The notes: a model not told the origin generated them from the sequence alone. A stretch of DNA of 63,582 nt, filler included, from Klebsormidium nitens (GCA_000708835.1; 4 parts of 4 records of this genome joined end to end with filler, not necessarily neighbours in it); one strand, 5' to 3'. Shown: positions 1 through 63,582, numbered from the whole stretch's first letter. A program made the numbers and translations.

Positions 1-23
1 GCCGACCCATTTATACCGGGCTC

Positions 24-42
24 GTGTGTGTGTGTGTGTGTG
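24..42. repeat. (GT)n microsatellite
   Basis: Uninterrupted GT dinucleotide run visible in the sequence. Confidence 0.9.
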
Positions 43-1361
43 AGCAGGGCCAATTTGCAGGGGTTAGTTGGGGCTTAGTACTTACTTGTTCATGTTTCGA
101 TATCGGTCAACGCGGTCAACCCGGTAAGGATTTCGGCCAATAGGAACATGTCATGTCAATAAGGGAGGCAATCACCTGACAATTGCTCGACTTTTTTATT
201 CCTTGAAAATAAAAATCTGCATAGAGGAATCTGTTCCGGTACATATTGACTCGATCTGGCCTTCTTTTGCCCTAGAAACGCCGCCCCCCAAAGCCCCCCT
301 GCTTTTTCCCTCTTTGGGTCTTTGTTTCATGCATTGCATGCCAGGGTGTGAGTGTGACTCGGAGGGATTGATACCTCGTGGTTCATGCAAGATTCAATTC
401 AGCTCAAGATGTAACCCAAAACCTAAATCTTAAACCCAAACCTCTCATTCTCCGACTCACCATCCCCCGAGCCCCCACCCATTCAGTCCCATACCCGGGC
501 AGTGCGCCGTGGTATAGGTAAAACTTATCTGACATGTAGGTATGTCTGGGGTACAAAGAATAATCGTAGTACTGTTGACGCTTCGATCGTACAGGTACTC
601 GCACGCATTCCGGCACGCATTGCGGCTTCTGTACTGGCTGAGTTAGGTACTCTTGCCAATGCGTTTTACCTCCAGAGCACACGCAGCAGCTAGTCTATCA
701 ATAAGTGACATAGAATTAAGCTCTGTAAGTTGTGGTAGCTTCTGAAGCTTCTTGTGTTGGCTTGAAGTTGAAGCGCTAAGATCGAAACGAGCACCGGCTT
801 CCAACCTGCAACCTCGAAGATTTTGGCATCTGGGACTTGCTGCCCCGGCTCAGTACTGCCCGCCCACTCAATAAGGACGAAGGACGGCGGAGTCATTCCA
901 GCTAAGTTGACTAGGTGAATGTATTTTGACTATTCTAGCCATCGTGAGCCTGCTTATCGTGGACTCTCGCGATCGTATTGCGAGGCCACTGGTGTCTGCT
1001 GCAGATGCTGGCGAAGGAGACCCTACAAACAAAATTGTTATCCAATATTGCTATTGGAGAGCTGATGCGCCACACCCATTGAAAACGCTTGAACTACCAA
1101 TCGTTGAGAGAGGAGCCCCTGGCTGCAATGTGCTTCGTTTTTGTAGTCTATATGCATACCAGGCTACTTGGCAAAAGTGGAAACGTAGACCGCCTGGGGC
1201 CACCTGCTGGGGGCCCGGGCTGTTTCAACCAATCCGTCTTGGTCCAATTCTCCACTCCTCATACTTCCTACGAAACAATAAGTTAATCACATGCCCGCAT
1301 TCAAGTCTTTGTGATAGTTTCAGCAACCTTAGTGTGCTAGGTCCAAGAACAAGTTGTAAAG

Positions 1362-4300
1362 ATGGCGACCAGTATGCGGAGAGTGTATTCGGGCTGGAGG
1401 TGGGGGTTTAGCGATGAGAATAAAGGTGCAGCTCCACCTAAGGGGAACAGATTGCAGAAGAGATACGGGATTCTGGTCCTGCGCCTCTTTATTGTGGTGA
1501 GCAGACCGGTGTTGAGACAAGCTGGCTTTCTGTACTTTATACTGGCTCACTAACATTTGCTGATAACAAAAGGTGCTCAGATTCAGCCTTCTGCGAGTTT
1601 TCAGACGTGAAGATTACAAGAGCTAAGTTGTATGCAAATGTGCACTTCCAGGGGCTCGATGGACTGTACAGTGCGAACAGACTTTCATTCATCCAGCTCA
1701 TCTAAGTTGTATTGCAACTTGCAAAGAACGTTCAACTGTGGCATGCACCACCTGGAGACGCTGAAAACATAATGCACAAACTAGGATCTAATATCTTTGG
1801 CTCAAGAGTACCATCAAGACCTTTCAAATGGACAGTTTTGAGTTGCTCAGGCTCAGTTCATGTGGATTGCTCACCAGCTCATGAGTTTCGAGCTCAAGGG
1901 ACATTTGGCAGTCAGGATGATGAAGTGCCAAACATGTAGCTGGCAATCCCCGCCTCTCATAAAGTCACAGTCAATGAGGCCAACATAGTGAAAATCGGAC
2001 TTTCCCTGTGGAAGACTTGCTTGCTTTGCTTGTGTGCAGGTCATTGTGCGACGTTGTTGTCAGGCACTGGAGCCCTCATCTATGTCATGACAACAAAGAC
2101 TGCCAAAGCATCCCTGGTCTCACTCACCCATGACTACCAACAAGAGCTTATGGATAGGGCCCTGGACAATGTTGCGGCCAATTTTTCCTCGTCGGCAGCG
2201 TGTCTCCAGTCCCTAGCGGCACATCTTGAGACGGTCGCGAGCCTTCCCAACATGACCCAAGAATATCGGGACGAATTGGTATGACTTGCATATTCCAGAT
2301 GTGCCTATCACTCTCCCTTATGCCTGTACCAAAGTCTGCATCGGATTCGACAATCCCGACAGTCGTTGGTGTGCTGACAGCGTCCCAAGCTTTGCAGTCT
2401 GCTTGCTGTGCGCCAACTGTGCCAGGGCTTGAAAGCAGTGCGCTGCAACAGGTTTTGACTCAAAGGAAGCATGCTTCAAGCTGCAACCGCCTCAATTGCA
2501 ACAATGAAGATTATGTGCTTTATATTCTACTGTCTGAGCAGTGCAATGGCAAGCAGGCCATAGAAGTATCGGAATCAGAAACAGCAATGTCAGCCATTTG
2601 CAGCAGGTTCAGCCCTAGAATCATCATTGGTGTATGGGGATTCATCAAGTCATTATCAAATGGAACAAACCCTGTGGAGCTCTGCTACAGGCATTCCAAG
2701 CCAGCCGATTCTCGTTCTTGAGCTGCAACTTCAATAAAGCGGGTGTGATATTGGAGAATGGAAAGTAAGTTCCACTGGAAAACATGCGAATCTGACCCTG
2801 CTCTGTATAGTGTTTTCTAGAGTACTTGGTTGTCCAATCTGGCCTTGAAATGGCTGTCGTAGATGTGTCTTGGATGACAGCCTGAACATCACCACTGTTC
2901 TGCGTTACAAGAGCAGTCATCACCATCTCAGCTTCGTAGGCGTGACGTCAGCTTCTGACATTGCGTGAGTGCTTTGCAGGTTCCTTTTTATGGAATTGAT
3001 TACTGATGCTACCAAGCCTCTGGTCGAGCCGACCCTTCAGCTTGACTATAACAGGAATACTTACCCGTTAGGCCAAAAGGTGCCTCAGTATCGAGCGGTA
3101 AGCTCAACAGACTCGTTAAGCTTCCCTCATTCATTCTTGCAGGCCTTGTCGTTTCAAGAGCCTTCGTCTGCTTTTGTGATCATCTGTTGAGCATTCTGGT
3201 ATGGATGCTCATTCCTCTGCTCAACTTGAGGTCGCTCAATCAGGCTAGGGTTCCATTCGGGACAGAGAAGGCCGTCAGATAGAGCTATGGTCCAATCCCC
3301 AATGAGTATGCCACTTGCGTCCAATTCCTCTAATACGCTCTTGGTCATTATTCTGAGCTCACTCCCCGCTTGCTTCGTCAGGTCCTCAACGCATCAAATG
3401 GATTGCCTATATCTGGATCAGTCGACTTGTTGCCCGATGACTACCGCACTCGCTCTTGGTATGAACAAGCTCTGACCTTCGGGACAGCTACCGAGATTCG
3501 TGTCAACGACGTCAGCGGGCAACCTGAGTTCCTAATGGCAAAAAGAGTACATTACCTTGATCCAAGCGAAGGCAGTGCGCAAGGTGTCGTCCGGGTCACG
3601 TTCCTCCTTGCGAACATGGACCAGTTGGTGGCTACTTTCGATCTGAAGGGTGGGACGATGTACTTCACCAATGGTTCTCACCTCATAGGCAGTAGCGTGA
3701 ATGGCTACACGAAAGGCGGGGGCAATCGTGAGCTTTTACGACCGAGCGATTCCAACAGCAGCCTTGTTCGACAAGCGAGCACGATAAAAGCTTCGAAAGG
3801 CACACCCGTCGAGGTTCGGATTGACGGCGTGAATTACTTCGTCGGAGAGACTGAAAAGGACATAGGAAACATTGTAATCCAAGAAACTTTCTTGCTTCCT
3901 AGCAAGTCAGTTCTGGGACACTTTGAAGCTCAGGCAATCCGCAGCAGGGACATCTCCATTGGCATTGCCTGCGGGATTGTCTTATTAGGTTGTCTGGTCG
4001 TCTTCACGATAACGGACCCAATCACGAAAGAGATGCGCCACAAAGCCGAGCTTCTTGAGAATCTTGAGGCGAAGCAGCGCGCTGAGACGCGAGATGTGTT
4101 CAAGACGAAATTCCTTGCGAGCATGAGGTGAGGTTGTACGCGCCATCCGAGTCGACAATGATGATCGGCAGCCAGAAGATTCCATAAGACCAGATTGAGT
4201 GGAGGAAGTTGCAATGCGAGCAGACTCTTGAAATTAGAAGATACTCTTGCGCATCTTAGTCCAATCAAACACTCTTATTATTTCACGCCCATAGCAGAAA

Positions 4301-7300
4301 ACGCATAGGAAGTCTTGGACCTTTTATGCTTTACTTTTGATGCTTGTTCGACCTGCTTGTTCCTAGTTCTTTGGCCCGCAACTCTGTCTCTGAGCATTTG
4401 TAATTGAGCTAGCACTTGAGTGCTAACCCCAACCTTCTTCAACTGGTCTCTTTGTTAGTCAGAAGTTTTGGATCTCCGTTTGGTCCCAACACTAACTCAC
4501 GTTATTGTGCAGTCATGACCTTCGCAACCCCTCCGCGGCAATGATCGGCCTCTTGGATGTGCTACTAGAGACACCACACACTGAGGAACAAGGGAGGCAC
4601 CTCAGCCAAGTCAAAGAGTGCGCTCAGCATCAGCTGAGCCTCCTGAACGAGGTGCTGGATGTCAGCAAGGTGAGATTGCAGATACTGTTGAGGTTCCTCC
4701 ACGTAACCCGGCCGACACCAGTTGCAATACTGTCCTTTCCTCACTCTAGCAGCGGCCGAACGGTGTCCGTGGTCCGAGATCATGCAGGAACACGACACAT
4801 GAGAATTATATTTACAGATGGAAACATGCCAGCATCAGGTTTATGTGGCCCATGCTTTGAGACAATTTGAGGCCGCTTGAAGTCTCCTTAAAACCACCGA
4901 AAACACTGCACGAGCTGCGTACTCATTGCTGTCTAGACCTCCTTGCTTGGATGATGAATCTGGTCTATGCTTGCAGATCGAGGCCGGGAAAATGCTGCTG
5001 GACAATGCTCCATTCGACCTGGTTCACTTATTGGAGTCCCTGATTGATGTCAACGGCGTCCAAGCTGCTAAGAAAGGACTCGAACTATGCCTAGACATCC
5101 GAGGTGGGTGTGTTGAGACCATATCTTCGGTCCTCGCAGTAATCTTCCATGCAACCACGAACATCTGTTGTAGAGGCCAGATTCCCCTCTTTCTATCCTC
5201 CAACACTTAGGAAAGTCTTTTCGACATGTTTCATGTCCCTCCTATCCAGCGTAGGCCGAGCTTCGAGATTAAGAGCTCACCTTCGACCCCTTTCTCTTGT
5301 CCGAGGACTCCCTCGTCTTTAGAATCCAGTCCTCTGTATCCTTGCGAGTTTCAAAACCCTTGCTTCCTTGTACAGGTGGGATCCCTCAGAAGCTCTTAGG
5401 AGACGCTACCCGAAGCAGGCAGATCTTTGCGAACCTGCTCAGTAACAGCATGAAGTTCACAAAGGTAAGGAAGGCTTCTGCAACTGTTTTGCTAAAAAAC
5501 TTGATACAACACGGTACTATTTTGGCAATGGCGACCTTCGTGGGTTATGTTTAACCGAGCGCTTTGTTGAAGCATAAACCTCAGCCTCGACCCAGGGAAC
5601 GATGTTCTGTTGGACCACGCAACCACGGGATCTATCTGACTCGGCACATGTCGCTCAGCACGCCGAAAACAACAGCGTAAGCTTAAGTGTAATCACAAGC
5701 TGAAATTTTGCTTATCCAATACCTGCAGGCGGGTTACATCGCCGTCCGGTGCTCTCCCGCAAATGCTGACGTCAGTCAAGTAGAGCCGGGCAAGATCAGG
5801 CTAGCTTTCGAGGTTGAGGATACCGGGTGCGGCATTCCGCCGGAGAAGCGGACCCTCGTTTTCGCGGACTACTCCCAAGCGGACGGCGCCGCGACGGCGC
5901 AAAGCTACGGCGGCACGGGGCTAGGCCTGGGTATCGTCAAGAAGCTGGTGCAACTGATGGGGGGGGAGGTGTCCATACTGGACAAGGACACCCCCGGTTG
6001 CATCTTCGGTTTCGACCTCGTTTTCCAGACGGTCGAAGGGGCCGGAATGTCGCGCCCCGGCCGGCGCGGAACCGCCAGCGGCGGAGTGCCGGAATCGTCG
6101 TTCCAGGGCAGCGCAAAGAGCTCTGGGGATCCCTCACGGCTGCCGCTTGCCGGGTTCAATCTCGTCTTTGGGCACGCCAACTTCCTCGCGCGGTCCATCA
6201 CCGCGGGCGCGCTGCGCGAGGGGGGCGCGACGGTCGTCGAAGCGGTCAGCTGGGACGAGGCGTTGCTGGCGCTTACCGTCTCGACCGGCTTGAACAGCCG
6301 CAGGAGCACGCGCCCGAGCCAGGCCCCGCTGCCGCGAGTTTCGAGCCCGGAGGAGTATCTCGACCCGTCGAACGCTCAGTCAGAGATCAGCGCTTGGACC
6401 AGAATCGACGAAGAAGCGGACGAGATTGCTGAGGCGACCGGAGGAAACGTCAGGCGTTCCAGCTCTCTCCGGTCGCGGGCGCCATCTAGAAGACCTTCAA
6501 GCGCGCGCACGGAGAGTAACGCGAGCGCGCGCGCGTCCGACGGCGGAGCGGACGCGTTTTTCATGGAGTGCGCCGTGCTTGACGTGGCCCTCCTGCCCGG
6601 GTTTCCGGATGTGTCTCGGTTGGAAGCAGAGCTACAGAAGCTGACAAAGGCCTTAGAAAAAGGTGAGGAAGGGCGCGACAGCCAATGACCAACCAAATGC
6701 TACGCACAATAAATGATATTCTCTTCATGCGGCAGCACAGATGCACGGCCGTTCGGCATTGCTTTTGACCCGCTCTTGGCGCAACGTTCCGAAGATTTCC
6801 GCGGGTGCTTTTCAGACGTTTCGGATAAAAAGCCGTAAATATTACCCCCTGTCAAGAAGTTCCCTTTTTCTTTTCACTGCTCTTACAAGGTCGCCGAATT
6901 GCTCATTTAATCGCTTGCGCAGCGGAGACATTGACAAGCCGCTGAGATTCAGCGAAGAACCTTGTTGAACCCCACTAGACGTTTCGGAATTCAGACGACA
7001 TGCAAATCCGTCCCCCTGCTGGCTCATCGTCTCACCAGATTTTTTCCCCCTTGCATCTTTACTACGGTCTTCAGACCACCCGGACTTGACACCCTCGGAA
7101 ACGATCCACTTGCTTAAAGGCGTCTTTTTGCAGTACTTACGTGCAAGGCACCAAGCGCCACCGCCTTACCAACCCCCTGCTAGGTGCCGAGCCAAGAAAG
7201 CTGCCATCACCTCACTCGTCTCTTGACACCTGTCTCGTCTTCGCGACTGTAAAGTAGAATGGAGCTTGCGATTGGCGTTCAGAAACGATTCTTTTGCGGC

Positions 7301-8490
7301 GCTTTCTTGTTACAGGTCGGGAGGTGCGCCGGAGCGGTGTGGTCGTCGTGTGGATCGTCAGCGGCAGCACGCCGGCGGACGTCCGCAAAGCGCTGCGCCG
7401 ACACGGTTTCGGACACGAGGTGTCCAAACCCCTGTACCCGTCAAAGATGGAGCACCTCCTGCTGTCGCTGGCCAAATCACCTAGGGCAAGCGGCGAGACG
7501 CCGGAGGACCCGCACGTGGTCCTTGAAGTGGACGGCTCCGATGCGTCCAGCTCGGACGTGGTCCCTGAAATCGACGGCTCCGATGCGTCCAGCTCGGACG
7601 TTTTGCTGCCGGGCAGCACGATGCCTCTCCCGGGACTCAGTAAAAGCGGTTCGGTGTCAGGTTCTCGGGGCCATTCCAAGAAAGCGGCCCCGGGGGGCGT
7701 TGCCCTCAAGCTTCCGCTGTCCGGCCTGTCGGTTCTGGTCGCGGAAGACAACCCGGTGCTGCGCCAGCTCGCGGTGCGCAGCCTCGAATCGCTCGGAGCT
7801 GACGTGGAGACGGCTTGCAACGGCCAAGAAGCGGTGGATGCCCTCCACGTGGCAGAGGCCAGCGCGAACCGGCCGTTCGATCTGGTGCTGATGGACTGCC
7901 AGGTGGGACATCGCCGTAGTGATCATGAAGCTTCATTGGCAGGCGTTTGGGCTCATGCTAAAAGCGCCAGATTCATAGCTGCGTTGTTCGCTTAACCAGA
8001 TAAGCACGGTCGGAACCTCGGGTCCGCACTGATCGAGTTGCTGATCATTTCCGATTACCACCCGGACTTCACAGATTGACAGGCCTACGAGAGGAATGGC
8101 TGGCTTCATGACGCAAAGGGTTCGAAATTGAGTCGGATCGGAAGTGAAGACAGACATGGAGACTGACATTACTTCTGAAGGGCCACTGTCCTGGACCGTT
8201 GCGGTCCAGTCAATCCTCACTTTCTTCCGACCGTCTTGCAGATGCCCGTCATGGACGGATACACCGCCAGCCGTCAGATCCGGAGCGAGGAACTAGAGTC
8301 GCCGCAGAAACGGCGCGTGGCCATCATTGCCCTGACAGCGGACGGGAGCAAAGATGCAGAGCGGCTCTGCCTCGACGCGGGCATGGACGGGGTTCTAACG
8401 AAGCCAGTGAAAGTAGACTCGCTAGCAGAACTGGTCAACAAATTGGTGGTGAAAGGAAATGGAGAAGTCGCAGCGGTGCAGCGAGTCTAG
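1362..8490 (+). CDS. Membrane-bound hybrid histidine kinase (extracellular sensor, HisKA, HATPase_c, receiver), AHK1/CKI1-like architecture; spliced
   Basis: Phase-consistent exons: ~2040-2278, 2691-2764, 2980-3097, 3382-4127, 4513-4669, 4977-5103, 5376-5464, 5729-6662, 7316-7902, 8236-8490. H-box KFLASM/SHDLRNP; N-box QIFANLLSNSMKFT; G boxes VEDTGCGI and YGGTGLGLGIV; receiver VLVAEDN...LVLMDCQ/MPVMDG...IIALTA...TKPV. Second TM segment IGIACGIVLLGCLVVFTI. The putative first exon 1362-1496 does not join ~2040 in phase, so the 5' end is uncertain. Confidence 0.88.
7516..7601 (+). repeat. 42-nt in-frame tandem duplication in the kinase linker exon
   Basis: gacggctccgatgcgtccagctcggacgt occurs at 7531 and 7573 (peptide VDGSDASSSDV / IDGSDASSSDV). 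Confidence 0.9.
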
Positions 8491-9683
8491 ACGGAACAAA
8501 GGTAGTCACGTCGCCATTCATGAGTTGACGTGAGTTGTGTTTACGTGGCAGCCACAATGGCCTCGCTTCGTGAAAGCCGACGGTGCATTATTTTATTGGA
8601 GCATTAGGCCTATATTTTAGGTAGCAATGATATGGAGCTCCTTGGTAGGACCACATCAAAGTGAGCGCTTGTAAGCTAGCTGGCGATATCGGCTGGGTGA
8701 AGGGGCGAAGCGCGTCAACATCTGTCGGATACCGCAAAAAATACCCGTGTGCTAAGGAGAGTGTACGTAGGTTGCTATGAAGCATTTACCTACATACATC
8801 TGGATCGCACGCACCCTACTTGATCGACTTAATTAGAGTAAGTATGATACCGCGCAAGACACGCATTAAGCGCTAGGGACAACATTGATGCATTCGGCCA
8901 TTCGACGGCCACTTCTAGTTGAATTGGCGTTTTATCGGAATTCGAATGTAAAGTACATTGTACTAGTGAAGATAGAGTGTTTGATGCAGTCCCAACACGA
9001 GCTGCGCGGATACGTATCTACTGCGCCGCGCACGTACTAACGTGCACATGCGCCAGTGGCATTTGACATGTGCCCTAGCGTTTGTAATAGCGCCCAGTAC
9101 GGCCCGTATCTCAATCTCTTGCCTGTCACTAATCATAACTGGTCACCAACCTGCACACCGTGCCAGTCATATGAATAACTTTTCCAAATTCGCACTGCAG
9201 CCTGCGGGCAGCCTTTCCTGCAATGATCTGCAGAGAAAGTGCAGACTTCGAGCTTCAAATCACATATATCAAGGCCCTAATTTCCAGAGACACGTCCTAT
9301 ACTCGCGCCACCGCAAGAACGTAGTTGTAAGTTCCGTCCTAGTGCAAAGTACTGGTTCTCCCCGACAATTGTCGTGGAAAGTGTTCCCGAACATCAATGT
9401 TGACGAACTGATCTCAACCTGTGCGACTATGCTACTGTGTATGAAACGGCTCATTCAACACTTTTACAACAGAGAAGCCCGCTCAGCAATTGATTTGCGT
9501 ACGTCTGCTTGACGTCCAATGCTTGACTGTCTCAGATGGCGGACCGATTAAGGTTTTGTACACATTCCGCCATGCCGTTCAATGCTTGCCTGACTGCCGC
9601 GGCCTACGATCCTCGTTTGACAGCTTTCCTCCCTTGCTAAGCTAAGCGCGTGCTGCAATTGCCTGTGCTCTTATGACTACTGC

Positions 9684-12600
9684 TCATTCAATGTGCGCGT
9701 GGACATAGTCTCTGAATATAAACTCCTGCTCAAGCTTGAAGTACACAAAAGCCGCCATACCCAGTGCCAATAGAGAGCCTGTCGTAAAAGCGAGACGAAG
9801 CGGGAGAGTGCCAGCCACAGAGCTTAAGAGGAGCGACAAAGCCGCGCTAGCCATCAGCCCGTAGCGCAACCGTTTCAGGCCGGTCAAGGCCCCACGACAT
9901 GAGGAGCAAACCTGAAAAAGGAGAAGTCGAGTTTATTGTTGATTCAAATTATGAACGAGGGAGGATGCGACCCGCTTTGTAGAAAGTGAAGCAGAACGCA
10001 AGACAAGGACAAAGAAGCACGGCTAAAACGAAAACAATGTCGCATCGTGCATCTGGTGGGAGTGGATCGCCGTTGCTGATCATCGAGCGCTAAGGTTACG
10101 GATCTGCTTAACTGGGTGCTCAAACTTATCCTGCCTGCTTGCCGACAAAACGCGACGGTCGGAAACAACACTGGTTCACTGAGCCCGCTACCCGAACCAC
10201 ACTCACAGTGTGACGTATTTGGAAGGCCAATTACGATTGTGAAATCTAAAGGATAGAACAACGACCGAGCGTTCTCCCAAAGCCTCCTCCGGGATCGTGC
10301 GGACCAATAAAATGACCAGAGGGCTGCCGACGTTCTCGTTTGCAAACGGCCCCCTAATAGAAGCTCGCCACATCCTCTCGAGAACCTCGAAAACGACCAA
10401 AAAAATGGAATCGATAATCGTGATCCACAACCCCAGCTCAGAACCATCGTTCCTGAGATGAACGTCCCAAAATTGCATGAGGCAGAAATGCGTACCTCCG
10501 TGTGCTGATGCAGCCGGTCGAGCATCTCTCGCCGGCTCCGCTCCACGTTCGGCTCCAGAGGGACCCCTTCCGGGAATTCCGGCCCGCCTCCGCCGTGCTT
10601 GTGCAGCCATTTCCGGAAAGCGAGGACGAGCCGGTCCGCTGACGTCGGCGTGTACGTCACCCGGCCGTAGTCCTTTGCCGAGATGCCACTCAAATACTTC
10701 TCCTGGCCTTGGAGGACCTAAAACGAGCGGATAGAAAGTAGTAATCAGACACGTGGCGCCTTTTGACTTGACATAAGGGATGCCGTTCCGTCACCATAAA
10801 CTCGAAGAAGCAGTGAGACAAGCAGGAAAATAGAAGCGACCAAAGCAGGACGCGTGGCGTGCTGTACGGGCGACAAGTAGGCTCGAGGTCCGGCTCGGTG
10901 GAGCAGGGCCAAGCAGAGACACGCGTCAGATGATCGAAACATAACGTGGACAGTAAGAACCTGGAAACGTCACTTTCTCGGAAAATTGGGGCAATCTTCG
11001 GCCCGTTTCGCTCCGGTTCCGACGCTTGCAACTTCGTGGGAAATTGTATCGTTCCGAAACCCCCTGCTTTCGGCCTTATAATCCGTGGGCAAGAATACCC
11101 GTAGTGTTACCGAAGATGGACAAACACTGCAGGTTTCAATTGGTGGTATCCAATCTGACTTGCCCTTATCGGGTAACAGCCAAAATGAAGCGCGACGTGC
11201 CAGATCGCAGTCGGCGAACGGCGTCTACGGGACAAGGCCCGCACGCAAGCGCAACCACCGGTTGCATCAGCGCCTTTTCGTCGTTCGACCCTCCTTTTCT
11301 TAGCACCGTCAAAACCCCCAAGTCTTTCAGCTCTCGTTCTTCATCCACGGGCGTTCGCGCCGCCACTTTGCGAACCAGATGGAGTATCAAGCGAGCGGTC
11401 CGCAGAGCGCCACGTGTTAGCACCTCACCAGCATGTCTCCATCGTACACCTTGTTGGACGTGATGTGCTCGTACCACCGGGGCACCGGTTGCCACCAATT
11501 TCCCCCCGGGGAGAGAAACTGGAAGAAGTTGCGCGCGCTTATGACGATCGAGCGGCTCTTGCCGGGCGCGGACGGGATGTTATAGGACGCGATGTAAATC
11601 TCCCAGACGTCGGGGCCGCCGATAACGGGGGGCTTGAAGGGCGCGGGGATCTCGATGCGGTTGACGAAGAGGCAGGGCGGGTGGAACTCGGAGAAGAAGC
11701 GGGGCTTTCCGGGGGGGTCGTTCTGGGTGCCGCCCCTGGGGAGGTGAGAGAATGAAATTGGGTCAGGAGCAGTCTGTTGGGCAAACTCGTTGGTCTCACG
11801 CAAAGCTCACTCGTAGTCCGATATATCAGGATCTGACTTCCCTGGTACCGTGAGGATGAGGATGAGGGTTACTCCAATAACTCTCGTGTGACCTAAGAGC
11901 CATGTGAACTGGAATAGGCACCCGGGGGACGGGTGGGGTTGGTATGGTGGTTAGGGTGGGTTGGGGTGCGGAGCGGGTGAATATTGGGGTTAGGGTTTTA
12001 GCTTGAAGTGCCTGGGTAACTCGTATGTTCGGTCACATGCCCGTTAGGTCACACGAGAGTTACCGGTATGAGGATGTACTGTGCAATTGGTCTGAGCGAA
12101 AGGAACAAAGCGATACAAAAGCCCCAGTAGTCGAGCCAACAGCATAGATCTCAAGAGTCTGCCTCGGGTTCTTTGAAGTGAATCCCTTTGAAACATCGCC
12201 GACAAGTGAACAACAAGTCCGTCGAACTTACGTTTATTTTGAAGTGCCTGGGTAACTCGTATGTTTGGTCACACGCCCGTTAGGTCACACGAGAGTTACC
12301 GGTATGAGGATGTTCTGTGCAATTGGTCTGAGTGGAAGGAACAAAGCGATACAAAGGCCCCAGTAGCCAAACCAACAGCATAGATCTCAAGAGTCTGCCT
12401 GGGGTTCTTTGAAGTGAATCCCTTTGAAAGATCGCCGACAAGTGAACAAGAAGTCCGCCGAACTTACTTGAACCCATTCATGCTCGCCTCCTCGACCCGC
12501 AGATTGAGCGGCCGCGCCCGGTCGCGTCTCCCGGTCACTTTATGGTGAGCGAAGTCAATGTGGCTCGGGTCCGCAACGTTCTCCGTCAGCGTGTCGTAAG

Positions 12601-15600
12601 CGTACGGCAGATCTCGCTGGATGCCCACGGTTGCATATGCGGGGTCGCTGAACGCGGGCGGCAGGCTTGCGGGCTCCTTGAAAAACGAGGCTTCCGGGTT
12701 TGCCGTGTCGGGCCAGACCCAGAGGAGGCCCTGTAAGCGGAAGAGTCGACGCGAGAGTCAGGATTGATTGGAAAACGGAGAGTATACTCAGTATTTTTCG
12801 AGGCTCGATTTGAACGGGTTGGGATACGCCGAGTTGGAGCTCTTCTCCAAGGAAGCGCAAACCGTCACCTTCGGAAGCCTTTAATCAAGCTACTTTGGCG
12901 TAGGAACCGAGTGTGACTCTGCGAATGCTTCACCTCGGACTAGAGTTAGGAACTGAATTCTTACTGTCATAAGAGTTACTAAGAAGTTGGCTGGACGATT
13001 TTGGCAAGAGGGAAGGTGGTAAACAAACCTCTTCTGACAAGGCCTCGAATCGCCCCTGTTGCAAGCATCCTGAGCAGGCCTTGTTTAAAGTGGAGCGTCA
13101 ATCAAGCTCTATACCTAGATGAAGCTGACCAATCTTGGCGCGAGACTAGATTCTCTCGGCTTTCGAGCTACAGGAGTTGGTGGAGGTAAAAAATGCAACC
13201 CTGGAGTTGCGGATCACAAGCTATGCTTCGCTTCACAGGCGAAGCAGTTCGCAGTGTGCTCGAAGAAAACCAAAGCTGATTGCATTCCCGCGTGTTCTAA
13301 ACGACGACAAGGACTATGAATGTGAGCTGCGGCTGACCAATACTCCCGTTCCCAAATTTGTTTCGTTCCTAAGAACCTGTCGTTGCTGGGGCTCCTCTCC
13401 AACGAGGTATAACGGCCGCACCTCGAAAGGAACCCGATGGGACAGTCAACGAGAGTGCCTTCACAACGGCAGGGTAAAAGAGCCCCTGTCAGCTCGAGCG
13501 ATCGAACTAGGAGTGACGGTCTCGCTTCCAAAGGCCCTCGAAACGGAACCTCAAAAGCTGCTGGAACCCCACTCTCCTCTAGAACGACAAGAGTCCTCCA
13601 GTTTCTCCTTCCTGCCCTTTGCATACTACATACTTCTCCTCTTGCCAATGTAGGTCGCTAGAGTAGATAATACGCTCCTTTAACGACTTGAGCGCGCTGC
13701 AGCAAAGGCTTCGCATGAACTCTAACCTGAAATTCTCTGGTGGGAAGAGCCACCGCGCACGCTCTCGAGTTCCTGTTAGCAGCCGCCTCAGGCCCACTGG
13801 ACGCCGCCTGGGGAATGACCGCGCACTTGCCGTCGCCGTCAAACGACCACCCATGGTACGAGCATTGCAGAAAGCCGGACTCGTCAATCCGTCCCTGCAG
13901 AAAGATGTAGGAGCAGGAGCGAGGTGGATAACTAGTGGCCATCCTGTGCGTACGCCAGGTTTCCAGCTGGTGCACATCTATTGATGGAGTTTATTAGGAA
14001 ACCATGAATTTTATTAATAACAAGGATCTTAAGGTACAGAAAGTACTGGATTCTCGCTTTAACCAACACTAAAACGCTAAGGACAAGATGACTTGCTCCG
14101 CACCCAAACCCACCCTAACCACCAAACTAACCCCACCTGTACCCCTTTACCTTAAGTTCCTTATTACAATTAAAGTTTATCCCTGTCTTATTAGGTGTAC
14201 TGGATGAAAGACAGAGAGTCAGCGGGTATTACACAACATTCATCCTCCACCTGTTTACAGTGACTACTGCAGAGATCTACAAGAGAACCAATTTTGCGCC
14301 AGGCTCCCCTTAAGCAGAACGACGTCAACTAACAGCGAACAGCCTCACCGACTTCCAACGTCAAATCAACAATAGGCAGACCGGGTGTCGCAATCGCCAA
14401 CCTTCAAAATTTTCAGAAGTTCTCGGAAAAGCAGCATAAGAACATCTGGAAAATAAGAAGGCCAACCAAGACTAAGAAAAGGACGTACCTCCGACAATGG
14501 AGCCAATCGGTGCGGACACTTGTCCTCCAAACAGATCCATTTTCCTTTGCTGTCCTTCCAGAGAACTAGAGGCCGGCCTAAAAGTTGGATTGGCGTTGGT
14601 GCTGAGGGGTCGAGATCCTCAAGAAGGGACACTGGATACCATTGCTGCTTCCAGTTGAACAGCTCGTTGTGCTCTTGCCTGCACAAAGCATGAAAATGAA
14701 GCTCAGAAAAGGGCAGACTGCCAGAAGCAGGCAATGCTTATAAAGTAAACAAGCAAGGCCTTCTCAGGCGTCCTTCAACGACAAGCACAAAAGAATTGTA
14801 CATGTGCTGAAGGTGTTGGTAAACTTGTCCGGAAAAGGTGACATTGTTTTGCAGGTGTACCAATCTAGGCCCTCTACTTGGCTGGAACAGCCAAAATCAT
14901 ACACGGAGGTGCACAGATCTAGGCCAAAAACTTGCATTGGGACAGACAAAGTTCTATCGCGCCATTGCTATGTACACAACTACTGAAACCTCCATATCAG
15001 CAACTTGGAAAACAACCTTGTTCTTTCAAGGATCCCAGACAGATTAACCAGGATCACATCACCAAAGGATGAGAACTGCAAAGAAAAAGTCTGATCTTGT
15101 GATTCATGTGATTTACAGGATCAACGTGATTCAAAGTTCAGCACATTTGACTTGAATGGCTCCGCTTCCTACATAATCAGCTTCTAATTCTCGGTGTCAA
15201 TTATAGCATTGAAGATATACACATGTTCGCTCACTGTTCAACCAGCTTAGACCAGCTTTGCTGCAACAAAGAAGCATTTGTCTCGCCAGCTAGAGCAGCC
15301 TCGAAAATTTGAGCCTAGCATGAACCTTGGTGAGAAACCACCACCACAACATCACAGTTCAGCGGCCATCCACTAAAAACCCCAATTGAGTACTCGCAGT
15401 TACAGCATGATTAGAAAAGATCCTTTCCTAGGTGCTACGACTTTGTACCATCATCATTCCATACGATGCATAAACCCTGTTTCATGACCTTGGTTCAATC
15501 AAAACAACATTGATTCAACAAACCATTTTGAAACCAGGGCCGCAGGGGCACCTGAAGTCGATGCTGCTTGGTGTGCATAATCCTTCAATCAAGGAAGCGA

Positions 15601-16298
15601 TCACATGATCCTCTTTCAGAAGACACGGGGATGATCTTTCCATCTCAAAAAGACATGTCTGCACCATCAGACAAGCTGACCCCTTTCTATGACCATATTA
15701 GAATCAACTGGTTTGAAACCAGAACCGCAGAGCCAACTCAGACCACTGCCACAGATGTGCATACTACTTCAACAGGAAGGAATTATATAATTCATTTTCA
15801 GACTTCCAAGACAAACAGGTGGTTGTTCCAATTTCAAAGCTGCGTGTTCATTACTCAAGTCCGCATGCTGCAGCCCTCTGACCATGTAATCCTTGCAACT
15901 GAAGGTGGTACATCACTCTGTGCCTGCAAACCTCACCGGTCTTCATCTGAAGCAATTCTTGGACTCTCAAGGGTCGCAGCAGCGTGACAAATCCCCGCTG
16001 AACCCTTACGCTCCTCCCTTCTTCGCCGTAGACTGCATGAGGTACCACTAGCTGTCGCTTTCTCTGATGAAGCTACAAACACAGATGCTGGCGCTGCGTT
16101 CAACGACGCAGGGAACGCCGACGAGAGATCAGCAAAAATAGTCCTTGCAAGAAGAGGTGCTCTTTGAAGTTTTTGAGTTCCCACAGCTGACCCGCTCTTC
16201 AGTAAGTCTATTTGGGTGCCCTCTGCAGAAGCTGACAGATGCCTTGCAGTATGGGAAACAACCGACGCGCCCTGAAAGGCAGCGCTGCACGCCTGCAT
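9684..16298 (-). CDS. Chloroplast Rieske non-heme iron oxygenase, PAO/PTC52/TIC55 family; 7 exons
   Basis: Exons 16298-15937, 14678-14489, 13894-13727, 12730-12468, 11735-11429, 10717-10496, 9911-9684, all GT-AG and phase-consistent. Rieske motif [26 protein letters not shown]; mononuclear Fe motif [14 protein letters not shown]; [15 protein letters not shown]; C-terminal HTE/VCSSC CxxC followed by a hydrophobic tail. Ser/Ala-rich N-terminus resembles a transit peptide. Confidence 0.92.
11878..12062. mobile_element. MITE-like intronic element with perfect 19-bp inverted repeats and G-rich core
   Basis: taactctcgtgtgacctaa (11878-11896) is the exact reverse complement of 12044-12062; GGG-tract core at 11925-11978. 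Confidence 0.55.
12003..12467. repeat. ~236-bp imperfect tandem duplication in an intron of the Rieske gene
   Basis: ttgaagtgcctgggtaactcgtatg...gaacttac is present at ~12003-12231 and ~12239-12467. Confidence 0.9.
14018..14166. mobile_element. Second MITE-like intronic element sharing the G-rich core (opposite orientation)
   Basis: 14091-14145 is a close reverse-complement match to 11925-11978; imperfect 19-bp inverted repeats at 14018-14036 and 14148-14166 (17/19 match). Confidence 0.5.
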
Positions 16299-19114
16299 CT
16301 TTCCACAGCGCTGCGCTCCAAAGCTCCGCAACCTGCGTCAGCACTTGATGCCCCTTTCAACAGAGATCTCGAGCTGCCAAAAACCCCTTTCCCTCCAATG
16401 GCAGAAGCCTGAAAGTAAGAGTACAGGGCACGTACCTCCGTCTGATTGACACACAGGTAGCTGACGTACCGGTAAGTACCTATTCTCCCATGCAGCCAAT
16501 TTCACCCGATCACACTCAAAAACTCTGCCACGTGGCTAGCCATACTTGTCCCCCCTCATTCATCTGCCGTTCAAAGGAAAAGTGTTTGTTATCCAACGTC
16601 GTACATCCTGACACGTCAAGGACCGCTCATTAGTTTGAGGCCAGCTGGCCCGGGTGGTGCACAGGTGGCGGTCTGTGTGGGCCCATGGTTTCCAATGATG
16701 GCATAATGGTAGCAGATTCGAGGGAGTGCTTTGCACTCATCAATGATTCCGGTTCTGCCATTCGTAGTCCGGTCATGCTCGACTGCAGTAGGTACCCACT
16801 ATGTTTGCAGGAGCGACCGTTTGTGTACCCGTTCTGTCGATACGTATGAGATGTGGAAGGCGGCAGCCCTGGTGAGGCCTCTGATTTATAGTGCACATTT
16901 GAAACTTCAAAATACCGGTAGCAAGCTCACATCATTGTAATCCTCCACCTATTTAGGATCAGAGAACAGATAGTGATGACACCACACACATTCATGTTAT
17001 GTCATCGCCATGAGAAGCCTATGGCCTGCAGGCAGCTACGGCCGGCGTGTAAAAGAGAACGTCAGGCCCATTGATTGTGCAGCACTGGTACAGCAAGTGA
17101 TCGTCCGCATAGGTGTGGCAATAAACTCTTGAAGTTGCCCACTGTCCAAACCTATTTGGCTATAGTAATCGTTGTGCGACTCGAGCTGCAATCAGAAGAA
17201 ATGAACACCCGCAATGCACACTTACCGATAAGATGCGCACGTCCTATGACTATATACTGTACCATTCAATTGTAGGAGCTTGTTCCATGCAAGAGCTAGG
17301 GCCTTGCATGGCGCCTCCTCGCGAGCTCTACTTATATATATGCCTAGCCTAAAGCATATTGCAAACCCGAAGCCAAGCTACTAGCTACTTACTATAATCG
17401 AGTGCAATCATGGTGGATCGACGCATGTGCGTCTCATTCATTCATGCAACCGGGAATTAGAAACGGTACGCTAGTGCAAGAATAGTCACAACTTGTCATG
17501 AAAAAGTTGGGCGGAATAAACCTTAGGAAAGCCTGCCCAAAATGCGCTGGCGCGCGCCCCAGAAAGTCAGCAAGGACCAGTCCTGATGCAGGCTGCTATC
17601 AACGACAAAAGGAGAGGCAAAATCCGGCGCAAGCGGCACCAAAACAGTCTCCAAGGACAGCTGAAAGTGTGCCTGACTGCCAATCAGCCCTAGGGCCCCA
17701 AAAACCCTCTGAAAATGTCAGGGAAGCCAATCTCAGAATGCCAAAATCAGCGGCACACAGCAGCCCTAGGCAGCCCTGATACTGCCTACAACGCAGCCAA
17801 ACCCTGCCGCCTCTTGCGGCGCTCTCACGCTCTGCTGAAAATAGCCAAAGATCTGATCACTGAGGCGCCAAAACTTGCGCTCCACAGCGCCACGCTGCGC
17901 TTGTGTAGGCCGAAAATCAGCCTATTACCAGATGCGTCGAGAAGCGGTGGTGCTTCCCTCAAACCCCACGAGTGCCTTCTCCATGTGAGAAGGTCTTCAT
18001 GCACGCGCCGTACCTTCTGAAGATGCGGTGGCTTCCTCCACAAGACCCGTGCCTCAACCGGATCTTTTGTAAGTCTACACAAGCCGGGAAATGACGATTA
18101 ANNNNNNNNNNNNNNNNNNNNNNNNNNNNNNNNNNNNNNNNNNNNNNNNNNNNNNNNNNNNNNNNNNNNNNNNNNNNNNNNNNNNNNNNNNNNNNNNNNN
18201 NNNNNNNNNNNNNNNNNNNNNNNNNNNNNNNNNNNNNNNNNNNNNNNNNNNNNNNNNNNNNNNNNNNNNNNNNNNNNNNNNNNNNNNNNNNNNNNNNNNN
18301 NNNNNNNNNNNNNNNNNNNNNNNNNNNNNNNNNNNNNNNNNNNNNNNNNNNNNNNNNNNNNNNNNNNNNNNNNNNNNNNNNNNNNNNNNNNNNNNNNNNN
18401 NNNNNNNNNNNNNNNNNNNNNNNNNNNNNNNNNNNNNNNNNNNNNNNNNNNNNNNNNNNNTTACACGTAGCTTATTGCATAGGCATCATGCTTTTTCGCT
18501 TCGACTGCATTTGTTGAGCGCACTCGACACGGTCCAGCCTCGACTCATTACGGCACGACAGCTGTCAGGCAACCGATTGTCGGTGCTGCATAGCCTCGAG
18601 CATACGTGAGCGCCACGTCAGCTTTGTGCATATGAGGCATGAGCGCCTTGTTAGCGCTCTGCATGTTGAGCATGTTTGTCACCATACTAGTTGCTAGCAT
18701 CATAGGCCACTTGGGCCATCTTGCCAGGCATCATAGGCATCAGCAGTGATAATAGACTCAGTAGATTCGTCCATCCTTCTAGATCGTGATTACGATACAT
18801 TAGAGTTAGCGTCACGGGCCATCATCGGACGGCCCAAGTTTCATGTCAGCGTAGATATTTAGCGTTTGCCTTAGATATGACATTTAGAGCGCCTATTCAC
18901 ACTAGTAGACTTGACTCAGAGACTGCAGGTAGACATCCTCTTGCTTGAGCATACCTAGACACTTTTTGTGAGTAGCTATTTGGAGAGAGCATTGTGGCGC
19001 TAGCACAATGTGGCACTAGTGTGCCAGTGGCACTAGTGTGCCAGTTCAGGCTGACGTCATTTTGGGGACTCTAGTTCTGCGGCGGACTCTTTAGGCCACC
19101 AGACACTAGGACAT

Positions 19115-20728
19115 TTGGATACTCGGACTGCGGACGGCGGTGTGACCAGTCAGCCCTTAGTTATACCAGGGTTCTCCGTGTTTGCACTTGACAGCATGGA
19201 ATCGTCACTCGCGTCCCAGGCTGGCCTGTTCACCGGCGAGCCCGGCGGGCCCAGCCTCATGCACTTGCGCCAGAATTATCAGGCGCTGATGACGGAAGTG
19301 AAGCTTAAGCCCAATTCGGACCGCCTGACACAGAATGATTACTTCCACCTGCTCGTAAAGATGACGGCAGGCGGTGCCCGTGATCAGGCAGGCGCCCTAG
19401 AGCGCCGCCTTATAACCGACCTAGAAGAGCGCAACGCTGCAGCGCTCCGCAACTACGAGCGTGACCTAGCCGACTATGAGCGGCAGAAAGTTGTATGGGA
19501 TGCTACGCCGGCAGCTTCGCGCCAGGCAAATAATGAACCTAAGCGGCCAGATAGGCCTGCAGCGCTCACCGAATATACCGACCCGGTGAATGCGTTCTCG
19601 AAGCACATGGAGGAGCTGTACCCTGAGCGGTCAAGCTCTCGTCTCGATGAGTTCACTCACTTCGCGGCCAAGCCCGGCGAGACGGTCGCGAGCCTCTCGC
19701 AGCGCATGCAGACCCTCAAGGGCCTGCTAAACCAGCCCGAGCACATGGCTGTGTTCCGGCTGCTCGGCGCATATCCGCGCAACCTGCAAAGCAAAGTCAA
19801 GCGCCAGCTTATAGCCTCTGGCCTCGACGTTGATAAGTGGACCGTACAGAAGGTCAGCGAGCTAGCTGTGCGCATCGATCGCACATATACCGAGGAGAAG
19901 CTGTGGACTGCGGCCACTAAGACAGAGGCCAGTACGAGTCGCAGTGCGCCAGCCGCCGCACAGCGGACCGATCCGCGCACATGCCATATATGCGGCAAGA
20001 CCGGCCATATTGCCCGCAACTGTCTGGCTCGGCCAAAGGCAGCTCATGCAGCACAGCACGCGCCAGTCGCGAACGGCCAACCTTTAAGCCCAAGCCAAAC
20101 AGGCAGCATAAACAAGAGCGGACCATGCTACAGGTGCGGCGAGATGGGCCACCTGGCAAACGTCTGCCCCACCCTGCGCCAACCCGGCGGCGCTGCGCAG
20201 CAGTCCGCCCGGGCGCCCGTTCAGCAGTGGTGTGACCATCATAAGGTCAATACACATAGCACGGCCGAGTGCCGCGCACTTAGCCAGAGTAAGCCGCGAG
20301 GCGCCAACCAGGCTTCGCAGGCGGCCAATCAGGCCACTCATCCTATGGACGCGACTCCGATGCCTACCCGGGAATCGCTCACCGATCCACCCTCATATGA
20401 GGAGTTGCTGGATTTATGGCAGCGCACCATGGCCGACAAGGGTCACGGTTATTTGGGCACCGTCATGGACCGATCACCCAGTCGCGTTCCGACCTGCACG
20501 GCCGCCTGTGCAGGCCACCGTGTCTCTTCGACTTTACCGGCCAGCCTGACGCGGCGTGGTCCGGAGGCGCAGCGACTTCAGGGTCGGCGTCAAATTGACA
20601 TGCCCCTAGGGTTTTATCCCCGCGACGTTATCGGGGCCCAGGTCTGCCAGTGCCCGATCCTGAGCCGACACATGCACCTGAGGTTCCAACTCCCGAGGTC
20701 GCACATGCTTCCGCGAGGATCCCCCTAG
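19115..20728 (+). CDS. Retrotransposon Gag-like protein
   Basis: CCHC knuckles CHICGKTGHIARNC (19982-20023) and CYRCGEMGHLANVC (20126-20167); CHHC finger WCDHHKVNTHSTAEC (20231-20272); capsid-like DEFTHFAAKPGETVASL. First ATG at 19196. Frameshifts near 20640 and 20920 look like decay. Confidence 0.85.
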   Translation: MDTRTADGGVTSQPLVIPGFSVFALDSMESSLASQAGLFTGEPGGPSLMHLRQNYQALMTEVKLKPNSDRLTQNDYFHLLVKMTAGGARDQAGALERRLITDLEERNAAALRNYERDLADYERQKVVWDATPAASRQANNEPKRPDRPAALTEYTDPVNAFSKHMEELYPERSSSRLDEFTHFAAKPGETVASLSQRMQTLKGLLNQPEHMAVFRLLGAYPRNLQSKVKRQLIASGLDVDKWTVQKVSELAVRIDRTYTEEKLWTAATKTEASTSRSAPAAAQRTDPRTCHICGKTGHIARNCLARPKAAHAAQHAPVANGQPLSPSQTGSINKSGPCYRCGEMGHLANVCPTLRQPGGAAQQSARAPVQQWCDHHKVNTHSTAECRALSQSKPRGANQASQAANQATHPMDATPMPTRESLTDPPSYEELLDLWQRTMADKGHGYLGTVMDRSPSRVPTCTAACAGHRVSSTLPASLTRRGPEAQRLQGRRQIDMPLGFYPRDVIGAQVCQCPILSRHMHLRFQLPRSHMLPRGSP

Positions 20729-20902
20729 AGACTTTCGACCCGCCGGCCGCCAGCGCTCGGCCCCGGCGCGCTCAGCCGACTTCGTCCCGTTCCCCTGAGC
20801 CAGATTTGCTTAAGGGGTTCGAGGAGCTGCCCCCAAGCGACGAAAAGTATCAGGGGCACATCATCCAGCCGAGCGCGCCTAGCCCGGCCCCAGCTCTGCC
20901 TT

Positions 20903-21591
20903 TTGAGGCGACTGCAGAAGATACTTGCCGACTCGACTGCGCCGAGCGGTCCCCCGACTTCGGCTGGTGCCTTGACAGAGGCGCCGGCAGACAACGACAT
21001 TTATAATCCGGCTAACCCTAGACTCGCTGCTCTGCTCAGCAGCCTGCCGGGTTCATATTACAGCGATCGATCGCAGGGCACCTACCGGTTCCCGCGCATC
21101 GATAACACCGGCCCGCGCCCTGCGATGCTTATCAACGTGCAGGTTCTGCATAACCTGGTCCTTGACTGCGGCGCCGACGTCGTTTTGGTTGGCCCGCGCA
21201 CTGCGGCCAAACTGAAGCTGACCACGGACAAAGTCAGAAAGAACGCCATCGAGATACGCGTTGCCAGCGGTGAGACGGTTCATATGGACGAGACCATCAA
21301 GCCAGTGGACTTCGTCCTGAACCCCGGGACGCCCCACGAAACCACCATGTGGGCCAAGATCATCATTGTCCGTGGCGACTTGCCCGACACCCTGATCGGG
21401 ATGAGCGTCATGGGCCCTCCTGGCATTCGGCCTGACTACTACAAACATGTCGTGACGTACTATGTCAACTGGTGGGAGCCACATGCGCGCGAGGCGCGTC
21501 TCCCCTGCTTCCTGCCGGTCAATTACGATCGGCCCGGCGCATCTGGAGCTAGCTGTGCTTGGCACCCCTCTTGCCTACAGTGCCGCACTGG
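20903..21591 (+). CDS. Retroviral-type aspartic protease domain
   Basis: LVLDCGADVVLV (Asp at 21164-21166) and downstream DTLIGMSVM (ILG-like motif). Confidence 0.8.
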
Positions 21592-23529
21592 TGCCTACAG
21601 TGCCGCACTGGTGCTGGCAGTGCCAGCACCAGCACAGGCGCGGCCAGAACTCCTGGGCTTGCGCCTGGTGCTCCGATTTCGTACAACAAGCTGCTCCAGA
21701 TTCCGTCACCCAACTTGGAGAAGCCGTTCGAACTCGAGAACGCGCGCTTTCGGATGTGGCACTATGAGAAGCACCTGATGCCCGAGATGACGGATCTGTA
21801 CGAGCGCAGCAAGGAACGGCTGGCCGATCCGCCGCCGAACCAGCGGCCTGTCACAGTGGAGGCGTACCAGCATTTGCGCCCCCTGGACACGAGCATGCTG
21901 GACCTGCGTGGGCCCCTGGCCAAGAGTGACGGCCCGGGCCTAGTTGTTCTGGAGCTCTTCTCCGGTATCATGGCCGGCACAGAGGCACTTGTGCGCGACG
22001 GAATTAAGATCCAGCACGTCTATGCATGCGAGAACGAGGCCAAGACACGCGCAGTCGCAGAAGAGCGCTTGAAAGTGCTGTCTGCGATTCGGCCTGAGCA
22101 GCTGAGCGTTGAAGCGTTCGCCGATTGCCACGCCTTCCTGCCACAGGATGTTAGGAAGATTACGCGCCAGCACATTGAGGACATGAAAAAGCCGGACCTG
22201 GTGATTGTCGGCTTCCCCTGCCAGGGGTTTTCGCGCGCATCTGACGCGCCCAAGGGGCTCAGAGACCCCCGCACGCAGCTTTTCGAAGAGGCTCTGCGTG
22301 TGATCCACTTGATCTGGCGCATCCACGGCCCGTGTGGGTACCTTTTCAAAAACGTGGACGCAGCCGACCATCCCAACCGGGACGTTCGGCGCGAATACAC
22401 CGAGGTCGTTCAGGCCGTCCTCGGCAAGGGCTTCGTTTTTGACGCGGTCACCATGGGCTCCTACGCCCACCGTAACCGGCGCTGGTGGACCAACCTGGTT
22501 CCAGGACACCTGGTTGAGGAGATGGCCGACAAGAAGTTCAAGCGTCGGCCCCCAGGTCAGCGCGTGCAGGACATCCTCGAGCCTGGACACACCGCCAAAG
22601 TGGCTCGGCACGCGCAGGCTTCTGGCTCAGTGACGGTAAACGTCCCAGGGCAGACCATCAAGGCTTTTGCCACCTTCGTCTCCCTGGCCAACTCGCACGC
22701 CTATCGAGTGGGGCAGCAGAGCATGGTACTCGATTGGGCAAACCGCGAGCAGAAGCCGACCGCCCTAGAGCGCGAGCGCGCCATGGGTTTCATGGAGAAC
22801 ACAACGGCGGCGCCCACCGATCGGATCAAGGAAGCCGATCGTCGCCGCTTGCTGGGCAGCACCNNNNNNNNNNNNNNNNNNNNNNNNNNNNNNNNNNNNN
22901 NNNNNNNNNNNNNNNNNNNNNNNNNNNNNNNNNNNNNNNNNNNNNNNNNNNNNNNNNNNNNNNNNNNNNNNNNNNNNNNNNNNNNNNNNNNNNNNNNNNN
23001 NNNNNNNNNNNNNNNNNNNNNNNNNNNNNNNNNNNNNNNNNNNNNNNNNNNNNNNNNNNNNNNNNNNNNNNNNNNNNNNNNNNNNNNNNNNNNNNNNNNN
23101 NNNNNNNNNNNNNNNNNNNNNNNNNNNNNNNNNNNNNNNNNNNNNNNNNNNNNNNNNNNNNNNNNNNNNNNNNNNNNNNNNNNNNNNNNNNNNNNNNNNN
23201 NNNNNNNNNNNNNNNNNNNNNNNNNNNNNNNNNNNNNNNNNNNNNNNNNNNNNNNNNNNNNNNNNNNNNNNNNNNNNNNNNNNNNNNNNNNNNNNNNNNN
23301 NNNNNNNNNNNNNNNNNNNNNNNNNNNNNNNNNNNNNNNNNNNNNNNNNNNNNNNNNNNNNGAGCGCGAGCGCGCCATGGGTTTCATGGAGAACACAACG
23401 GCGGCGCCCACCGATCGGATCAAGGAAGCCGATCGTCGCCGCTTGCTGGGCAGCACCATGGACATGCACGCTCTGACCTTCCTGGTCGGCTGCATCTAGG
23501 TCTTCCAGCAGGCCTTCTTTGCCGATTGA
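21592..23529 (+). pseudogene. Retrotransposon-encoded DNMT3-like C5 cytosine methyltransferase (probably inactivated)
   Basis: Motif I LELFSGIMAG; ACE; QDV; motif IV VGFPCQG (22216-22224); motif VI degenerate LFKNV (22348); motif VIII HRNRRWWTN (22471); motif IX/X ERERAMGF...RRRLLGSTMD, comparable to DNMT3 ELERVFGF...RQRLLGRSW. TAG at 23497, with frame open to TGA at 23527. Spans an N gap with a 96-bp overlap. Confidence 0.9.
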
Positions 23530-23588
23530 CGGCGCGCACGGCCGACGATTAGCGAACCGCACGGCCGCCACTCGGCTGCATGCGTAGC

Positions 23589-23885
23589 TGTAACGATTAC
23601 GATTGGTTAAGCCTAACCTCGTTCTCGACAGGATTTTGTTGACTTGCGGGTTAGCGAAACGGCGGTGGTTACGTCTTAACGACGCACTGCGTGGCTGTCT
23701 GCAAGACGCCGTAATATCCCGGATGGATCGGCTTCTGTGAGCCGATGTCACCGTTCAGGATAAGTTGTGTTCGGCTTCGCCGTTCGATGCAGCCAAGCTT
23801 ATCTGTGTTCTGCACAGCTTGCGTGGCTGGTCTTGTCAAAGGTAGTGGACAAGAGAGAGCTATACGATTAGTCGCATAATCCACG
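23589..23885 (+). mobile_element. Possible start of a nested LTR (TGTAACG...) interrupting the DNMT element
   Basis: Begins TGTAAC, like the gypsy LTR terminus at 63499; coding character ends here; runs into a gap. Confidence 0.35.
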
Positions 23886-24525
23886 NNNNNNNNNNNNNNN
23901 NNNNNNNNNNNNNNNNNNNNNNNNNNNNNTTAATTAATTAANNNNNNNNNNNNNNNNNNNNNNNNNNNNNNNNNNNNNNNNNNNNGAGCAGGTTGAGGGT
24001 CTGAGCAGGCCGAGACAGTCTCCCAGGTCTAGATATATCGTAGCTACGGACTTGAGTCACATGTGACATGTCACACCTCCCGCCGACTTTGATCGAATAG
24101 AAAGTGCCGAGAGTTGCAAGTACAAAATCGTGTCATGTTACGGGAATCGAAACCGTCTATCGAGAAAGCCTTGTCGTATTGGACGGCTCAAGCTGGACGT
24201 CGCAATGAGAGTTTGTCAAGGTGGCGGGAGAAATTTGAACCCTGCACGTACACATCGAACTCGAGACGCAAAACGAGTCTTCTTCCTCTTGGAAGTTGGA
24301 GGGTGGCGCTGTGGTAGGTATTCTTAGGAATTCCTACATCCTGTGTCCGAAGATCCTACTGCAGCAACTGCATGTGCAGGTTCTGAGCAGTCGAGCAGGG
24401 ACATTCAGCATTTGCGGATTATTGGGCTTGGCTATATTCCAGAATATAAAACACAACCTAGGTACACGCAGTGTTTCGTGCTGTGCCAAAAGTTTCACGA
24501 CAAGCACAAGCTCTGATCGTGAGCG

Positions 24526-26507
24526 ATGGCTCCAGCGTCCGCCAATGTTCGACGAGCAGCAATAGGGGCACGGAAGAAGATTGAAAACTTTCCAACGGTG
24601 TGTTTCTCATCCATCAATCCTGCTGACAGATTAGCAGCTTTGCATCAAATATCTCCAAGTATCTGAACCCAGCACTCTGATGGGAGCTCTGTTGAAGAGA
24701 GGACTTGAACAGGAACCAAGTAGAGAATCCGTTCAAGTACAAAGCTCTGCTGCTTGTTCAGTGTTGCCAAAGAGTCCGCTAATGTTCTTGCCCTGGTCCT
24801 GTTTGGCAGGAGCTGGACCTGACCATGCAGTTTGTCAAGTGGACTGCAGAGAGTCTCGAAGCTGTACATGATGAAGAGAAGGTGAAGCAGCCTTCCAAGC
24901 ACCTCCTAGATTCTCCACTCTGTCTTATGGTGGGAAAAATATCAAATGCAGTGCACAGTGCGCCGTCCCTGTTAAAACTTATATCTTTGGCTTGTTGGCA
25001 TTAAACTTGGCAGTAAATACCGTAGCACATGACTGCAGCAGAGAACCGTCTTTTGGAAGGCAGTCAAAACGTTTGACTGTGTTGCCACAGGTTGCCGCCC
25101 TTCGCGAAGCTTCTCGCGAGATGGCTGGCCTTCAAGAGAGTCTGAGGTTGCACGTGGCTGCGCTCAGCGAAGTGGAGATAGGGAGGCTGGCCCCCAATGA
25201 GGCGTGAACCATTGTTCCTATTTGTCATGTCCGAGTTCCTTATTGTCAACGTCAACACGAAGGCTTCTTCTGAAGCTTTCTTGTCTTGCTGTATATCTGT
25301 TCTTGCTCATCACGTCATCTATTGTTTCCCCGAACCCCGAATTACCCAGCATCTGAGGCCCTGACTAGCGCGACCATGCTGGCAATCACAGGGGCAGACT
25401 TTTGCTGAGGTGCTACACTCACGGACAATGGAGCTGGCGGCACAAGATCCAAGAACCCCTGAGGACTACGAGGGTTTCAAGGCCTTCAATAAGGCTGTCT
25501 GGGTGAGGGATCCCCTCACCTTTTCTGCCGTTTGGCTAAGAAGGCGGTCGGCACAATTTTGAGATGCCGATCCTTGACAAGAACCGTTGAGATTTCTGAT
25601 ACTGTCAAGTTGACAAATATACTTTCAGTTATGGTGTCTGCCAGTGCATGCTTGTTGAACTCATGTCTGCAGGTGATCTGCATATTTAGTGAGAGTGAAT
25701 AGATGTTGCAGCAAGAGCGAACGGTAAGTTTGCGTTTGTCGTTCCGGGTATGAACTATATGTGCAACTTTGGATTTGCCTTTCCAGGACGTCAACCACAA
25801 GGGTGAGCTGATGCCTGGGGAAGAGGAGGAGGACATCGTCATGACCTCTAAGGACCTGGTGGCAAACGCCCATTGTCCACTGAGTATGAAAGCGGTGGAG
25901 GAGTTGGACGAGCCAGTTTGCGCGTAAGCCCCCTCTTGACCATGTGCATATGTCAGGCCTTTGTGAGATGATCACACAGTGTTTCTCCTGACTTTTTCCA
26001 TAGATGTCTGTTCAAATGTGTGTGGCACTTCCGAAACGACAGATCTCTGGAAGCTTTTGATGTAAGAGAGGGGGACATCCAAGGTCATCTGAAGCCGTTG
26101 CACCAATCCTTGCAGAAGGGATTGCCGGCACATTTACGAGGCCATGAATGCGCGAGACTACTTTGGACAGGGCCTGAGAAGCTGTGCAGTGGCTGGTAAG
26201 TATCCATCTGTTGCCTCGTTGGCTTTTGCAAACCATTCAAAATGGCATCTCCAACAACTAGAGTGGTTGATGGACGTAGTGAGATTGGTTCTGGCGAAGC
26301 ATGTTGTTCAGTAGGAATCCCTGTTTTAGTGAAGACGATTTGAGCAGGCTCTGCTTTATTGCAGGTTGCAACAAGCAGGTGAATGTGAGCGTCCTCGTAA
26401 GTGACTCACGGTTGGTCCGAGATTTGCAAGAGCTTAAGCGGAACAAGAGGGGGGGAAGACACACCCAGCATGCAGAAGATTATACTGCCCTGGACGATGA
26501 AGACTGA
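24526..26507 (+). CDS. MMS21: SUMO E3 ligase NSE2/MMS21 (SMC5/6 subunit, SP-RING); 7 exons
   Basis: Exons 24526-24597, 24810-24881, 25091-~25201, ~25392-25502, 25787-25923, 26116-26195, 26365-26507. FNKAVW/DVNHKGELMPGEEEEDIVMT resembles plant MMS21. SP-RING CPLS...EPVC/ARDCRHIYE...CAVA/GC. Acidic C-terminus EDYTALDDED. Confidence 0.85.
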
Positions 26508-27491
26508 CCGCAAACAGATGAATGATGGTCGAGTTGGCGTCACCAAAAAGCAGAAAGGGTCTGAATTTCCGTCTCAATATTTGAGTTGATTCATATAACA
26601 TAAACAAGACCAAAATTACCTTCGTGGGCAACGACGTTATTGCACATTTGTGTGATATTGAGACAGCGCCCAAGATATGATGCAGTTCACTTCGAGCAAA
26701 AAGTTCGATTGCATTCGACTTGTGATGATGTTTGATGCACTGCTTTGGCATGCAGCTGGCAGCTTTTGAAATTACCTGCGGCACCTCGAAGCATGGATGA
26801 ATCAGCACACACGTGCCTGCCTAACCGACATGTGCATGTGGTCGGTAGCGCTACATGTTGCACCCGTCTACGACAATTATTCCTGGATCAGTTCCCCCAT
26901 GTGCGCACGTACTAATATGAGGTAGCTAGCTTGAAGTATGACTAACCAGTCGCGTGCCTCCTGCCTTCTTGATCTTTTGACATGCTAGGTGGTTATAATT
27001 TTGTTTTGAAGAATTTGTCAGTGACCGCTGCCAGCTAGGGGGTGCAGGTTATCATTGCAGCTGCATATGCAGATGCATTTGAAAGCAGAACTGCCTAATA
27101 TAACCCATGTTCACATGCATGCAATTAAAAACTTTATAAGCCCGCGAGGCACCCTTGTCAACGACTGCACGTAGCTTGTCGAACTGCCTTTGCGGGCGCA
27201 GTCGATCAGGGTACTTCCATGTACCCACGTCCAGTCCAATCGACCTCGTGAATATTTTACAGGGACTTCAATTTTATATATGTGTATTGACTGTTTTGAC
27301 AGATTCTAAAAAGGGTTGAGCTCTAGCTATAGTCTGCGGTTAATCCCAGCAGACTGGCAGATTGCATCGATAATGGGCACGCTTTTGAGCGGTTCTGAGC
27401 GTTTCCTTTGAAGACTGGGGTCCTCCAAGAAACACGACCCAGTCGCTTTCAGCGAACTAACAATGACCCCAAAGCTAGGCTGCTGAAAGAA

Positions 27492-30400
27492 TCAATGTTG
27501 CAGGTTATAGCTATAGACGACGTTCCCAAAGACATCGTAGAACTCAAGGTCGACGTCTTTTTGACTGACCGACAACGACAGGAAACCCTGCCCCCTGTGA
27601 GCAAACCGCGCAGTTTCCTTGAAATCCGGATCTTCGACGTGCAGTGACCGGTAGGACCTCGAACCGGCGCCGCTTGTGAAGCAGTGCACGTTGCTGCGAG
27701 CAGAGAGTACGAGCCTTAGTCGTGATGCTGAGCGCTGCCTTGAGAACCCGCGTTTGTGGCAGCACAAAAGAATCGGGGGAAGCGTGAAGTGCACAGGTTT
27801 GGCAGCGAAAAACAAACAGTAAGGCGATCTTGATGCCCGGTCACAGAAGGGTGCTTCAGAGGTGCAAGGAAGGAGCCCTGCCGTTCAGTATGCTCGACCC
27901 AGCAATCTTCAAACCTTTCCGTGCTCCCATTTTGAGCCAGGAGGCCCACGGCTCGCCTTTATCTTGAGACACAGCGGTGAACTGCTTTCAGAGGAGGTTT
28001 TCTTGCGTCTGTCATCGATCGCATCCAAGTCGCACCCCGAGCTTGCGAAGCGTTCACGGGCTGAGACACCCCCGCTTTTGCACGGGACGAAACGGAATGG
28101 GACGGAATCAAACGGACGGGAATAAACGATGGACTTGGATGGAGGCATGGAAAGTTGCACCAGCCAGGAAGGATTGAAGCGATTCTGACGTACGACCAAG
28201 AGATGAACGGAGCGACCGAAGACATTTGAAAGGCCCGGACCGAGCAAAACGGATGAAACGAGAACACCGGAGCAGGTAATACGCACCTGTCGGGCCGCTT
28301 GATGTGCTGCAAGTCGTGATCGTGGCCGTTGATGTACAAGGGCGCGTTGTACTCCTGGAGGCGATTAACAGAGAGTCGATCAACGAAGCGATGGGCGAGA
28401 CATACATTGGCGCGTTTCGTCAGATGCGCCACGGTCTTGTTGGCACATCTTGCTTGAGCATGGTTGTCAAACCATGTCGACACCCTTTTCAATGACGCTT
28501 GCTTTCTTCTCCCTCCGGTTCTGCTTTTATTCTTGTTGGTTCACTCTTTTCTGCGACGGACAGGTCGAGCAAGCCGCGGACTGCAAAACCGAACCGTCTA
28601 GCGGCCAGGGGCTACTACGCGTCCAAAAGTGGTCAAACGGCCCGGAGTCGTCAAGAAGGTGCAGGCGTTATCAGCCCACCTCGAGAACGGGCAGTATTCG
28701 CTGCACGAGCTCGACGGTGTCCCCGTGCTCCCCAAAGCTTCGCATCGTGTGGTGCCCAATCACAATCTTCCACGTGTCGGTCGAGCTGGCCAGCCAACTC
28801 CGCAACTCCTGCGGTGCAAAGCGCGATAACAATATTGGCCCCCGTCATTCCGGAACGCAGTCACAGCAACTCGTGTCCAGACGATGAGTGGTCAAGTTTA
28901 TTATTGACAGAGCCAGAGCGGTGACTATCGGAAACGAAGAACAACATGCGGAGCGGACTGCTCGAGTCACGAGATATTTACTGCGCTCGAGCAAACGCAG
29001 GGTCCCGCCTGGAGTCCAACGCGTTGAATAGGTTTATATGGATCAGCCTTTGTCAGTCCCTTCTGCAAGTCGTGGCTGCAGCCTCAAGAGGTTGAATTGC
29101 AGCACAGAATGCAAAACCTGGACATAAAATGGAGGTAATACTTGTCCTCGCTTCTCTTGCAAGGACCCCGGAAGAAGCTCGCAATGTCAAACCTCAGTTG
29201 GCCACCCTCCCAATCGGCCACGAAATCTTAGACTCCTTCCTCACAACAGCTCAAAAACCGGAGCCTAAGTACAAAAATGTAGCCGAGGAGGAGCTTTCTT
29301 GCTACCAGAGAGACAAACCGGGGGGCCTGCGGAGCTCACCTCGACCTGGCTGTTTAATTGTTGGTCCCAGTCGGGGTAATGGGGAAGATCCGAGAAGTCA
29401 AACACAGAGTCGTCGTGGTATTTCTCCACGAAGGGGGACGTGTCGATGAAGAACAGGGTCACGAAGTCCTTGCAATCTGCGAGCAATTTCGAGAACCTTG
29501 CCTTTTGAGATTATGTAGCATACAGGATCGGGGGAAGGGTGGACAGAATGTTGAGCCTTTCGACTTTACGTCTGAGGACACCCTAACGGAAATTGGGTGG
29601 AGATGTTCGTTCTGTGAGTCCGAGTTGCCATGTGCTTTGCTGCAAGTAAGATACGGAAAGAAAGCGTTGTGAGAAAGTAAATTTTTATGGCGGAACGACG
29701 GGAGCTGTCCGCAGACAGCACAAACCCGCGGACAAAGCAGACTCAGCAAAGGGCCGCAAGCCGACTTCGCCGCCACTGCCTCAACTTTCGCAAAGCGTCC
29801 CGGGTTATTCTGCACAATCATTTCAAGTTGCTGAGAGTCTGATAAATTCCGTGGAAGGAAAACATGGACCCCATTACACATTCTAATTCCACGCCGCTTG
29901 CTAGTTTGTGCATGGCGCACCTCACTCTGCTGCTTACATCCAAGGTTACCAATCCTTTCCACCTTTCCGGAGACGCAATCCAAGGTCTGTATACCGCACC
30001 CCCCCCTTAGTGCAATCCAAGCAATCACTTACCAGAAAACGTAACGGTAAAAATACCCTGAACTTTTAAGAAAGTCAAATCTTCACCTGCGCGCCCCTAC
30101 AGTACCAAGCGATATAGGGTTCCAGACCTGAAAATTGGAACCCACCTCCTCGTTACTTGGATTCTGATGTTGCAGGCTCACAGCGGTCGGGGCAAAAGTT
30201 CGCAACTGCGGGACTCACCTTTGGATTGCGCGCACAGCGGCTGGCGCACGCGGAAGGAGCGGTCGCAAAACCAGCGGGGGTCGCGCTCCGTCAGCTGGCG
30301 GCTCAGCTGGGCCGAGACGTTGCCCGCGTAGTCGTGGTTGCCTAAAACTGCGGAGTACGGGTCAAACTTCGGTTATGATGTGCTGGTCACAGTCGAAACC

Positions 30401-32826
30401 CGTTTCCGGTATGCTGGTCGCGAAGCCGCCACCATGGTGAAAATGTTACCCGATAGGCAGAGTGCGAAGAGCCGCCAATGCCCAACACTGCTCGAAAGAT
30501 TGCAACGAACTTTTCTTGCAAAATGCATCGCTTCTATGGACCATTGCTTCTTAGAAACGTGCCTTCAAACAGACACGAGCAAACTTTGGTCTGCAACACA
30601 AAGCGACCGTTCCCAGTTTCTCTCGCCTCTTTCTGTTCGTTTGCCTACGAATCTTGTCCTCCCTCTCAAAGCTGTCTCACCTGCGTACCACTGTTTTTGG
30701 AGGCCGGGAGAGGAGTAGATGTCGGTGAAGGACTGCGTAAACTTCGGATCGCTGTCGTTTTTCAGCCCCAGCTCGTAGAAGTTGTCCCCCGACGAGACCA
30801 CGAAAGCAATCTCCTTCTCGTCCGCAATGCGCCCCATCTGCAAGACAACAATTCCTCAAGATCCCACGACATTACACCGACCTCAGGCCTTTTGCACACT
30901 CGTTGGTGGTACGGTCAGAGCATTCTCGAACGCAAACAACTCAAGGTGCCGCACAGACAGCAGGCACGGAATATGCACCTATTACAAAAGGCCTGTCTTA
31001 ATTACAATCTGAGCTGGGCCACTGGGCCCATATCGAGGAACCAGTCTGGGCTTGTGCAGGGAATTGTCCACTAGTTGCTAATTCCGATTCTGGCAAGAGA
31101 CCCTAGCTTCCTGTAGCGGCATCAAAGACACCAGTACAGAAACCACCTTAACAACCTGAACACAGTTGAGGCAACTGAATATAATTGAGGCGAAATTCTG
31201 AGACAACCCAGTTACGGCAAGCCTACTGATACCCAACGCTACACAGAAAACATCATTACAGCATATCAGTGACAAGAAAACAGCGAACGAAAGCGAGCCG
31301 CACCTGTTTTGCCACCTCCGACTGGTTGTACATTCCGTTGCGGCCCCAGTCCCCAACCACCAGGAAGCTCACGCGAGGGGCGCGCTTCTCCCCCCGCCCG
31401 AGCGACGCCCAGAGCGCCACCGTGATGACGAGCACCGCCAGACTGATTAGGACCACTGCACTTGTGCAGGGATCGTCGAGATCGCGCGCGCGGTCTACCA
31501 CCTTTTTGGCCTGGAGGGTGAAGGGGCAAGCACAGAATTTAGAAACTTATGAAGCATCGGAGAAGTTCGTCATAATGGCCTGCATTTGGCTTACATGATG
31601 ATCCAGGTTGGAAAACTAGGTCAACTACCAGCACAGGGTGGAAAATAATCAAACGAGAAAAAGAGAGATGAACTGATTGGAAATGGAAAGGGGAAAGGGG
31701 TGGGTCCTGAGGTTTGGGGCCATGCCCATGGGCTTCTCTCAGGATGTCAGCGACGTTTATGAGTGCAGATGCTCATCAGACGTAACCTGTACTGCAGTTT
31801 ATGTGTGAGAATTTCAAGGCGAGCTGCCGTGTGTGGGGCAATTTATTGAGAAGACTCAGAACATTGGCTGGCAGACAGAGAAGTAAGAGACCAAGTAAAG
31901 AGCACCAAGCAATCCAAGCAAGGTAGCATGAGGGGCGTCAGCAGAGCTGAGAAGTCCTCGGAAAGTAAGCTTTCCCTCCAGCAACCTCTCCTCTTTCCTC
32001 ACAGAATTCAGGTCGTCAGAAGAACCCAGCTTCGATAGCACAGTGGCTGGGGCTTTTGGGTGAGATGGAGCTCGTAGTATGAAGACTCTCTCGGGACATG
32101 AGGGCAAGTAATGTAGGCATATCCTTGCAAAAAGGAGTTGTGCAAGCTGCCGTTGCCTGTGCAGACTGACTCGCAGAGTGACAGAAGTTGTTATGAACGA
32201 ATCGGAGCTCAATTTCCGTGTCCTTAGTAAACACTGTCTCCACCTTCTGATCCACAACTGGTTTGATGCATTGGAAGCAGAGCTAGTGTACCACCCTGAT
32301 CCGAGCAGCGTCAGAGCAATCATGGCGCATACGCAGCCACCAGAATGTATTTTGTGGCTACAAGGTGTTCCACACTGTCACGGACGATAGCCGCCCAAAG
32401 CTAACAACAACCTGAGGGGAATGCCCGCTGTCAAACAGAGAAGTCGACCAAGAATTCTCCGGGAAGCTCTGACAGCGACCTCTGCAAACATAAACAAGCT
32501 GAAAGAACCGAACCTGCTCTACATTCGTGCGTTCTGCACAAACAAACAGACCTCTGCATTCCCACCTGGTCTATTCCATCAAACGTCGACGCAGGAGCAC
32601 CACGCGTAAAGCCCCCCGCCTCCTCGTCCCGCAATCCCTTCTCCTCATCATCTGAATCTGAATTGCGGCCGAGCGCCTCAAAGCGCACCGACTGCATGTT
32701 GACATTTGCCTTGGTCTTGGACTTGGGCTTTGTGCGGGCCTTTGGGGGCTTGCGTCTGGGGGAGCGCGGGCGGGGCCGCACCAGATCGACGTCATCCTCG
32801 TGCAGCATCATGCTGGTGGGGGCCAT
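27492..32826 (-). CDS. Purple acid phosphatase (low-molecular-weight TRAP/PAP17-like) with N-terminal membrane anchor; 8 exons
   Basis: Exons 32826-32566, 31510-31304, 30837-30681, 30347-30219, 29476-29340, 28808-28680, 28354-28287, 27693-27492, phase-consistent. All five metal-binding motifs present: GDWG, GDNFY, GNHD, VIGHH, GHDH. Confidence 0.92.
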
Positions 32827-35800
32827 CCCGAGGTGGAGGAGAAGCGGCCCTTCTCACTCTCGGTTTCAGCTGCAAGCTTCAGTTGCTGCCACATAAGAAT
32901 TTTACAGAATCTTACGAAATTTTCAAATGTGGCCAGAGTGAAGGTGGTGTTGCTGCGGACGGTCGCCTCCGCCGAGGGGTCGGCCCAGGGCGCCGGAACA
33001 GCGCGAAGTTTCCCCAAACACTGCTCTAACCGCGATTCTTGACCGGTATCGCAAGCTCCTGCAGGCTGCAGAGCGTCGATTCTTGAACGGTCATTGCACC
33101 CCGTCGTCTTAGAGCTCCGACACGATTACCTGCGTACTCACGTACGTACACGACCAGATAACTTCGTCACCCTGTCAGTGTCAATAAGTTTCAATTTGAG
33201 CGGGCCTGTGTTACAATCTGAAGATGGAGCAATATTACAATACTATATCGGCGCGCGCCGTCCGGCGCCGTACTCTGAACGGCAACGCTGTGATGGAAGT
33301 ACGTTGTATTCATCCTTCTCACATAGTGTCCTGTCTATACATGATGGCCAGCCTTTCAGCCTCGTCTCGTTGTCTGACTCAGTACTAGCAGCTCGGCGGA
33401 ATACTGGCTTCCAAAGCTTCCAACTTGCAGAGCTTTCGAGAGACGCAAGCGACTTAGCATGACTTTCAAGCTCGTTCGCAGAGTGAAGGAGCTCCAACGC
33501 AACGTAAAGCGTTTGTCTCTCTTGAGTAGTGTGACTTGTTTGCGAGCCCATCTTTCGTGATCAGGCGTGCATTCAACCCGGTGCAAAGCACACAGTGCGG
33601 TCCGCTTGAGACAGGACATCTTGACTTTTAGACTCTCAATGCAGAAACAACGGACAGATCGAACCTTCGGGTGTCAAACAATGCCGTCTGATTATTCTCT
33701 GGTAAAAAGATTGGACTGAAGGATGCACCTGATTCTCAATAGCGCCCAGCGGAAGCGCAAAGTTTTGCGGGCCAGGATAGGATGCATTAAATTTGTTAAA
33801 TTAAGCTCAGGAACAACGAGCCCGCTCGATTGGTTGGTTGCATCCCAGAGCATTAACATGTGTCCTTTCAGCTCCGCTTTGATCGACGAAAAGGACGGCC
33901 TCCCGGCAGGCTCCCCTTTTACATAGACACCAATATGCAGATTGCCTTTCTTGATCAATATCGAAGGAGGCTTAGGACGGAAGAACTCAAAATGAATGAA
34001 CGACGGCTCTGGAAAATGTTGTCCAATTTGCCAATCAGGCGGCAAAGTGGGGTCTTGCTGTGCACGTCATCCGGAGAGAATGACCAAAGCTGACCTTGAG
34101 AATCGGAAGAGTCGATTGCCAGAGAGAGTCAGGCACGTCAAGAATGTAAGTCTGAGGGTGCAACGTGGGGAATCGGTTGTGCTTTTTGATGATGAACGCC
34201 TGACGACTCGCTGCGATCATTGTCTGTTTCCACAGCCCGGAACCCACACAGATTCAGCGCAGGTCCATCCTTGAGTCAAGACGGCATACACGAAGGACAG
34301 TTAATCACTGCTTACATGAAACATGGTAGCCAATCGGCGCTGTTTTTGTCAGTCCAAGCAAACCCAATGGTTGCTAGTCCAACTTCAGTATCAAAGTCCG
34401 GCATGAAAAGCTCGCAACAGAGAAGCATAAGATTTTGAAAGCTTCGAGATATCCTGACAGCTTCGAGATTTCTTGAACACGTCTGCACATTTTTGCGAAC
34501 GTCAACCTTACTTCTGCGGTGCTTGTATGCTTCCATCTTTCCGTTGCCGGCAAAATGGAGAAAACGCATCGAGAAACCAGTTCTCCTTAGTCTCGTCGCC
34601 TCTTGACACTGAAGTCAGAAAGCTTGAGTGTGAGAGGACCTAGCCTTTTCATCTCAAACGAAGGGAGCACTCAATCCTAAACCTATATGTGTACAACTAA
34701 TTCATTGTCCCGCCACATTTTCAGGTTTAGGAAAGCCGTCAGCAGGGTGCCCAACGTGATGAGCAACATTAAGAGAGTCGGTCGAATAGCGAAGAGATCC
34801 GCCAGCGATCAGAAGCTCATAATCTTTCCGTCCGGTCGGCCGCCCAATATAATCTTAGAGTCGGCTTTGCAGTTTCATCCCAGCCGTGCAAAGTAGTGAG
34901 ACATAGTGACGAAAGTGCGTCATCACAGACAGCAAACGAGCAGAACGATCGACGTGGCTTGTCAGAGGCTGTCTAAGGCCCGGAGAACACATACGAAACG
35001 TGCGAAAGCATCAGCGGCGGAGAGGCAAACAACTCACGTCTTTTTCGTTCATTCATGCTACGACGGACGTGACAACAACGAAAGGGGCTTCAATACAACT
35101 CACTTCGAAGCATCAAACTTTCAAGCTATGGGGAGCGAAGAGGGTTGCCTTTTAGTTGGAGGGCGACTAATCTGCTTTCCAGCAGATTTACGAGGGACAA
35201 TCTGCGGGCGAGAAAGCTTAGAAAGTTGAACGCAAACGATGAACCCGAGAGCATTGGACTGTGTTATGTTGGTGTCCAGTCCGATCCAGAGAGGTCTGCC
35301 GCAGTGATTTCTGAAAATAACCGAACTCGCCCAGAGAAGCTTTGAGTTTCTTGTTGATTCGGGGATGGCGGAATAGTTTCCAGGGCAGTACTATAGGCAA
35401 CTGAGCAGCTTCTTCTCTCGAGCTTATGTCATCTTTCAAGCATGTTTCGTGAAAGGAATGTTGACAGGGAGAAGGTCTACACACAGTCACTCTTCATATT
35501 GGAAAGAGACAACGCAGCGTTCCACTCTAGCATCTTTCACTGGCAAACAATGGTTGAAGCTTCGAAACAGAGTATGCGCCAAGCTCGATGATCTGGACGC
35601 CCACTCCTTCGCGGAATGCTTGTTTCTTGAAGCGACACGTGGAACGTGGGCTGTTCAGACCACAAGTCAGAAGCTGCTTTTGCTACGCTCTCGGTGCTTC
35701 GAAAAGCTGCGAACCTATCGAACTGGCATCAAAATCCTAACCAAGGATCTTTGACAGCGCGGACTGTGGAATCCTCAGCCACAATCCCCCTTGACCGAAA

Positions 35801-37808
35801 CGCTCGACGTGAGGCAGCTGTCCACCGAGAGGGGATTGACACAACTTCAAGCCGTAAGGGACCCAATCATAGCAATCAGTGTTCGAACAGATCCGCTGCT
35901 ACGGTGACGTTGGAGTTTGGCGCCACAAGCTCAATGATGAGACGAAGGACGTTCATTGTGAGCCAGGATATGACTTTGCCAGTTGAAAGAAGAAACTGGG
36001 TCACTAACAATCACTTCAAGGTGTTTCATTTTGAATCGTTGGTTGGACAACCTGAAGCCAATTGGCTGTGCACACTTTGCAGTACTGATCTTCGACCCGG
36101 ACCTGTATTCACACAATCCGGACATCAGATCTTCAGTTGCATTCCGAGCTCGAGATATAGCTGATCAGTGTATGCTGGGTCGTTGGACCATTCTATTCTT
36201 GCTGGATCACGCCGTGCCTTGTTCCCACAGTGGCATGCAGAGCAGGTAAATCAGGGACCAGCGCTGCGGGCGTCAGCTAGTGGCAACCCTCGAGATATAA
36301 GCTGGCAAGTGTCAGCTTGCGCATATGAGTCTGAGGCGTACGAGCTGCTCTCAATCATTTGCGACATTAGTGCAGCTTGACAGCGCGCCAGCCTGAGAGA
36401 ATTGAAGGCCCGCTTGCCACAATGCAGCGTACTGTGCACAGATTTTACAGAGTACTCAGTTAAGCAGTGGCCGGGACTTCATTTTGAGCTGGCACCTTGC
36501 AGAATTGAACATTATACGTAGCATGCTGCGCAGCGACGTCATTGCACGTGGTCCTTCCAGCTGGCCGCAATTGACTGTGTTGACCCAACCATAATTCTGA
36601 GATTTGGATCTGACCTCACGGGCCTTCATCTGGAGGTGTGCACGGTGTACCTAGCCGCTATAGCGCTAGCGCTACCTAGCGCTCCTAGTACGAGTATGCA
36701 CCCCCTGTGCACCTGTCCAATCTGGATTCTGCGGTACGGTAGACCGCAGTACGGCCAGCCGCAGACCGTACACGCTTAAATCACTTCGCTGAGCCTGGCC
36801 GGCCCCCCGCGCGCAAAATTCTGCGTCGACGGGCTTTGTTCGTCAAAATCAAGTTGGTAACTCTTCATGCCAGCTTTGAGCCGTCCGATCTTGAGACTCG
36901 GCTTATCGTAGCGTTGATCAAACAGCCATCTGAAAGGTGTACCTGTGGTTTTATCGAGTGTACCTCTCAGAGCACGGTACTGTCCAGTTTCAACAGAATG
37001 CTAATGTTGGGTTTTGCTTGCGTACAGCACACATCTACTAGCGCTAGCTTTCAATCACTCTTCAGATATGGAACTAGTTCATGCAAGGGCTTTAGTACCT
37101 ACAAGTCTGTGCACCATACCTACTCTGACCCTCCGGCTGAACGAAGGGTGCATGTTCTCTACAAACATGTACATTGCAAGCTGTACACTCCTTGCAGAAT
37201 GCAACGATTCTCAACACTTGGCCCAGAGGTGCAAGCTGAGTGCGGGCCGGGCTGGAGAGCCTGTATACATCCAGTCGTCATCTCCTGCAGTGCGCATGCA
37301 TTGCACGCTTAACGGTCAGAAGATCTCTGGGGTCTGACGCTCACGCAGTCTGCACTTTTCATATAGTATCAGAATAATTGGCTTGCTGAGTCCGATACTG
37401 GGGCAGCCTTTCGACTTCCAGGGGCGAATCAGGAGACTGCTCGACCGCATTTGCAATTTGCAGAGCGAATAAAGCTTCCCTCACGATCAAGGAGGAGATT
37501 CAATCCTTCTCAGCAGACGGCATTGCGCGTTGGTATAACACAGAGCAGAGATCTGAGAAACACAAAACACAAGAGCATCTGCGCAAGAAGAAGGCAGATC
37601 AGCAAAAGGCAGAAGCAGAAGCGCTTTACAAAACATCGCCGCAGCATTCAGAAAAAAGACTGCATTGCGCTTTCGTTTTCAGGCCGCATGAGAGGCGCGA
37701 CCCACCCCAGGCCAGACTCTCCCCCCCGCGGGGCCCCCGCCAGGGATTGCTGGTCGCCTTCTCCCCGCCTCTCCGCGCCCCACCCCCGCCTCCAAAACGG
37801 CGACCGCC

Positions 37809-40800
37809 ATGGCGCTGCTTCCGGCCAGTTCTCCGGACGAGCGGCTGCTGGCGAATCTGGACAGCAATGACGCGGACACGCCGTCGGACGCGCCCCAAAC
37901 GTCCGGCAAGAAGGGCGAAGAGTCTGTGATCACGCAATTCATGGGCAATGCAAAGGGTGCAGGGTCTACGAGCGTGGCGCAGATCCGCGCCAAGATGGGG
38001 GAACTAGCGGCGGCGGGGCAGGGCGACGGGGCCCAGTCGCGCATCTGGAAGTCGATACTGTGCTGCCTGCGGCCGCAGGGGGATGAGGAACTGAAGAAGG
38101 CAGGGCTGAAGAAGGAGGGCGCGGCGGAGACCAGGCCGGAACCGAGGCGGGTGATGCATCCAGTCCGGTGAGTGTTCAGAGGGTGGAGTGGATGCAAGAG
38201 ACTGATGAGGAGAGAAAGCAAGGGGTCATTTGACAAGGCAAGTATGGCAAAGATTACATAGAACAGAAGGGTTGGTCAATGTATTGGGTTTGCCCTGCCT
38301 TTGTTCAGATGCGTGAGTGGGCGGGCACATCTAGACTGACGGATGATGCGCATGTCTGGTACGGAGGGCAGAGGCCGGATGCCAAAAGGGTTTTCGATCC
38401 AGAGATTCTGGGGAATTGACGTCTCCAGAGGGATGTGTCTTTGATCAAAGGGCAAGGATTTGCGTGACCATATTGCAGAAAAGCATGGCAGATGAGGGTT
38501 TTGGGGTTGGAACCAAGCACGATGAAAGGGACAATGCTTCCCATTTTGGTGCAGCGATTGGATAGAGAAGCATCAGCACAGACTCTCCCATCAATATCAA
38601 CATCTGTTGGATCTGACGGCCCCATATCCTGCCACCCAAACCCCCTCAATCTGCAAAGGGTGCGCCAGACACCCAAGCGCAAAATTCTCACTGCATGCAA
38701 TTTCGCAGACAGGTTTTTGGGAACACGAAGAATTAGTCAGGAGGGATTACAATTGTGCCATGCAAATCCAAATTCACGCAGGATCTCCCATGGCCTATCA
38801 CTGCAGCAAGAACCCATTTGCATCTCCAGTTCCAAAACCCTTGTTGGCCATTGCAATGTAGAGAATCCTGGACTACTGGTACATGCAACACAGTAGGAGT
38901 CTAGCGTACAAAAGGAGGACCACGAAAAGCCTTGACTGGATTCTCCATATTCTCCTGCTGGCACACATTACACTTGACTCCGGATTGTGGTCTCAAATCA
39001 CGGCTAGCTTTTCCCTGCAAGCCTTTTTTCCGTCGCTTGCAAAAGATGCCCCCTGAAGTGCCAATTTATTTGGCAAGTTGATTCATCCGCTCTCCCCCTG
39101 CACACATCCTGCATAATTCACTCACTCACTTTTTCGACCATCCTGCGAAGCTTGGACCTTCTCTCTCACCACTCACCTTTGTCGTTCATCCACGGTAGCG
39201 CACGCCCGCAATCGTTTATCACTGCATCCAGCGACCGAAAACTTGTCCTACTCAGATCTCACCTGAACCTGCAATCTCCAAAAGCAGCCTGCCAGTGCTG
39301 CACGTGGTGCCGCAGAAAGACACCCTCAAGCCAATCCCCACGGATCGCCTCACGAAATTACATATTCCCCCCTGCTTATACATGACCCGATAAAGATAAC
39401 GAAGTTCCCCAACTCACGACCGCTCTCTTTATTCCGCGCAGGCGGCCGGTGCGGTGCGTGCTGCCGGCGGTGAGCAAGGCGGACGGCGGCAAGAAGTGCC
39501 TGGTGCTGGACCTGGACGAGACGCTGGTGCACAGCAGCTTCAAGCCGGTGGCCAACCCGGACTTCATCATCCCCGTCGAGATCGACAACCGCATCACCGA
39601 CGTGTACGTCCTCAAGCGGCCCTTCGTCGACGAGTTCCTGCAGGCCATGGGGCAGAAGTACGAGGTGAGGGGAACGGAAGGAAGCGGAAACGGAAACGGA
39701 AAAGGAAAAGAATGTTCTCTTTCAGGAGACCCAAAACGCGCGATAATGTCTACTTAGAGAGGGATGGATGAAAGCAGGGAGATGCGTGGCGAGAGAAGAA
39801 ACTGCAAGGAAGAGACCGGGAGAGTCAAAATGAAAATCGCTCTGCTGATGCTCGTCGTGGGAGTACTTCGTAGCTTCCGCAACGGTTTTGAAAGGTACTT
39901 TGACGCCTTTCAGTGCTCCACAGAGAACAAGCCGTACAAAATTAGCTGCGAGACCCGACGCGAGACCCCATCAGAACAATGCTCGGACTCGGAACATCCA
40001 CTGCAGGAGGCAAAGCAAACCTTGCTCTAAGCACGATACGAAAGCACTGATCTTGACGAATACGCACTTAGTGCAATTCGCGATGACGTCAGGCAGCACT
40101 CTCCCTCTTCAGGATCCCTTCAAGATACATTCTGGCGCCCGTTCGATTTCTCACTCCTCCCATGTATCTCCGGTGCAGGTGGTGGTGTTCACGGCCAGCC
40201 TGAGCAAGTACGCGGACCCTCTGCTCGACCTGCTGGACCCGCACCAGACCATCCGGCACCGCCTCTTCCGGGAGCACTGCTGCCCGTACGAGGGCAACTA
40301 CGTCAAGGTGCGCCACACCACCCCCTCTGACGTCAGCATGACGCGCGCGCCGCTCGCTCTCTCGGGCGGACGACGAGCAATCCCACTCCTTGCTCTTGGA
40401 ATCAGATTTTCAAGTTCTATATATAAGACTTCGTGGAAGAACAACGTTTCACACAGCGTGTGGGCGTTGGAATTTCCCCTCGAATTCCCACTTTTACACA
40501 TCATCTCCTCCCTGCTGACGTCATCCTGCGTGCACGTGGCAGGACCTGAGCGTGTTGGGCCGCGACTTGGCCTCCACGATCATCATCGACAACTCGCCCC
40601 ACAGCTACATCTTCCACCCGGAGAACGCGGTCGCCATCAGCACCTTCATCGACGAGCCGGAGGACTGCGTGAGTATTCTCGCGCCTCTAGTTGCTTCTCT
40701 TCGAATCTTATGATGGGCTAAGAGAGGAGCTTCGTGATGACTACATAACTTTGACAGCCAAAGGGGCCGGTTTTGAGACAAGGGAGGGCAGGCAACTGCG

Positions 40801-41239
40801 CTGTGAGGTCAAGAGCGGAGCGTCCAGAATGTAGATGAGGGATCGGAGTAGACCGCTTGAAAACCCATGGAGCTCTGCACAGACAAACGAGCTCCGTAGA
40901 AGCTTATCAACAGGTCAATTTCAGTGATAGAACCACCGCAATTTGAATGGACAGTGCTCGATAGCGCGCTGTGCCTTCGTGACCCAGAAGATTCACGTTC
41001 TGCACAAGTCGACTGTCCGGAAGAAGACTTTTCTGCCGACGCTTCTTTGGGTTCACTCTTTTCGGAAGAAGACGGATCGCGCAGACTCTGATGGGCTTTC
41101 TCCAACGGTTCCGATCTGAAGCCTCTTCTTCTCTAACCCTGGCTGCCTTCCTTCTCAGGAACTGATGGAGCTGATTCCCTACCTGAACGCGGTTGCTGAC
41201 GTCGACGACGTGCGACTAGTCCTCGCGGGCGCCCAGTAG
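37809..41239 (+). CDS. SCP1-like small CTD phosphatase (FCP1/NIF HAD family); 5 exons
   Basis: Exons 37809-38167, 39442-39664, 40179-40307, 40543-40668, 41159-41239. [12 protein letters not shown] (DxDxT), [33 protein letters not shown]. Confidence 0.93.
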
Positions 41240-43485
41240 GGGCACCGCCCAAAAGACGCTGGCGTGTTGCGAACAGGGGGGCGTATTGGCACCTGAATCC
41301 ACCCCACCGGAACGGAGGGGGGGTGTCGATATGATGTAGCGTCCGGGGGGCGGGCGTCTCAGTGGACGATGTGGTTGATAGCGGGTTTGATCTAAACCAG
41401 AGCGAGCTATGAACCACTGAGCGGGGTTGCCAACTGCTTTCATAACCAATAAAAACCGACGGACTGGGTTAAAAGGGGCGCGCTTATACATACAGATCAG
41501 AGCCGGGGGCGGGGGGATCCCCCGGCCGAGGCACACACACTGTACACAGTCAGACTGCTAGAGCACAGAGAGGATGATGCGGCGCATTTAGGCTAGGAGC
41601 GTAGGGCTAGGATGCAGAGTTGCTAGAGTAGATGCCATGAGGTAGATGCGGAGACGTTCTAGTTTGCTTTGCCTTTTGAGCTTACGACGCGAATGTTCCA
41701 ACTAGAGGTTCGCTTACAACGCGAATGTTCCAAGTAGCTGAGGTTCTTTCAATGGCACATTGCCTCTTGTCGAAACGACGACTCTGGATAAAAATAACTA
41801 AGCGCTCGAGGAGCGCCTTTCTGCCAATCAATCGGTCACATGAAACGGAGTGAACGGTGCAAATGGGATCTGACTTCAACGCCTATCATCACAGCCTGCT
41901 CTACGCGCCAAAATGACTTTTGACCCGCGAGGGCATACTACATGGCGCCGAGCACACAGTGAATCTTAATAGCGGATTTAAGCAGAAAAGTGCATCTGAA
42001 ATTTACTGCAGTCCCTGCGTTGGACGTACGTCGTGCATGTTCAGTTACCCTTTCATGACCTCCCCAACGTCATATCCGTTTCCCATGAGTTTAATGATCC
42101 AACTAAGCAACGAACCCACACCATGGTAAAGTCGCCCCATTCCCACACAAGGTCGATGCAACCCTTGGGCAGGCTCGAGGCTTTGCTCAACCGCTTGTCT
42201 CGTAAGAACCTGCGATGAGAAAAGCAATCTGCAGAATGCTGTTTCCTTCTCGTCCCTTTGCCTCGGCTTCCAGCACGTTTCCCTCATGCTTGTTCATGAT
42301 TGCTCGCGGGCGCAGCTTCGCAGCCAAGTACCTACAACTCTTAAAGTGGGTCATTCAGCTTTCCGCAGTCCATCGGGTCATCATTTGAAACGTTTTCTCC
42401 TCATCATATCCATATATATAAGACGTTGACCTCGCACATCATCATAGCTGAATAGTAGCTCTCTTCAAATCGTATTACAAACAAAGGAAATTGGGGAAGA
42501 AACAGTGTGATTGATTGAGCCGTCAAACTAGAGCCATCGCAAGGCATAAACCTTTGAGCCTGCCCAGAAAGCTCGTTGATCATTCTCGTGGTTGTCGTTC
42601 ATGTGCTTCAAATCTGTCAGGAGTATCTCTTTCTTCTGTGGTAAGATTGCTTTACCATGTTGCTTTACTATGATTCTTAGTGGTTGATTATTAAAGCGGC
42701 CGGCAATACCAGAGTCACTCCCACGTATGAGTCTTGATCATCTGGCGCGTCTTCGAAGCATCTGAAGCTGGTTCAATGCAATATCTAGTGTTTTAATGCT
42801 TCAGTGGAAGTTCGTACGCGTACGGGCCAATTAAATGTCCCGGCTCCTCCGACCCGAAACTCAGATATGCACTATAGCGGTAGACGGCTCAGCATTTGGA
42901 CATATGGGCGAATGAAGTTCCACGTAGCTACCACAGCTACCTCAGCACGATTGCAACTTTGTGTTGCTGCGTGCTGGCGCATGCCTGGAGGCGAATGTTC
43001 AATGACGGCCTGCTTTCTCTCGAAACCATATTCGGCCGTCGATTGTACAATGTATAGATCGAGGGCTCAAGAACAATCTGGCACATCCAACCGTCCGATC
43101 GACCGTCCTCATCTGCTGAAGATCTGTCATGCCTACATAGACATGGACCCGCTCTAGTTCTATGATATGAGGCTGTCTCTTCCCCGGCGGGTTGCAGGCA
43201 GGAGGATCCCCATGGTGGACGCCTTCTTTCTCTCCTTGAAGCTGAAGCTCAAAGGCGTGGTCAACCTTGCATGAGGGGGACGTTTGTGGGAGTTCTGACG
43301 TTAGTGAGGGGTTCAGCAAGCTTCTCGTCTGCCATCTTCAGCCCTGCAGCATTGCTGGTTGCTGTTTGAGCTGTTTGAGCCGTTTTGCGAACCAGATTCA
43401 GGCCGGTACCAATGAGATGGTGACTTGAGAGATTCTGAGCACATGCGAGTGTCATTCTAGGGTTGGAAAGCGGGCCAGAGACACC

Positions 43486-47568
<4,083 letters not shown>

Positions 47569-47668
47569 NNNNNNNNNNNNNNNNNNNNNNNNNNNNNNNN
47601 NNNNNNNNNNNNTTAATTAATTAANNNNNNNNNNNNNNNNNNNNNNNNNNNNNNNNNNNNNNNNNNNN

Positions 47669-48317
47669 GGAGCGGAGCGGATTGCGAAGGTGAAGGCGCA
47701 GTTGGCGGAGAAGTTCGACGTGCGCGATCTGGGGGAGGCGACGTACTTCCTCGGGATGGAGCTGACGCGCGATAGGGAGGCGCGCACCCTGAAGCTGACG
47801 CAGAAGAAGCTGACGGGGGAGCTGGTCGGCCGTTACGGACTGGCGGACGCGCGAGCGCGTAGTGTTCCTCTTGGAACGGGGGACAAGTTAACGAAGGAGG
47901 GTGAGCCCCTCGACACGAGCGGTTCCCAACGAGTGTGTGGGAAGCCTGCTGTACCTGAGCGTGTGCACGAGGCCCAACATTGCACAGGCGGTGGGCGCGC
48001 TTGCGCGCTACATGGCGGGGCCAACGGAGGCACATTGGCGGGCGGCGCTTGGAGTTGTGCGCTACATGACGGGGACGGCAGAGGACGGGGTGACCTTCAG
48101 GGGGAGCGATCGTCGATTACTGTAACACGGATTACGCGGGAGACGTGGACACGAGAGAATACACGACGGGGTACGTCTTCCTGATCTACGGGGGGGGCAG
48201 TGAGCTGGTCGAGCAGGCTGCAGCCAACGGTGACGGCCTGGACAGTACGAGCGGAGTACATGAGCGCAGCGCAAGCGGTGAAGGAGGCGCTGTGGTTTCG
48301 CAAGCTCGAGGGAGATC
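47669..48317 (+). mobile_element. Ty1/copia RT-RNase H fragment (frameshifted)
   Basis: FDVRDLGEATYFLGMEL, VGSLLYLSVCTRPNIAQAV, EYMSAA...ALWFRKL; flanked by gaps. Confidence 0.9.
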
Positions 48318-48610
48318 NNNNNNNNNNNNNNNNNNNNNNNNNNNNNNNNNNNNNNNNNNNNNNNNNNNNNNNNNNNNNNNNNNNNNNNNNNNNNNNNNNN
48401 NNNNNNNNNNNNNNNNNNNNNNNNNNNNNNNNNNNNNNNNNNNNNNNNNNNNNNNNNNNNNNNNNNNNNNNNNNNNNNNNNNNNNNNNNNNNNNNNNNNN
48501 NNNNNNNNNNNNNNNNNNNNNNNNNNNNNNNNNNNNNNNNNNNNNNNNNNNNNNNNNNNNNNNNNNNNNNNNNNNNNNNNNNNNNNNNNNNNNNNNNNNN
48601 NNNNNNNNNN

Positions 48611-48704
48611 AGACCTAGAGATAGGCCGTGACTTGGAACACTCCATATACATTGTGTGAACTTGATTGATTGAATATCACTTCCAACAACGCTGTGTTTC
48701 AACA
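48611..48704 (+). repeat. 3' part of a copia LTR ending TTTCAACA
   Basis: Near-identical to the last ~95 nt of the LTR at 49364-49705. Confidence 0.85.
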
Positions 48705-49705
48705 GAGTGTGTGGGAAGCCTGCTGTACCTGAGCGTGTGCACGAGGCCCAACATTGCACAGGCGGTGGGTGCGCTTGCGCGCTACATGGCGGGGCCAACG
48801 GAGGCACATTGGCGGGCGGCGCTTGGAGTTGTGCGCTACATGACGGGGACGGCAGAGGACGGGGTGACCAAGTTCAAGGGGAGCGATCGTCGGTTACTGT
48901 GACACAGATTACGCGGGAGACGTGGACACGAGACAATACACGACGGGGTACGTCTTCCTGATGTACGGGGGGGGCGGTGAGCTGGTCGAGCAGCCTGCAG
49001 CCAACGGTGGCGGTCTCACAGTAGAGGCGGAGTACTTGAGCGCAGCGCAACCGGAGAAGGAGGCGTTGTGGTTTCGCAAGCTTGGGGGAGATCTCGGGTT
49101 GGATGTCGGCACAATCCAGATCTACTGCGACAACCAAGGAGCAATTCGGCTCTTGAAGCACTCGATCGCTTTGCAGCGGTCGAAGCACGTTGACGTGATT
49201 CATCACTTTGCACGGGAGCGCGTGGCACGCAAGGAGGTCGCGTTCGCGTACTGCAGGACGGAGGACATGAAGGCGGACATCATGACCAAAGCGCTGGCAC
49301 CGGGGAAGTTGAAGAAGTGCAAGAGCCTGATAGGAGTCATATAGTCATTGGTGTGTGGGGGAGTGTTGAGAAACGGGGCATTTAGGGACCGAATCTCTGG
49401 GTGATCCTAGGATTGTAGGATTACGACGTCGACGATAATTCGACGGTGTCTTGTAGTTACGGTTAACGGTTGAACGCGCGCGATTACAGCGTTACATCCG
49501 AATGACTTGTCGATTTTGTGTAGGTTCGATGATAGCCGTCGATGTACGATATAGAGTGAAATTTTCGGACTTACGAGGTGACGGTCCACTGAGCCTACTA
49601 GGCTAGGGTGTAGACCTAGAGATAGGCCGTGACTTGGAACACTCCATATACATTGTGTGAAATTGATTGATTGAATATCACTTTCAACAACGCTGTGTTT
49701 CAACA
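48705..49705 (+). mobile_element. Ty1/copia RT end, RNase H, polypurine tract and 3' LTR
   Basis: IYCDNQGAI...RSKHVDVIHHF...MKADIMTKAL; purine tract gggggag just before the LTR TGTTGAG...TTTCAACA (49364-49705). Confidence 0.9.
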
Positions 49706-50100
49706 GAGGGAGTAAATGAGTCGGGATTAGCGTTGAAGAAGGCGTCGTGGTTTCGCAAATTGGGGAGAGACTTGGGGTTGGGCTTCGAAACGGTCAAAAT
49801 CGATTGCGGCAATCAAGGGGCATTACGGCTTCTTACTCATCCAATCGCTTTGCAGCAATCGAATTACATCGAAGTGATCCATCACCTTGCGCGGAAGTGG
49901 GTGTCGCAGGAGGAGTTTGTATTTGTTTGAGTTACACTGGCGGAGGACCTGAAGGAGGATATTTTACCAAGGCGTTGGCACCCGAAGATTTTGCAGAGTG
50001 CATATAAAGAGATGGGGATCGCGTAGGGTACATAATGCGTCAGGGAGTGCTGAATATACTTGGAAATCTTGGCTAATTATGCCCCGTTATCCTACGTGGA
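49706..50100 (+). mobile_element. Older copia RNase H remnant with purine tract and LTR start
   Basis: WFRKLGRDLGL...DCGNQGAL...DIL(T)KAL, then cagggag followed by TGCTGAATA at ~50048. Confidence 0.7.
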
Positions 50101-51464
50101 TTCGTAGCCGTTCGGTTCGCAGTTAAGGTCCGCTTTCGACGGTACAATTCGCGAGTTTGAAAACCAGGTTTAAAGCCAATATCGACACTCGGCTGCGCTT
50201 TGAGGTGGGTCCGAATTGGTTCGAATTGAACCAATTTAGATGAGCGTTAGAACAGAGTATCAATGTTTGGCATGGAATCGTCCGGATTTTGAGTGCCAAC
50301 CGAAGTGAGTCAACCGTTTAAAAGGATGTCGAGAGTTCTCAAAGAAATTTGTGCAAAGTGTGCCGAAGCGTTATTGGGGTGGAATAATTTCGGTACACTG
50401 TGGTCGGAACCCTAATAAAGTCATTCTGACGTCAGTCCTCGGCTCTAAAATTATTGCACTACCATACCAATGGGCCATCCTTATGCAGCATATAGATACT
50501 TGTCAAGTTACTTTTTCCTGAGCGATCCATTTTCAAAACCTCAAATTGTTTCCTATCACTAATAGTCCAGCACGTTGATTACGCGCTCAGTTATCAGTTT
50601 AGGAAATCTTGGGTGCGTAGTAGCTACTACACAAGCCACCTAGGGTGCAAAACCGGCTGTTACGGTTCACTGTCGAACCGGTCAGTACTCGTCAGAGTAC
50701 CGTTGGTACCGGTGACGCGGTTCACGTCGATTGTTGGGCATCCGTGTCACGGCCCTTGACCGATCGATCGCGGCAAAGTGACCGTGTGTCCACACTTTTG
50801 ATTTCAGTGTCAGCTACGCAAGCACTTGGTCACATTTTACACTTTAAAACCCGAAAATGAGCAAGGCACCTAGGAACACATATCTTACTCAATTCTTGAC
50901 CGATACACATGCTCTAAAATGCTGGACCATCTACTAAAACACAACAAGGATATATGCAAAAGAGATCATAGCAGAATAATGAGCTGAAAGTTCTTTATGC
51001 TCAAAGTTTGAACTTGAGGAATGGCGGCGGAGACAATCAAAGCGCGACACTCTGTAAGCTCCTCATGGTCGGTTGTTATTTGAGTCGCGGTTTATGGTCT
51101 AGAACGGTACTCAATATGTAGGTACCGCAATGTGCAGTGTGCACTGCACTGAGTCTGTACCGCACCCGGGCCGTATGGTGGACATTTCAATTTGTGTGTT
51201 GCCATCGGATCGTGAATAAGTTTGACATTCACCGTAGGATCTCCGCAAAACGACTATTGTCTATCATTGAGGTTGATGTCAACAGCCACGCGCCGCACGT
51301 TTCCATGTCGGATCCGTACGGTCAAATGGAGTGTTGGGTACATGGTAGAAAATGCGATTCAACCTAGGCGCTGAACTATTTTTAGTGCATCGATCAAAGA
51401 CCCATGAATAGATATAATCTCATCTACCGGGCACAGGTGTAGAATCCATTCAAGAGCGCCGGCT

Positions 51465-54400
51465 TTAGAATCGCAGGTCTGGTTCCAAAGAAATCGTAGG
51501 CTCCGTTGGCACGCCAATATTACCTACGCGACCACGACGGTCTGACAAATCCGTGACCAGTGTGTCACGGGCCTGAATGCCCCATAGGTGCCTTGTGTAG
51601 GTATTCGTCGGTAGGTCACCCCGTTTTTTGGCGTCCTTGCCGGGTAGCACCACTACAAGCGCCGCCCACCAGTGCGCCTCCGTCGGCCCCGCCATGTACC
51701 GGGCAAGCGCGACCACAGACCGCCTGTACGATGTCAAGCTTGGTGCACATCACTCAGTATAATAGGCTTCCCACACACTCGCTGTACGGAAACCGCTTTG
51801 TGTCAAGGAGAATTTACCGTTCCAAGTTAAGTTGTCTTCCGTTCCAAGAGGAACGCTATGCGCCCACGCGTCCGCCAGTCCGTAACTTCCGACCAGCTCC
51901 CCCTTCAGGACTTTTTGCGTCAACTTCAGGATGCGCGGCTTTCTGTCGCGCTTCAACTCATCTCGAGAAAGTACGTCGCCTCCCTAAAATTGCGCACGTC
52001 AAATGTCTCCGCCAAGGGCACCTTCACCTTCGCAATGCGTTCCGTTCTTTGAGCTTCTAAGAAGATGTCGTCCACCCAACCACGAGATAGACCCGCTCAT
52101 TCGCTATGATCGAGGTGAAAAGCGCTGCGTCCGCCATGGACGGCACGAACTCAAAGATCCCGAGCTCCTCTTTCAAGCGCATGTGCCATGCACGCGGCGC
52201 CTAGCGCAACCTGTACAAGGCGCGCTTGAGGCGGCAGACCACCTCGGGCCCGCCCTGCTCGTATTCCTGCGGCTGCTGCATGTAGATTTCCTTATCCAAC
52301 TCCCCTTTAAGGAACGCAGTCTTGACGTCAAGCTATTGCAGCTCCACATCGCGCTTCGCGACCACCGCCAGCTGCGCACGCAACGTCGTTTGCTTGCTCA
52401 CCGGGGCGTAGAACTCGTAGAAGTTAGTCCGCGGCTTCTACAGATAACCTATGGCCACCAGCCGGGACTTGTACCGCTCCACCTTCCATGAGGGTCCCGC
52501 TTGATCTTGTAAACCCACTTTACGGGACACGGCTTGACCCCCTTCCGATTCTTCGACGATCTCCCACGTCCCGTTCTTCAACAGGATATGCATCTCCTCG
52601 TCCACGGACTTCCGTTCAATGTCACTCTATTCCCCCCCTAAGGCTTCCTGCTAGCTCTGCGTGTTTCCGAATGCTCCTTCGTCCCTTTGGGGTGCTCCTC
52701 TGCTTAGCGTCCGCCGCCAGGTTGGCCGGGTGCCACTCCCTCGATGCCCGCCTAGCGCGGGTGGGGTCCTGTGGGCAACCGGTGGTTGAATCCCTAGGTC
52801 CACCACTATCTCTCCTGGCGCCGCCTTAGCTTGGCGCTCAAGATCCGAAACCTCCCCAAATTGGCCGGTTTTTGGATCTGGCGGACTAACCCGCAACGGA
52901 GGGTCCTTGCGCGGCATATCCGATAAAGGCCCCTTTTTAACCACCACCGGATCTTGTGCGCCACCCTCCGCAGTGGGCGAATTCTCCTTGATGTCGGAGT
53001 AAGCTCGACAACCCCTTCTTCGTTCGCTCCCTCGTCAAAAATGACGTCCCGGCGAATGATAGCTTTCCATCGCTTCTCCCGAATTACTCGGTACACTTTG
53101 AAGCCCGGCTCATACCCCACGAATACTCCTCGTTTGTTGAACGGGTCCAATTCCGTCTTCGTTGCTTTGCAAACCCCGGGGCGCAAAACACCCGCATGCC
53201 GCTTTCGGCATCTTGCCGAAGAACGCCTCCCAAGGGGTTGATTCCGTGCGCTCTTATAGGGCTCCGGAAGTTCCACTGTCACTACGGCCTCCGCCCACAA
53301 TTGTTTAGGCAGCTCGAGTCCTCGAGCATCCGATGATCGCCCAGAGTTTCTTCTCTACGTGCCGATTCAGCCGCTCTGCCGACCCGTTTTGCTCGGCTGT
53401 GTAGGGGGTTGTCTTCTCGTGCACCGTCCTCTTGCCCCCGAAGACGTACTTGAGGACTTTGTTGACGTACTGCTTCTCCCAATGCGTCCGCACCGACTTG
53501 AGTTTCTTGTTCAATTGCAACTCTAACCGGTTGATAACGTGCTCTGTCACCTTGGCCACATCGCTCTTCTGCTTCATGGAGACTACAACCGAGAGCTTGT
53601 TGTAGCCGTCAAGAAACGTGGCAAAGTACTGCCCCCCATGGAAGGCACCGGCATCGACCTGCCGACGTCCATATGGACTAGCTCAAGAGGCTCCGAGCTC
53701 AACGACTCCGAGTCCGGTAACGGTTGTTGCGTTTGCTTTCCCATGATGAAGGGCTCACACACCAAACTTTTGAGCACCTTGAACGCACTCGGCTTCACAT
53801 CCACACCGTCAACGACGTTCCCTTGCACCATCTTTGCCGGGTCCCCATACGCGGCGTGTCCCATCCGACGGTGCCATAGCTCGCTGTCTCCGGCTTCCTC
53901 ACGGAGAAACACTTGTCCGTCTTTGCCTTGTCAACCACGTAGATTTGCTTTATTTCTTTTTGAAGGTTTCCCAACGCTCTTCGCTCCGGTTTGAACTCCC
54001 GCCTATTTGGCTTGAGCACTGCACTTCCAGGCATATGACCCAACTTTCCACAATTGTAGCACGTAGGCCCCTTGCTCCGGTTTTCATCCTTGCCGTGGCC
54101 TTCTCCTTGTTCCCTTTCCGCTGAGCTGCATAAGCCACAACGGAGTCCGAGCCACCACCGCCCTCATCCTTGGGCAGGTAATATCTTTGGTCATGGACCA
54201 TGAGCTTGGGGCAGAATCTCGATTCTTCCCGAGCTCAACGCCCTCTCTGGAGCCTCTAGGATTGTTCTCAAGGTATTGCATGAGGTCGACAGCCCCGCGA
54301 GCACGCTCCAAGGTAATTCTTCCGGCTTCAATTGAAAAATGATAACTGTCAAGTCCTGACACAAATCGTTTGCCCGAGCCACGTACATGGTCACGGGCTC

Positions 54401-55500
54401 ATCCGACTTTACATAATTTTGGAAATGCAACTCTTGCCTGAGCTGCAACTTCCTTGCACTGGATTCTTTTGTAGGTCGTCTTAAGGAGATCCCAAGCCTC
54501 CTTTGCGGTCTTGCACGCCTCAACGATTTGTTGTAAGTACGAGTGTAGTTCAGTTGGTAGCGCGCTTGGTTGAAGTACGGGACTTGTGACGTCGGCGTGA
54601 CGTCAGCAGGGTCCGTACTTACAACAAATCGTTGCTACATGCTGGTCCTCAACGTTTAGCCCGATGATGGACAACCCTTTTGTTGATTGCGATGCGTGCC
54701 CCTTGGGATCCCTCACTGCGACGCATAGTTCCTTGGACGTCAACAAGAATTTGATCCTGCAACTCCATTTGCTGTGGTTGTCTATACCAAGCTTCTCTAT
54801 GTGGACTTTAAACTCGTCAGCAATTTTAGGATTTGCTTTCCCTTTCTCTCTTTTACAGGACCAAAGGTGGTAACTTTTCTTTTAGGCTTTTCATGCCACT
54901 TGATCCTGCATTCAAAATTCACTTGGCTCAAAGAGCACCCGTCATGAAGCAGACAGCCCCCACCGATGCCTTTATTGACAAGAGAGAAGAAAAGGCTGAT
55001 TTCTACCTCATTGTGCCGCTTCTTCCCAGGACGGAACGTGGTTTCCTGCCTTGCCGAACTCACGTGTTGCCTATTCAATGGCTAGAGTGAAAGAAACCGC
55101 TTCTGTGCCAACGTAGTCGCGACACAGAGCTTTCTTGGCCGATCCTTCCTCCCTAGCGCCGTGGGCAATTAACCTGTTGAAACACAGCTTTGTTGGATAT
55201 GGTGTTGAATCAATCAAGTTCACACAATGTATATAGAGTGTTCCGATTCATGGCCTATGTTTAGATGTACACTACTAGCCTAGTAGGCTCAGTAGAGCGT
55301 CACTACTAACTTTGAAATTTCACTCTATACCGCATACCGACGGCTGTTATCGAACCTCTTTCCGATCAACGGTTATCGCAAGAAGTCATTCGGATGTTCC
55401 CATAGGCCATAACTCCAGATTACCGTCGAACAACAATCGACGTTTCCGGAGCCCAATCAATATCCAATCAGCGCTTCTCTATTTCAAGTATTGGATTCCA
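51465..55500 (-). mobile_element. Degenerate Ty1/copia element (5' LTR, PBS, gag, integrase, RT; 3' end missing)
   Basis: LTR from 55175 rightwards is homologous to the 49364-49705 LTR. PBS-like GGTTAATTGCCCAC at ~55161-55174. gag IEKLGIDNHSKWS...GLNVEDQH and AKEAW...SSARKLQL; LWHRRMGH; LELVHMDV; WAEAV; GVFVGY; RRDVIFDE; RT fragments. Many stops and frameshifts. Right boundary approximate. Confidence 0.85.
54521..54634. repeat. Fold-back with perfect 21-bp inverted repeats inside the copia gag
   Basis: caacgatttgttgtaagtacg (54521-54541) is the exact reverse complement of 54614-54634. Confidence 0.8.
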
Positions 55501-56849
55501 TTCGCCTACGCTCGTAAATCTCATCAAAAACAATGAATGTGAAATCACATGCGGGCTTTCCCTTATGGAATATATGGCCGAAGTGTCTGCTGGTTTCCAT
55601 GAGAATACACATTATCCATGGAGAAAGCACAATAGAAAAGCCATCTTGTTGGTTGAATTTGGAAACAGATGCATCAAAGAGCATATTCTCTAATTCGTGG
55701 GCTCTTGGAAGCAAGAAACCGATGCTATAAACTTTCTTATAGGCTTCATCTTGCTAGCTTTCGCGAATTTTGATTGATGCAAAATTGTTGAAGTAATAAA
55801 ATTGTTTTCAACCTACCATATGCAGCTCTAAGGTGCGCTACTAAAGGATTCTACACGCTAGGCATATGCTGACCTTTTAATTGCTTGAATCCCGTCCGAG
55901 CGTACAACAGCTGAAAGGAAGCAACTTTTGAGGCTAAAAAACCAGCGCAGGATGCTTTTTTCAAACACGGGAGTCAAATGCTGTTCAATGCGTGGATCGG
56001 TACCTCAAATTTGTTAAGTTTTAAGATCTTTCATTTTGCCACCCAAACTCTTATGCTGAAGTTCTTTGCTATCTTCTTTTGCAGGAAGAAGGCAAAGAAG
56101 ATAGCCGTGTTTGGTTCACGCTCATGCTTGGAACCTACGAGGAATTCAACCACCCTCACACACAAGCGCCTTCACAAAAAAAGCGCTTAAGTCTCTCCAA
56201 GCATTTCTTAGTATGAGTACAATCACATGATAATGGTTCAAGTCAAGTCCAATATCGTAGCCAGGTCTACTCCAATTTAGTCCAAGTCTATCATAACCCT
56301 TAGATACGTGGATACTCTGATCGACGGCCTAGCTTTCACTCAGTCCAACCAACTCCCATCGAACAGTCCACACAAATCGGGTCTTGATCTCTTGCATCTA
56401 CCTTTTTCTTGAATCTCCCAACTTCCTCCAAATCTGTTTGGTCTCAATCTGCCAACTACGTTGGCTATTTGATCTTAACGTGCCAAGTACACATGGTCCC
56501 TTTCATCTTAATCCATCAAGCACTCAACTTCTTTTATCTTGATCTGCCAAGCACTCAGCTCCTTGATATCTTAATCTTTCAAGCACTAAATCCTTTTCAT
56601 CTTAATCTGCCGACCTTAATACCTTCTCTCTTAATGTGCCAAGCCTTCAACTTCTTTCATCTTAATGCGTCAAGCCCTCACTCTCTTTCATCTCAATCTT
56701 ACAAGTAGTTATTCTCTTTGTCCTTAATGTCCACAATTTGGCCGTAAACCAACCTTGATCTCAACACTCCCACGCAGACAAACGGTCCCACTCACATCTA
56801 GCCATTTCTCCTTGCTCGCTTCTTAGATCTTCAAGTGTTACCCAACCCG

Positions 56850-57960
56850 TCTTGCTTTCCCAAAACTTTCCTGATGCCGCACGTGCCCTCTCTGGATACC
56901 GTTTGTCGCCCGTCCCCGGCGACATCATTTTCCCGCTTTCAACCTTGTCCAGAATCCGGTTGATCCGTGCTCTTACGCTTCCGCTGCGGTTGCTCCCATG
57001 GTTTCCATTGCCGCTCCCACGGCTTCCATTGCGCCGTGCTTTTTTGTCTTTTTCTCTGGTGGAGACTCCGTTTCTCTGACGCTCACATCCACCCGTTGGG
57101 TCTCCTTCACCCCGTCGTCCGACTCATCGTCCGACTCAAGGTCAACCTCAATGACCTTGACCGGCCTCACCTCCGCTCCACTCTCACTTTCGGTTTCGGT
57201 GCCATCTTCCCAAACCAGCGCTCCGTCTTGACTGGCCCCTTGACCGCCAAGAACGCTCTTGCCTTGTTAAACGTTGCAATCTTCCACAATCCGCCGTGTT
57301 GCACCGCATCCGTGCTCCCACCGCCTCCCATCTCAAATCGGGCAATCCCCTTTTCAAAGGAGATCCTTACGCCCGCGTCTGTTGCTCGCCGCATTGCGAA
57401 CAAGTTTGCTCTGGCTCCCGGAACGTGCCAAACGTCGTTTAAGGTCACCTTGCCCGCTCCGTTTGGCGTCTCACACTCCAAGACAACTTCCCAATCCCCA
57501 CCGCCATCAAGGCTTCTCCTCCAAGCCCCTCAATTTTGTGCGCACGCGCAACCCGTTCGTAGCATGCAAAGTGCCTCTTATCCGGCGTAATGTGTTGAGT
57601 GCTTCTCGAGTCAACAAGCCACACATCCGCCGGCACCCGCGCCTCTTTGCGCCACGCCGTAAACGCCACACCGACAAACTCCTTCCGCTGCAGGCGGTCC
57701 TCACTACCGCTCGTTGCACCACCTCGAAGCTTCCTACACACCGAGTTTATATGGCCCCTTTCCCCACAATTGAAGGTCTCCACGTTCCGGTTCCGGCAAT
57801 GGGCCCGAATGTGGCCCTTCTCTGCGCAAGCATAGCACGTCCTCGGATCGAGACCGCCTTCACGCCTCGCCCCTGCTGTTAAACCTCCCCGCTCACTTGA
57901 CCCCTTGTTAACGGTCTCAATCGTTCCCGGTTGGCAACAGATGCCTTACCCATACTCTCC
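56850..57960 (-). mobile_element. Ty1/copia gag-protease fragment
   Basis: Knuckles CYACAEKGHIRAHC and FNCGERGHINSVC; protease WLVDSRSTQH (DSG mutated); LNDVWHVPGARANLF. Confidence 0.85.
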
Positions 57961-58594
57961 TTCTCCTTCTCCTCCGGAGCTCTTAGCTCTCCTTCCTTTT
58001 GCTCCTTCTACATGAGCTTAGGCTAAATTGTGTCAGAATTCGGTGATTATAGTCAACCGAATTAATGTGTGATTAGGGTTCGGCCCTAGTTAGGTTTAGA
58101 ACTAGTGAGCGCCGGCGTGGTGCATGGCGGTTAGACGGTTAAACCGTTAAGCGGTTTGGAGGTTAGGCGGTTGAGAGCGGCCGTAAGTGTTAGCCGTAGA
58201 TGAGGATATCGAAGGCTAAGATTGAGTGTGACTGTGAGCTAGGCTACTAGTGAGCCTAGTAATGTTTGACTTAGGCTAGTGAGCCTAGTAGGCTAGAGAG
58301 CCTACTGGAATGGGAGAGGTCCGTGAGACAATAGTGGAGAGAAACGCTATCATGATACATCATTCTAAGAGAAGTCTGTGGAGAGAAGGAAGCCGCTTGT
58401 GAGGCGCTTCGTCTATTGCTCTTTGGATGCATGGCTGCCATCAATGNNNNNNNNNNNNNNNNNNNNNNNNNNNNNNNNNNNNNNNNNNNNTTAATTAATT
58501 AANNNNNNNNNNNNNNNNNNNNNNNNNNNNNNNNNNNNNNNNNNNNCACCCAAGGTGCCTTCATCAGGGACTCTTAGAATTGGTGCCGTTACAA

Positions 58595-58605
58595 TGGTAT
58601 CAGAG
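58595..58605 (+). promoter_or_regulatory. Primer binding site complementary to the initiator tRNA-Met 3' end
   Basis: TGGTATCAGAG, 1 nt after the LTR-terminal CA. Confidence 0.9.
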
Positions 58606-58670
58606 GTCTAAGCTCCTCTCCTGTGAGTATAGACCAACAAGCTTCCGCAAGAAAATTCTGACAAGAAGTC

Positions 58671-59828
58671 ATGGCGGTTGTTGTGGACAACCCCAGAGAG
58701 AATTCCCAGGAAGGAGAACTGGGACTCGATGATCAACAGCTGGGGAATTCAGCTGGAGGAGATAACCAGCCTGGTGGGGCTGGCGAGGAAGAAGAACCCC
58801 AGGGCAACTCGGATGGAGGAGCCTCTGAGGGTGATGGCGTTCGGGATGACCAGCGGGTCGAAGAGGAGGCAGCTGTGGAAGAGGAAGCTGCCCAGGAGTC
58901 CTCAGGCTTTGCTGGCCAGAGGCCATTCAGCCCTGACCTGAAGGAGAGGGTCAGGCAACTAGAGAAGCAGCTGGCAGACCTGGTAGCTGGGAAGGCGAAG
59001 ACAGGTAGCTCTTTCCAGGGGGTCAAGCTGAGGCCAGCTGATCCACCTAAGTATGCAGGTGGTAACAAAGACGTTGTCAAGGACTGGCTAGCCACGATGG
59101 TACAGTGGTTAGGCTCAGGCAGCTGTGTGCCAGAGCAGAGGGTTCCCCTTGCCCAGACTTTCTTGACAGGAGGTGCAGCCAGTCTCTGGAGAGCTAAGAG
59201 TGCTGCCCTCCAAGCCCAGGATGTTGATATCCAGGATTGGAATGTCTTCGCCAGGACCCTGGAGCAGGCCTTTGGGCACCAGGATCCAGAGCAGAATGCA
59301 AGGGACAAGTTGGATGTCCTCAAGCAGACTGGCTCAGTGGAGGATTATGCTAACAAGTTCCAATCTTTGGTGGCTGAGATTGTTGCTATGCCTCCCTCAG
59401 AGGGTGACTTGCTGCAGAAGTTCAGAAATGGGCTGAAGCCAGACATTCAGATGGCAGCAAGCATTGATCCTGTCACAGGCACTAGGTGGATGAACTTGCA
59501 GAAGTTCATTTCTTTTGCTTGTGCTACTGACGCTTCTAGGGCCCAGGCTACTAAAGGGAAGCAGGCTAGTGACAAGTCAGAGCAGGGGAAGTCCTCTGGC
59601 TCAGTGGCTAGTTACAAGGAGAAGCTCAAGGGCAAGAGGCCTAATGAGTCATCCCAGAGCCAGCCAGCCAAGAAGCCTAAGACAGGCCAGGATAAGCAGA
59701 AGTCAGAGCAGAAGGCTAAGGATTGGGAGCACAATTCGTGCTTCCTTTGCCATAAGCCAGGCCACAGGGCTAAGGAGTGCCCTGATAGGCCTAAGAATAG
59801 CAGAGTGGATTTTGCGAAGGCCAAGTAA
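58671..59828 (+). CDS. Gypsy Gag
   Basis: Intact 385-aa ORF with a retrotransposon gag core (PPKYAG...FLTGGAASLW...LKQTGSVEDYANKF) and CCHC CFLCHKPGHRAKEC. Confidence 0.92.
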   Translation: MAVVVDNPRENSQEGELGLDDQQLGNSAGGDNQPGGAGEEEEPQGNSDGGASEGDGVRDDQRVEEEAAVEEEAAQESSGFAGQRPFSPDLKERVRQLEKQLADLVAGKAKTGSSFQGVKLRPADPPKYAGGNKDVVKDWLATMVQWLGSGSCVPEQRVPLAQTFLTGGAASLWRAKSAALQAQDVDIQDWNVFARTLEQAFGHQDPEQNARDKLDVLKQTGSVEDYANKFQSLVAEIVAMPPSEGDLLQKFRNGLKPDIQMAASIDPVTGTRWMNLQKFISFACATDASRAQATKGKQASDKSEQGKSSGSVASYKEKLKGKRPNESSQSQPAKKPKTGQDKQKSEQKAKDWEHNSCFLCHKPGHRAKECPDRPKNSRVDFAKAK

Positions 59829-62800
59829 AGGAAAGTGAGGCTTTGTTTGGACAGATAAGTCAGAAGATTAACCGTGTGAAGAACCAGAGAGTTGATCTCT
59901 CCCCTAAAATGTTTCAGCAGGTTCAACAGTTAACCGGAAGAGACTTCACGAAGTTCGTGAGCTCTCAAGGTGTTCTTCATTCTTCAGACTTCCACTCACT
60001 TGATCAGATGTCTTTTCACGATCTCTCTGGCCATCATTCTTGGTTGAATGCAGTCAGAAGTGAACTGAGATCTTGTTTGTTACATTATCAAGACTGTAAA
60101 AAGAAAGCTCCTTCTACAACCTCGGCTTGCATCTTAGTACCCAAGCTCAGACGTGGTTCTGTGGGTACTCTGTTGCATCGATGGACAGTGGTAATGGAAA
60201 TACCCACTGGTCAATTGATACATGTGTGGAAAGATGGAAAGCTCCATCTAGAGAAGTCAAGGTATGCTATGCAAGTTCTATATGATCCAGTGCGATCAGA
60301 ACAGTTGCATCATGTTTACCAAGATGGTCGAGTGACTATGCAATTTGTTGGTAAAGCAGCTGGAACAGAAGTAGACTTTCTGTTCGACAGTGGTGCAAGT
60401 ACCAATTACGTGTCTAGTGCTTTTGCTAAGATGCATGGCCTAACCGTGAAACCCAGTGAGACTAATGTACGATTGGGCACATGGACTAGTGTCTCTGCCC
60501 AGGGCGAGTGCGCTGTGCATATCAAGCTGGGCGATTATCAAGACAGAGTGGAATGCTATGTCCTTGATATGGTAACGGATTTCCAGATGATACTTGGAGA
60601 CACGTGGTTAAACATGGTAAAAGCTACCTTCGATTATGACAGCAAGAAGTGCATCATTCGAAAGAATAACAAGAGGTTTACTCTCTCGTCTAGCACTCGT
60701 TCTATGCTTCGTCATAAATTGTCTTCTCGTGGTAAGAGAGAGCCGCCAATGCTTTCTGCTATGCAGGTGAAACGAGCGCTCAAGAGGGGCGATCAAGTGA
60801 TGATGGTTCAACTCTGTCGGGCCATCATACGTCGTTGCTATATAGAGTCGGCATTCATATCGAGTTATAGATCGCAAGCGGGAAAACGAAAATACTATGC
60901 TATCCATGATGTCACCATGTCATACACATCATCCATGATCCTTTTTTGGATTTTTGCTCGAAAATCCAAGAAAAAGCCAGAGAAGAACTGTAGCGGGGGT
61001 GTCGTGGTGGTGGCGTTTCGCACCCCCTTGTCGCAAAAGGGGGTACTTTGGTCCTTCCTTTTTCCTGCCCAAGTTGCCTAGGGAATTCCGTGCAAGTCAG
61101 AATGACAAGCACACTAGGTAGTACCGGGCAGTGAAAGAGTGAAGATGGCGGCTAAGTTGAGTCGGTTAAGCATCGACCGAGGCCCGTGATTGAGGTGCGC
61201 TCGAATTGCTTGCTTGTGGAAATACCGGAATCTTTGAAAGGATTCTAGAACTCAACTTGCACGGAATTGTGGAAATGAGCGAATGTTCCTAGCTTTTGTA
61301 CTTCGAACTCGGAATTTAGGCCGTAAGTCTAAGTCTAGGCTAAATCGTAACTTTCTAGGCTTCTAAGTCGATCGAAGCTACTTTCTAGTCTACTTCTGAG
61401 TCTAACTTGGTCGATACCTCTAGAAATCGGTTGAAGTTTGGGCCGCGCGCATCCGCCGTGGCACCAGTCTGGCAGCGGTTGCCTGCCTATGTCCGTCCGT
61501 TGTCGACCTATGTCTCTTCTGTCAGAATATTGCCGCGTATGACGTATGGAACGATCCGTGGCTCGATTTAAGCATGTGATAAATGTCAGAAAAATAGTGA
61601 CGGCCCAGTGTGACTGGCCGCAGCTGGCATCACTAGGTGAATGCGCTCTTGTCGAGGCCTTGTAGCCTCCGATGTTGTATAGCTTGACAACTCAGTGAAC
61701 TGAAATTGGACTCTCAGATCCCTGCAGATAAGAAGCTGGCTGAGCTTCTGAAGGAGTACGAGGATGTCTTCAAGCTGGAGCTACCTCGTGGGCTGCCTCC
61801 TGAGCGGAACGTGGGTCACTCCATCCCAGTGGAACCGGGTGCCCCGCCTCCGTTTCGGCCAATGTATCGGCTGAGCCCAGTGGAGCAGGCAGAGGTTAAG
61901 TCGAAGCTAACCGATCTTTTAGAGAAAGGTTTGGTTGAGCCGAGTACTTCTCCTTATGGTGCGCCAATCCTGTTCGTTGGCAAGAAGGATGGTTCTTTAC
62001 GTATGGTTTAGGATTATCGTTACCTGAACAAGATTACGATTAAGAATCGGTACCCTCTTCCCATGATTGATGACTTGCTCGACAGTATTTCTGGTATGAA
62101 ATACTTCACTTCCCTTGACTTGACGTCTGGTTATTATCAGATTCGCATCACAGAGGAAGACGTTCCGAAGACGGCTTTTCGGACGCCTTTTGGTTTGTAT
62201 CGGTTCAAGGTGTTAACTTTTGGGTTAACGAATGCACCTGCTACTTTCCAGTCTGTGATGAACGACATGCTCAGGCCCTACGTTAGGAAGTTTGTCGTTG
62301 TGTATCTGGATGATATCCTGATCTTCAGCAAGACGGCTGAAGAGCATCTGTCTCACCTTAGACAGGTTTTACAGACGTTAAGGGAAAACCAGTTTTATGC
62401 AAACCCGAAGAAGTGTGACTTTATGAAGGAAGAGATTTCTTTCCTGGGTCATCGGGTTAGCGCTAACGGTCTCAAGGTTGACCCAAAAAAGGTTCGAGCA
62501 GTGGCTGATTGGAGGGTTCCAAGAGACGTCCATGGTGTTCGTTCATTTCTTGGGTTAGCGAACTACTTTCGAAGGTTTCTTCAAGGTTATTCAAAGATGG
62601 TTGTCCCACTAACCGACTTAACCAGAAAGGGTATGCGTTTCATATGGACCAGCGAATGCCAAGAGGCATTCGAAAAGGTTAAGCACGCCCTGACTAATGC
62701 ACCTGTCTTGACGCCCCCAGAGTTGGGAAAACCTTTCGAAGTGGTTTCGGACGCTTCTGGTGTTGGGTTAGGGGCGGTTCTGTTACAGGACGGACGTCCG

Positions 62801-63498
62801 GTAGCTTTCGAAAGCAGGAAGCTTTCTCCTGCTGAACAGAATTATACCGTTACCGAACAAGAGATGCTTGGAGTGGTTCATGCTTTGAGGACCTGGCGAT
62901 GTTATTTGGAAGGCAGTGATTTCACCGTTGTGACAGATCACTGCCCCAATACCTTCTTCGATACTCAGGTGAACCTGTCAAGACGGCAGGCCCGCTGGTC
63001 AGAGTTTCTTTCCAGATTCAAATTGGATTGGGAATACCGTCCTGGAAGGACGAATGTTGCCGATCCCTTGAGTCGAAATCCCTTACAGTCAGTCTTGCTG
63101 TGCTTTATGAGGGGGAAGAAACGAGCCGGGGGAAAGGGGCTGCAGACCTGGACCCGCCGTGGCGCCAACGAGCATGTATCTTCAGTTAAAGTTACCAACC
63201 CTGATGTTTCCAGTGTAGATCTGCTGGAGTTGTTTAGGGAAGGATACGTGGCTGATGCTTGGTTCCAATCGAGTGACAACCTGGATGGGTTGGAGTATTC
63301 GACTGAAGATGGTTTGTGGTATCTCGATAACCGTGTAGTTGTGCCTGCTGGTGCGGCTCGTGAGAGAGTTCTAGAGGAAGCTCACGACTCACCTTACAGC
63401 GGACATTTCGGGAAACACAAAGTTTTGCATCAGATTAATCAAAACTTTTGGTGGCCTGGTTGGAGGAAGGATGTTGAAAGTTATGTGTTCGGTTGCCT
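59801..63498 (+). pseudogene. Gypsy Pol (methyltransferase-like domain, PR, RT, RH, IN start), interrupted by a solo LTR and a premature TAG
   Basis: Frame is -1 relative to gag. Removing 60815-61693 restores the frame (VQL/SELKLDSQ). In-frame TAG at 62009-62011 in RMVxDYR; open from there to VESYVFGCL at 63498. Confidence 0.9.
60815..61689. mobile_element. Solo LTR inserted in pol
   Basis: TGTC...GACA termini; ACTC duplicated at 60811-60814 and 61690-61693; excision restores the pol frame. Confidence 0.8.
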
Positions 63499-63582
63499 TG
63501 TAACGGCACGACTGCGCACCGACTCCCGGCTGCGCGCTGAACTCGCGGCCGCGCATCGTCCGTTATTATACGCTATCGACTT
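63499..63582 (+). mobile_element. Start of an LTR (TGTAACGGCAC) truncating the integrase
   Basis: TGTAACGGCAC is the exact reverse complement of the LTR end GTGCCGTTACA at 58583-58593; no polypurine tract precedes it. Confidence 0.7.

Follow-up and report, generated by a model that had tools for sequence, protein, structure and literature searches.

Cytosine methylation is the main weapon of hosts against transposons. A transposon equipped with its own de novo methyltransferase represents a striking inversion of the host-transposon arms race, and has been known since 2018 in streptophyte algae. The KnitGypsy-Dnmt3 family of Klebsormidium nitens, its DNMT3 affinity and its purifying selection were described by de Mendoza et al. 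(2018, Nat Commun 9:1341; PMC5890265). Its members encode a Gag with CCHC knuckles, a protease and a DNMT3-like domain, followed by RT-RNaseH-integrase, and their DNMT is intronless and multi-copy. In the published tree, K. nitens retrotransposon DNMTs form a divergent clade with Dnmt3 (PMC5890265). A DNMT3-type enzyme has also been captured into the retrotransposon polyprotein of SymbioDIRS-Dnmt3 of Symbiodiniaceae, and de novo CG methylation by that enzyme has been shown in yeast (PMC5890265). This second case is an independent capture in another element class and host lineage, the carrier being of DIRS type with a tyrosine recombinase. Chromatin modules are likewise found in the Ty3/Gypsy chromoviruses and in 'EpiLTR'/DAM-LTR elements (bioRxiv 10.64898/2026.05.21.726589). 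The latter carry a DAM or DNMT4-like methyltransferase, as opposed to a DNMT3-like one, and streptophyte Gypsy-DNMT3 is listed in that work as a separate, earlier case.

Here we analyzed a window of 63,582 nucleotides of K. nitens DNA, the whole stretch under study. Within it, 19115-23529 very probably represents a Ty3/Gypsy-type retrotransposon of the 'Gypsy-DNMT3' kind, in a copy that has decayed and been interrupted. The class is not new, KnitGypsy-Dnmt3 having been known in K. nitens since 2018, and what the locus adds to the known family is one diverged, dead copy only. The window copy differs from KnitGypsy-Dnmt3 in that its DNMT shares only 56% identity with the nearest annotated K. nitens copy, in being broken and in having no RT or IN. 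The features of the locus are as follows.

18463-18919, + strand: terminal-repeat-like leader upstream of gag, matching the direct repeats on either side of L006, the nearest broken relative
19115-20644, + strand: Gag (PF00098, 40.4 bits against a cut-off of 20.8)
20620-20901, + strand: Gag-PR linker in a frame different from gag, with the relatives' conserved GFEELPP stretch in that same frame
20975-21550, + strand: retropepsin-type aspartic protease, 75-78% identical to those of relatives P0164 and P0169
21559-21620, + strand: 62-nt stretch particular to this copy, at the junction of PR and DNMT, where high-depth family contigs have 24 other letters
21607-22863 and 23458-23529, + strand: DNMT3-like C5 methyltransferase (PF00145, 37.3 bits against a cut-off of 22)
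22864-23457, no strand: assembly artefact, made up of 498 N followed by a duplicate of the 96 nt preceding the gap
23458-23529, + strand: DNMT C-terminal tail, containing the family TGA (23527-23529) and, before it, a premature TAG (23497-23499)
23530-23588, + strand: start of ORF2, the RT-RNaseH-integrase ORF; 59 nt, or 19 complete codons and 2 nt
23589-23885, no strand: very-high-copy repeat of unrelated sequence, beginning with TG, by which the element is interrupted and within which the scaffold terminates at 23885

Domain order and affinities of the element

An earlier note on this DNA, made from the sequence alone, had proposed an LTR retrotransposon with the order Gag-PR-DNMT. The order is present as claimed on the + strand, namely Gag with two CCHC knuckles (19982-20023 and 20126-20167), then a retroviral-type protease, then a C5-DNMT, with Gag and DNMT both above their profile cut-offs. 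The retrotransposon part of the claim also stands; the long terminal repeat pair is absent from the window, where only the 5' side of the element remains. The note's statement that DNMT capture had been reported in charophytes was correct (PMC5890265).

Gag is 61% identical over 509 aa to that of an intact relative (P0164, residues 10-507). The protease carries D-C-G-A at 21164-21175 rather than the usual D-S/T-G-A, a variant common to the intact relatives. Its profile scores fall slightly below cut-offs (PF13975, 24.9 versus 28.2; PF13650, 23.5 versus 24.3), and homologous domains in relatives exceed them (35.2 bits in P0004 and 34.0 bits in P0019). The leader shows 76% and 69% identity to L006 (15468-15628, 5428-5755 and 15662-15865) and also matches a region 3' of ORF2 in the metagenomic element L003 (8698-8790); its 5' limit is masked by an assembly gap at 18103-18460. 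Scanning the complete piece for Rfam families and tRNAs gave no matches and no clue to a primer-binding tRNA.

The window DNMT lacks introns and displays its motifs in the claimed, unpermuted order: I (ELFSG, starting at 21952), IV (GFPCQGFS, 22210), VI (FKNV, 22345), VIII (HRNRRWW, 22468), IX (ERERAMGF, 22768) and X (RRRLLGST, 22840). The best PDB matches were DNMT3A, DNMT3C and DNMT3B at 58-61 bits (profile E about 1e-15; 61 bits for DNMT3A/3C), followed by DRM (37 and 26 bits), M.HhaI (34) and DNMT2 (18), and DNMT1 was absent among PDB matches up to E 0.01. This ranking agrees with the resemblance to DNMT3 over DNMT1 or DRM that had been suggested from motif wording and, together with the unpermuted motif order, identifies the window enzyme as DNMT3-like at the level of sequence. 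Animal DNMT3A/3B/3C catalytic domains share the unpermuted I-X arrangement, with motifs IX and X aligning, whereas the window enzyme has no PWWP or ADD domain, is fused to Gag-PR and has lysine for glutamate in motif VI. Plant DRM enzymes are, like the window DNMT, DNMT3-related C5 methyltransferases of streptophytes, but their motif order is circularly permuted.

Of the catalytic residues, the cysteine of the motif IV PCQ is kept (22210-22233). Motif VI, written xNV in the earlier note, reads KNV, with a lysine codon AAA at 22348-22350 where relatives have ENV. Across the fetched relatives, glutamate was found at this position in 55 and lysine in 1 (P0169, from the broken copy L006), and a further 18 were not captured by the search pattern; those of the 18 with a visible motif VI keep the glutamate, with L, T or H taking the place of V after EN.

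Close relatives at 64-93% identity are all JGI/ENA metagenome proteins, and those nearest to the window DNMT (76%, including P0164) come from metagenome contigs. No annotated K. nitens protein exceeds 56% identity to the window DNMT, which marks the window element as part of a divergent subfamily or as coming from a related species. The closest named relative, GAQ93235.1 of K. nitens, stands at that value (about 68% in nucleotides) and is a 1160-aa CCHC+PR+DNMT protein with an RT-RNaseH-integrase ORF beginning 40 nt downstream. The same arrangement, Gag-PR-DNMT and then RT-RNaseH-integrase, is seen in L003, L004, L005 and the Closterium element L002. Other copies linked to gag and protease thus do exist: a single Gag-PR-DNMT ORF of 1109-1285 aa is present in eight or more further contigs of varied origin, K. 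nitens and Closterium included (P0001, P0160-P0164, P0166, P0168 and P0241). Collinearity of the window with K. nitens DF238327.1 (L001), and likewise with L003 and L006, both metagenomic elements, extends from gag as far as the beginning of ORF2; against DF238327.1, collinear tblastx and blastn alignments begin in gag and reach 38 nt beyond the family TGA.

Intact copies with RT and IN downstream of the DNMT were found among the relatives. The order RT, RNase H, integrase is shared by L001, L003, L005, L006 and L008, and ORF2 of intact relatives ends in a PHD finger, the place where chromoviruses have their chromodomain. In L001, L003, L004 and L005 exactly one in-frame TGA(C) interrupts a frame that otherwise stays open from gag through the end of ORF2, and the RT YxDD motif lies 311-360 codons past that TGA. 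The earlier note had placed the DNMT where RT would normally follow the protease. It does directly follow the protease, but it does not replace RT: because a single TGA separates Gag-PR-DNMT from RT-RH-IN-PHD in intact relatives, the DNMT is an addition to the usual enzymes and not a substitute for RT.

Decay, interruption and assembly of the window copy

The reading from 19115 to 23529 is not one open frame and contains three frame breaks. The first lies within 20620-20644, where tblastn with P0164 switches frame. The second, between 20901 and 20975, coincides with a 1-nt difference in other same-genome copies at 20925/20926, and the third, between 21550 and 21607, falls at the PR-DNMT junction. 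There the window version of the 62-nt stretch at 21559-21620 is matched only by a contig of depth 8 without differences from the window. Since same-genome copies differ in length at these positions, two of the three breaks are private to the window copy. A premature TAG precedes the family TGA by ten codons, at a position where P0164, P0001 and L006 have a sense codon.

ORF2 opens just past the TGA, in the DNMT frame, and what is left of it, matching L006 at 91% and L003 at 83% identity, stops exactly at 23588. Other same-genome copies run on beyond this point and encode the same ORF2 residues as L006. The sequence that follows in the window is of a different nature, with a summed contig depth of 2.5e5 to 6e5, the element itself reaching about 200 and the copy-specific contig 8. 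In other contigs the letters from 23589 onward are preceded by many different sequences, and no match to the repeat was found in the relatives, including 44 kb of K. nitens loci. By tblastn, neither RT nor integrase is encoded anywhere in the window; both are missing because the copy is truncated by the repeat at 23588 and the scaffold stops within that repeat. The family itself is multi-copy in the source genome, with contigs 5-8% divergent from the window at a depth of about 180-200, versus 8 for the private contig. The element has a CpG observed/expected ratio of about 1.0, and there is therefore no sign of methylation-driven CpG decay. As judged from its sequence, the window copy is dead, a non-functional fossil.

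The earlier note had raised the prospect that gag and DNMT contigs were mis-joined, and the region does contain a run of N (22864-23361). However, 22768-22863 and 23362-23457 are an exact 96-nt duplicate, contigs from two independent runs (X1 and X3) join 22770 directly to 23365, skipping 594 nt, and a contig of a third run (X5) has 22863 followed immediately by the sequence that begins at 23458. The exact duplicate, together with independent contigs that bridge both sides, identifies the gap as an overlap artefact. The DNMT is therefore complete and in frame across it (...LLGST/MDMHAL..., the slash marking the join). Moreover, the gap lies 3' of motifs I-X, and it cannot have created the linkage of gag to DNMT because Gag, protease and nearly all of the DNMT are on one side of it. 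One sequencing run yielded contigs of about 100 nt with abundant C>T and G>A changes, the pattern expected of a bisulfite library.

Competing explanations of the locus

A host DNMT3 gene that merely adjoins a gag-protease fragment, or was mis-assembled onto one, might produce a region of interrupted reading frame that extends across an assembly gap. This is exceedingly improbable, as Gag, protease and DNMT motifs I-X are all upstream of the artefactual gap, the DNMT is intronless in a multi-copy family, and the fusion is uninterrupted in other contigs; the gap duplicate, the bridging contigs and these single-ORF fusions refute it. Hardly any more credit can be given to a domesticated Gag-PR-DNMT gene, free of RT and IN and kept for host methylation. 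DNMT3-type enzymes are useful to hosts and only the gag-PR-DNMT part is found in the window, but the part in question has three frame breaks and has lost a catalytic residue. It also retains a terminal-repeat-like leader upstream, the family TGA and the first codons of ORF2, the last two of which indicate that RT was removed by insertion and not neatly lost.

Two further explanations are very unlikely, if marginally less so. Frameshifting is frequent in retroelements, and the element is interrupted, not visibly deleted, such that its remainder may lie past the inserted repeat; a functional element with programmed ribosomal frameshifts, its RT and IN just past the scaffold end, could be envisaged on these grounds. 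Yet intact relatives read from gag through DNMT in one unshifted frame, and at two of the three breaks other same-genome copies differ by 1 nt and 38 nt. The premature TAG, the truncation of ORF2 after 59 nt, and the change from a motif VI glutamate that is kept in all readable relatives but one broken copy argue further against a functional element. A DIRS-like element with a tyrosine recombinase, as in the dinoflagellate SymbioDIRS-Dnmt3, would account for the split direct repeats, in place of plain LTRs, that follow ORF2 in K. nitens copies (also PMC5890265), and DNMT3 capture by DIRS elements has a precedent. All full relatives, however, encode a DDE integrase (PF00665 and PF17921) and Gypsy-type RT-RNaseH (PF17917 and PF17919), and no tyrosine recombinase was found in them.

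Predicted dosage and targeting of the methyltransferase

The layout of the intact Gypsy-DNMT3 relatives suggests how the enzyme may be deployed. Termination at the TGA would yield Gag-PR-DNMT as the main product, while occasional readthrough would give the full polyprotein. The protease would then free the DNMT, which would be present in the particle at Gag-like amounts and could methylate newly made cDNA or a new insertion. We infer readthrough solely from the conserved frame and the TGA-C context; consensus RNA folding of five relatives over the 120 nt 3' of the TGA showed no convincing conserved structure (-2 kcal/mol). The earlier note had envisaged that the enzyme was packaged in the particle and methylated cDNA or host DNA. 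For intact elements this activity is a prediction, and in the sole published test, expression of a KnitGypsy-Dnmt3 domain in yeast, no activity was seen and the result was called inconclusive (PMC5890265). For the window copy in its present state it is excluded by the frame breaks, the TAG, the motif VI lysine and the truncated ORF2: being non-functional, this copy packages and methylates nothing.

The KnitGypsy-Dnmt3 enzyme was published as lying 'in the Pol polyprotein', whereas the window DNMT is upstream of the in-frame TGA that precedes RT. We tentatively propose that a DNMT upstream of a leaky UGA may serve as a chromatin writer at Gag dosage, paired with a PHD reader for targeting, a design we regard as possible rather than probable. 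The enzyme would be made within the capsid precursor and not at the small amounts typical of Pol, and the readthrough product would carry its PHD finger last, behind integrase, as a chromatin reader for targeting. Placement of the DNMT upstream of the UGA appears, from the relatives compared, to be conserved from Klebsormidium to Closterium. A methyltransferase at structural-protein dosage is not spelled out in the published description (PMC5890265).

What may be of modest use to specialists comes entirely from the relatives and not from the window, in the form of the single-UGA layout, the PHD finger and the spread of related elements. The latter extend to Closterium, Scenedesmus and many environmental contigs. 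An alternative layout, RT-RNaseH-DNMT-IN-PHD, is seen in a chlorophyte as well as in numerous metagenome contigs.

Domain content and methyltransferase affinity

The Gag knuckles, aspartic protease and C5 DNA methyltransferase described in the earlier note were all borne out by Pfam. The first ORF carries two CCHC zinc knuckles (PF00098, 40.4 bits), the second a gag-type aspartic protease (PF13975 and PF13650, both scoring slightly below cut-offs), and the third a C-5 cytosine DNA methyltransferase (PF00145, 37.3 bits; cut-off 22) with motifs I, IV, VI, VIII, IX and X in unpermuted order.

Features of the window element and its flanks
18463-18919: terminal-repeat-like leader, matching relatives' terminal repeats
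19115-23529, + strand: Gag-PR-DNMT coding run, from ORF listing and three-frame translation
23589-23885: very-high-copy repeat beginning with TG, from summed contig depth and many upstream contexts

Mammalian DNMT3C, 3A and 3B were the best matches among all solved structures (E 1e-10 to 1e-8 with a single-sequence query), rising to E of about 1e-15 (61 bits) with a family-profile query. Tobacco and Arabidopsis DRM (37 and 26 bits), M.HhaI (34) and DNMT2 (18) ranked next with the profile, which matched no DNMT1 among all solved structures up to E 0.01. This ranking upholds the proposed resemblance to DNMT3 over DNMT1 or DRM and, with the domains and motif order, therefore confirms the original observation. 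The protease active site reads D-C-G-A (21164-21175) rather than D-S/T-G-A. Because intact relatives (proteins P0164, P0161, P0165 and P0241) share D-C-G-A, it is a lineage trait, in contrast to the lesions of the window copy.

Relatives and the layout of intact elements

An exhaustive HMMER search with the window's DNMT part as query matched 1072 proteins, many of them polyproteins of 1000-3400 aa. The best named match was Klebsormidium nitens GAQ93235.1 (56% DNMT identity), a 1160-aa protein with CCHC, protease and DNMT domains; no annotated K. nitens protein was closer than 56% to the window's DNMT. On its scaffold, DF238327.1 (L001), a gene with reverse transcriptase (RT), RNase H and integrase domains begins 40 nt beyond, and the window is collinear with this scaffold from gag to slightly beyond the DNMT stop. 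Metagenomic P0164 is an intact Gag-PR-DNMT of 1273 aa, with 61% (gag), 75% (protease) and 76% (DNMT) identity to the window, followed on contig L003 by a 1116-aa RT-RNaseH-integrase-PHD ORF. Gag-PR-DNMT followed by RT was also found in L004, L005 and Closterium sp. NIES-68. A broken metagenomic copy, L006, is 79% identical to the window in DNA across 3.8 kb. L001, L003, L004 and L005 are intact relatives with RT and integrase.

In these four loci the Gag-PR-DNMT frame ends ...FF[A/S/T/L][D/N]-TGA-C, and past the TGA it meets no further stop across RT and the rest of the integrase-PHD ORF, with the RT YxDD motif 311-360 codons downstream. Reading likewise continues in frame beyond one TGA in the Closterium element and in three broken copies, L006, L007 and L008.

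Family TGA (followed by C) and PHD finger
Window 23527-23529, + strand: TGA
L001:4894: TGA
L003:5140: TGA
L004:9730: TGA
L005:13844: TGA
L006:12051: TGA
L003:5182-8532: ORF with PHD finger (PF00628) at integrase end
L005:13889-17971: ORF with PHD finger (PF00628) at integrase end

The earlier note placed the DNMT where RT would normally follow the protease. It does lie directly after the protease, but RT was not replaced: since relatives run in one frame past a single TGA into RT, the DNMT is an extra domain lying after protease and before RT, and it falls on the same side of the stop as Gag. This layout suggests stop-codon readthrough at the TGA. Readthrough occurs in some retroviruses and plant viruses; no conserved RNA structure was detected downstream of the TGA. 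A PHD finger also ends the integrase ORF in proteins P0015, P0021, P0022, P0026 and P0031, at the site where chromoviruses carry a chromodomain.

A second architecture, RT-RNaseH-DNMT-IN-PHD, was seen in many environmental contigs and in the proteins P0015, P0021 (Scenedesmus sp. PABB004 'pol', KAF8056149.1) and P0041, whose DNMTs share 31-38% identity with that of the window. The position of the DNMT module varies among related Gypsy elements of green algae. Contig L004 closes on itself by a 55-nt overlap (1-55 = 10999-11053) and L005 holds two elements in tandem (1-5371 versus 15764-21328), which would fit either collapsed terminal repeats or tandem arrays.

Published family and proposed role

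The window element and its relatives are the family published as KnitGypsy-Dnmt3, a K. nitens Gypsy retrotransposon that has DIRS-like terminal repeats and houses intronless Dnmt3-type DNMTs under purifying selection (PMC5890265), and cited in later papers as streptophyte 'Gypsy-DNMT3'. The earlier note's statement that charophyte retrotransposons had captured DNMTs was therefore correct: the observation is confirmed and its first interpretation largely right, but the kind is already known and the finding is not novel, the window copy being a dead member of a described family. Kinship suggests Klebsormidium or a near streptophyte relative, and with 56% the upper limit among annotated K. nitens proteins the element would be either a diverged, unannotated subfamily of that genome or one from a related species. 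Four features may exceed the 2018 description: the layout with a single UGA, the PHD finger that follows integrase, the occurrence in Closterium and the RT-RNaseH-DNMT-IN-PHD architecture. All are known from relatives, not from the window.

Termination at the TGA would make Gag-PR-DNMT the main translation product and so would place DNMT in the particle at Gag-like dosage, where it could methylate cDNA or the new insertion. The domain architecture is conserved as one frame across diverged elements. Such cDNA or self-methylation is a tentative proposal that we consider rather doubtful; it agrees with a published hypothesis, and when the KnitGypsy-Dnmt3 domain was assayed alone in yeast no methylation was seen, an outcome its authors term inconclusive (PMC5890265).

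State and surroundings of the window copy

The earlier note had allowed that gag and DNMT contigs might be mis-joined, and a gap does interrupt the coding run. However, everything from Gag through protease to DNMT motifs I-X precedes it, so it cannot have created the linkage. The 96 nt preceding the gap (22768-22863) recur exactly beyond it (23362-23457). This 594-nt period is absent from contigs that were assembled independently from two of the organism's public runs, and in a third run's contig 22863 joins straight to the letters after 23457. The exact repeat and the bridging contigs of three runs identify the gap as two overlapping contig ends left unmerged by the scaffolder. Across it the protein passes from ...RRRLLGST to MDMHAL..., the same junction that every relative shows.

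The window copy is dead. Set against P0164, its frame shifts three times: within 20620-20644, in the interval 20901-20975 and in the interval 21550-21607. The last two breaks are private to it, because sister copies differ there in length by 1 nt and 38 nt and the window's own version occurs only in a contig of depth 8. Family contigs reach ~180-200, roughly twenty-fold more copies, although depth indicates copy number only approximately. Ten codons ahead of the family TGA, a sense codon has become a TAG (23497). Motif VI reads KNV (Lys codon AAA, 22348-22350); Glu is kept in 55 fetched relatives and Lys occurs in one, L006, while 18 further fetched relatives fell outside the search pattern, those with a visible motif VI keeping Glu. 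L006 carries the same AAA codon; the two copies may descend from one dead sublineage, or the match may be chance.

Similarity to relatives and sister copies stops exactly at 23588, 59 nt into the RT-RNaseH-integrase ORF, where sister copies run on with residues as in L006. The scaffold ends 297 nt later, inside high-copy sequence, so neither RT nor integrase occurs anywhere in the whole stretch. The repeat at 23589-23885 has a summed contig depth of 2.5e5 to 6e5 (about 8 for single-copy sequence), more than thousandfold above the element, with many different upstream contexts; it had no match in the 44 kb of K. nitens loci compared. Owing to a second gap (18103-18460), the element's 5' boundary is not visible. 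The 110 nt directly upstream of that gap (17976-18084, - strand) match L006:6040-6148 in reverse at 73% identity, a segment that in L006 lies after the 5' repeat and before gag.

Elsewhere in the window, 3370-7995 (+ strand) holds exon-like ORFs that belong to a hybrid histidine kinase of the host; HATPase_c scores 60 bits, a response-regulator receiver 35 bits, and a Cache domain matches weakly. A 235-nt tandem duplication (94% identical) lies at 11997-12467, and a G-rich 51-nt inverted repeat pair (11924-11974 and 14095-14145, 2.1 kb apart) may bound another mobile element.
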